NCBI GenBank assembly: GCA_963838905.1 | Contig: CAWITE010000028.1 | Span: 148,865-180,864 of the forward strand | DNA length: 32,000 nucleotides | Source of the DNA: an uncultured Acidobacteriota bacterium | GTDB taxonomy: Bacteria; Acidobacteriota; Terriglobia; Terriglobales; Acidobacteriaceae | Direction of reading: 5' to 3' | In this document: positions 1-32,000 of the stretch, in pieces | Layout: every line of letters begins with the position of its first letter | Numbering within the stretch: position 1 is the stretch's first letter | Translations under genes and position numbers: made by a program | Notes under the pieces: generated by a model | The model's input: the letters and a program-made list of their open reading frames with translations, nothing else | Database searches by the model: none | What the model was told of the DNA's origin: nothing

Positions 1-96
1 GTCGTTCCGGCGGACTACAACCTCGGCTCCCAGTTCGCCCAGATACTGAACCAGGTTGTAGGTGAATGAGTCGTAGTTGTCGAGGACGAAGACCAT
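1..96 (-). CDS. Glutamine amidotransferase component II of anthranilate/aminodeoxychorismate synthase (TrpG/PabA type); first 32 codons only, gene runs off the window start
   Basis: The reverse complement of 1..96 reads [32 protein letters not shown], the typical N-terminus of TrpG/PabA class-I GATases. The ATG is the complement of 94..96. It is absent from the ORF track because it is truncated by the window edge. Confidence 0.75.
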
Positions 97-133
97 TACG
101 CTTATCAGCTTACCCCAATTCCCGAGACGAACT

Positions 134-160
134 GTCATCCCGAGCTTCGCTCGCGATGAC
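134..160. repeat. REP-like hairpin, GTCATYCCGAGC family (family A)
   Basis: gtcatcccgagc-ttc-gctcgcgatgac is a 12-nt inverted repeat with one mismatch. Its left arm matches the units at 10012, 25055, 25101 (inverted) and 26647. Confidence 0.6.
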
Positions 161-289
161 GAAGTGCGTTGTAGTCCGCGCTGATCCTAAAACGGTTCAG
201 ACCCCCAGGCCCGCATAGGCTGGTCCAAACTACAGTCTTGACACGGTGAACGCAAAACGCCATGCTTTACACGCTCTTCTGGAGGGCTC

Positions 290-622
290 ATGGCCGAGGC
301 CGAACAGGATAACAAGCGGGCAACCCGCCGCTTCGCATTGCGGTTGCCCGTTTCAGTAACCTACACCGAGGGTGGAGTGCAGGAAAAGGCTGCGCAGACA
401 CGAGATGTAAGCGCTCGCGGCATTTGCTTCTTTGTGGACTCGGCAATCGCCGCCGGATCGAACATTGAGTTTACCCTGACTCTTCCCCCGGAAATCACTT
501 TGACCGAAAGCATTCGGGTACGGTGCAAAGGCAAAGTGGTGCGCGTGGACGATGGCGGCAACGAAGGTCGAGTCGCGGTTGCCGCGGTCATTGACGAATA
601 CGAATTCCTGTCTGAACCATGA
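290..622 (+). CDS. PilZ domain protein (putative c-di-GMP receptor)
   Basis: 110-aa ORF. It carries both PilZ signatures: an RxxxR-type motif (TRRFALR) and D-x-S-x-x-G (DVSARG). Confidence 0.8.
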   Translation: MAEAEQDNKRATRRFALRLPVSVTYTEGGVQEKAAQTRDVSARGICFFVDSAIAAGSNIEFTLTLPPEITLTESIRVRCKGKVVRVDDGGNEGRVAVAAVIDEYEFLSEP

Positions 623-689
623 ACCCGAGCGGACCAGCAATCCCCGGCGCAAGCTCAGGGCTGAAGCCCCGGCTTTTTTGGCATTTTGC

Positions 690-709
690 GGCACGAGTGA
701 ACTCGTGCC
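690..709. repeat. Perfect 8-bp stem with a tetraloop (ggcacgag-tgaa-ctcgtgcc); REP-like element or terminator-like element downstream of the PilZ gene
   Basis: Read directly from the sequence. A T6 run at 674..679 lies just upstream, after a weak GGGC/GCCC stem. Confidence 0.5.
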
Positions 710-730
710 CTCCCGAATAACTGGTGTTCT

Positions 731-787
731 CTCGAAAACCTCGCGCCCTCTCGAAAACCTCGCGCCCTCTCGAAAACCTCGCGCTCC
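731..787. repeat. Tandem direct repeat, 3 x 19 bp (ctcgaaaacctcgcgccct)
   Basis: Units at 731..749 and 750..768 are identical. The unit at 769..787 differs at 2 positions. The array lies in the intergenic region about 165 bp upstream of the AMIN-domain gene. Confidence 0.9.
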
Positions 788-951
788 CGAAGACTTTAGT
801 CCTCCTGCTAACTTGCGCCCTGCCGAATTCGAAGTCGGGCGAGTTCTTGAGCAACCGGCACCAAATCATCCCTGATGACTTTGGTGCTTGCCGCTAGACT
901 TCTCTCTATCGCAGGCCAGTGGTATCTTTGCAGTAAGTACTCTATTCTGCG

Positions 952-2385
952 ATGAAGTCCCAGCCATGCGTTCGGAGCGCGGTCGTTGCGCTTGCACTGC
1001 TCACAGGATTGTTGATTGCCTCGGGCGGAGCCCAATCGACTCCAAAATTGCTGGCAACTACGGACACTCCGATCTTCGTTCGCAGCGTGCGCGTCTTGCC
1101 TGGGCCGGCGGTGGAGATCCTGTCCAGCCGCCCGCTCGTGCCCGCCATCAGCACGCTGGACAATCCGCCACGGCTGGTTATTGATCTTCCGAATGCTGAT
1201 CTGCCTGCGAACTTATCTGGGAACAGCAATCGCATCGACTCGGCCGCTCAGGAGATTCGCCAGGTCCGCGTCAACCAATATCAGAAAGCTCCCCCAGTCA
1301 CGCGCGTGGTGGTTGATTTGGTTAAGCCGGTTGGGCACACTTGGGACGCGGCCGGCAATCGCTTGATGGTTCGTCTGCGCTCCTCGGATCAAGTGACCGC
1401 CAAGCCGCCGTCCGTCCCGGCTTTCACGCAAGGTATCCAGCCGGCCGCGGTTCCGCTCGGACCGGGCTCCTCCGGTACGGTTGTTCTGGCGGGAAGCCGA
1501 GCCGCCGCGGGTTCTTCGGTGACTGCAGGTTCGGAGACGTCCGTGCTGCGGTTGCAACGAGGCGGCGAAGTGCTAGTCTGCCCGGGGACGACCGTATCGG
1601 TCACGTCTGCGCAAAGCGGGAATACGCTGATGCTGGGGATGAACACGGGAGCGCTCGAAGCTCACTACAAGCTGGACGCATCGGCGGATTCGATTCTGAC
1701 GCCTGATTTCCGCATCTTGCTGGCGGGTCCGGGCGAGTTCCACTACGCCGTCAGCGCCGACTCGCGGGGCAATACCTGTGTCCGCGCCTTGCCCGGGAAC
1801 ACTGCTTCTGTCATCGTTTCCGAACTGTTGGGAGAAGGGAATTATCAGGTCAAGCCCACTGAGCAAATTGTGTTTCACTCTGGCCGCCTGAATCTGGTGG
1901 ACGCCGCCGTGCCTGCCCGTTGTGGCTGCCCGCCGCCGGAAATCCCCGTGATGCGGGCGTCCGCCGCGCCTGCGCCTGCGGTCTCCGATGCGAAGCAACC
2001 TTCATCCATGGACTTGGCGCAGCCCAGAGACAGAGTTAAGCCTGTGACGCCTGCTGCTTCGGGCAGGCCATCAAATGTTACGTTGCCCGGCGAGGCGGCG
2101 GCGCTGCCACCGGAGACGGCTGCTTTGCCACCGTCCAAGCCGAACGACGTTCATGTGCAGGTGGAAGCTCCGTTTGTCTTTCGTGCGGCAGATATGCCTG
2201 CAAACAATCCTCCGGGCCCGAAGCCGGCTCCAATCCCCGATGCGCAGTCTCTGCCGGTGCGCGACTTGCCGCGTCCGGCGACGTTCGAGACCGGGGTTCT
2301 GCCTCCCGCTCAAAGTCAGGCAAAACAGGTCCACCACGGAGCGTTCGCCAAAATCAAGGGTTTCTTCTCAGCGATCTTTGGCTAG
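952..2385 (+). CDS. Secreted AMIN-domain protein with a FecR-like middle region and a Pro-rich C-terminus
   Basis: N-terminal signal peptide (MKSQPCVRSAVVALALLTGLLIASGGAQS). AMIN-like segment VEILSSRPL...PPRLVIDLPNADL...VRVNQYQKAPPVTRVVVDL...GNRLMVRL. The C-terminal 150 aa are Pro/Ala-rich. Confidence 0.72.
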   Translation: MKSQPCVRSAVVALALLTGLLIASGGAQSTPKLLATTDTPIFVRSVRVLPGPAVEILSSRPLVPAISTLDNPPRLVIDLPNADLPANLSGNSNRIDSAAQEIRQVRVNQYQKAPPVTRVVVDLVKPVGHTWDAAGNRLMVRLRSSDQVTAKPPSVPAFTQGIQPAAVPLGPGSSGTVVLAGSRAAAGSSVTAGSETSVLRLQRGGEVLVCPGTTVSVTSAQSGNTLMLGMNTGALEAHYKLDASADSILTPDFRILLAGPGEFHYAVSADSRGNTCVRALPGNTASVIVSELLGEGNYQVKPTEQIVFHSGRLNLVDAAVPARCGCPPPEIPVMRASAAPAPAVSDAKQPSSMDLAQPRDRVKPVTPAASGRPSNVTLPGEAAALPPETAALPPSKPNDVHVQVEAPFVFRAADMPANNPPGPKPAPIPDAQSLPVRDLPRPATFETGVLPPAQSQAKQVHHGAFAKIKGFFSAIFG

Positions 2386-2476
2386 GTGTACGGCAGGCTA
2401 CGCTAGGGCAGATATCCTTTTTGCCAACCACCTGCTTGTTACCTGTAGTCGGTCTGGATATTTTGCAGGAGCGCCC

Positions 2477-3322
2477 ATGCCAGATTCCTCCAGGTCACAA
2501 AGCCTGGCTTTTTCGAGCCTGCTCGGCAGTGGCGAATTAGATCAACATCGGTCCCGCCATTTCATGCGGGGCTTCTTAGCCCAGTCGATGGAGCTGGCAG
2601 CGCTGGTGGCGATTGCTACGTACTTAGGGCATAACCCGCGACTCGGCCCGGGACTTGGCCCAACGATCGCGAACATCACTCCGATTTCCTACCCGTTTTC
2701 TTCAGACGAGACTGGTGGCCAGGGAGGCGGCGGTGATCGCGACAAGCTTGCGCCCTCCCGCGGTGCGTTGCCCAAGATGACGCTGGATGATCAATTGACT
2801 CCGGCGGAAGCGGTTGTTCACAATCTTGATCCCAAGTTGCCCGAGCCACCGAGTGTGATGGCGTTATCGGCTGTCAGATTACCTCAGCTTGGACAACTCG
2901 GGGATCCACTAACCGCAGTTCAGGGACCGCCTTCGGCCGGCCCCGGACGCGATGGTGGAATTGGCCAGGGATGTTGTGGCGGAGTGGGGCCGAAGAACGG
3001 TCCGGGCTTCGGCCCTTACGATCAAGGTAATGTCTTCTCCCCGGGCAAAGGCGGCGTGACCGCGCCGCGTCCAATCTATGACCCTGATCCTGAATACTCC
3101 GACGCCGCGCGCAGGGCCAAGTACCAGGGCTCGGTGCTTTTGTGGCTGGTGGTCGCGCCCAACGGACGTCCACGCAACATTCGCGTGCAGCGTTCTTTGG
3201 GCATGGGTCTGGATGAAAAGGCAATTGAGGCCGTGAGCCAATGGCGGTTTCAGCCGGCCACGCTAAACGGCCAACCCGTCGCGGTGCAGATCAACGTGGA
3301 AGTCAGCTTCCGGTTATATTGA
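2477..3322 (+). CDS. TonB family protein (energy-transducer C-terminal domain)
   Basis: The C-terminus YDPDPEYSDAARRAKYQGSVLLWLVVAPNGRPRNIRVQRSLGMGLDEKAIEAVSQWRFQPATLNGQPVAVQINVEVSFRL is a TonB-C fold signature. The start is set at ATG 2477, which follows GCAGGAG. The longer ORF from 2075 overlaps the upstream gene and was not used. Confidence 0.8.
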   Translation: MPDSSRSQSLAFSSLLGSGELDQHRSRHFMRGFLAQSMELAALVAIATYLGHNPRLGPGLGPTIANITPISYPFSSDETGGQGGGGDRDKLAPSRGALPKMTLDDQLTPAEAVVHNLDPKLPEPPSVMALSAVRLPQLGQLGDPLTAVQGPPSAGPGRDGGIGQGCCGGVGPKNGPGFGPYDQGNVFSPGKGGVTAPRPIYDPDPEYSDAARRAKYQGSVLLWLVVAPNGRPRNIRVQRSLGMGLDEKAIEAVSQWRFQPATLNGQPVAVQINVEVSFRLY

Positions 3323-3355
3323 CGCAAGTTGGCCACTGAAGGGGCGACAGCATAC

Positions 3356-3427
3356 AACCTTTGTGTACTTCGTGTGATCGCATTTGCAATTCGTCAACCA
3401 CAAAGGACACCAAGGTACGCAAAGGTT
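3356..3427. repeat. Imperfect inverted repeat, CACAAAGG family (family B), between convergent genes
   Basis: aacctttgtgtac (3356..) pairs with gtacgcaaaggtt (..3427). The right half, caaccacaaaggacaccaaggtacgcaaagg, resembles the arm of the perfect repeat at 6863..6939. Confidence 0.6.
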
Positions 3428-3439
3428 CGGCAGGCCTGC

Positions 3440-3733
3440 TTACCGCCGTTTCATGGCTGCGGCTAGCGGCGCTACCCGGTCGCGCAATTCGTCAGCGATT
3501 TCCTGGCCGCGTTCCAGAGCGTCTTCGGCCACTTCTTTTGCGTCGTCTTTCCAGTCGTCCAAGGTCTCTCGCGCGTCTTCGTATCGGCGTCGCAATTCCT
3601 TGCGCATTTGTTTTCCCGGCTTAGGGGCGAACAGAAGTCCAATCAGGGTACCGGCTCCCAACCCAATCAGCAGGAATGTGATCGCGGTTGCGGCGGTGTT
3701 TCCTTCGGAAGACTCATATTTTCCTACACGCAT
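3440..3733 (-). CDS. YtxH-domain membrane protein
   Basis: Start at the ATG that is the complement of 3731..3733, preceded by GAGGAG. The product has a TM helix (AITFLLIGLGAGTLIGLLFAP) followed by a charged helical region (KELRRRYEDARETLDDWKDDAKEVAEDALERGQEIADELRDR), as is typical of YtxH/DUF948-like proteins. Confidence 0.72.
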   Translation of the reverse strand: MRVGKYESSEGNTAATAITFLLIGLGAGTLIGLLFAPKPGKQMRKELRRRYEDARETLDDWKDDAKEVAEDALERGQEIADELRDRVAPLAAAMKRR

Positions 3734-3971
3734 AAAAGCTCCTCTCTGGTCATGAAAATCTCGTGATGAAGCTGGCAACTTGAATTCGCCAAACATCATT
3801 CTAGCTGCCGGATGCGGCGAGTGCCGTGGATTCGTAATTCTTAACCTGGCCGCCGATTTCCCATATTGGCTCAAGTCCTGTAAAATAAGCACTTTGAGCC
3901 TCGTGTCTGGCGGAAAATGTGGATTGCCCGCGTCCGTCGGCTACCCGCAATCAAAGGAGATTCATTCAGTA

Positions 3972-4532
3972 ATGTCTATTCCCGCCACCCAGCTTCGTCC
4001 CGGCATGATCATTAAACACAACCACGATCTGCACTCCGTTTTCAGCGTGGAGCACCGCACGCCCGGCAATTTGCGCGCCTTCATCCAGGCGAAACTGCGC
4101 AACCTGCGGACCGGCGCCATGTTCGAGCACCGCTTCCGCTCGCCCGATCCCATCGAGAAGATCACGGTGGATGAGCAGGAGATGGAGTACCTTTACGCCG
4201 ACGGCGATAGCTACTACTTCATGGACACGACGAACTTCGAGCAAACCCATTTGACTCGGGACATTCTCGGCGACGCGGTGGACTATCTGATTCCTAACTT
4301 GCAGATCAAAGTAGAATTCTTTGACGGCAAAGCCGTGGGGATTGAACTGCCGCAGACGGTTGAACTGACTGTCGTCGAGACGGAGCCGGGCCTGAAGAGT
4401 GCTACCGCGTCCAGCGTGACCAAGGCAGCGAAAACCGAAACTGGCCTTGTGGTGCAGGTTCCGCCCTTCATCAATGAAGGCGAGAAGATTCGCGTGGATA
4501 CTGCCGAGGGCGTTTACCTCTCGCGAGCATAG
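3972..4532 (+). CDS. efp: Translation elongation factor P family protein
   Basis: ATG 3972 follows AAAGGAGA. The product shows EF-P hallmarks: KLRNLRTG, YLYADGDSYYFMDTTNFEQ and VVETEPGLK...TGLVVQVPPFINEGEKIRVDT. Confidence 0.9.
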   Translation: MSIPATQLRPGMIIKHNHDLHSVFSVEHRTPGNLRAFIQAKLRNLRTGAMFEHRFRSPDPIEKITVDEQEMEYLYADGDSYYFMDTTNFEQTHLTRDILGDAVDYLIPNLQIKVEFFDGKAVGIELPQTVELTVVETEPGLKSATASSVTKAAKTETGLVVQVPPFINEGEKIRVDTAEGVYLSRA

Positions 4533-4591
4533 GATCCGGTTCGCTCAGCGAGTACCCTAAGTTGCAAACATTCTGTCAGGGGGATCGATCG

Positions 4592-6280
4592 ATGACTCCT
4601 GCAACCGTTCGTGGCAGCGGCTTTATGTCGCCGAGTCGCGCCATGTTTCTTAACCTCGCTCTTTGTTTCTTGTGCCTGCGGTTCCTGTGCCATGCCGCTG
4701 GCGCAGAGCAGAATGCGCCCTCGAAAATAATCGCGCTTCGTGCCTCCCGAATGCTGGATGTGAACAGCGGCAGCATGGTTCGTGATCCCGTGATTCTGAT
4801 TCAGGGTGACAAGATTACGTCTGCAGGATCTTCCGTGAAAGTTCCAGCTGAGGCGGAAGTCGTGGATCTGGGCGATGCCACTCTTTTGCCCGGGCTCATC
4901 GACTGCCATACTCATCTCATGGCCCGCATGTCCGACGATCCCCAAGGCTACGGGCTGACCTTGCTTACCAAGTCGCAGGCTTTTCGCGCACTGGAAGGCG
5001 CCGCCGACGCTAGGGTTACCTTGCATGCCGGTTTTACCGCTGTGCGTGATGTCGAAAGCGAAGGCTCCGGTTATGCCGACGTCGCCCTTCGGGATGCGAT
5101 CAATCAGGGCCTCGTGGAAGGTCCGCGCATGCAGGTGGCTACTCGTGGGATCGCGGCAGTCGGCAAGTACTTCCCCTTCGATATCTCTCCCGACCTTGTG
5201 GATTTTCCTACCGGCGCCCAAATGATCAGCGGAGCTGAAGAAGCGCGCCGAGCTGCTCGCGAGCAAATCGGACATGGCGCGAACCTGCTCAAGGTTTATG
5301 CCGATTGGGGTGCTCCCACACTGACTATCGATGAGATCCGGCCCATCGTCGAGGAGGCCCACAAGTCCCAACTAAAAGTGGCCGCCCACGCGGACAGCCC
5401 GGAAGGCATTCGCAACGCCCTGACCGCCGGTGTGGATTCAATCGAACACGGGCACCAAGCGGACCGCAGCTCTTTCGAGCTAATGAAACAGAAAAATGCT
5501 TTCTGGGTACCGACCAAGGGCCAGTACTTCTATGCTGTGGACACGGCGAAGTCTCCGCAACCACGCAAACACATGGAAGAGACTCTGCAACGCGCGCGGC
5601 AGAATATTTCAACTGCCCGCGAGTTGGGCGTGAAAATCGCAAATGGTTTCGATCCCGCCAGCGCCGGGGAACACGGCAAGAACGCGCACGAGATCATTGC
5701 CATGAGCAAGCTTGGATTGTCGCCGCTCGAAGCAATCCGCGCAGCGACGACGAATGCAGCCGAATTGATGGGATGGCAGGACAAGATAGGATCAATCGAG
5801 ACAGGAAAATATGCCGATTTCATCGCTGTTTCGGGAGATCCGATTGCCGACATTGGCGAACTCGAGCACGTCAAGTTCGTCATGAAAGGCGGAGTGGTTG
5901 TGAAGAACGAGTTCGCCCCCCTTAGACTGTTACCGCATGACAGCTTCAGCACGAATGGACAATCTGGTATTTTTGATGGTCGGAGTCTTATGTCCAAGGA
6001 CACACAGGCCCGCCGCTTTCTGGTTCGCGGTCGCGTGCAAGGAGTAGGGTTCCGCTGGTTTGTGGAACGCGAGGCGCACATTCTTGGCATTGCCGGTTGG
6101 GTGCGCAATAATGCGGACAGCAGCGTGGAAGTGCTGGCCATGGGCACCCGCGATCAACTGGCTGGATTGCGTTCGCGCCTGCGCGAGGGTCCGCGCGCCG
6201 CCCGCGTGGACGATGTTGAGGAGTCTGAAGCCAAGCCTGTCTCTGGTCTTACAAGCTTTCGCATCGAAGGAGCCTGGTAA
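4592..6280 (+). CDS. Metal-dependent amidohydrolase (COG1228-like) with signal-like N-terminus, reading in frame into an acylphosphatase domain
   Basis: HxH motif LIDCHTHLM. Family-typical C-terminal segment DPIADIGELEHVKFVMKGGVVVKN. No stop codon occurs before the acylphosphatase sequence. The start is ambiguous: ATG 4592 follows AGGGGGA, and the alternatives are 4562, 4625 and 4646. Confidence 0.8.
   Translation: MTPATVRGSGFMSPSRAMFLNLALCFLCLRFLCHAAGAEQNAPSKIIALRASRMLDVNSGSMVRDPVILIQGDKITSAGSSVKVPAEAEVVDLGDATLLPGLIDCHTHLMARMSDDPQGYGLTLLTKSQAFRALEGAADARVTLHAGFTAVRDVESEGSGYADVALRDAINQGLVEGPRMQVATRGIAAVGKYFPFDISPDLVDFPTGAQMISGAEEARRAAREQIGHGANLLKVYADWGAPTLTIDEIRPIVEEAHKSQLKVAAHADSPEGIRNALTAGVDSIEHGHQADRSSFELMKQKNAFWVPTKGQYFYAVDTAKSPQPRKHMEETLQRARQNISTARELGVKIANGFDPASAGEHGKNAHEIIAMSKLGLSPLEAIRAATTNAAELMGWQDKIGSIETGKYADFIAVSGDPIADIGELEHVKFVMKGGVVVKNEFAPLRLLPHDSFSTNGQSGIFDGRSLMSKDTQARRFLVRGRVQGVGFRWFVEREAHILGIAGWVRNNADSSVEVLAMGTRDQLAGLRSRLREGPRAARVDDVEESEAKPVSGLTSFRIEGAW
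5990..6280 (+). CDS. Acylphosphatase (nested, in-frame; possibly an independent gene)
   Basis: MSKDTQARRFLVRGRVQGVGFRWFVEREAHILGIAGWVRNNADSSVEVLAMG... contains the acylphosphatase signatures V-x-G-x-V-Q-G-V-x-F-R and G-W-V-R-N. ATG 5990 follows GGAG at 5982..5985. Confidence 0.6.
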   Translation: MSKDTQARRFLVRGRVQGVGFRWFVEREAHILGIAGWVRNNADSSVEVLAMGTRDQLAGLRSRLREGPRAARVDDVEESEAKPVSGLTSFRIEGAW

Positions 6281-6844
6281 ATGCCGAGTAACGTAGCGCC
6301 CATTAAAGCAAGCGTCAACTGCGTGCCGCTAAAGAAACTGATCCGCGAAGTCCCTGATTTCCCCAAGAAGGGAATTCTCTTCTACGACATCACGACGGTG
6401 TTGAAAGACAAACTGGGATTCGCCATGCTGATCGACGCTCTCTCCGAGCACTATCTGGACCAGAAGATCGACTTGGTCCTCGGCATGGAGGCGCGCGGAT
6501 TCATTTTCGCTCCGGCACTGGCGTACCGGCTGAATGCCGGCTTCGTTCCCGTCCGCAAGCCCGGCAAACTTCCTGCTGCGACCACCAAGTACGACTACGC
6601 TTTGGAATACGGCACCAACACGCTGGAGATTCACAAAGACGCAATCCGGAAGGGGGAGCGCGTCATCATTGTTGACGACCTGTTAGCCACGGGAGGAACC
6701 GCGGAAGCCACGACCAAACTTGCGGCCTCGCTGGGTGCGGAAGTTGTGGGCTTGGGGTTCGTGGTCGAACTCGATTTTCTGAAGGGTCGCGACAAGTTAC
6801 GCGACTACGATGTATTTTCGTTGCTGCACTACGACAAAGGCTAA
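6281..6844 (+). CDS. apt: Adenine phosphoribosyltransferase
   Basis: [12 protein letters not shown] motif and PRPP-binding loop [16 protein letters not shown]. The ATG directly abuts the upstream TAA. Confidence 0.92.
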
Positions 6845-6862
6845 ACCACAGACAAAGGCTGA

Positions 6863-6939
6863 AACCACAAAGGACACAAAGGTTCACAAAGGGAAGATCG
6901 TAAGGCTTTCCTTTGTGAACCTTTGTGTCCTTTGTGGTT
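6863..6939. repeat. Perfect 30-bp inverted repeat (family B) forming a long hairpin between convergent genes; probable bidirectional terminator/REP
   Basis: aaccacaaaggacacaaaggttcacaaagg (6863..6892) is the exact reverse complement of 6910..6939. The loop is about 17 nt. A partial extra copy (aaccacagacaaagg) lies at 6844..6858. Confidence 0.9.
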
Positions 6940-7205
6940 CAGGCCTTTGGGATTTCCGTCAAAATCAGCAAAGAGTCTTTTGGGACGTAGCTCTTCCGTC
7001 GGAACCAATCCTCCATTGCGTCTTTCAATTCAGCCAGAGGAACGTGGGTTCCAATTTCCATCAGGCCGTCGGCCACAGGCAAGGTATTGTCAAAGGTGGT
7101 CGCGTTGGTGAAGTTGCGCATCGAGAAGCTATCCAGCCACTTCAGCGGGCAGGGAAGACGGCGGCCGCTCTGCTCGTATTCCACGCGAATCTTGTGGGCA
7201 AACAT
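6939..7205 (-). CDS. Hypothetical protein (88 aa)
   Basis: The ORF has a coding-like composition. No family was recognised and no clear SD is present. Confidence 0.45.
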   Translation of the reverse strand: MFAHKIRVEYEQSGRRLPCPLKWLDSFSMRNFTNATTFDNTLPVADGLMEIGTHVPLAELKDAMEDWFRRKSYVPKDSLLILTEIPKA

Positions 7206-7320
7206 GTATCTGATTTAACCACAGAGGCACATCTCGGGCATATTCGGGATCGCAGCAGACTTATCAGGAATCACATAGGCACGGATGCCTCGTCCGGGCA
7301 AGCGAGCACGGCGAGCGCCC

Positions 7321-7650
7321 TCAGTGGGTCGGAGACGCGGGTGCGGCTGGAGCCGCCGCGGCGGTCTCACTTACTCCCGTATTCACCAGATCCTTCAGCT
7401 CCTTGCTCGGCTTGAAGAACGGAATCTTCTTGGCGGGGACTTCCACGCGGTCACCGGTCTTGGGATTGCGGCCCACGCGCGGCTTGCGTTGCCGGGTGCG
7501 GAAGCTGCCAAAGCCGCGAATCTCAATCTTGTCGCCCACGCGAAGCGAGCGCACGATGCTGTCAAAAATGGTTTCGACGATAACTTCACTGTCCTTGCGT
7601 GTTAGCTCCGCCAAGTGGGACACTTCATCGATCAGGTCAGCCTTGGTCAT
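7321..7650 (-). CDS. HU/IHF-family DNA-binding protein, IHF-beta-like, with Ala/Pro-rich tail
   Basis: GDKIEIRGFGSFRTRQRKPRVGRNPKTGDRVEVPAKKIPFFKPSKELK matches the IHF/HU arm signature (RGFGSF...GRNPKTG...F.P). Confidence 0.88.
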   Translation of the reverse strand: MTKADLIDEVSHLAELTRKDSEVIVETIFDSIVRSLRVGDKIEIRGFGSFRTRQRKPRVGRNPKTGDRVEVPAKKIPFFKPSKELKDLVNTGVSETAAAAPAAPASPTH

Positions 7651-7947
7651 ACGCCTCTTCGCTCCGTAAGTGTCGTAATGAAAGTGGCTTGCACCTGGGG
7701 TCGGGGCTCCCGAGCCACATCAGGGCCTGCATAACCTTCTCAAATTTCAGGGGTTGTGCGCAAGTGACATTTTTTGGGACCGGGCGTCAGTCGTCTAGGG
7801 TTCAGGCTTCGGGCTCTAGAGACTCATCCGGAAAGTCCCCCACGGGAAGGATGTTCCAATCAGACTGGCGGCTTCCCCAAGAAAAACTGGGGGCGGTTGC
7901 GTGAAAAGGTCTTGACAAAATATTAATATCTATGCTATTACATAGAC

Positions 7948-8211
7948 ATGCAAGATCTTGAAAATCATTACGTCACCCGTTTACAAGGCATCCGGCGCCA
8001 GGGCGGGACGGTGCAAGTGTATGCCAACATCCCCCTGCCCTTGGCTTCCGCCCTGGACTTAGAGTCGGGCGAAACCGTGACCTGGAAAGTGCTCGACCGC
8101 ACCCATTTGCTGTTAGTGCGTTTGCCGGAGTGGAAGCAACTGAAGGGCGAGGCTGCGCCCCAGCCCTCCTCCCGGAAAAGGGCGCGGCGGGCCCGGGAGC
8201 AGCGGCCATGA
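7948..8211 (+). CDS. Small AbrB/SpoVT-like protein with basic tail, translationally coupled to the transposase
   Basis: IPLPLASALDLESGETVTWKVLDRTHLLLVRL resembles the swapped-hairpin AbrB/MazE pattern. The C-terminus is RKRARRAREQR. The stop TGA (8209..8211) overlaps the transposase ATG (8208..8210) as ATGA. An AT-rich promoter-like region lies directly upstream. Confidence 0.55.
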   Translation: MQDLENHYVTRLQGIRRQGGTVQVYANIPLPLASALDLESGETVTWKVLDRTHLLLVRLPEWKQLKGEAAPQPSSRKRARRAREQRP

Positions 8212-9917
8212 TGGGCAAGCTTTCTCCGCAAGACAAGCTGTTTGCCGCTGATCATGTCTATCTCGACTTTGTGGGCCGCGACACCCTGTACGGGTATCTG
8301 GCGCAGAACCGGGAGCAGCTGTTTCGCGATGAAGACTTCGCGGCTTTGTACTGCCCGGACAATGGACGCCAATCCGTGCCTCCCAGTGTGGCGGTGAGTG
8401 TGCTGTTCTTACGGGCGTACGAGGGGGTGAGTTTTGCCGAGGCGGTGGAGCGGACCAAATACGATCTGCGCTGGAAGGTAGCCTTGGGACTGGAGATGGA
8501 AGAAGTACCGATGCAGAAGAGCGCGCTGCAGGAGTTTGAGGCCAAGCTGGTTCTGCACGAGATGGAAGAGCCGCTGTTGAAGAAGTCAATCGCAGAAGCC
8601 CGGCGCGCCGGATACCTGCAGAATCGCAAGCTTCGCGTGGCCTTGGATACGACGCCGATCTTGGGCAAGGGAGCGGTGAAGGACACCTACAATCTGCTGG
8701 GAGAAGGGATCGAGAGGTTGGGGCGGCGGTTGGCGGAGGTAGAGGAAGAAGAGGTTACGGGGTGGGCCGCGAAGCAGGGGCTGAGTCGCTATTTTGGCAG
8801 CAGCGTGAAGGGAGAAGCCGGGATTGACTGGGACGACAAAGGGCAACGGGAACAGTTGTTAACCGAGATCGTGCAGGACGGGCGGCGCCTGCTAAGCCTG
8901 GCGGAGGAGATCCAAAAGCAGCATCCCGCGCAGACGGAAGCCATTGCCGCCGCCGCGGCTTTGCTGCTGCGGCTGATCGCGCAGGACGTGGAAGAAAAGC
9001 CGGAGGGCGGCTTTCAAGTAAAGTCGGGCACCGCCAAGGATCGGGTCCTCAGTGTTCACGATCCGGAGATGCGGCATGGACGCAAGAGCGCCAGCAAGCG
9101 CTTCAACGGACACAAGGCAGCGGTGGCGGTGGAGATGGAGAGTCAGTTGATCACGGGGGTGGAGGTGCTGGCGGGCAATGCTGGGGATCAGGAGAAAGCT
9201 CTGGAGTTGGTGCAGCAAAGCGAACGAGTGCTGGAGGCGAAGGTCGAAGAAACGGTGGGGGATTGTGCCTACGGAGGCGGCCCGACGCGGCGAGTCTTTG
9301 CGGAGGAAGAACGAATCCTGACGGCGAAGGTGCCGGCCCGTCACAACCGCAATTGTTTTTCCAAGAGTGAGTTTGAGATCGATTTGGATCAGATGGAAGT
9401 GCGTTGCCCGGCAGGCCAGAGTACGCGCGACTATCGCTCCGCCGGAGAAGGTCGAGGGGGCCAATTTCTTTTTTCCCAGGCCGGTTGTCAGGCCTGTCCC
9501 CTGCGCTCGCAATGCGTCCGTGGGCAAGGGCCGCGGAGTATCAGCATCCAAGCCGAAGAACGACTGCAGCAACAGGCCCGCGCCCATAACCAGACCGAGG
9601 CGGGGCGGCAGAGCTTGCGCGAGCGGGTGGTGGTGGAACATCGGATTGGGCGCCTGGTGGGATTAGGGATTCGCCAAAGTCGCTACTTCGGGAAAAAGAA
9701 AACCCGCTGGCAGGTGGTGATGGCCGCGGTAGTAGCAAACCTGAGTTTGGTGGTTGGGTACTGCCAGCGGCGGGCTCAGAGCCCCGACGCCGCCACCGCA
9801 GCCCAGGCCTCGGTACGGCCCACCAACGTTTTTCTGGCGGCTCTTTCGACCTTTTGGGCCCGATTTCTTCGCCTGAACCCCAACCCCGACTTAGGCGCCG
9901 CGTTCGGCGCAGTGTAA
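8208..9917 (+). CDS. DDE transposase (IS1182/IS5-like; InsH-type N-terminal domain)
   Basis: N-terminus MMGKLSPQDKLF...LYCPDNGRQSVPPSVAVSVLFLRAYEGVSFAEAVERTKYDLRWKVALGL. Cys cluster CPAGQ...CQACPLRSQC. C-terminal signature RERVVVEHRIGRLVGLGIRQSRYFGKKKTRWQVVMAAVVANL. Confidence 0.9.
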   Translation: MMGKLSPQDKLFAADHVYLDFVGRDTLYGYLAQNREQLFRDEDFAALYCPDNGRQSVPPSVAVSVLFLRAYEGVSFAEAVERTKYDLRWKVALGLEMEEVPMQKSALQEFEAKLVLHEMEEPLLKKSIAEARRAGYLQNRKLRVALDTTPILGKGAVKDTYNLLGEGIERLGRRLAEVEEEEVTGWAAKQGLSRYFGSSVKGEAGIDWDDKGQREQLLTEIVQDGRRLLSLAEEIQKQHPAQTEAIAAAAALLLRLIAQDVEEKPEGGFQVKSGTAKDRVLSVHDPEMRHGRKSASKRFNGHKAAVAVEMESQLITGVEVLAGNAGDQEKALELVQQSERVLEAKVEETVGDCAYGGGPTRRVFAEEERILTAKVPARHNRNCFSKSEFEIDLDQMEVRCPAGQSTRDYRSAGEGRGGQFLFSQAGCQACPLRSQCVRGQGPRSISIQAEERLQQQARAHNQTEAGRQSLRERVVVEHRIGRLVGLGIRQSRYFGKKKTRWQVVMAAVVANLSLVVGYCQRRAQSPDAATAAQASVRPTNVFLAALSTFWARFLRLNPNPDLGAAFGAV

Positions 9918-10011
9918 TGGATGCGAGGCCCACAACGAACCATCACGTCACCCGCACTGCCCCTTCACGGAAAAACACCAGTTCTCGGATGGATTTCTAG
10001 GCTCCAGCTTT

Positions 10012-10115
10012 GTCATCCTGAGCAACGCGAAGGATCTGTGCACTTTCTTTTGTTGCCTGGAGCCTGAAACCCGACGCCTGAAGCCTGCAGCCCAACGCAT
10101 GCAGCCCGAAGCCTG
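10012..10115. repeat. REP cluster: a family A unit (gtcatcctgagcaacgcgaaggatctg) followed by AGCCTGAAGCCTG-type repeats
   Basis: 10012..10038 matches the 25055/26647 units. 10056..10115 contains ggagcctgaaacc, cgcctgaagcctgcagcc and gcagcccgaagcctg. Confidence 0.6.
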
Positions 10116-10120
10116 CTCCA

Positions 10121-11035
10121 TCACTTCCACAGATAATAGAATCCCATCTGCTGGTCGAGCAGCTTCTCCCGGGTCGGCAGCCATTGGGAAATATCTCCGA
10201 ATAGCAGATCGGCTAAAGTCTTGCGATCTTTGTCCGGGCGCACCAGCACTGGCTCGCCTTTGATTCCGACCGACTTTGCGGTATCGTCGACCGCATTCTG
10301 GAAGTCGCCGATTTGATCGATCAGGTGGATGGAGAGCGCTTCCTGCCCGGTCCACACCCGGCCATCCGCGATTTTCTTAATGTCGTCGGACTTCGCATGG
10401 CGTCCGTCGGCTACTGCCTGCACGAACTGACCATACATGTTGTCGATCAGCGACTGCATATAAGCTCGCTCTTCCGGGGTCATCTCGCGGCTGGGGTCGC
10501 CCGTGTCCTTGAGCGCGCCAACTTTGAGCACTTCCGGTTTCAGCTTGGCCCAGCGCATCAGATCGCCGTAGTTTACCCACTCGGCAATCACACCGATCGA
10601 CCCGACCACGCTGCCATTGTCGGCATAAATCTTGTTGGTCGCGGAAGACACGTAGTATGCGCCGCTCGCGCCCACAGTGCTGATCGAGGCCACAATGCGC
10701 TTTTTCTTGTCGTCGCGGATGCGTTTGACCGCGCGATAAATTTCCTCGGACGCCGCCACTCCTCCTCCGGGAGAATTCACCCGCAGAATGATGGCCTTGA
10801 TGGAATCGTCGTCGCCGAATTTTTTAATTTGGGGCACAATGACGCTGGAGTCCAGAATTACGCCTTCCAGTTCCACCACGCCAATTTTGTCGCCGAAACC
10901 ATCGAGCGACGCGTGCTCTCCACCCCCGCGCAACGTCAGATACACGAGCGTAAACACGGCCAGCACGAAGAGGAAGAAAACTCCCCCCCCGATCACGATC
11001 CAGAGCAGAGTGCGGGAACGACCATTCTCAGCCAT
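10121..11035 (-). CDS. sppA: Signal peptide peptidase SppA, 36K type (S49 family)
   Basis: AIILRVNSPGGGVAASEEIY and STVGASGAYYVSSA (nucleophile Ser region), plus an N-terminal TM helix. The start is either ATG 11035 or GTG 11056, which would overlap the upstream gene. Confidence 0.85.
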   Translation of the reverse strand: MAENGRSRTLLWIVIGGGVFFLFVLAVFTLVYLTLRGGGEHASLDGFGDKIGVVELEGVILDSSVIVPQIKKFGDDDSIKAIILRVNSPGGGVAASEEIYRAVKRIRDDKKKRIVASISTVGASGAYYVSSATNKIYADNGSVVGSIGVIAEWVNYGDLMRWAKLKPEVLKVGALKDTGDPSREMTPEERAYMQSLIDNMYGQFVQAVADGRHAKSDDIKKIADGRVWTGQEALSIHLIDQIGDFQNAVDDTAKSVGIKGEPVLVRPDKDRKTLADLLFGDISQWLPTREKLLDQQMGFYYLWK

Positions 11036-11049
11036 ACAGTGAGGGTAGT

Positions 11050-11958
11050 TTAGCACCGTAGGGCAGGTTCAAGGACAATCACTCGCAGCGCCCGGCGCGC
11101 CACGCCCACTTCAATTGGCGTGCAGCACACATATTCGCCGTCCGCGTAAACATCCTGCGGCTCTTCCGTTTCAAGCTTGATGCCTTCTGCCTGGAAATAA
11201 TCCACCTGCGGGACGCTCAGGTGGCGTCCCAAATAGACGGTGGGGAAAAGACAAGAGAGCTTGAGCTTGTTGATGTGATTGATGATGCAAACGTCGAGCA
11301 AACCGTCGTCGAGTTGAGCGTGGGGCGCAATCTTCATCCCGCCGCCGTATGACGGTGCTTTGGCGAACGCCGTGACCATGATCGGTTTCGCGGTCCGTGC
11401 AACGAGCGCAGCCTGATGTTCGGTGCGAGGCATTGAAATCTTCAGCGGAACGGACGCGAATCTCACGAGCGCGGTCAGGAGGCTAAAAATGTATTCGCCA
11501 CGTGCCCGGAGCCAGCGCGGAAGGCGATTCGCCCGGCGGGCAATCTCGGCGTCCAGTCCGACGCCACCTACGCAACAAAAATAGTGTGGCGCGGACGACC
11601 CGCCAGCGTCTTGACCCACAACCGATGTCGGGACCACACCAAGATCGATCGGTCGCACGTTACGACTGCCGGAGCAAAACTTGTGCCACACGGCCAGCGA
11701 ATCTCGAGAGTTGCGTAGGCCCAGCGCCCGCGCAAAATCGTTTCCACTGCCACAAGGCACGACCAGCACGGGGATCCGCAACTCGACCAATTGCGGCAGA
11801 TAACGATGCACAGTCCCGTCTCCGCCGAAGATGAGAATCGCGTCTGCCTGATCCGAGTTTGCGGGCAGATCGATAAGCCAGTTCGCTTCCGAGTTCTGCT
11901 GGAACGGCTTCAGGTCTTTGGCGGAACATCCCGGCCCGAAGATGGCGGCAGCGCGCAC
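11050..11958 (-). CDS. Diacylglycerol/lipid kinase family protein (YegS/BmrU-like)
   Basis: DAGK catalytic-domain motifs: ILIFGGDGTVHRYL and VVPCGSGNDFARALG. Confidence 0.85.
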   Translation of the reverse strand: MRAAAIFGPGCSAKDLKPFQQNSEANWLIDLPANSDQADAILIFGGDGTVHRYLPQLVELRIPVLVVPCGSGNDFARALGLRNSRDSLAVWHKFCSGSRNVRPIDLGVVPTSVVGQDAGGSSAPHYFCCVGGVGLDAEIARRANRLPRWLRARGEYIFSLLTALVRFASVPLKISMPRTEHQAALVARTAKPIMVTAFAKAPSYGGGMKIAPHAQLDDGLLDVCIINHINKLKLSCLFPTVYLGRHLSVPQVDYFQAEGIKLETEEPQDVYADGEYVCCTPIEVGVARRALRVIVLEPALRC

Positions 11959-12008
11959 GTCGGCGGCAGATTATCAGAAATGAATGAACAACCGCAGACC
12001 GCGTAGGC

Positions 12009-12093
12009 CCGGATGCCCTCGTCCGGGGGGCGACCGCCGGGTCGCCTCGCTCTTCGCCGAGAATCCCAGCGCACGAGGCGGACGAGGGCGTCC
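12009..12093. repeat. Nested palindrome (family E: CGGATGCCCTCGTCCG) in a divergent promoter region
   Basis: The 16-nt arm at 12009..12024 pairs with 12078..12093 (one G-U). An inner hairpin ggcgacc-gccg-ggtcgcc lies at 12028..12045. A related half-site is at 7282..7320. Confidence 0.7.
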
Positions 12094-12177
12094 GCCGTCA
12101 GGTGTTTCTGATGATCGAGGTTGGTGCTCCAGTCGAGAAAGCGATAGAGTAATCGGTTAAGGGGATCGCGACTCGAT

Positions 12178-12897
12178 ATGGCAAATAATTCAAAAACCAG
12201 CGACCTGGAAAAGGCTGCCGCGGCGCGCGCCAGTCTGCGTTTCGTGCGCGACGGGATGACGCTTGGATTGGGAACAGGTTCGACCGCGGCGCACGCGGTT
12301 CGTTTCTTGGGTGAACAAGTCCGGGCGGGATTGAAGGTTCGCGGGATCCCGACTTCCGTTCATACCCAAGAGCTAGCCGCGAGCCTGGGAATTCCGTTGA
12401 CCACGCTCGATGAGTGTCAGCAGATCGATGTAGACATCGACGGAGCCGATGAATTCGATGCGCAGTTGCATCTGATCAAGGGCGGCGGCGGCGCGCTGCT
12501 GCGCGAAAAAATCATCGCGTCGGCATCGCGGCAAGTCGTCATCATCGCGGATTCGAGCAAGCAGGTCGCGGTGCTGGGAAAGTTCCCGCTCCCGGTTGAA
12601 GTCATCCCCTTCGCTCAGCCCTTAGTTGCAAAAAGAATTACGGCCTTGGGAGCGACAGTGAAACTCCGCCAGGAAACGAAGGGAAACCCTTTTATAACCG
12701 ACGAAGGTCACCACATCCTGGATTGCAGCTTTGGTCAGATCCCCGATCCACCCGCTCTGGCGCGTAAACTGAGCGACATGCCCGGAGTAGTTGAACATGG
12801 ATTGTTCGTTGACCTGGCCACGGTGGTGCTGTGCGCGAAAGGCGAGAACGTTACAGAATTCCGCCCCCCACAATCAAGGAAAGTCAGAACTCGCTAA
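12178..12897 (+). CDS. rpiA: Ribose-5-phosphate isomerase A
   Basis: GLGTGSTA, DIDGADEFD and LIKGGGGALLREKI motifs. Confidence 0.92.
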   Translation: MANNSKTSDLEKAAAARASLRFVRDGMTLGLGTGSTAAHAVRFLGEQVRAGLKVRGIPTSVHTQELAASLGIPLTTLDECQQIDVDIDGADEFDAQLHLIKGGGGALLREKIIASASRQVVIIADSSKQVAVLGKFPLPVEVIPFAQPLVAKRITALGATVKLRQETKGNPFITDEGHHILDCSFGQIPDPPALARKLSDMPGVVEHGLFVDLATVVLCAKGENVTEFRPPQSRKVRTR

Positions 12898-14171
12898 CCC
12901 ACAATTTCCCGCAGAGCTGCCAGCAGCCGTTCCACTTCTTCCGCCGTGTTGTAGTGCGCCAGCCCGATACGCAGAAATCCACCATCTTTTTCAACATCGA
13001 GCCGCTCGGTGAGATTCAACGCATAGTAATTTCCATCCCAGGTAAAGAAGCCACGCTCGCCAAGCCGAGTAGCGAGTTCGAGCGGCGTATGACCCTTGAT
13101 TCGCACCGCGATCGTAGGACATCGCTGATCGAAGCGCTCCGGATCGATGACACCATAAAGCTTCAGACCGGGGATCGACAGCAATCCACGAATGAGGCTT
13201 TCCATCAATCCCCGCTCATGCTTCTGAATCGCGTCGTAGGCTGCTAGCAAGGCCTCGCGGCGCGCGGATGCTAACGGATTCACGTGCCGTCCAAGATCCG
13301 CTAGATAGTCAACGCAGGCCGCGATTCCGGCGATGCATTCATGATTAAGCGTGCCCCACTCCCAGCGGTTGGGAATCGCGTTGGTGTTGGCGCGAACCTT
13401 ATACGGATCGAGCCGCTTCCAGTGCTCGCGTTTGCCAAAGAGCACACCCATGTGCGGACCGAAGAACTTGTAAGTCGAACACACCAGAAAATCGCAGTCG
13501 CGCGCGCGGACATCAATGGGACCGTGCGGCGCGTAATGGACTGCGTCAATGTAAGCCATCGCGCCGCGTTGATGGGCAATACGGATGATCTCCTTCACGT
13601 CGTTAATCGTGCCCACCGCATTCGAAGCGTAGCCGACCGCAACCAGCTTCGTGCGGTCGGTAATCTTGCGCGCCAAATCGTCCATGTTGAGAGTGCAATC
13701 GTCTTCATGAATCTCCGCCATGCGAACGGTCACGCCGCGCTCTTCGAGCGCGCGCCACGGAGAAACATTGGCATCGTGATCAAGGTGCGTGAGCACGATT
13801 TCGTCCCCCGGACCGAGCTCGCGCCCAATCGAGCGACTAATGGCGAAAGTCAGCGAAGTCATGTTGGGCCCGAAAACGACCTCATCCGCATCACAGCCGA
13901 GAAAGTCCGCCATGGCGGAACGCGCGCCGGCGATCATCGCGTCGGTGCGGCGGCTGGTCGCATAGGCACCGCAAGTATTGGCGTTGCTGTGCTTCAGATA
14001 GTCAGAGATCGCGCCGATGACACGCTGCGGAACCTGAGTTCCGCCCGGCCCATCGAGGAACGTTGCAGGATGGCCGTTGACAGTTTGAGAGAGAGACGGG
14101 AACTGGGCGCGAACCCAATCAAGGTCAAGCGCATTTACTGTTTCGTTTTGAGTGCTCAACATAGGATTCAT
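12894..14171 (-). CDS. Class-V aminotransferase / cysteine desulfurase-family protein
   Basis: PLP-lysine region FLVCSTYKFFGPHMGVLFG and an overall class-V fold pattern. Its stop overlaps the rpiA stop (CTAA). Confidence 0.82.
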   Translation of the reverse strand: MNPMLSTQNETVNALDLDWVRAQFPSLSQTVNGHPATFLDGPGGTQVPQRVIGAISDYLKHSNANTCGAYATSRRTDAMIAGARSAMADFLGCDADEVVFGPNMTSLTFAISRSIGRELGPGDEIVLTHLDHDANVSPWRALEERGVTVRMAEIHEDDCTLNMDDLARKITDRTKLVAVGYASNAVGTINDVKEIIRIAHQRGAMAYIDAVHYAPHGPIDVRARDCDFLVCSTYKFFGPHMGVLFGKREHWKRLDPYKVRANTNAIPNRWEWGTLNHECIAGIAACVDYLADLGRHVNPLASARREALLAAYDAIQKHERGLMESLIRGLLSIPGLKLYGVIDPERFDQRCPTIAVRIKGHTPLELATRLGERGFFTWDGNYYALNLTERLDVEKDGGFLRIGLAHYNTAEEVERLLAALREIVG

Positions 14172-14196
14172 AAAGATTTGTAGACACGTAGCTTTG

Positions 14197-15270
14197 CTAC
14201 GTCTCGGTTACCGCGCGTACGAAATCCGCCAGCATCCCATAAGCGGTGGCGTCCAGTCCGGGATTGTTTTCGGTAATCGCCAGCCCCGGAAAGATGTCTG
14301 TCTCAAAATACACGATGGAAGAAGTTCCCGCGACCCAGGCCAGCGGATCGCTCAACGGTACCTGCTCCAGCCGGACGCTCGCCATCACGCCCTGATCGGT
14401 TTGCTGGGCGCGGCACACCAGCTTATAAGGTTTTCCGTCGGCCCGGGCAGCGCGCACCGCTTCCTCACTCAGCTCTCCAATGCCTTCACGCTGAATTTCC
14501 TCGAGTCGAATGGGTACGCCCATGAGCACGCGAATCAGAGCAGCGACTTTGACCGCCGAATCCCAACCCTCGATGTCATTGCTCGGATCGGTTTCGGCGA
14601 CCCCGATCTCCTGCGCCTTGACAAGCGACTCCTCAAAGCTGAGCCCCTCTTCCACGCCGGTAAGAATGACATTGGTAGTGGAATTCAGAATGCCGCGAAA
14701 TCCGTTCAGCTGAACGACCGGCAGATTGTCGCGGAACAGGGCAAAGATGGGAACGCCATCCATCACGGTAGACTCAAATAGAAATCTTCGCTGCTTGGCA
14801 GTCGCCAGGGCACTCAGTTCCTCGTAGGCGTGCACGATAGGGCCCTTGTTGGCGGTGATGGCATGTGCGCCAGCTTCTAATGCAGCGCGAATATGATCGA
14901 TCGCCGGTTGGCCGTCGCCAGGGCTGAGCGATGTGGCTTCGAACAGAACATCGGCCTTCGCTAGACGCAACCAACCGCGAACGTCGTGTGGCACTGGCGG
15001 ACCCGCCCGCCAGTGTCCCCGGAAATTTTCACGCAGCGTCGCATCGACATCCAGCCCCTCGGAATCCGCGATCCACCCCATCTGTCGTGTTGCCACGCCC
15101 GTGATCCGCCACGCGACGCCACGCTCGCGGAGTTCACTATCCTTTTTCTGCAGGAGGCGAAGCAACGTCCGGTTGACGTTGCCAAAACCGAGCAGGCAGA
15201 GATTGTAGGTGCGAATGATTGATCTCCTAGGACGGCTCCGGGCGCAAGATGCGCCCGGGACAGCCGGCAA
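14197..15270 (-). CDS. hom: Homoserine dehydrogenase (no ACT domain)
   Basis: NAD-binding LLGFGNVN. Catalytic region ITANKGPIV...FLFESTVMDGVPIF...GILNSTTNVIL...AQEIGVAETDPSNDIEGWDSAVK. The start is uncertain: the 5' 50 nt of the maximal ORF are a REP palindrome, and an AGGAGA box sits just before ATC/ATT at 15219/15216. Confidence 0.83.
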   Translation of the reverse strand: MPAVPGASCARSRPRRSIIRTYNLCLLGFGNVNRTLLRLLQKKDSELRERGVAWRITGVATRQMGWIADSEGLDVDATLRENFRGHWRAGPPVPHDVRGWLRLAKADVLFEATSLSPGDGQPAIDHIRAALEAGAHAITANKGPIVHAYEELSALATAKQRRFLFESTVMDGVPIFALFRDNLPVVQLNGFRGILNSTTNVILTGVEEGLSFEESLVKAQEIGVAETDPSNDIEGWDSAVKVAALIRVLMGVPIRLEEIQREGIGELSEEAVRAARADGKPYKLVCRAQQTDQGVMASVRLEQVPLSDPLAWVAGTSSIVYFETDIFPGLAITENNPGLDATAYGMLADFVRAVTET

Positions 15271-15285
15271 TGTGCCGGCGCTACA
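15240..15285. repeat. Two adjacent GC-rich hairpins (family D, GTAGCGCCGGC type)
   Basis: gggcgca-aga-tgcgccc at 15240..15256 and gccggc-aatgt-gccggc at 15263..15279, followed by gctaca. Confidence 0.7.
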
Positions 15286-15289
15286 TTTG

Positions 15290-15691
15290 TCAGCCCATCG
15301 TTGAGGTGTGTTCAGGCTGAATCTTGTAGATAACGCGCGTTTCCGACGGCTGTCTATAGGGGTACTTGTCGACGCCCAGATACTTCTTGGCCATCTTGTC
15401 GATGTGCGCGTCGGCGCCCTGTTCGGTGATCTCCATCACTCGACCGCGGATTTCGAGATAACGGTAGGGATTGTCGGGATCGATGATCGCCATCGCAACC
15501 CGCGGATCGCGACGGACGTTGCGATCCTTTTGGCGACCCTTGGCTGAATTGAAAAGTACGTAATCTCCTTCCAAATCACACCACACCGGTGTCACCTGCG
15601 GACGGCCATCGGGCATCAACGTTGCCAAACTAGCGAAGGCGCGCTTGTTGAACAGATCGCGATATTTCTCCGGAATAGCTTCAGGCATCAC
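15290..15691 (-). CDS. PPOX-class (pyridoxamine 5'-phosphate oxidase-like) F420/FMN-binding protein
   Basis: RAFASLATLMPDGRPQVTPVWCDLEGDYVLFNSAKGRQKDRNVRRDPRVAMAIIDP..YRYLEIRGRV is the split-barrel PPOX pattern. Confidence 0.78.
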   Translation of the reverse strand: MMPEAIPEKYRDLFNKRAFASLATLMPDGRPQVTPVWCDLEGDYVLFNSAKGRQKDRNVRRDPRVAMAIIDPDNPYRYLEIRGRVMEITEQGADAHIDKMAKKYLGVDKYPYRQPSETRVIYKIQPEHTSTMG

Positions 15692-15897
15692 ATCCTCCTT
15701 GCGATAGTATTGCCAAGCGAATTATAACGTCGCCGTGAGTTTCGTGTTGCGGCCTCGACTACTACTTTGGACCAAACAGCCTTTACGATCTTCGATCTAA
15801 TACTGTTCAAAGAGTTGCGAGCACCGCGATAGGTTGCACGATTGTGCCCAAATTTCACAAACTCCAGTAAACTGGTGGGCTTTATCGAGAGCGAACT

Positions 15898-16833
15898 ATG
15901 CTGAGAGAGAGTTTTCGCGGGAGCAAGCCATCGCGCTGTTTGGTCGTCTTAATGTTGCTGATTCTGTGCCCCGGGAGCCGCCCGGCCAGTGCTTCAGACA
16001 GCACATCGGGCAAGTCAATTCCTACCATCGTCTTCATGACTGACTTCGGTACAGTGGACGATTCGGTAGCGATCTGCAAGGGCGTGATGTATTCGATTTC
16101 TCCGGAGGTGCGCATTGTCGACCTCACACATGAAGTTACGCCGTTCTCTATCCTCGACGGAGCGCGCTTTCTGTACGGCACGACCCCATACTACGCGCCG
16201 GGAATGGTTTTTGTAGTGGTCGTGGACCCGGGTGTCGGCAGCACTCGGAAAGCGGTCGTGGTCAAGTCGAAGCGTGGGCAATATTTTGTTTTGCCGGATA
16301 ACGGGTTGATGACACTGGTGCAGGATCGTGATGGAATCGAGGGTGCACGCGAGATCACAAACCGCGATTGGATGATCGGAGCGGCGCTGTCATCGACTTT
16401 TCATGGACGCGACATATTTTCGCCCGTCGGCGCACACCTGGTGCGGGGCGACGACTGGACTGGCGTGGGACCCGAGCTTGATGTCAGCAAACTGGTGCGC
16501 CTGGACATCGCGCCCGCAAAGCTGGATGAACGCGGGTTGAGCGGAGAAGTGATCGCGACCGACGGACCCTTCGGCAATCTCGTCACCAATATCAGCGGCG
16601 GTGATTTTCTCAAACTGGGCTACACGCGGGGCCGGACGGTTCACATCACTATCGGAAAAAACGAGATGGATATTCTGTTCGTGCGCACCTTCAGCGACGT
16701 GCCGCTGAACAAGCCGCTGCTCTATATCGATTCTCGCGGGCATCTTGGTTTGGCCGTGAATCAGGGGAGCTTCGCGGCCACTTACGGGATAAAGCCTCCG
16801 GTCACAATCTTCATTCCGAAGGCCAGAAATTAA
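15898..16833 (+). CDS. SAM hydroxide adenosyltransferase family protein (DUF62; SalL/FlA-related) with predicted signal peptide
   Basis: IVFMTDFGTVDDSVAICKGVM, VVVDPGVGSTRK, VLPDNGL and STFHGRDIFSPVGAHL. A 40-aa N-terminal extension has a hydrophobic core LVVLMLLIL and ends in ASA-SD. Confidence 0.83.
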   Translation: MLRESFRGSKPSRCLVVLMLLILCPGSRPASASDSTSGKSIPTIVFMTDFGTVDDSVAICKGVMYSISPEVRIVDLTHEVTPFSILDGARFLYGTTPYYAPGMVFVVVVDPGVGSTRKAVVVKSKRGQYFVLPDNGLMTLVQDRDGIEGAREITNRDWMIGAALSSTFHGRDIFSPVGAHLVRGDDWTGVGPELDVSKLVRLDIAPAKLDERGLSGEVIATDGPFGNLVTNISGGDFLKLGYTRGRTVHITIGKNEMDILFVRTFSDVPLNKPLLYIDSRGHLGLAVNQGSFAATYGIKPPVTIFIPKARN

Positions 16834-16839
16834 TACTTT

Positions 16840-16930
16840 GTAGCGCCGACATCTTTCCGGCTGTCGCGAGAGCATCCTGGCGGGTGGGGGCGGGACGCCC
16901 CCACGACAGCCGCCGGGACGGCGGCGCTAC
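16840..16930. repeat. Three-tier nested palindrome (family D)
   Basis: Outer pair gtagcgccg/cggcgctac (16840..16848 with 16922..16930). Middle pair ggctgtcg/cgacagcc (16859..16866 with 16904..16911). Inner hairpin gggggcg-gga-cgccccc (16886..16902). Confidence 0.75.
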
Positions 16931-16960
16931 CAGATTTCACGAGATTCAAGGAGAAGACAC

Positions 16961-19900
16961 ATGAGCGGCCAACAATCGATCGTAGGTGGCAACCGCACGA
17001 TTCAACACCTGATGCTTGTGAGCATTCTCCTATGGCTGCCCTGTCTTCTTTTGGCCCAAAGCTTTCGGGGCTCGATTCGTGGAAAGGTGGTGGATCCAAA
17101 CGGCAATGCCATCGTCGGTGCAAAACTGACCGCCAAGAACAGAGCGACTGGACAGATGCGCGACGCTGCGACCGGCGACGACGGCGCCTACGTACTGGCC
17201 GAGCTTCCCGCCGGAGAATATGCACTCACGGCGGAATACGGCGGATTGTCTCCGGTCGGTCAGAATGTCATCGTCAACGTTGGCTCGGATACGACCGCGA
17301 ACTTCGATTTAACCAGAGTGGAAAAGCATTTGGAACAGTTGACCGTCACGGGAGAAGCGCCAGTCATCGATACCACGCGCGACGTCCTGAGCGAGGTCGT
17401 GGACCAGAAATTAGTTGCCGAACTCCCCCTCAACGGCCGCGACTTCGGCAAGCTGGTTGCGCTGTCGCCCGGAGCCACAGTCGATCCTTCCGGCGTCGCT
17501 GGTACGCAAGGCGGTTTCGGACAATTCAATATCAACGGCAATCGTGACCGCTCCAACAACTACACTCTCGACGGCACCGACAACAACGATCCTTTCTTCA
17601 ATAACTCGGCGCTGAACCAAACGGGTATCGGAGGCGCGCCGGCTTCGCTCCTGCCGATTGATGCCATCCAGGAGTTCAACCTGCAGTCGCAGTTTGGAGC
17701 GGAATACGGCCGGAACAGCGGTTCCGTGGTGAACATCGTGACGAGGTCTGGCACCAACAAATTGCACGGTTCCGGCTTCGAATTCTTCCGCAATAGCGCA
17801 TTGGACGCTCGCAACTACTTCAATACCGAACCCCAGAAGTCCGAGTTCCAGAACAACAATTTCGGTGCTTCTTTGGGTGGCCCGATCGTGAAGGACAAAA
17901 CCTTTTTCTTCGGAGCTTACGAGGGCCAGCGCGAGCGAGTGGGTTCCGACTTTTTGCTGCTGGTTCCGACGCAGTCCCAGATTCAGCAAGCGCGCACGAT
18001 AGCGGGCGCAATCAATGGCACTCCAAGCAATCCCGTAATCAATCCCGGTCTTGATGCCATTCTCGCCTTCTATCCGAAGAGTGATACCAGCCAGATTCCT
18101 GGCGTGGTGCGCGACACGAACAACGGGAACAACTTCATTGCAAAGATTGACGAAAATCTCACCAACACAGAGCTGCTGACTGGCCGCTACGCCTTTAGCC
18201 AGAGCTACCAGGTTTTTCCGTTTGGCTCGCCCGGAGGTTTCGGCACAGGATCACGGCTGCCCCAGTTTGCGCAAACTTCGCCAACCCGGGTGCAGGTGGT
18301 TTCGGTCAGCCTGCTTTCCACCTTGAGCCCCTCGAAGATCAACGAAGTACGTTTCGGCTATAGCCGTTATCGGACGTCATTCAGTTCGCTCGATGCCAAC
18401 TTTGATCCCAACAGCATCGGGCTGAACTTCGGTACCGGCAAGCTCGGATTGCCCGAGTTTGACTTCACTAACATCGAGAATTTAGGCGCGACTGGGTTCA
18501 GCATTCCCCGAGGCCGGACCAGCCAGAGTTTTCAGATACTCGATAACTTCACCTGGCTGAAAGGCCGCCACACCTTCAAGTTCGGAGGAGAGTTCCGTCG
18601 CGCCGCCATCAGCAATTTCAACGACAATCTCGAGCGCGGCATTTTCCAGTTCACGGCCGGAGTCGGACTGAGTCCCGATCCCGTAGTCGACGCGTTGGCG
18701 GATTTCTACACCGGCGGCACGCAAGACACGAATTTTTGCTGCTCGTTCGTTTCCGTCGATGCAGGCAATACGCAACGTACGACCTACAACAACGGCTTCA
18801 GTTTCTTTGCGCAGGATGATTACCGTATGACTTCCACCCTCACCGTGAACTTCGGTCTGCGCTGGGAATATTTCGGACCGCTGAGCGAGCAGAACAACTT
18901 GCTCTCAAACCTCGGCCGCGACGGCAACCTGGCGTTGGTGGGGACCGACGGCCTCGACGGCTTGTACAATCGCGACCTGCACGACTTCGCCCCGCGCCTG
19001 GGATTCGCCTGGCAAGCCGCGAAGAACACCGTGGTCCGCGCCGGCTACGGGATTTACTATGACTACGTTCCTCAGGACCTGTTCATCGCGAACTTCACGA
19101 GCTCCGCTGGAGTCGTGACCAATCCCATCGGACCGAAAGCGGTCGTGCCTCTCTCCTTTGATCCAACTGCATTTAACGGCACCAATTCAACCCCGAATCC
19201 GCCGATCATGAATGGTGTGGCATCGCCGCCATACTCGATTTTCGTCACGCCGCGGAACTTCCGTTCTCCATACACGCAGAACTGGAATTTCAATGTCCAG
19301 CAGAAGCTCGCAGAGAATGCCTCGTTCGAAGCCCGCTACGTAGGCAGCAAGGGTAGCAGGTTGGTGCGCCTGACCGACTTGAACGAACCCAACGCCAATG
19401 GCGTCCGCCCCAATCCCAATTACGGCGCGATGGACGAGCTTACGCCCGAGAGTTCATCCAGTTACAATGCGCTGCAGGCAATCGGGCGTATCCAGCAGAA
19501 TCACGGTTTTTCGGGCTTCGCTGCTTATGTGTGGTCGAAGGCGATCGATGACGCATCGGATGGAATTGACTTCGTCCCAGGCGCGGCTTTTCCTCAAGAC
19601 CCAGGCAATCTCCCGGCAGAGCGCGGGCCCTCGCTCTTCGACACGCGGAATCGCTTTACGGCGGCGGTCAACTACGATGTGCCCGCCTGGAAAGCGGCTC
19701 GGGGGTTTGGCTCGGGCTGGCAGCTGAACACGATCATTACAGTTCAAAGCGGCCGTCCGATTCCGATCGCCAATTCGACGGACACGAGCGGCCGGTTTTA
19801 TTTCAATCAACGGCCCAATGTTGTGCCTGGTGTAAATTCAATTTTGCCGCATTGGAATCCGAGCACCGGCTATCTGAACCCACTGGCGTTCGTGCAGCCG

Positions 19901-20278
19901 GCTTTCGGCACCTTCGGTGATCTCGGTCGGGACTCGATCTTTGGCCCCGGACTTAGCAACGTGGATTTCTCCATCACGAAGAACACACGGCTGACGGAAC
20001 GACTGAACCTGCAATTGCGCGCAGAGTTCTTCAATATTTTCAACCATCCGAATTTTGCCCTGCCGGCGCACACCATTATTCCGGGATATGTGGACAACGG
20101 CAGTCCGGGCAGTCCACAGGTTGTGCCGAATCCCGCCGCCCACGTGAACGGCGACATCACGCAACCGCTGCTACCCATGGGCCTGATCACGCAGACGCCC
20201 GATGTCGCACAAACAAACCCTGGCCTCGGCGGGGGTGGCCCACGTGTGGTTCAACTGGCCGCGAAGTTCACATTCTAG
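16961..20278 (+). CDS. TonB-dependent receptor with N-terminal carboxypeptidase-regulatory-like domain
   Basis: Signal peptide, then a CarboxypepD_reg-like segment (GSIRGKVVDPNGNAIVGAKLTAKNRATGQMRDAATGDDGAYVLAELPAGEYALTAEY). A plug region (LNGRDF) follows, then a long beta-barrel ending in the aromatic terminus KFTF. The RBS AAGGAGA precedes the ATG. Confidence 0.9.
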   Translation: MSGQQSIVGGNRTIQHLMLVSILLWLPCLLLAQSFRGSIRGKVVDPNGNAIVGAKLTAKNRATGQMRDAATGDDGAYVLAELPAGEYALTAEYGGLSPVGQNVIVNVGSDTTANFDLTRVEKHLEQLTVTGEAPVIDTTRDVLSEVVDQKLVAELPLNGRDFGKLVALSPGATVDPSGVAGTQGGFGQFNINGNRDRSNNYTLDGTDNNDPFFNNSALNQTGIGGAPASLLPIDAIQEFNLQSQFGAEYGRNSGSVVNIVTRSGTNKLHGSGFEFFRNSALDARNYFNTEPQKSEFQNNNFGASLGGPIVKDKTFFFGAYEGQRERVGSDFLLLVPTQSQIQQARTIAGAINGTPSNPVINPGLDAILAFYPKSDTSQIPGVVRDTNNGNNFIAKIDENLTNTELLTGRYAFSQSYQVFPFGSPGGFGTGSRLPQFAQTSPTRVQVVSVSLLSTLSPSKINEVRFGYSRYRTSFSSLDANFDPNSIGLNFGTGKLGLPEFDFTNIENLGATGFSIPRGRTSQSFQILDNFTWLKGRHTFKFGGEFRRAAISNFNDNLERGIFQFTAGVGLSPDPVVDALADFYTGGTQDTNFCCSFVSVDAGNTQRTTYNNGFSFFAQDDYRMTSTLTVNFGLRWEYFGPLSEQNNLLSNLGRDGNLALVGTDGLDGLYNRDLHDFAPRLGFAWQAAKNTVVRAGYGIYYDYVPQDLFIANFTSSAGVVTNPIGPKAVVPLSFDPTAFNGTNSTPNPPIMNGVASPPYSIFVTPRNFRSPYTQNWNFNVQQKLAENASFEARYVGSKGSRLVRLTDLNEPNANGVRPNPNYGAMDELTPESSSSYNALQAIGRIQQNHGFSGFAAYVWSKAIDDASDGIDFVPGAAFPQDPGNLPAERGPSLFDTRNRFTAAVNYDVPAWKAARGFGSGWQLNTIITVQSGRPIPIANSTDTSGRFYFNQRPNVVPGVNSILPHWNPSTGYLNPLAFVQPAFGTFGDLGRDSIFGPGLSNVDFSITKNTRLTERLNLQLRAEFFNIFNHPNFALPAHTIIPGYVDNGSPGSPQVVPNPAAHVNGDITQPLLPMGLITQTPDVAQTNPGLGGGGPRVVQLAAKFTF

Positions 20279-20327
20279 GACGGATCGTGTGGCGCGGGCG
20301 CCCCCACCCGCGTCATGTTCGTGCCCG

Positions 20328-21165
20328 CTAGGTATTCACGTCTGCCACGATCTCCGGCAAGACCGCCCGCAGCAGCGCCACGAAGTCTCCCTTAACCCGC
20401 TCGCCAGTCGCGAGCACGTCTCCGTGGCTGAGCACGTCATCGGAAATCCCCGCCGCCATGTTGGTCACGCAGGAAATGGCCAGCACCTTGATTCCCATGT
20501 GCCGAGCGGCGATGACTTCAGGAATCGTCGACATGCCCACCAGATCCGCGCCCATCGTACGCAGGTATCGAATCTCCGCTGGAGTCTCGTAACTCGGGCC
20601 CAAGAGTCCCGCGTAGACACCTTGATATACCGTCTTGCCCAAGTGGACGCGCGGCTCGCAGCGCGATCTCGCGATACGGCTTCGAGTACGCCTGAGTCAT
20701 GTCGGGAAATCGCGGTCCGAAGCGATCGTCGTTAGGACCGGTCAGCGGATTTTGTCCCTGCAGATTGATGTGGTCTGTAATCACGACCAATGCACCCTGT
20801 TTGTATTCGAGATTGATGCCCCCGGCGGCGTTGGTCAGGATTACCGCACGGATGCCCATTCTCCCAAACGCGCGGATGGGAAATGCGACCTCGTTCGGAG
20901 AATAGCCTTCGTACAAGTGCACCCGTCCCTGCATAGCCGCCACGGCAATGGAGCCAACTTTCCCGATCACCATATGACCGGCATGGCCGATTGCAGTGGA
21001 ACGCGGGAAGTAAGGAATATTCGCGTAGGGGATTCGCGTTGCTTCAGAGAGCTCGTCGGCAAAGCCGCCTAGACCCGAGCCCAGAACCAGTCCGATGGAT
21101 GGAGAAAGTTGAGTCTGCAAAAGCAGAAAGTTCGCGGCAGATTCAGCGTTGGTGAAGTCGTCCAT
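20328..21165 (-). pseudogene. Purine nucleoside phosphorylase (PunA/PNP type) split by a frameshift near 20643..20652
   Basis: The 5' ORF (21165..20518) matches PNP up to ...[13 protein letters not shown]. The 3' ORF (20642..20328) continues in another frame with [48 protein letters not shown]. Together they make one full-length PNP. Confidence 0.8.
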
Positions 21166-21230
21166 AAGGGGCCAGCTCCTGGCTACATCTTGTCCACTGA
21201 AAACTGTGAAACATCAACTAACAACTGCTT

Positions 21231-22823
21231 CTAGAACTTCTTTTCGAATACAGCGAACTCCTCTTCAAGTTTCCACTGCATCTGGGCGCGTTCGCTGCCA
21301 TCCAGAAATTTCTGACACGCGGCAGATACTTTCCTCGAGCCGGCACGATCGTCCGTACACGCCGCGACCGGACGGAAGTCGGATGCCCACAGGCTGGAAC
21401 CTGCCAGAAAGCTATGCTCGAGGCTCATTCGCGCCATGCGCTTTAAGTCTTTGTAACCGAGGAAATCATAAGTGTGAACTGCACGCAGATACTCATGAAT
21501 CATATCGGAGCGCGATACTCCCTCGTCATCAGTGGCCAGGGCTACCGGCACGCCGTACCGCAGATAGATCGGCAGAGGATGGGCGTCGCCCTTTACGCCC
21601 AGGATTACATCATTGGAAGTCAGGCAGATTTCGACCAGAACATTCCTTCGTGCCATCTCGCGCACCAAATCGATCGGGTGATCCTCGTTCATCACGTCCA
21701 CGCCATGGCCGATGCGCTCTGCGTGTCCGCGCTCGACTGATTCGCGGATATGGAAGCGCAGGCCCTCCGGCGGCACCAGGCCCATGGCCAGCTCCCCGGC
21801 GTGCAGGCTGATGTGCACCTTGGGATAGACGCCGTGCAGGTAGTCAAGCATCTTCATGTGCAACTCGAAATCGTGCATGGGGACGTACCAATCTTCAGGC
21901 TGGACGAGGTTCAGGCCCACACAACGCGGATCCGTTTGCGCCAGTTCGAAGCCGAAAAGAATCTCTGCGAAGACCATCTCGCGAGGCAGCCCACGCAGCA
22001 CCTGATACAAGTAGCGAATCTTAACCGCGCATCCCGGGTTTGCTTCCACAGTCCCGCACTTGAGGACAGACCGCATTTTGCCCTCGTCTTCATCGAGCCG
22101 CTTGCTGGTAGTGGCGACGATCTCCTTGAGACCATCGGTCAGCAACTTCTCACGCATATGGGCGAAGTCATCGTCCCATCCCAGCTTCGCGCCGAGTTGC
22201 CCGGACTGAACTGAATCCGCGGTATACATCAACTCGAGATATTGAAGACGGTCTGCCGCCGCGCGCGATGCCGCCTCGGCAAGAGCGTCCCCGGTACGGT
22301 TATGAGTCGCCAACGAAAACTTGTCGAAGGTGGCGAAGAAATGATCGTGCCCCGATTCTTCCCCCGGTGCCCAATTACGCATCGACCAGGCGTCGACGAT
22401 CGAGTTGTAGAGAACATGGTCGCCGTATGCACAACGGATCGCCGGCTTGCTCGTGTACTTTGCGCAGGAATCGTCACACGGAGGGGCTATAAGAATCGAA
22501 GTCGTACGGTCCACGCACAGATTGTCGCTCGCGGCATAGTCGATCAGATTCTCCGCGTACAGCGCGCCGCTCAAATGGATATGCAGATCGCCACCTTTGG
22601 GCATGTCGCGCAGGAACGCCAACTGAAGTGAAGGCTGCCGCCGGATGGACTCGAAATGGCGCGCAGTCCGCTGCTCAGCGCTTGGACCGGATTGCGCCGA
22701 CGCAGAACCGGCGAGCCACGCGATGATTAGAAGAACAGCCGACCGACCGACGGGCCCCACAGCGTCTCCCGTAACAAAGATCTTTCTGGAAACGGGCATT
22801 TTACCCTGACGCAATGAAAACAT
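21231..22823 (-). CDS. Adenosine deaminase family protein, long ADGF/ADA2-like form with signal peptide
   Basis: Metal and catalytic motifs GGDLHIHLSG, HISLHAGE, RIGHGVDV and ALATDDEGVSRSD. The N-terminus has a hydrophobic signal region (AVLLIIAWLAGSASAQS). The start is 22823 or 22799. Confidence 0.85.
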   Translation of the reverse strand: MFSLRQGKMPVSRKIFVTGDAVGPVGRSAVLLIIAWLAGSASAQSGPSAEQRTARHFESIRRQPSLQLAFLRDMPKGGDLHIHLSGALYAENLIDYAASDNLCVDRTTSILIAPPCDDSCAKYTSKPAIRCAYGDHVLYNSIVDAWSMRNWAPGEESGHDHFFATFDKFSLATHNRTGDALAEAASRAAADRLQYLELMYTADSVQSGQLGAKLGWDDDFAHMREKLLTDGLKEIVATTSKRLDEDEGKMRSVLKCGTVEANPGCAVKIRYLYQVLRGLPREMVFAEILFGFELAQTDPRCVGLNLVQPEDWYVPMHDFELHMKMLDYLHGVYPKVHISLHAGELAMGLVPPEGLRFHIRESVERGHAERIGHGVDVMNEDHPIDLVREMARRNVLVEICLTSNDVILGVKGDAHPLPIYLRYGVPVALATDDEGVSRSDMIHEYLRAVHTYDFLGYKDLKRMARMSLEHSFLAGSSLWASDFRPVAACTDDRAGSRKVSAACQKFLDGSERAQMQWKLEEEFAVFEKKF

Positions 22824-22874
22824 GGAAACAACGCGACACTACATTCCACGTCAGTCGAGATCCCCCAAAAACAC

Positions 22875-22991
22875 ATCTCCGCGTACTCTGCGGCTGTTCT
22901 CAGCGGTCTCCGCGTTTTAGGATTTTGGTTTCGCCGGGACAGATCTTAAATCGCAGAGGTCGCGGAGAACAGCCGCAGAAGGCGCGGAGAT
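22875..22991. repeat. Compound palindrome (family F: ATCTCCGCG...CTGCGGCTGTTCTC)
   Basis: The 27-nt arm at 22875..22901 pairs with 22965..22991 (3 mismatches). Additional tctccgcg / cgcggaga copies lie inside. Confidence 0.75.
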
Positions 22992-23296
22992 GCCTCCAAA
23001 CTCCTTATGCAACAGGGTTTTGCCCGCGATTTTCACAAATACAATCAGTGTCCCTTGACAGGGCTAAACCGCGTCGGACAAGAAGATCCGCGAAAATTGC
23101 GCATTGGCGCACAGCACAAAGCTCTGTGACGGATGAACTGCACCAACTCTGCGGCACCGGCCTGTGAACCATCTGCACTCGATTGAAAATTCGGCAGATA
23201 CGTTTGCACATTTTTCATTGACTCTAAAAACGAAAAGAGTAAAACCATAATCGTTCTTTGACAACTTCTGAAGTTTTCCCGGTTGGTGCGGCGTCC

Positions 23297-23660
23297 GGGG
23301 CTCAAGCGAAGTCACCCTCTACATTGCAAAATGACTGAGGGAGGGTTAGCAAGGGTCTATAGCAAAGTGCTGGTCGAGGCGAACAAGAAGATCTGTCGAA
23401 GGCAGGATAGAGTCCTGAGGCGTTGGGGTGGTTTATCCGGTTGGCGGTAAGCCCGGAGCCCGAGCAAAGATCGCGAGTTGCCATCCGCAAGGACCGCAAC
23501 TCATGCAGGTCAGCGAGGGTCTAAAGCGAGCTACTGGCCGAGACGAATGATCCTAACACTACCTCGGGACTCTTAATTTGTCTGCAGCAGTTGGTGGCCA
23601 GTGGTTAGCCTGGGCTGCAGCTCTCCCCAAGCAGATTGCGAACCGGTAGCAGAGGCTACC
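23297..23660 (+). ncRNA. Candidate structured non-coding RNA (family unknown)
   Basis: The region has no credible ORF. A 12-bp long-range helix pairs 23409..23420 with 23562..23573 (11 WC plus 1 G-U). The hairpin at 23475..23502 is capped by CC-GCAA-GG. Other stems are 23436..23440/23453..23457, 23314..23319/23341..23346, 23582..23620 and 23645..23660. A 40-nt module is duplicated (23344..23383 and 23508..23547; 31/40 identical). The G-U pair and the GNRA loop favour the + strand. Confidence 0.35.
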
Positions 23661-23674
23661 CACTGTCCACAGCC

Positions 23675-24367
23675 TTAAGGCCCCTGCTGTATTTGGAACC
23701 GTTCCTTTGGCACCAGCCGCGTCCGATAAATCGAGTTAGTCGCAGCCACTTCAGCGACCGCGTCCACGTTCAGTTCGTACGAGCCCCGCGGCAGGTTCTC
23801 TCCGAAAGGAATCTCAGTCCCCGCATCGCCCTTCTTCAACGGAAAACGCTGGTAGCCGATGGCCGTAGCCCGTCCAATCTCATTCACTGCCATCACGATT
23901 ACGGTCAAATCAAAATCCTGCTCGGTCTGGTTGGAAACGATAATTGAACCCTCCAGCCTTTGGCCGTTCACTTTGGGATAGCGCCCCCACTGCGCCATGA
24001 GCGGCGCTACGACTGTCAGAACCAGTTGTTGGTTGCGTTGAACAGCGGGCCGGCCGCTGTCCGTCACAGTCACGGTAAACCGGAATTCACCGGTTTCCAT
24101 TGGAGCGCCGCTCAGAATTCCATCTTGCCCAAGCACAATGCCGGCGGGCAGAGCACCCTCCGTGATTTCCCACCGCGAGGGAGTGATGCCCCCGCGTGCT
24201 TGCAAACGAGTTTCATAGTGCTGTCTGAGATAGGCCTTGGGTAAGCTCGTGGTTTGAATCACAAGAGGTTCGCCAGTCGCCGCACCTTGTTGCGCTCTAG
24301 CTACGCCGGCAAACACGCAGAAACAACAGAGTAAGAGAACGAGCATTCGTCGGTGTGCGAGCGGCAT
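23675..24367 (-). CDS. Secreted protein with putative Ig-like (cadherin/He_PIG-like) domain
   Basis: Start at the ATG that is the complement of 24365..24367. The product has a signal peptide (MPLAHRRMLVLLLCCFCVFAGVARAQQ). The segment LPKAYLRQHYETRLQARGGITPSRWEITEGALPAGIVLGQDGILSGAPMETGEFRFTVTVTDSG matches the 'putative Ig' repeat pattern. The longer ORF to 24967 is antisense to the HD gene and was rejected. Confidence 0.6.
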   Translation of the reverse strand: MPLAHRRMLVLLLCCFCVFAGVARAQQGAATGEPLVIQTTSLPKAYLRQHYETRLQARGGITPSRWEITEGALPAGIVLGQDGILSGAPMETGEFRFTVTVTDSGRPAVQRNQQLVLTVVAPLMAQWGRYPKVNGQRLEGSIIVSNQTEQDFDLTVIVMAVNEIGRATAIGYQRFPLKKGDAGTEIPFGENLPRGSYELNVDAVAEVAATNSIYRTRLVPKERFQIQQGP

Positions 24368-24442
24368 CTCAAGTCGGAAGGGCACAGAAGCGATTATAGC
24401 CTCGTGCCTCTCGACGCAGCCGCCACCCGCACGATAAGCTAG

Positions 24443-25024
24443 ATGGTTTCCGAGGGGGCGGATTGCATGCGCGATGCGGTCGCACGGCTGTGGCCGGAGA
24501 TTCAGTGGATTGAGAAACCTAAGCTGCGGGAGCAGGTCACCCAGACCTGGATCAAAGCACTGGAACGCAGCCCGCTGAAACCTGATGACCTGAATCGCAT
24601 TCCGTTCACACTGCTCGTGCTCAACTGCCCAATCACTTTTATGGAGCATAAGCGCTGCGTGGTCCACATCGCACGTCAGAGTGCCGAGTCCATGCACGAA
24701 TTCATGGGCCGCGCGCTGCCGATTAACATGGACGTCGTAATCGCGGGCGCCATTCTTGCTGACGTCGGCAAGCTGCTCGAATACGAACTCGGACCCGACG
24801 GCAAGAGTCGCCAAAGTGAGCGCGGCGAAGCCTTGCGGCATCCGTTCACGGGAGTCGCGCTGGCGCTCGAATGCGGTGTGCCCGACGAAGTTTGCCACGT
24901 TATCGCGGCTCATGCCGCCGAAGGTGATCTGGTGAAACGCACCACCGAAGCGTACATCGTGCACCACGCTGACTTCATGGCATTCTTGCCGTTTAAGAAT
25001 CCGAAGAACGTGAAGGTGAAATGA
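24443..25024 (+). CDS. HD-superfamily-like protein with a variant metal dyad
   Basis: EHKRCVVHIARQSAE...VVIAGAILADVGKLLEY...VIAAHAAEGD...IVHHADF follows the HD-domain spacing. The canonical HD dyad reads AD. Confidence 0.7.
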   Translation: MVSEGADCMRDAVARLWPEIQWIEKPKLREQVTQTWIKALERSPLKPDDLNRIPFTLLVLNCPITFMEHKRCVVHIARQSAESMHEFMGRALPINMDVVIAGAILADVGKLLEYELGPDGKSRQSERGEALRHPFTGVALALECGVPDEVCHVIAAHAAEGDLVKRTTEAYIVHHADFMAFLPFKNPKNVKVK

Positions 25025-25054
25025 GTTATGGCTTAAACATTGTTCCTTACTCTT

Positions 25055-25127
25055 GTCATTCCGAGCGAAGCGAGGAATCTGCTGTTTTTTGCGCAGAATT
25101 CAGATCCCTCGCTTCGCTCGGGATGAC
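25055..25127. repeat. Inverted pair of family A units forming a 27-bp-arm hairpin
   Basis: gtcattccgagcgaagcgaggaatctg (25055..25081) pairs with cagatccctcgcttcgctcgggatgac (25101..25127). There are 2 mismatches and a 19-nt T-rich loop. Confidence 0.85.
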
Positions 25128-25162
25128 AAGTCGATGGAAATGAAGCAACCCAAGGAGATTCC

Positions 25163-26617
25163 TTGTCTGCCGCTAAAGAAGCAGTCGCCACCAAAGAGAC
25201 CATTACCGCGAAGATGTCGCGCTGGGCAGCGACTCTCGAATACAAGCATGTCTCGCAGGATGCCGTGTATCAAGCCAAACGCTTCCTGCTGGATTCCATC
25301 GGCTGCGCCCTCGGCGGCTACCAACAACACGATGTAAAGATTGCACTCGAAGTACTCGATGAGATCGCGGGCAAAGGTGCGGCTACGGTAATTGGCACCG
25401 GCAAGCGCATCGATCCCGTCTCGGCCTCGCTCGCCAACGCCCTCATGATCCGCTGCATGGATTACAACGACATTTACTGGAAGCAGGATCCATCGCATCC
25501 TTCCGACATTTTTCCTGCGGCATTCGCGTGCTGCGAGCGCACCAAGAGCAACGGAAAGGAATTGATCGTCGGCCTGGTGCTGGGGCACGAATTTGAAATG
25601 CGTTTCTGCGAAGCCGCGTTCCCCGGAATCCGCGAGCGCGGCTGGCATCACGCAACCTTAACCGCCTTCGTCTCACCCTTCGTCGCCGGACGCGCTCTGC
25701 ATCTCCCGTGGGAACAGATTCAACATGCCGTAGGCATCTCGGCGAGCCGCCACGTCACGCTGGGAGCGGTAACTGCCGGCAAGCTCACCATGATGAAGAA
25801 CACGGTCGACCCAATGGCAATCCAGAGCGGCGTGCTCGCCGCGCTCATGGCGGAGAAGGGCTACACCGGACCCGAGCACGTAGTCGATGGAAAAGAAGGA
25901 TTGACGCACGTCTTTGGGCCGGAGTGGAAGCTGAATATTTTAACTGACGGACTCGGCGATTCGTGGCGCATCACGCAGTGCGGCATGAAGGCGTTTCCAA
26001 CCGAAGCGCTGACCCATACGCCAATTTCTGCGGTGCTCGACATCGTGAAATCGAATGACTTGAAACCGGATGAGGTGACCAAGATTCAGATCCGATCGCT
26101 GGCTCGCGCCGCCGACATTCTTTCCGATCCCAGCAAATATGATCCTCGGAGCAAAGAGACGGCCGATCATTCTCTGCCTTACGTAATCGCAGCGGCGCTG
26201 GCGGAGCGGAAGGTGACGCCGGTGCAGTTCACCATGGAAAAGATCATGGACCCGACTATTCGTGCCCAACTGCAGAAAGTCGAAGTCGTGGCCGATCCGG
26301 AAATCGAGAAAGTGTTTCCCGCAATGCAGCGGGTGATCGTAAACATCACGACCACCGACGGTCGCATGTTCACCAAGCAACTCGACTATCCCAAGGGCGA
26401 CCCGCGCAACCCACTTACCGATCAGGAAGTCGAAGAAAAATTCGCGGCACTGGCCGAAAGCGTATTGTCGCAGCGCGCCCAGCAAAAGCTGAAAGACGCC
26501 ATCTGGAACCTGGAGAGCATCGGCTCAGTAAGCAAGCTGATGGCGCTGATGAAAGCAGACGTGCGAGCGAAAAAGCTTGCCCCGCGCAAGCCGACGAGCA
26601 AGAAAAAGCGATTGTAG
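25163..26617 (+). CDS. MmgE/PrpD-family protein (2-methylcitrate dehydratase-like)
   Basis: AKRFLLDSIGCALGGY, the DYNDIY region, GWHHATL and full family length (484 aa). TTG 25163 follows AAGGAGA. The alternative start is ATG 25214. Confidence 0.87.
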   Translation: MSAAKEAVATKETITAKMSRWAATLEYKHVSQDAVYQAKRFLLDSIGCALGGYQQHDVKIALEVLDEIAGKGAATVIGTGKRIDPVSASLANALMIRCMDYNDIYWKQDPSHPSDIFPAAFACCERTKSNGKELIVGLVLGHEFEMRFCEAAFPGIRERGWHHATLTAFVSPFVAGRALHLPWEQIQHAVGISASRHVTLGAVTAGKLTMMKNTVDPMAIQSGVLAALMAEKGYTGPEHVVDGKEGLTHVFGPEWKLNILTDGLGDSWRITQCGMKAFPTEALTHTPISAVLDIVKSNDLKPDEVTKIQIRSLARAADILSDPSKYDPRSKETADHSLPYVIAAALAERKVTPVQFTMEKIMDPTIRAQLQKVEVVADPEIEKVFPAMQRVIVNITTTDGRMFTKQLDYPKGDPRNPLTDQEVEEKFAALAESVLSQRAQQKLKDAIWNLESIGSVSKLMALMKADVRAKKLAPRKPTSKKKRL

Positions 26618-26673
26618 AAACGTTACTTGCAACGTTTGTTAAGTTTGTCATTCCGAGCGAAGCGAGGAATCTG
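26613..26673. repeat. Family C hairpin (tgtagaaacgttacttgcaacgtttg) plus a family A unit
   Basis: The 7-bp stem aaacgtt/aacgttt spans 26618..26637 and overlaps the prpD-like stop codon. gtcattccgagcgaagcgaggaatctg at 26647..26673 is identical to 25055..25081. Confidence 0.75.
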
Positions 26674-26734
26674 CATTTTGTTAATGGATGACGGGCCTCT
26701 CGCCCGGCCTCCACAGAAAAGCCGGGAGTAATTC

Positions 26735-28678
26735 ATGCCCCAGACCATCGTTGAAAAAATCGCGCAAGCCCACCTCGCTGAAGGCCCCAATCGCCCGCTG
26801 CGGACTGGCGACTTCCTCTCCATTCGCCCGCACCACGTGATGACTCACGACAACACCTCAGCAGTGATGAGCAAGTTCAAAGGCATCGGCGCGAAAAAGA
26901 TTCACGATCCCAAGCAACTCGTCTTCGCTCTCGACCACGACATCCAAAATAAAGACGAAGCCAACCAAAAAAAATATCGGGCTATCGAGGCATTCGCCAA
27001 GGAACACGGTGTCGACTTTTACCCCGCGGGCTCAGGCATCGGCCATCAAATCATGGTGGAGCGCGGATACGTCGTCCCCGGCTCATTCGTGGTCGCCTCC
27101 GACTCGCACTCGAACATGTACGGCGCGCTGGGAGCGATCGGGACGCCCATCGTGCGCACCGACGCCGCCGCAGTCTGGGCCACGGGAGAATTCTGGTGGC
27201 AGATTCCACGTTCGGTCGAGGTCGTGCTCGAAGGCAAATTACCCGACGGCGCGACCGGCAAAGACATAATCATTACCTTGTGCGGCCTCTACAACCACGA
27301 TGAGGTTTTAAACGCCGCCGTCGAATTCAGCGGCCCCGGGGTTGCCGGTCTCTCCATGGGCGCGCGCCTTTCCATCTCCAACATGACCACCGAGTGGGGG
27401 CCACTCGTGGGCTGGTTTCCGGTGGATGAAGTAACGATCAAATATCTAAAGAATGTACATGTGCGGCTGAAGGCCACGGGTGTGGAACGGTTTTCGGAGA
27501 AAGACATCGAGAGTTGGACAAAGAATTCGCCACGACCCGATGCCGATGCAGTCTACGCGGCTCGGATCGTGCTTAATCTCGGACAGGTGACGCCACACGT
27601 ATCGGGTCCCGATACAGTGCAGACCATGGCTTCTCTCGCCGAGATGGAAAAGAAAAGGGTCGCGATCCAGAAAGCTTACTTGCTCTCTTGCGTGAACTCG
27701 CGCGTCGAAGATCTCGAAGCTGCGGCGAAGGTTTTGAAAGGCAAGAACGTCGCGGCGGGCGTGCAATTCTATCTTGGAGCGGCCAGCAAGTGGGTACAGG
27801 AAGAAGCCGAAAAGCGCGGCATCTGGCAAACGTTGCTTGATGCCGGAGCGAATCCCCTCCCCGCCGGTTGTGGCCCGTGCATCGGTCTGGGAGTAGGACT
27901 GCTCGAGCCCGGCGAAGTCGGAATCTCTGCCACCAATCGCAATTTCAAAGGCCGCATGGGATCGCGCGATGCCAAGTGTTACCTGGCGAGCCCCGAGGTA
28001 GTCGCCGCTTCTGCCGTAGCCGGCTACATTTGCGGACCGCATGAGATGACCGGCGGCGATCCGTCGCGCAGCTACACCGAATTTGCCGCAGGTACCGAAG
28101 CAGAGAAAGTCGACATTCTCCCCGGCTTCCCCGAGAGAGTCCATGGCCGCCTCGTTTTCCTGCCACAAGACAACGTGAACACCGATGCGATCTACGGAAA
28201 GGACTACACTTACCGCGATGATGTCCCGAAAGAATTGATGGCGAAGGTCGTAATGGAAAACTACGATCCGCAGTTCGCGTCTCGCACTCGCGCCGGCGAC
28301 GTGGTCGTCAGCGGATTCAACTTCGGAACGGGGTCGAGCCGCGAGCAAGCTGTGACTTGCCTCAAAGCCAAAGGCATTCCGCTGGTGATTGCGGCCAGTT
28401 TTTCGCAGACCTATCTGCGCAACGCGTACAACAATGGCTTCCTCTGCGTCGAAGTACCGGACCTTGTGAAGCGCCTACGCGAGCAATTGGCCAACGAAAT
28501 CGCTGCGAAAGAAAAAACTATCATTCCGGGCGAAGAAATCGATATCGACTTCACCTCGGGAGTGATCCACTGGCGCGGCGAAAAGTTCGCGTTTCCCGCG
28601 CTAGGGAGCGTGCCACAGTCACTGGTCATCGCCGAGGGAGTGGAGAACCTGGTAGCGAAGCGCCTGGGCCTGAGCTGA
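26735..28678 (+). CDS. Aconitase-family hydro-lyase, fused large+small (swivel) domains; homoaconitase / short 'Aquifex-type' aconitase-like
   Basis: HVMTHDNT, SDSHSNMYGALGA, Fe-S ligands SCVNSR and GCGPCIG, ATNRNFKGRMG and the C-terminal swivel domain GFNFGTGSSREQA. The product is 647 aa. The RBS GGGAG precedes the ATG. Confidence 0.9.
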   Translation: MPQTIVEKIAQAHLAEGPNRPLRTGDFLSIRPHHVMTHDNTSAVMSKFKGIGAKKIHDPKQLVFALDHDIQNKDEANQKKYRAIEAFAKEHGVDFYPAGSGIGHQIMVERGYVVPGSFVVASDSHSNMYGALGAIGTPIVRTDAAAVWATGEFWWQIPRSVEVVLEGKLPDGATGKDIIITLCGLYNHDEVLNAAVEFSGPGVAGLSMGARLSISNMTTEWGPLVGWFPVDEVTIKYLKNVHVRLKATGVERFSEKDIESWTKNSPRPDADAVYAARIVLNLGQVTPHVSGPDTVQTMASLAEMEKKRVAIQKAYLLSCVNSRVEDLEAAAKVLKGKNVAAGVQFYLGAASKWVQEEAEKRGIWQTLLDAGANPLPAGCGPCIGLGVGLLEPGEVGISATNRNFKGRMGSRDAKCYLASPEVVAASAVAGYICGPHEMTGGDPSRSYTEFAAGTEAEKVDILPGFPERVHGRLVFLPQDNVNTDAIYGKDYTYRDDVPKELMAKVVMENYDPQFASRTRAGDVVVSGFNFGTGSSREQAVTCLKAKGIPLVIAASFSQTYLRNAYNNGFLCVEVPDLVKRLREQLANEIAAKEKTIIPGEEIDIDFTSGVIHWRGEKFAFPALGSVPQSLVIAEGVENLVAKRLGLS

Positions 28679-28691
28679 AGTCGAGACGGAC

Positions 28692-28720
28692 TGTAGAAAC
28701 GTTGCTTGCAACGTCTTTCA
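28692..28720. repeat. Family C hairpin (tgtagaaacgttgcttgcaacgtctttca)
   Basis: The 6-bp stem acgttg/caacgt has loop cttg. The sequence is nearly identical to 26613..26640. Confidence 0.65.
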
Positions 28721-28780
28721 GGCAGCCCCAAAAAACTCTCTGTGCCTCTGTGGTGAAAAGTTCTTAGGAGAATCGCATTC

Positions 28781-29965
28781 ATGGCAAAACATACGGTAGT
28801 AACAATGCCCGGCGACGGAATCGGAAACCAAGTACTGCCCGAGGCATTGCGGGTATTGAAAGCTGTCGGCTCCGACACCGACTACGTCCACGCCGACATC
28901 GGCTGGGAGTGCTGGAGAAATGAAGGCAACGCACTTCCTCAACGGACGATTGATCTTCTGTCCGAACACAAGCTGGGTCTTTTCGGAGCCATTACTTCAA
29001 AACCAAACAAAGAAGCACAAGCGGAACTCAAGCCCGAATTGCAAGGCAAGGGTCTGGTGTACTACAGCCCGATCGTGACCATGCGCCAGAAGTTCAGCCT
29101 CGATGTCTGCATGCGCCCTTGCATTGGGTTCACCGGCAATCCTCTGAACTACATTCGCAAGCGCGTGGACGACGACTACGACGAGCCGCAAATCGACACC
29201 ACGGTGTTTCGGCAAAATACAGAAGGCATGTACGCCGGGATCGAGTGGACCAACCCGCCTGAGATTGTGCGCGCCGCCCTCAACTCGCATCCCAAGTTCA
29301 AAGCCTTCGCCCAAGTGCCCGGTCCGGACATCGCAGTTAGCGTACGCATCATCACTCGGCCCGCCGCCCGCCGTATCGTCACCGCCGCCTTTGAGTATGC
29401 GAAAAAGCGCGGTTTCAAGGGCGTAACCATCTGCGAAAAGCCAAACGTAGTTCGCGAAACTTCGGGCATGATGGAAGAGACTGCCAAAGAAGTGGCCAAG
29501 AACTATCCGGGAATCGCTCTGTGGTCGACGAACATCGATGCGCAACTAATGTGGCTGAACAAAAATCCTGAAGACTACAGCGTGATCGTAGCCTCGAACC
29601 TGTTCGGCGATATCCTTTCCGACGCTTTCGCCGGACTGGTCGGCGGCCTGGGATTTGCCGCCTCCGGCAACATCGGAGATGAAGTCGCGGTATTCGAGCC
29701 CACCCACGGATCCGCGCCCAAGTATGCCGAACTGAATCCCCCAATCGTGAATCCAATCGCCATGATCCTCTCCGCCGTAATGATGCTTGAACACGTGGGC
29801 GAGAACAACAAAGCCGGGAGAATTAAGGACGCCATCTCCACTGTGTTGAAAGAAGGCAAAGTCCGAACCTACGACATGATGCGCATTCCGGGCGGGGCGA
29901 AGTCGATCAGCCAGGGCGCCGCCTCGACAATTCAAATGACCGACGCAATCCTGGCACAACTATAA
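28781..29965 (+). CDS. Isocitrate/isopropylmalate-family beta-decarboxylating dehydrogenase
   Basis: MPGDGIGNQV, RQKFSLDVCMRP, FRQNTEGMYAGIEW, NLFGDILSDAFAGLVGGLGFAASGNIG and FEPTHGSAP. The RBS AGGAGA precedes the ATG. Confidence 0.9.
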   Translation: MAKHTVVTMPGDGIGNQVLPEALRVLKAVGSDTDYVHADIGWECWRNEGNALPQRTIDLLSEHKLGLFGAITSKPNKEAQAELKPELQGKGLVYYSPIVTMRQKFSLDVCMRPCIGFTGNPLNYIRKRVDDDYDEPQIDTTVFRQNTEGMYAGIEWTNPPEIVRAALNSHPKFKAFAQVPGPDIAVSVRIITRPAARRIVTAAFEYAKKRGFKGVTICEKPNVVRETSGMMEETAKEVAKNYPGIALWSTNIDAQLMWLNKNPEDYSVIVASNLFGDILSDAFAGLVGGLGFAASGNIGDEVAVFEPTHGSAPKYAELNPPIVNPIAMILSAVMMLEHVGENNKAGRIKDAISTVLKEGKVRTYDMMRIPGGAKSISQGAASTIQMTDAILAQL

Positions 29966-29974
29966 CTCACGTGA

Positions 29975-30014
29975 GGACAGCCGCCCCCGGCTGTCCGGCC
30001 GAGCGAAGCTCGGC
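29975..30014. repeat. Two adjacent perfect hairpins (family D-like)
   Basis: ggacagccg-cccc-cggctgtcc at 29975..29996 and gccgagc-gaa-gctcggc at 29998..30014, 15 nt before the next start codon. Confidence 0.8.
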
Positions 30015-30029
30015 TGCTTGAGACGTCGC

Positions 30030-31238
30030 ATGAATGACACGGAACTGAGAACAGCTCGCGTCGGCGAAGCCGGCCACCACGGCAAAGACGTGCGCTCCGA
30101 TTTGCACGTCGCCATTGCACCGCGTAACAGCAGCGGTCTGGAGATCACGCTCGAGTCCCGCGTTGGGCTCTACTATGGCAGCTCGATCCTGTGCCAGACA
30201 CGGCAGGTGCTCGAATCCCTCGGCGTAAAGCACGCGCGTATTTCAATTCACGATGACGGCGCGTTGCCGTTCGTCATCTCAGCGCGAATTGAAGCCGCGG
30301 CAAAACGCGCCGGCCTCGGTGGTGGCCAGAGAGCGTTGCCGGAGAAAATCACTCTCCAAGAACCGACGACTCGCGATCGCCTGCGGCGATCTCGGCTTTA
30401 TCTCCCCGGAAGCGAGCCCAAGTATTTCATCAACGCCGCATTGCACGGGCCCGACGCCATTATTTTGGATCTGGAAGACTCCGTTCACCAGGATGAAAAA
30501 GATGCCGCGCGAATCCTGGTGCGAAATACTCTGCGCGCCGTCGACTTCGGTAGCTGTGAGCGCATGGTGCGCATCAACCAGTTGCCGCTGGGGCTGGAAG
30601 ATCTGGCAGAGATTATTCCCGAAGCTCCCGACCTGGTGCTGATTCCGAAGGTGGAAAGGCACGATCAAGTCGGCGAAGCAGATCGCGTGATAAGTGAACT
30701 GAAAGTCAGCCATGGTATCGATCGCGCGATATGGCTGATGCCTATTCTGGAATCGGCTCGCGGAATCGAAAATGCATTCGCCATCGCGACGGTGAGTCCG
30801 AATATTGCCGCGCTGACCATCGGGCTCGAAGACTACACCGCAGACCTCGGCGTGGTGAAAACATTGGAAGGCCGCGAGTCGCAGTACGCACGGACTCGTG
30901 TGGTCAACGCGGCGAAAGCAGCCGGCATTCAGGCTATCGACTCCGTTTTTAGCGATGTCGGTGATGTTTCCGGTTTACTTCACTGGGGAGAACATTCTCG
31001 CGCCTTAGGATTCGAAGGCATGGGCTGTATTCATCCCTCGCAGATCCCCGTCATTCATCAAGCCTTTGCGCCGTCACCGGTAGAAGTCGAAAAGGCGCTG
31101 AAGATCGTCGCCGCCTTCGAAGATGCGCGGCAGCGCGGACTCAGCGTCGTGAGCCTCGGCTCGAAGATGATCGATCCACCTGTAGTCGAACGCGCCCGAA
31201 AGCTGGTGGCAAGGGCAAAGGCGATGGGCAAGGCCTAG
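30030..31238 (+). CDS. Fusion of citrate lyase acyl carrier protein (CitD-like) and citrate lyase beta / citryl-(ACP/CoA) lyase (CitE, HpcH/HpaI family)
   Basis: The N-terminal ~100 aa (DLHVAIAPRNSSGLEITLESRV...ISIHDDGALPFVISARIEAAAKRA) align with CitD. The rest (RRSRLYLPGSEPKYF...AIILDLEDSV...MPILESARGIENAFAIA...LTIGLEDYTADLG...GMGCIHPSQI) is CitE. The start is ATG 30030, with TTG 30018 as the alternative. Confidence 0.85.
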   Translation: MNDTELRTARVGEAGHHGKDVRSDLHVAIAPRNSSGLEITLESRVGLYYGSSILCQTRQVLESLGVKHARISIHDDGALPFVISARIEAAAKRAGLGGGQRALPEKITLQEPTTRDRLRRSRLYLPGSEPKYFINAALHGPDAIILDLEDSVHQDEKDAARILVRNTLRAVDFGSCERMVRINQLPLGLEDLAEIIPEAPDLVLIPKVERHDQVGEADRVISELKVSHGIDRAIWLMPILESARGIENAFAIATVSPNIAALTIGLEDYTADLGVVKTLEGRESQYARTRVVNAAKAAGIQAIDSVFSDVGDVSGLLHWGEHSRALGFEGMGCIHPSQIPVIHQAFAPSPVEVEKALKIVAAFEDARQRGLSVVSLGSKMIDPPVVERARKLVARAKAMGKA

Positions 31239-31253
31239 CAGATCTAATGTGGT

Positions 31254-31272
31254 GACGGGCGACTCGCCCGTC
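31254..31272. repeat. Perfect 8-bp stem/triloop hairpin (gacgggcg-act-cgcccgtc)
   Basis: Read directly from the sequence. It lies in the 77-nt spacer between citDE and citF. Confidence 0.7.
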
Positions 31273-31315
31273 CGCGCCGGGCGAAGCCCAGCGGTTAAGA
31301 CAGTAAAGGAATGGA

Positions 31316-32000
31316 ATGAGCGAACGCATCGAACTTGCCCAGAATGCCGCCGGACGCAGCGTGCCCACCATGGTTAACGGCAAGCCGCAGATTCCATTTC
31401 TGGGCGTGGCGCAGTATCAACCGCGCGGCCGAAAGGCTGCCCCACCCATCTGTTCCAGCAAAGATTATCCTGAGAACGGCGACAAACGCGTGGCCAACCT
31501 TGAAACCGCTCTGCGCAATTGCGGCTTGCGTAACGGCATGGTGATTTCGAATCACCATCACCTGCGCGACGGAGACCGCGTCGCGCTGATGGCACTCGAA
31601 GCGGCGGCAAGAATCGGTGTCAAGGATCTGATGTGGTTTCCGAGCGCCTCGTTCCCCTCGCAGAAATCTGCGATCGAGCTTATGCAATCCGGCGTCATCC
31701 ATCGCATCGAAGGCAGCATGAATGGCCCGCTGGGCGACTACTGCACCCAGGGAAAGATGCGGGGCATGGGCGTGTTGCGCTCCCATGGCGGGCGTTGGCA
31801 GTCTATTCAAGATGGCGAAGTGCACATTGACGTCGCGGTGATTGCCGGGCCTGCCGCTGATGCCTTTGGCAATGCTGACGGATCGCATGGGAAATCGGCT
31901 TGCGGCTCGCTGGGCTTCGCCCTCGCTGATTCGATGTACGCTGATCGCGTCATCGTCGTCACCGACAATCTGGTTCCCTTCCCCTGCATTCCCTGGCAGA
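31316..32000 (+). CDS. citF: Citrate lyase alpha subunit / citrate CoA-transferase (CitF-like), 5' part; continues beyond the window
   Basis: My own translation from ATG 31316, which follows AAAGGA: MSERIELAQNAAGRSVPTMVNGKPQIPFLG...GRKAAPPICSSKDYPENGDKRVANLETALRNCGLRNGMVISNHHHLRDGD...VLRSHGGRWQSIQDGEVHIDVAVIAGPAADAFGNADGSHGKSACGSLGFALADSMYADRVIVVTDNLVPFP. This is collinear with the CitF sequence I recall. It is absent from the ORF track because it has no stop in the window. Confidence 0.87.
   Translation, partial: MSERIELAQNAAGRSVPTMVNGKPQIPFLGVAQYQPRGRKAAPPICSSKDYPENGDKRVANLETALRNCGLRNGMVISNHHHLRDGDRVALMALEAAARIGVKDLMWFPSASFPSQKSAIELMQSGVIHRIEGSMNGPLGDYCTQGKMRGMGVLRSHGGRWQSIQDGEVHIDVAVIAGPAADAFGNADGSHGKSACGSLGFALADSMYADRVIVVTDNLVPFPCIPWQ

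Follow-up and report, generated by a model that had tools for sequence, protein, structure and literature searches.

Introduction

Large structured RNA classes are rarely found, and past finds have led to ribozymes, riboswitches, and ribonucleoprotein machines. The raiA motif RNA, OLE, ROOL, and GOLLD are stand-alone, long, intricately folded, and highly conserved RNAs that contain many GNRA hairpins, have peripheral elements of variable length, are each restricted to one lineage, and have an orphan function. The RNA described here, from Terriglobia, resembles them in all of these respects, but it belongs to a different host phylum, does not match any of their Rfam models, and is built of two tandem homologous hairpin domains instead of multi-way junctions. 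Moreover, OLE has a consistent protein-gene partner, whereas the Terriglobia RNA has none, and GOLLD and ROOL are associated with phages or tRNAs, an association that is not seen here, with a single match in the viral contigs scanned.

Side-by-side homologous domains with near-invariant internal loops are also a property of the glycine tandem aptamers, the NAD+-I nadA motif, and the c-di-AMP ydaO riboswitch. In tandem and pseudo-symmetric riboswitches, as in the Terriglobia RNA, the helix that closes a domain is directly coupled to the U-run of a terminator. The Terriglobia RNA differs from these riboswitches given that it is not located in a 5' UTR, has domains of about 150 nt each, and is not matched by Rfam.

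Several paralogues per genome, internally repeated units, and a probable trans-acting nature relate the RNA to RsmY/RsmZ/CsrB, CrcZ, and 6S RNA. Promoters of protein-sequestering sRNAs are known to carry upstream sites for GacA or CbrB, and the conserved block found upstream of the Terriglobia RNA, specific to its promoter, is much like these sites at the genes of RsmY/RsmZ/CsrB and CrcZ. Nonetheless, the loops of the Terriglobia RNA are GNRA and lack the GGA or A-rich motifs of these RNAs, its repeated unit is an ornate domain of 150 nt and not a short hairpin, it has no Rfam match, and it does not have the central bubble of 6S RNA.

For Acidobacteria, the non-coding RNA candidates Acido-1 and Acido-Lenti-1, which are unaffiliated with mRNAs, have been described (Weinberg et al. 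2010, PMC2864571). The RNA studied here is likewise non-coding and not affiliated with an mRNA, but neither Acido-1 (RF01686) nor Acido-Lenti-1 (RF01687) matches it, even at E<=10. One homologous locus (L064) has a copy of Acido-Lenti-1 elsewhere, about 2.2 kb from the RNA.

In the present work, a gene-free gap was analyzed in a 32-kb stretch of DNA from an uncultured Acidobacteriota bacterium (the window, to which all positions refer). The initial annotation had proposed a novel structured RNA at 23297-23660 of this gap. The gap is predicted to hold a real, previously undescribed non-coding RNA gene of ~330 nt with its own promoter and terminator. This gene, complete and stand-alone, would represent a new family of structured non-coding RNA, and we consider it highly probable that positions 23138-23582 constitute such a gene.

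Results

The RNA gene is found in many soil Terriglobia (Acidobacteriota) genomes. Homologous loci were entered via homologues of the neighboring ADA-like protein, and exact-protein look-ups of the two flanking genes found nothing on record. At least 119 genome loci and at least 120 metagenome loci contain homologues. Among the matches listed, every named genome record belongs to Terriglobia or Acidobacteriota, each genome has one to three copies, and several MAGs have two or three loci. The core of the RNA (23253-23480) is almost invariant in syntenic loci, where the ADA protein is only 83-96% identical, and the position of the RNA is syntenic across lineages in which this neighboring protein is only about 60-70% identical.

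Family homology covers 23138-23579 in the aligned loci and stops at ~23579 in most of them, with the alignment of 100 homologues falling apart right after a T-run. The conserved unit delimited by this alignment, at 23138-23582 of the + strand, comprises an upstream block, a predicted promoter, and the RNA. Family homology, covariation, and the agreement between the minimum free energy (MFE) fold and the comparative fold place the structured RNA, of ~330 nt, at 23252-23582 of the + strand, where it consists of a first domain (D1), a 6-nt linker, a second domain (D2), and a U-rich tail. From the sequence alone, we infer the ends and the abundance of a + strand transcript that would span ~23252-23582. 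The region proposed in the initial annotation does contain the RNA, and its borders had to be moved to 23252-23582: a start at 23297 loses the first ~45 nt, and with them the 5' side (23255-23262) of the helix that closes D1, and the stems described at 23582-23620 and 23645-23660 are outside the conserved family. The length of the RNA varies from 330 nt to about 1 kb across homologues, with variable peripheral elements. In some homologues the tip of D1 carries insertions of 55 to about 700 nt, which are strings of GCAA-capped hairpins.

The consensus structure obtained from 100 homologues with RNAalifold has 101 pairs arranged in two domains, both long irregular hairpins on the + strand. D1 (23255-23402), defined by the comparative fold and covariation, is closed by helix P1 (23255-62 with 23395-402) and contains helix P1b (23265-69 with 23386-90), which was added by mutual information and covaries (CG 58, GC 55, UA 11). 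Its 5' arm (23273-23313) pairs with its 3' arm (23344-23383), and its tip hairpin (23322-25/GCAA/23330-33), to which the stem previously noted at 23314-23346 corresponds, has a covarying stem and a GNRA loop in 100/100 sequences. The linker CAGGAU (23403-23408; CARGAU in the family, with CAAGAU in ~40% of sequences) is single-stranded in the consensus fold. D2 (23409-23573), the homologue of D1, is closed by the long-range helix of 12 bp already seen in the initial annotation (23409-20 with 23562-73; 11 Watson-Crick pairs and one U-G), in which 7 of the 12 pairs show changes on both sides (e.g., CG 77/UA 22). The 5' arm of D2 (23431-23472) pairs with its 3' arm (23508-23547), and its tip hairpin (23476-23501), placed at 23475-23502 in the initial annotation and found again there, has a conserved GNRA loop (GCAA at 23487-90) and covariation. 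The two 3' arms are the two copies of the 40-nt direct repeat reported before, which was recovered with 31/40 identical positions. The small internal loops of each domain form an invariant set, and in 97-100% of sequences the terminal loops belong to the GNRA type (GCAA, GCGA, or GAAA). The profiles of D1 and D2 match each other with E about 1e-9 in 197/198 cases, which suggests that the two domains are the product of an old internal duplication. The proposal of a structured + strand RNA is upheld, with its architecture corrected to two tandem homologous domains.

Covariation in this structure far exceeds that of shuffled and slid controls and supports the fold. Changes on both sides are observed in 43 of the 101 pairs (453 cells), against 22 pairs and 122 cells in shuffles and at most 20 pairs and 128 cells with slid partners. 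The compensatory changes looked for in the 12-bp helix and in the GNRA hairpins are present in the homologues. The assignment to the + strand is likewise borne out by the 100 homologues: 98.2% of pair cells form pairs on the + strand versus 74.9% when read on the - strand, G-U cells number 2406 versus 58 A-C cells, and the GNRA loops exist on the + strand only. With the corrected borders, the MFE of the single sequence is identical to the comparative fold, with a z of -3.91 on the + strand and -0.42 on the - strand. Many of the proposed pairs have no covariation evidence because much of the core is invariant (110/371 columns, ~30%), and invariant G-U runs without such evidence account for four pairs in D1 and three in D2. 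Neither a pseudoknot nor tertiary covariation over long range emerged from mutual information. In CCGGUUGG, the few G-to-A changes are matched by compensating changes in the long-range partner CUGGYCG and not within the local hairpin at 23436-23457 (AU in three sequences at columns 210:322 and in three at columns 36:144), and for this reason a two-tier G-quadruplex in GGUUGG..GG..GG is disfavored.

Smaller elements of the initial annotation did not survive the comparison. The local hairpin at 23436-23457 and the short stem with a compensatory change after each repeat copy (tcga/tcga against ccga/tcgg) are absent from the consensus structure, and the sub-repeat thought to co-vary between copies (agcaa...agcaa against agcga...agcga) does not do so, given that the second element of D2 is invariant GCGA and the first varies between A and G independently. 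The single long rod given by the MFE of 23297-23660 was a consequence of the wrong borders, and both the comparative data and the MFE with corrected borders give two domains. Units of 138 nt cut by the repeat period and folded alone gave a z of about 0, a result of misplaced cut points.

Upstream of the RNA, a block of ~80 nt (23138-23217) is conserved in 100/100 aligned homologues. It contains TGCAC (23139-43), CAC (23156-58), TGTG (23163-66), and TGCAC (23174-78), together with TTG, AGATA, and a T-run. In 1.6 Mb of loci, the composite motif was matched 177 times, and 176 of these matches are located 40-110 nt upstream of the RNA. Because the block is essentially confined to the front of the RNA gene, a dedicated regulator of the RNA promoter probably binds there. 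The block has no conserved RNA fold on either strand, and the complementarity of CUGCACCAA and UUGGUGCGG (locus L019) does not covary, so that a 5' extension of the RNA into the block was rejected. A sigma-54 promoter at CTGCAC-N4/5-TTGA and NtrC-like (TGCACC-N5-GGTGCA) or CRP-like (TGTGA-N6-TCACA) readings of the block were compared by eye with the known consensus sequences and disagree with them in spacing and in decisive bases (the -24 GG, the right half-sites).

A sigma-70-like promoter is predicted at 23218-23245 of the + strand, with the -35 element TTGACT (23218-23223), a 16-nt spacer, and the -10 element TAAAAC (23240-23245). TTGAC is invariant and lies 32-33 nt from a conserved TCGTTC in 98/100 sequences, and the -10 hexamer occurs as TAAAAA, TAAAAC, TACAAC, TACAAA, or TAGAAC. 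Against this promoter stands that the -10 hexamer does not have the usual final T, which is also the reason why a generic promoter scan missed it. Transcription would start near 23251-23254. At the other end, the U-rich tail UAAUUUGUC (23574-23582, + strand; UUAUUUUUU in most homologues) is directly 3' of the GC-rich closing helix of D2, and together they form an intrinsic-terminator-like 3' end. The closing helix is directly followed by the T-run in 100/100 sequences, with a mean of 7.7 T and a minimum of 6 in the 12 nt after the helix. Nonetheless, with 140 nt between its two strands, the stem is atypical of an intrinsic terminator.

In at least 80% of loci, the first gene downstream of the RNA is convergent with it, so that the RNA is not a leader. 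Of 157 nearest long ORFs on the downstream side, 126 are convergent, in agreement with the initial view that no gene follows on the + strand, and the 31 calls on the same strand include several artefacts from antisense ORFs. The downstream genes belong to unrelated families (He_PIG, DUF2961-like, PCC-beta-like; the DUF2961-like name was given by eye from the sequence, without a domain scan), contexts differ between loci, and no same-strand gene family recurs downstream. The neighbors are metabolic or secreted proteins, and no conserved neighboring gene points to a partner protein or ligand. A conserved-ORF check found no ORF common to more than half of 151 sequences, and a small ORF was discarded. 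The predicted promoter and terminator, the intergenic site, and this lack of a conserved ORF are the attributes of a stand-alone sRNA gene.

The novelty of the RNA was assessed against Rfam 15 (4227 models, including RNase P, 6S, tmRNA, Acido-1, Acido-Lenti-1, riboswitches, and OLE/GOLLD/ROOL/raiA/HEARO). At gathering score no model matched in the window; none matched the element in a diverse set of 18 homologous loci, nor 23246-23584 at E<=10, and on 22780-23720 only microRNA models matched, far below gathering scores. The available literature, searched by taxon, by topic, and for sequence strings, contained nothing relevant. These negative searches agree with the novel stand-alone RNA of the initial annotation, as do the covariation, the strand asymmetry, and the convergent downstream gene.

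Other classes of element were considered and rejected. The motif CUGGCCGAGACGAAUGA recalls what we take to be the CR-IV region of RNase P, and for this reason bacterial RNase P RNA was considered; there is no model match at E<=10, and the structure is of two nested hairpins with no pseudoknot detected. A CsrB/RsmZ-type sponge for CsrA is incompatible with GNRA terminal loops and the lack of multiple exposed GGA. For a type III toxin-antitoxin RNA, the same-strand downstream gene is absent in most loci, and the neighbors are metabolic or secreted. A template repeat of a diversity-generating retroelement (DGR) beside the Ig-like gene was dismissed, with no reverse-transcriptase domain in the proteins scanned (20000-27000) and no repeat of the gap sequence elsewhere in the window. 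A phage or plasmid origin was also set aside, with one match to the RNA in the viral contigs scanned and none in the plasmid scan.

Discussion

Instead of an RNA gene, the conserved sequence could represent a REP/MITE-like element, either a multi-copy repeat or mobile DNA, or what remains of one. The one to three copies per genome among the matches listed, the many metagenome contigs that break inside the element, and a true dispersed palindrome that adjoins the RNA gene (22874-22992) would agree with this, but the pattern of G-U and A-C is strand-asymmetric, unlike that of a DNA palindrome, the geometry of promoter and terminator is fixed, there is only one copy in the 32-kb window, and no transposase, terminal inverted repeats, or target duplications are found. 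Together with the synteny across lineages with a diverged ADA-like protein, this makes a scattered repeat, one of the outcomes foreseen at the outset, very improbable. That the sequence serves the ADA-like/PNP operon (21231-22823, - strand) as a long 5' leader or as its promoter region is hardly credible and is largely refuted by the sequence evidence. Indeed, the divergent ADA-like gene is 220-400 nt away in many loci, but the - strand pairs and folds poorly (74.9%; z -0.42), many loci have no ADA neighbor (e.g., a BNR/sialidase-like gene, named by eye, upstream or a PCC-beta-like gene downstream), an ATPase gene lies between block and ADA in one locus (L004), and two loci (L007/L008) have ADA without the block.

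Another reading is a cis-acting sensor, in which tandem riboswitch-like aptamers would make the D2 closing helix and U-run a conditional terminator, and read-through would regulate the region beyond it, for example by antisense transcripts that enter the convergent gene. The two homologous domains, which resemble ligand pockets, recall tandem riboswitches, the helix that closes a domain also makes the terminator, as is the case for P1-type expression platforms, the distance from the end of the RNA to the start of the convergent gene is often only 10-150 nt, and the segments 23537-41 and 23563-67 allow a competing CCGAG/CUCGG pairing. The coupling of a structured domain to a terminator is, however, equally that of an ordinary sRNA terminator, no anti-terminator pairing is conserved or covaries, no Rfam riboswitch matches, and the downstream long ORFs are mostly on the opposite strand and of unrelated families, so that we regard such a sensor as improbable. 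That the RNA works through its tertiary structure alone, as a ribozyme or a self-assembling RNA in which GNRA tetraloops dock in internal-loop receptors within or between molecules, is unlikely, if less so. The GNRA caps at both tips, the strings of GCAA-capped hairpins inserted at the D1 tip, internal loops nearly as invariant as catalytic or receptor cores, and the pseudo-twofold architecture all fit it. Against it, no tertiary covariation was detected, there is no likeness to known ribozyme or large ornate RNA models and no evident substrate or cleavage site, and a promoter that is dedicated and apparently regulated points to regulation and not to housekeeping catalysis.

Our best guess is that the RNA is trans-acting and binds a partner. 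Action in trans is most likely because there is nothing downstream to regulate and the one to three paralogous copies share the promoter block. An upstream regulator would control, via the conserved block, the sigma-70-type promoter, giving rise to a + strand transcript of ~330 nt with two GNRA-capped tandem hairpins that would end where the U-run follows the GC-rich helix closing D2. Through its two near-identical, invariant sets of internal loops, the RNA would bind one partner, which may be a protein or possibly a small ligand, in two copies or as a dimer, and, controlled by the upstream regulator, would titrate or scaffold it. This specific mechanism of partner binding is doubtful, given that known protein-sponge RNAs carry GGA or A-rich motifs where this RNA has GNRA loops, and the inserted arrays of GNRA hairpins fit a role in RNA-RNA tertiary contacts or assembly at least as well as protein binding. 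Averaged over the stand-alone gene and this mechanism, our confidence is moderate. A broader version, put forward tentatively, is that of a new class of Terriglobia-specific regulatory RNA, large, ornate, and of pseudo-dimeric build, whose two invariant loop sets would sense or sequester a global factor, whose transcription would depend on a dedicated transcription factor acting via the block, and whose GNRA arrays would drive docking or assembly.

Terriglobia are dominant, hard-to-cultivate bacteria and among the most abundant in soil, and to our knowledge their RNA-based regulation is almost unexplored. The locus provides a strongly constrained RNA family with clear borders, a fold supported by covariation, and a promoter block exclusive to the RNA gene. 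It also offers testable handles, which are the RNA itself, the putative regulator site, and, among the matches listed, the one to three paralogues per genome.

Consensus fold and strand of the RNA

Comparison of homologous sequences shows that the gene-free gap between the adenosine-deaminase-family (ADA) gene (21231-22823, - strand) and the He_PIG Ig-domain gene (23675-24967, - strand) carries a conserved, covarying, non-coding fold of two domains on the + strand, with promoter-like and terminator-like ends. The consensus was obtained with RNAalifold from 100 MAFFT-aligned sequences (23246-23584), the alignment not being fitted to structure, and consists of two long hairpins in tandem. The first domain, D1 (23255-23402, + strand), is closed by UCUUUGAC/GUCGAAGG and has the tip CAUU-GCAA-AAUG. 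The second, D2 (23409-23573, + strand), has the tip hairpin 23476-23501 and is closed by the 12-bp inverted repeat (23409-23420 with 23562-23573) recognized in the initial annotation; this helix covaries, and the GCAA hairpin described there at 23475-23502 is likewise present.

Standard pairs fill 98.2% of the 10,083 pair cells, versus 94.0% in shuffled alignments and 37-44% when the partners were slid. Changes on both sides affect 43 of the 101 pairs (21.9 in shuffles, 13-20 slid), and double-change cells number 453, against 122 shuffled and 37-128 slid, all these counts being per sequence and not per evolutionary event. Seven pairs of the 12-bp helix have double changes (e.g., C-G 77 / U-A 22). 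The same helices emerged from a mutual-information analysis of 151 unique full-length sequences, which gave no convincing pseudoknot and added one helix, P1b, between CUUCU (23265-23269) and AGAAG (23386-23390; C-G 58, G-C 55, U-A 11). With corrected borders, the single-sequence MFE on the + strand equals the comparative fold (z -3.91), which is not reproduced on the - strand (z -0.42). The one long rod that is the MFE of 23297-23660 (z -3.3 on the + strand, -1.3 on the - strand) is an artefact of wrong borders.

The alignment contains 2406 G-U cells (23.9%) versus 58 A-C cells, and 31 pairs switch between Watson-Crick and G-U. Read on the - strand, only 74.9% of the consensus pairs are paired, while GNRA loops are found on the + strand in 100/100 sequences for D1 and 97/100 for D2. 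The G-U excess, the loss of pairing on the - strand and the + strand GNRA loops place the RNA on the + strand, in agreement with the earlier assignment. Invariant consecutive G-U/U-G wobbles are predicted to pair within GGUUGG/CUGGYC in both domains, as a run of four in D1 (23282-23285 / 23372-23375) and of three in D2 (23441-23443 / 23535-23537). Metals are known to bind at tandem G-U runs.

The 40-nt direct repeat (23344-23383 and 23508-23547) is present as first described, with 78% identity, one copy forming the 3' arm of D1 and the other that of D2. A likeness is seen between the 5' arms as well (UUUnCCGGUUGG..CCGGrGC.CrAGC), and the profiles of the two domains detect each other at E ~1e-9 in 197 of 198 loci. 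The likeness of the arms and this cross-detection indicate that the RNA is an internal tandem duplication of a domain of about 150 nt. Both domains are kept in 195 of the 255 loci listed, most of the others being cut by a contig end or carrying an insertion in D1. Other details of the initial annotation did not survive the comparison: its local hairpin at 23436-23457 competes with the long-range CGGUUGG/CUGGYCG pairing, where it is the long-range partner, and not the local one, that compensates for rare G-to-A changes; the agcaa/agcga sub-repeats do not co-vary; and the tcga/ccga stem is absent from the consensus fold.

Borders, promoter and upstream block

In most loci, blastn homology (77-87% identity) begins at 23138 (or 23155, 23210) and stops at 23573-23591, and in the 100-sequence alignment similarity collapses directly past CCUCGGGACUCUUA and its T-run. 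The borders proposed earlier, 23297-23660, are therefore wrong, and the stems at 23582-23620 and 23645-23660 belong to a lineage-specific spacer before the He_PIG stop codon. This spacer, 23583-23674, contains both stems, is conserved in close relatives only, and may be the He_PIG 3' UTR. In more distant loci with the He_PIG context, this gene ends only 10-20 nt past the T-run of the RNA, which sets the spacer outside the RNA family.

Upstream of the RNA, TTGAC is invariant and is followed after 16 nt by TAAAAA, TAAAAC, TACAAC, TACAAA or TAGAAC. In 98 of 100 sequences, TTGAC lies 32-33 nt from TCGTTC, the first conserved bases of the RNA. Such an arrangement matches, at the sequence level, a sigma-70-type promoter with a putative start near 23252. 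At the other end, the 12 nt past the 3' helix contain a mean of 7.7 T, and the RNA has a putative, intrinsic-terminator-like end near 23580.

Before the promoter, the block 23138-23217 contains the motifs TGCAC, CA, TGTG, TGCAC, TTG, AGATA and a T-run, with fixed spacing in all paralogues. A loose composite pattern of this block had 177 matches in the 1.6 Mb of fetched loci, all but one (176/177) lying 40-110 nt before D1, and RNAalifold gave no structure for it on either strand. Given that the motif is essentially confined to this position and has no RNA fold, the block is probably bound, as DNA, by a regulator dedicated to this gene, the site being centred at roughly -80 to -110. Readings as a sigma-54, NtrC-like or CRP-like element were rejected because the spacing or key bases do not fit.

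Genomic context

Relatives of the ADA protein number in the thousands, those listed being 77-96% identical. On the contigs encoding six of them, from Terriglobales MAGs, the order PrpD, hypothetical gene, He_PIG, gap, ADA, PNP is conserved. At loci with 83-96% identity in the ADA protein, the DNA of the gap (23010-23670) is 88-94% identical, and in a seven-sequence alignment 23253-23480 is almost invariant with variable flanks on either side. Two loci with ADA at 77% identity (L007, L008) have neither the He_PIG gene nor the RNA block. The RNA block and ADA are separated in one MAG by the gene of a 368-aa ATPase of AAA_15/SMC_N type (L004:2776-3882); this arrangement shows the RNA to be kept on the He_PIG side.

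The context differs between loci. In one class, an ADA-like gene is divergent upstream and He_PIG convergent downstream; in another, the upstream gene is BNR/sialidase-like and the convergent downstream gene DUF2961-like or PCC-beta-like, these three names being assigned by eye from the sequences. In 126 of 157 cases the nearest long downstream ORF is in convergent orientation; of the 31 cases called as same-strand, several are artefacts of antisense ORFs. The differing contexts and the convergent ORFs exclude an ADA-specific element and a 5' leader, the latter as already argued in the initial annotation.

Between the upstream block and the ADA start lies an imperfect palindrome (22874-22992; 50-nt arms, 82% complementary), from which a spurious MIR1151 match in Rfam came. 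It is missing from several syntenic loci (L004-L006) and has copies at unrelated positions in others (L084:5075-5197, L206:2697-2811, L158, L190, L219, L231), thus behaving as a dispersed REP/MITE-like repeat. No sequence of the gap recurs elsewhere within the 32-kb window.

Distribution and size variation

Homologues were sought by exact match to a 22-base pattern built from positions common to both 40-nt copies, giving at least 119 stretches in species-representative genomes and at least 120 in metagenome contigs. All named genome records among the matches listed are Terriglobia, Terriglobales, Acidobacteriaceae, Ca. Korobacteraceae or unclassified Acidobacteriota. Several MAGs have at least two or at least three loci, such as CAVTHC01 (L043, L103, L126) and CAVVLA01 (L018, L100), and among the matches listed the family has 1-3 copies per genome across Terriglobia. 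The viral contigs scanned gave one match only, and the plasmid sequences scanned gave none. One 5.8-kb metagenome contig (L152) carries two complete, convergent copies about 3.8 kb apart (712-1014, + strand; 4784-5092, - strand), and in another locus a complete copy is followed, about 1.3 kb downstream, by an orphan fragment with only the last ~50 nt of D2, its 3' arm and closing strand (L034:2826-2877, - strand). Many of the metagenome contigs (L136-L255) start or end inside the element (e.g., L137, L138, L141, L149, L155, L159, L175, L189, L203, L214), the assembly behavior expected of a conserved sequence common to paralogues and strains.

In 13 of the loci listed, D1 is split at its tip by inserts of 55 to ~700 nt made of successive GCAA/GNRA-capped hairpins, so that family members range from ~330 nt to ~1 kb. 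The members at L232:1353-2036, L148:170-793, L037:3044-4033 (- strand), L205:4096-4557 and L039:740-1192 have inserts of 140 to ~700 nt. Such length variation is typical for peripheral elements of large structured RNAs.

Relation to known RNAs

Rfam 15 gave no family in the window at gathering score, just two microRNA-model matches in the gap at E<=10, far below their gathering scores, and no match to the RNA in 18 diverse homologues. No tRNA or tmRNA was found, and no ORF of at least 30 aa is common to more than half of the 151 sequences. CUGGCCGAGACGAAUGA (23533-23549) and GUCCGGGGCUC (23293-23303) look like the conserved regions CR-IV and CR-I of RNase P RNA; since no RNase P model matched at E<=10, the likeness is regarded as coincidental. 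The Rfam comparison proposed in the initial annotation included Acido-1 and Acido-Lenti-1, two ncRNA motifs of Acidobacteria (Weinberg et al. 2010, PMC2864571), and no model matches the element. One MAG has the new RNA and, some 2.2 kb away, an Acido-Lenti-1 RNA of unrelated sequence (RF01687, 47.1 bits, gathering score 37; L064:2807-2852, + strand).

A search by taxon, topic and sequence string found no description of the RNA in the literature covered. Like the "orphan" large ncRNAs raiA, OLE, ROOL and GOLLD, it is ornate and without an assigned function; its duplicated domains are reminiscent of tandem riboswitches, and the organization of its gene of sponge sRNAs. Since it lacks the defining features of all three groups, it is filed as a new family, neither member nor variant of a known one as judged against the Rfam 15 models.

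Possible mode of action

We infer that the RNA gene is transcribed, as its sequence suggests, and that the RNA acts in trans. Partner binding by two sets of loops is tentatively considered the most likely mechanism, though itself with a fairly low probability. A role of the RNA on its own, whether tertiary, assembly or catalytic, is favored by the GNRA arrays and is given a rather low probability, and a conditional terminator acting on the convergent neighbor is improbable. A repeat element is very improbable, given that strand asymmetry and low copy number exclude a REP-type repeat, the outcome that the initial annotation had set against a structured RNA. A leader on the - strand, where pairing falls to 74.9% and z is -0.42, is hardly credible.

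Under partner binding, a single partner, either a protein or conceivably a ligand, would be bound as two copies or as a dimer by the invariant internal loops, whose two sets are nearly identical. Among these loops of D1 and D2 are 5'-CCGGA/CUAAA-3', tandem purine 2x2 loops and the segment CGGUUGG/CUGGYCG, which is rich in G-U. Paralogues that share a regulated promoter would adjust the dose, in a manner analogous to RNAs of the Rsm/Csr or CrcZ type.

Follow-up and report, generated by a model that had tools for sequence, protein, structure and literature searches.

The window, by which we mean the whole 32,000-nucleotide stretch of acidobacterial DNA analysed here, ends in an operon of six genes that may, on a tentative reading of the encoded sequences, form a self-contained route for a chiral citrate homologue, homocitrate being the most probable one. 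An HD-domain gene is included in the operon, followed by genes for a PrpD-like protein, a fused aconitase-like hydratase, an IDH-like dehydrogenase and a lyase of the CitD-CitE/CitF type. No literature was found on this operon, and to our knowledge no described pathway sets an enzyme of the citrate-lyase type beside a dehydratase, hydratase and dehydrogenase of this kind.

Layout and conservation of the operon

Open reading frame calls across the window place five genes on the + strand in a single direction of transcription, in the order PrpD-like, fused aconitase-like, IDH-like, CitD-CitE and CitF, with spacers of 117, 102, 52 (64 from the ATG) and 77 nt. Together with the gene and repeats that accompany them, they are:

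24467..25024, + strand: HD/HDIG-domain gene, 185 aa, first gene of the conserved unit
25043..25139, no strand: inverted repeat, REP-like element, in the HD-PrpD spacer
25163..26617, + strand: MmgE/PrpD-family gene, 484 aa, proposed dehydratase
26647..26675, + strand: second copy of the REP-like element, in the PrpD-Acn spacer
26735..28678, + strand: fused aconitase-family Fe-S hydro-lyase gene, 647 aa, fungal Lys4 homoaconitase type
28781..29965, + strand: beta-decarboxylating dehydrogenase gene, 394 aa
30018 (TTG) or 30030 (ATG)..31238, + strand: CitD-CitE fusion gene, about 403-406 aa
31316..32000 (window end), + strand: CitF gene, first 228 aa only

An earlier note on this DNA had described five same-strand genes with spacers of 64-117 nt, and both positions and spacers were confirmed; its family assignments agree with the Pfam matches, all of which have E-values of 1e-17 or better. 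Its start at 25163 did not hold, the HD-domain gene upstream having been missed. No terminator-like site was found in the + strand spacers. CitF is the last gene of the operon, with variable, unrelated genes beyond it in two relatives (L001 and L002) and the other loci examined, and the relatives' extended loci contain no transporter or regulator after CitF.

The closest relatives of the window are metagenome-assembled genomes (MAGs) of Terriglobia, which bears out the Acidobacteriota that the earlier note had in mind. Among the 66 related loci that extend far enough to be judged, all of them from MAGs, the order and strand of the five genes are kept in 53, spread over Terriglobia and Gemmatimonadota, so the arrangement is more than chance; the HD-domain gene lies upstream of the PrpD-like gene in 55. 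Conserved gene order was one of two tests that the earlier note had set for its hypothesis, and it turned out in the note's favour. PrpD-like orthologues in the sampled loci are 66-97% identical across Acidobacteriota and Gemmatimonadota, and the names of many carrier records refer to surveys of bog, fen, peat (SPRUCE) or soil. One might still see here a coincidental neighbourhood of unrelated housekeeping TCA, leucine and citrate-lyase genes, as the flanking genes are housekeeping ones and no regulator or transporter marks a dedicated catabolic operon. That explanation is exceedingly improbable and largely refuted by the conserved gene order, which holds in two phyla while the flanks vary. 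Against it also stand the short, terminator-free spacers and the failure of the genes to reach any housekeeping equivalog, the second test of the earlier note and likewise in its favour: the cut-offs for acnA/acnB, icd, leuB, leuC/D, prpD and citD/E/F are all missed.

The HD-domain protein, whose orthologues begin with the ATG at 24467 (the mechanical open reading frame begins at 24443), passes the HDIG model TIGR00277 with 32.9 bits against a cut-off of 27.6. Its AF2 model (pLDDT 79) finds only generic, weak HD-fold matches (YhaM, YfbR, OxsA). All 64 orthologues have Ala in place of the His of the 'HD' motif (LADVGK), and their remaining His and Asp residues are invariant. We regard the protein as an obligate partner of the PrpD-like enzyme. 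In the distant, low-GC genome L088, a homologue of 41% identity with an intact HD motif is found near a 43%-identical PrpD-like gene. The spacer between the two genes in the window holds an inverted repeat with 39-nt arms, built from the REP-like element GTCATTCCGAGCGAAGCGAGGAATC; in most relatives this spacer is 5-76 nt long and lacks the element, and in the close relative L001 the element occupies the HD-PrpD and PrpD-Acn spacers alike.

Smaller assemblages of these genes also exist. Holophagae and Thermoanaerobaculia carry the PrpD-like and hydratase pair alone amid unrelated housekeeping genes, so an adjacent lyase is not strictly needed by the pair. The L088 cluster joins the HD and PrpD-like genes to archaeal LeuCD/HacAB-type subunits, a solute-binding protein and an enoate-reductase-like flavoprotein, a make-up which suggests that the PrpD-like family may act on other unsaturated acids. 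The pair without a lyase and the L088 cluster both count against homocitrate as the substrate.

Proposed dehydratase, hydratase and dehydrogenase

The hydratase, in which the Pfam domains Aconitase and Aconitase_C are fused in one 647-aa chain, passes the fungal NCBI model TIGR00139 'homoaconitase' with 764.6 bits against a cut-off of 529.9. It misses the aconitase equivalogs (PRK07229, 362.9 vs 612; aconitase_mito, 185 vs 825; AcnA, 157 vs 686; AcnB, 107 vs 782), and none of the LeuC/LeuD and archaeal IPMI models is reached. SCVNS and GCGPCIG, the motifs that supply the cluster ligands, can be read in the sequence. In the small-domain loop, NTDxIYGKDYTYR(D/E), the Arg is kept in all but one of 69 aligned orthologues, the exception being Lys; this Arg, which we take to occupy the position of Arg26 in the methanogen homoaconitase, fits a tricarboxylate substrate. 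Fungal and Thermus homoaconitases interconvert homoaconitate and homoisocitrate only and leave the dehydration of homocitrate to a second enzyme, the same problem that the methylcitrate cycle meets with PrpD plus aconitase (PMC3556520). By analogy, the fused hydratase would be limited to the interconversion of cis-homoaconitate and homoisocitrate.

Dehydration of homocitrate to cis-homoaconitate is proposed as the task of the PrpD-like protein. Its gene starts at a TTG with AAGGAG 7 nt upstream, and the 484-aa product carries MmgE_PrpD_N and C domains. A PrpD orthologue is ruled out by scores far below the equivalog cut-offs (92.8 vs 575, 92.1 vs 950 and 66.7 vs 458 bits). Among solved structures, the highest score (131 bits) goes to IDS epimerase and to the IRG1 homologue of B. 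subtilis, followed by cis-aconitate decarboxylase (CAD, 100 bits) and true PrpD (40-59 bits). The earlier note had thus named the right family and missed that the protein is nearer to IDS epimerase and CAD than to PrpD. That no proven dehydratase is as close as an epimerase and a decarboxylase counts against the homocitrate reading.

The same scores, with true PrpD at only 58 bits, raise the alternative that the protein is a decarboxylase or an isomerase/epimerase yielding an itaconate-like or epimeric product, in which case the logic of dehydratase plus hydratase would be wrong. Five of the eight active-site residues of human CAD (D93, T97, H103, H159, K207, K272, H277 and Y318) are kept, namely D93, H103, H159, K207 and K272. 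However, in the HMMER alignment to 12vw, T97, H277 and Y318 are replaced by Ile, Glu and Asp. The PrpD-like protein is moreover paired with an aconitase-family hydratase in every lineage, L088 too, mirroring PrpD and aconitase. The downstream enzyme, an oxidative decarboxylase, depends on a 3-substituted malate, and a decarboxylase ahead of it would provide none. We consider this alternative very unlikely.

The dehydrogenase (394 aa, Pfam Iso_dh) reaches no NCBIfam equivalog, its best matches being AksF2 HICDH (275 vs 540) and AksF (266 vs 500). Its substrate helix, (Y/F)SPIV, or more fully (Y/F)SPIV(T/S/G)(M/L)R, is invariant in 57 orthologues and matches that of the solved S. pombe HICDH (3ty3, YSSPIVALRK), differing from S-x-N of IDH and from GAIRYLRR of Thermus HICDH. 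In E. coli IDH, Ser113-x-Asn115 lies on the substrate helix that binds the gamma-carboxylate; here the equivalent of Ser113 is kept, and those of Asn115 and of Thermus Arg85 are Ile and Val in all 57. The motifs APKY and TYDM(M/L)R, conserved in the same set apart from one departure at the last Arg and one within TYDM, presumably correspond to the NADP-binding Lys344/Tyr345/Tyr391/Arg395 of the E. coli enzyme. The cofactor pair is K-Y, whereas the aligned HICDHs (Thermus included) carry the NAD-type D-I, and the central insertion aligns best with prokaryotic NADP-IDHs. Judged by these residues, the enzyme is an NADP-IDH-type scaffold bearing an HICDH-type substrate helix. Its NADP-IDH cofactor residues and IDH-type insertion count against the homocitrate reading. 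Homocitrate is favoured because the hydratase passes TIGR00139 and the dehydrogenase has the HICDH motif without the Asn of IDH; dehydratase, hydratase and dehydrogenase look tuned to homocitrate rather than to citrate.

The lyase and the choice of substrate

In the CitD-CitE fusion, Pfam finds an ACP domain (CitD/MdcD type) together with HpcH_HpaI and C-C_Bond_Lyase. The citE model (TIGR01588) is missed with 256.8 vs 443.4 bits and citD with 53.8 vs 63.5, the second-best NCBIfam match of the CitE part being the RipC/Ccl citramalyl-CoA lyase (162.7 bits). Pfam CitF is matched by the CitF of the window, the first 228 aa of which score 179 with TIGR01584; the full-length protein of L002 (520 aa, and about 520 in relatives) misses that model narrowly, with 469 vs 501.45. 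Scores for CitD, CitE and CitF below the citrate-lyase cut-offs are as expected if the substrate has been altered. The ACP Ser of citrate lyase (EC 4.1.3.6) carries 2'-(5''-phosphoribosyl)-3'-dephospho-CoA. The corresponding Ser in V(R/G/Q)SD, presumably Ser14 of E. coli by manual alignment only, is invariant in 54 aligned CitD-CitE sequences, so the ACP domain is probably functional. The genes citC, citX and citG, which make the holo-lyase, are absent from the window, as the earlier note had observed, and from downstream of CitF in every relative's locus examined: extended through its relatives, the contig gives an operon that ends at CitF without them. Their absence from the operon counts against the homocitrate reading.

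Citrate lyase is pro-3S specific, as in the name of TIGR01588, and for citramalate and citramalyl-CoA lyases of the CitE type the substrate is the (S)-acid. Synthases of the LeuA/CimA/HCS type yield the (R)-acid, the form accepted by aconitase-family enzymes. In the proposed homocitrate route, CitD-CitE/CitF would act as an ACP-dependent lyase interconverting free acetate plus 2-oxoglutarate and a 2-substituted malate; if citrate (pro-3S)-lyase and (S)-citramalate lyase are a guide, this product would have the (S) configuration, opposite to that of the homocitrate synthase product. The PrpD-family dehydratase would convert (S)-homocitrate to cis-homoaconitate, an achiral alkene, a step called for because aconitase-family enzymes are enantioselective and the Lys4 type performs the second half-reaction only. 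Addition of water by the fused Lys4-type Fe-S hydratase would give homoisocitrate, which the NADP-dependent dehydrogenase would interconvert with 2-oxoadipate and CO2. The net reaction would be acetate + 2-oxoglutarate + NADP+ <-> 2-oxoadipate + CO2 + NADPH, with no CoA and no ATP. What the analysis shows is which genes the operon contains, how far they are conserved and which signatures their sequences carry; from these we infer its substrates and their stereochemistry, that the lyase is coupled to the remaining three enzymes, and in which direction the route runs.

The same enzymes can be read at the level of citrate. There the PrpD-like protein (citrate <-> cis-aconitate) and the hydratase (cis-aconitate <-> isocitrate) would form a split aconitase beside an NADP-IDH and an ordinary citrate lyase, serving either a branched citrate fermentation with one arm to acetate and oxaloacetate and another to 2-oxoglutarate or, reversed in anoxic peat, an ATP-free reductive conversion of 2-oxoglutarate and CO2 to acetate and oxaloacetate. 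We regard this as unlikely. The dehydrogenase does retain the Ser113 equivalent, the NADP-binding residues and the IDH-type insertion, CitF comes close to the citF cut-off, and the carriers are MAGs, many of them named after surveys of peat, bog, fen or soil, where citrate lyase chemistry would fit. E. coli PrpD also has a weak citrate dehydration activity, and Thermus HICDH, which lacks the IDH Asn, uses isocitrate well. These points are opposed by the Ile and Val substitutions in the substrate helix of all 57 orthologues, by a hydratase that passes the homoaconitase model and no aconitase model, and by the icd, acnA and acnB equivalogs, all missed. Citrate is moreover prochiral, and since a normal aconitase would suffice for it, there would be no need of a PrpD-type partner.

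Citramalate or another alkylmalate is a quite unlikely substrate. The lyase would here interconvert acetate and pyruvate with (S)-citramalate, after which the PrpD-like enzyme would form citraconate, the hydratase 3-methylmalate and the dehydrogenase 2-oxobutyrate. The metabolism of propionyl-CoA or isoleucine would thereby be joined to (S)-citramalate, such as that released when itaconate or mesaconate is broken down. The stereochemical argument holds equally for this acid, (S)-citramalate is a known substrate of clostridial CitDEF-type lyases, the substrate-helix residues Ile and Val are hydrophobic as in isopropylmalate dehydrogenases, and a citramalyl-CoA lyase is the runner-up for the CitE part. 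However, Arg or Lys in the hydratase loop is typical of enzymes that bind a third carboxylate, the homoaconitase model is passed and those for LeuC/LeuD and archaeal IPMI are missed, and SPIV is the motif of the fungal HICDH; the yeast HICDH is specific for homoisocitrate. Among the three readings offered by the earlier note, a substituted citrate is accordingly the best supported, the signals pointing to homocitrate, and branched citrate fermentation has been weakened.

Direction, known pathways and significance

The net homocitrate reaction lies near equilibrium by our own estimate, so its direction is not readable from the genes. Cleavage is somewhat more likely, the enzyme being a lyase and not a synthase, and would consume 2-oxoadipate, CO2 and NADPH to give 2-oxoglutarate and acetate. 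It is rather doubtful, though conceivable, that the operon encodes a reversible, CoA- and ATP-independent one-carbon 'gearbox' for 2-oxoacids that works through the unnatural (S)-homocitrate. Such a device would call for three new activities: cleavage of (S)-homocitrate by an ACP-dependent lyase, its dehydration by a PrpD-family enzyme, and an HICDH that uses NADP. Run in reverse in anoxic peat, it would consume CO2 and NADPH and shorten 2-oxoadipate from lysine or aminoadipate to 2-oxoglutarate and acetate. Within about 10 kb, some 80 loci held no homocitrate synthase, aminotransferase, LysW-type or later lysine genes, and one relative (L051) has a DAP epimerase nearby, which makes a role of the operon in lysine synthesis unlikely. 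This, too, counts against the homocitrate reading.

The first part of the alpha-aminoadipate lysine pathway comprises homocitrate synthase, aconitase or another homocitrate dehydratase, Lys4/LysF homoaconitase and Lys12 HICDH. In fungi and Thermus it follows the chain proposed here, from homocitrate through cis-homoaconitate and homoisocitrate to 2-oxoadipate. The fungal homoaconitase model is passed, the substrate motif of the fungal HICDH is common to both, and isomerisation is split between two enzymes there too (PMC3556520). The operon differs in having a CitDEF-type ACP-dependent lyase instead of an acetyl-CoA-dependent synthase, a PrpD-family protein instead of aconitase for the first half-reaction, and NADP-type dehydrogenase residues in place of the NAD-type pair of aligned HICDHs; the later lysine genes are unlinked, and the proposed acid is the opposite enantiomer. 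The 2-methylcitrate cycle (PrpC, PrpD, AcnB/AcnA, PrpB) likewise pairs a PrpD-family dehydratase with an aconitase-family hydratase because its Fe-S enzyme is incapable of the first dehydration. Unlike that cycle, the operon has a PrpD-like protein that is not a PrpD orthologue, lacks PrpC and PrpB, and encodes a decarboxylating dehydrogenase, which could not oxidise 2-methylisocitrate, a tertiary alcohol.

The CitCDEFXG citrate lyase of enterobacteria and lactic acid bacteria and the citramalate lyase of Clostridium tetanomorphum have the same three parts, namely an ACP whose carrier Ser is conserved, a lyase subunit with the HpcH fold and CitF as the transferase subunit (acyl-ACP:acid transferase, alpha). 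In the operon, by contrast, CitD and CitE are fused, all parts fall under the equivalog cut-offs, citC, citX and citG are unlinked, and the lyase is embedded in an isomerase-dehydrogenase operon. The 2-oxoacid elongation of methanogen coenzyme B synthesis (AksA, AksD/E, AksF) resembles the proposed chemistry in acting iteratively on dicarboxylic 2-oxo acids and supplies the best NCBIfam matches of the dehydrogenase. Those scores are far under the cut-offs, however, a lyase replaces the synthase, and the hydratase is fused and of the fungal type; the methanogen homoaconitase performs both half-reactions without a partner.

Under either reading, the automatic names '2-methylcitrate dehydratase', 'isocitrate dehydrogenase' and 'citrate lyase' probably mislead. 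Terriglobia and Gemmatimonadota rank with the most abundant bacteria of soil and peat, and the operon is among their most conserved gene sets. Were the citrate-level alternative true, peat bacteria would possess an ATP-free, citrate-cleaving reductive branch. If the homocitrate reading is true, a lyase would for the first time be known to lead into or out of the homocitrate/2-oxoadipate branch, and the PrpD-family partner in the operon would be a bacterial answer to the old question of which enzyme performs the first half of homocitrate isomerisation. It would also draw attention to bacterial enzymes that form a lineage very like the Lys4 homoaconitase of fungi, and would mean that 2-oxoacid elongation chemistry can run with free acetate, possibly backwards.

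Layout and extent of the operon

The earlier note described five same-strand genes from 25163 to the window end, an arrangement confirmed by the open reading frames, their spacers and their Pfam domains, which agree with the family assigned to each gene (PrpD, fused aconitase, IDH, CitD-CitE and CitF). A sixth operon gene, a co-directional HD-domain ORF, can now be added 138 nt upstream of the PrpD-like gene; the five genes that follow are separated by 117, 102, 52 or 64, and 77 nt.

Genes of the operon (coordinates, strand, product)
24443 or 24467 to 25024, + strand, HD-domain protein (NCBIfam HDIG)
25163-26617, + strand, PrpD-like protein, 484 aa (Pfam MmgE/PrpD N and C)
26735-28678, + strand, hydratase, 647 aa (Pfam Aconitase and Aconitase_C in one chain)
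28781-29965, + strand, dehydrogenase, 394 aa (Pfam Iso_dh)
30018 or 30030 to 31238, + strand, CitD-CitE, about 403-406 aa (Pfam ACP and HpcH_HpaI)
31316 to window end, + strand, CitF, 228 aa of a longer gene (Pfam CitF)

A terminator scan found no terminator-like site on the + strand within the cluster, all of those detected being on the minus strand, and a promoter scan found no sigma-70-like promoter inside it. Rfam yielded no RNA family in the window, and an exact-sequence look-up of the window's CitD-CitE and IDH-like proteins returned no match. The extent of the operon past the window end was read from the loci of close relatives. The neighbours after CitF vary by locus (thioredoxin-like, SDR, SpoIIE phosphatase, aminotransferase, VWA and others), and the search past 32000 for citC, citX and citG, suggested by the earlier note, found none of them downstream of CitF in the close relatives L001 and L002 or the other loci examined. 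Since the downstream genes differ between loci and none is citC, citX or citG, CitF is the last gene of the operon.

The spacers also carry a REP-like element, with core CGAGCGAAGC and longer form GTCATTCCGAGCGAAGCGAGGAATC, which occurs in five copies in the window versus 0.27 expected (25043-25139, 26647-26675, 30000-30009 and 144-153). Four of the five lie in operon spacers, two of them forming an inverted repeat with 39-nt arms between the HD and PrpD-like genes (25043-25139). The long form is found in the HD/PrpD-like and PrpD-like/hydratase spacers of L001, as in the window, and once in the related locus L038 (OY969886.1).

Elsewhere in the window, a DDE transposase ORF (8130-9917; DDE_Tnp_1_6, DUF772, DDE_Tnp_1) sits in a stretch whose GC content (0.615) is raised and whose GC skew (0.12-0.18) is strongly positive relative to its surroundings. 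This stretch is probably an insertion sequence; its only candidate terminal inverted repeats are a weak 14-nt pair (8085-8098 / 10153-10166). A 1105-aa CarboxypepD_reg/OMP beta-barrel receptor is bordered by genes for a SAM hydroxide adenosyltransferase (SAM_HAT N and C), a purine nucleoside phosphorylase-family protein and a 530-aa adenosine-deaminase-like protein (15898-16833, 20518-22823). Close relatives share this synteny: L001 and L002 likewise have phosphorylase, deaminase and He_PIG genes upstream of the operon.

Conservation, carriers and variant loci

Close relatives of the PrpD-like protein number in the thousands; the best 120 are 85-97% identical to it, and all those that are named come from Terriglobia or Acidobacteriia MAGs. 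The family is compact: among 1.84 billion cluster representatives searched, only a handful of full-length proteins lie at 39-60% identity, mostly stand-alone or on short contigs, and below 39% there is the general MmgE/PrpD background (30-36%). At one such locus, L090 (ENA ERZ27260996 k141_2710834, 500-3968), a 39%-identical PrpD-family gene adjoins a UbiD-family decarboxylase gene and TctB, a subunit of the tripartite tricarboxylate transporter; this is another context for the same superfamily branch, and the gene probably has a different function.

Aligned PrpD-like proteins served as the query for a scan of one genome from each species, which returned 80 loci; these were screened by tblastn with the window's six proteins. 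Among the 66 evaluable loci (those reaching at least 8 kb past the PrpD-like start), the PrpD-like, aconitase-like, IDH-like, CitD-CitE and CitF genes keep the same order on one strand in 53, and the HD gene lies upstream in 55. The gene-order conservation in relatives that the earlier note proposed to check thus extends over two phyla, and it contradicts the notion of a coincidental neighbourhood, which was rejected on this ground as most improbable.

The carriers, uncultured throughout, belong to the Terriglobia (including Ca. Sulfotelmatobacter, Terracidiphilus and Ca. Korobacteraceae MAGs) and the Gemmatimonadota. PrpD-like identity between the two groups is 71-76%, high enough to suggest either transfer of the operon between the phyla or very strong constraint. 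A 5.3-kb contig labelled Akkermansiaceae (L062, CAXMRU010000158.1, a Verrucomicrobiota MAG) holds HD, PrpD-like and hydratase genes 73-76% identical to those of the window, and is either mis-binned or a third phylum with the operon.

Reduced forms also occur. Loci from Holophagae, Thermoanaerobaculia and Sulfomarinibacteraceae have the PrpD-like and hydratase pair only, among unrelated neighbours such as CinA, GpsA, ThiI and a multihaem cytochrome. Three loci (L051, L069, L073) retain HD, PrpD-like and hydratase genes, one (L009) is without the lyase genes, and two (L058, L059) have the PrpD-like gene by itself. In L010 (11487-11951) and about ten other Terriglobia loci, though not in the window, a 154-aa DinB-superfamily gene lies between the PrpD-like and hydratase genes, an insertion that would account for the 600-970-nt gaps found there.

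Signatures of the encoded proteins

The hydratase passes the fungal homoaconitase equivalog TIGR00139 (764.6 bits versus a cut-off of 529.9) and misses all aconitase and isopropylmalate isomerase equivalogs. Its SCVNS and GCGPCIG sequences are the family motifs holding the three cluster cysteines. In 68 of 69 aligned orthologues the small-domain substrate loop, NTDxIYGKDYTYR(D/E), has Arg, and in the other Lys; we take the corresponding loop residues to be Arg26 of methanogen homoaconitase and Arg580 of aconitase, both of which bind the third carboxylate. A tblastn search of plasmids with the hydratase gave LeuCD-type matches only, at no more than 37% identity. The homoaconitases of fungi and Thermus interconvert only homoaconitate and homoisocitrate, and the dehydration of homocitrate in these organisms needs a second enzyme, aconitase (PMC3556520).

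No equivalog is reached by the dehydrogenase. Its best scores are to methanogen homoisocitrate dehydrogenase (HICDH) models (275 versus 540 and 266 versus 500 bits), followed by archaeal LeuB-type and IDH models. For the central insertion the best alignment is to prokaryotic NADP-IDHs, and the motifs APKY and TYDM(M/L)R are conserved, with single exceptions, in 57 orthologues; these presumably correspond to the NADP-binding Lys344, Tyr345, Tyr391 and Arg395 of E. coli IDH. At the first cofactor pair the operon enzyme has K-Y, whereas Thermus HICDH has D-I. Every one of the 57 orthologues has (Y/F)SPIV in its substrate helix, in contrast to S-x-N-V in IDHs and GAIRYLRR in Thermus HICDH. The same SPIV is found in the helix of the solved S. 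pombe HICDH (YSSPIVALRK), read from a PDB alignment that was found with a yeast Lys12 segment as query. Because insertion and cofactor motifs are IDH-like and the helix is that of S. pombe HICDH, the dehydrogenase combines an NADP-IDH scaffold with a fungal-HICDH substrate helix.

The lyase subunits fall short of the citrate-lyase cut-offs: CitE scores 256.8 versus 443.4 bits, CitD 53.8 versus 63.5, and the full-length CitF orthologue of L002 469 versus 501.45. The narrow shortfall of CitF and the IDH-like scaffold would suit a pathway at the level of citrate itself, made up of a split aconitase, an NADP-IDH and a citrate lyase. This is unlikely, however, as the dehydrogenase helix is missing the IDH Asn and the hydratase matches a homoaconitase model. 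All of 54 aligned sequences have the carrier Ser of CitD, within a V(R/G/Q)SD motif, so a phosphoribosyl-dephospho-CoA-type prosthetic group is expected; the genes for its synthesis must lie elsewhere, outside the operon.

The PrpD-like protein, by its sequence a member of the MmgE/PrpD superfamily, reaches at most 92.8 bits against PrpD equivalogs with cut-offs of 458-950. Among solved structures it scores 131 bits with IDS epimerase and the B. subtilis IRG1 homologue, 100 with cis-aconitate decarboxylase (CAD) and 40-59 with PrpDs. These nearest relatives raise the prospect of a decarboxylase or epimerase, but the constant pairing with a hydratase and the partial loss of CAD residues make this decidedly doubtful: of eight residues that we take to form the CAD active site, five are retained, and T97, H277 and Y318 are replaced by Ile, Glu and Asp. 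The earlier note had allowed that these might be housekeeping orthologues; instead, the hydratase, dehydrogenase, PrpD-like protein and CitD, CitE and CitF all miss the aconitase, IDH, PrpD and citrate-lyase cut-offs.

The HD protein passes NCBIfam HDIG (32.9 versus 27.6 bits) and has no match in Pfam. Its best PDB match by sequence has E = 0.09, and Foldseek with an AF2 model (pLDDT 79) gave weak, generic HD-fold matches (best E = 0.018). The HD-motif His is Ala in 64 of 64 orthologues, the remaining His and Asp being invariant. The motif is intact in a 41%-identical protein of L088, a related but different cluster in a low-GC (38%) genome (NCBI GCA_038882735.1, JAVZNQ010000016.1, 628-10032). 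L088 has a pair of PrpD-family genes that share 43% and 27% identity with that of the window, the HD gene lying near the former, and its hydratase is split into archaeal-type HacA/LeuC and LeuD subunits. It also encodes a cupin-like ORF, a branched-chain-amino-acid-type solute-binding protein and a 641-aa OYE/enoate-reductase-like Fe-S flavoprotein. The trio of HD protein, PrpD-like protein and aconitase-family hydratase is therefore old and recurs with non-orthologous hydratases.

A putative homocitrate route

In the methylcitrate cycle, isomerisation is likewise divided between PrpD and aconitase (PMC3556520). Both that cycle and the operon pair a PrpD-family protein with an aconitase-family enzyme, and by this analogy the PrpD-like protein and its Lys4-type neighbour would together fit a two-enzyme isomerisation. 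Methylcitrate itself was rejected as substrate, as the dehydrogenase cannot oxidise a tertiary alcohol.

The choice of a PrpD-like partner rather than an aconitase may lie in lyase stereochemistry. Citrate lyase is pro-3S specific, and the substrates of CitE-type enzymes are (S)-citramalate or (S)-citramalyl thioesters, whereas synthases of the LeuA, CimA and homocitrate synthase type make the (R)-acids accepted by aconitase-family enzymes. A CitDEF-type lyase acting on an unsymmetrical citrate homologue would thus handle the enantiomer that Fe-S hydro-lyases cannot bind, and another dehydratase fold, putatively the PrpD-like protein, would connect the two through the achiral cis-alkene. Citrate poses no such enantiomer problem and would not need a PrpD, so a citrate-level pathway is disfavoured. 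Citramalate would agree with the stereochemical argument and with the hydrophobic substrate-helix residues, but the conserved Arg of the hydratase loop and the disagreeing model matches leave it quite improbable.

Homocitrate would be the most economical substrate given the homoaconitase and HICDH signatures, and the following scheme is put forward tentatively.

Proposed steps, net acetate + 2-oxoglutarate <-> 2-oxoadipate + CO2
Step 1, CitDEF-type lyase (putative): acetate + 2-oxoglutarate <-> (S)-homocitrate
Step 2, PrpD-like protein (putative): (S)-homocitrate <-> cis-homoaconitate
Step 3, Lys4-type hydratase (putative): cis-homoaconitate <-> homoisocitrate
Step 4, dehydrogenase (putative): homoisocitrate <-> 2-oxoadipate + CO2, with NADP(H)

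The operon is unlikely to serve lysine biosynthesis, as no synthase or later lysine gene is linked within about 10 kb in any of about 80 loci; a DAP epimerase gene lies close to the L051 locus. By a rough estimate from the equilibria of citrate lyase, aconitase and IDH, the net reaction would be near equilibrium, and either direction is therefore possible. Cleavage (2-oxoadipate + CO2 + NADPH -> 2-oxoglutarate + acetate) is slightly more attractive because the operon uses a lyase and has an NADP-type site, and because many of the carriers bear MAG names that point to bog, fen, peat or wet soil, SPRUCE peat and the MFD series among them. A full-text literature search found no published account of this operon. 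Each of the protein families is well known; it is their combination, and the specificities inferred here, that are new.
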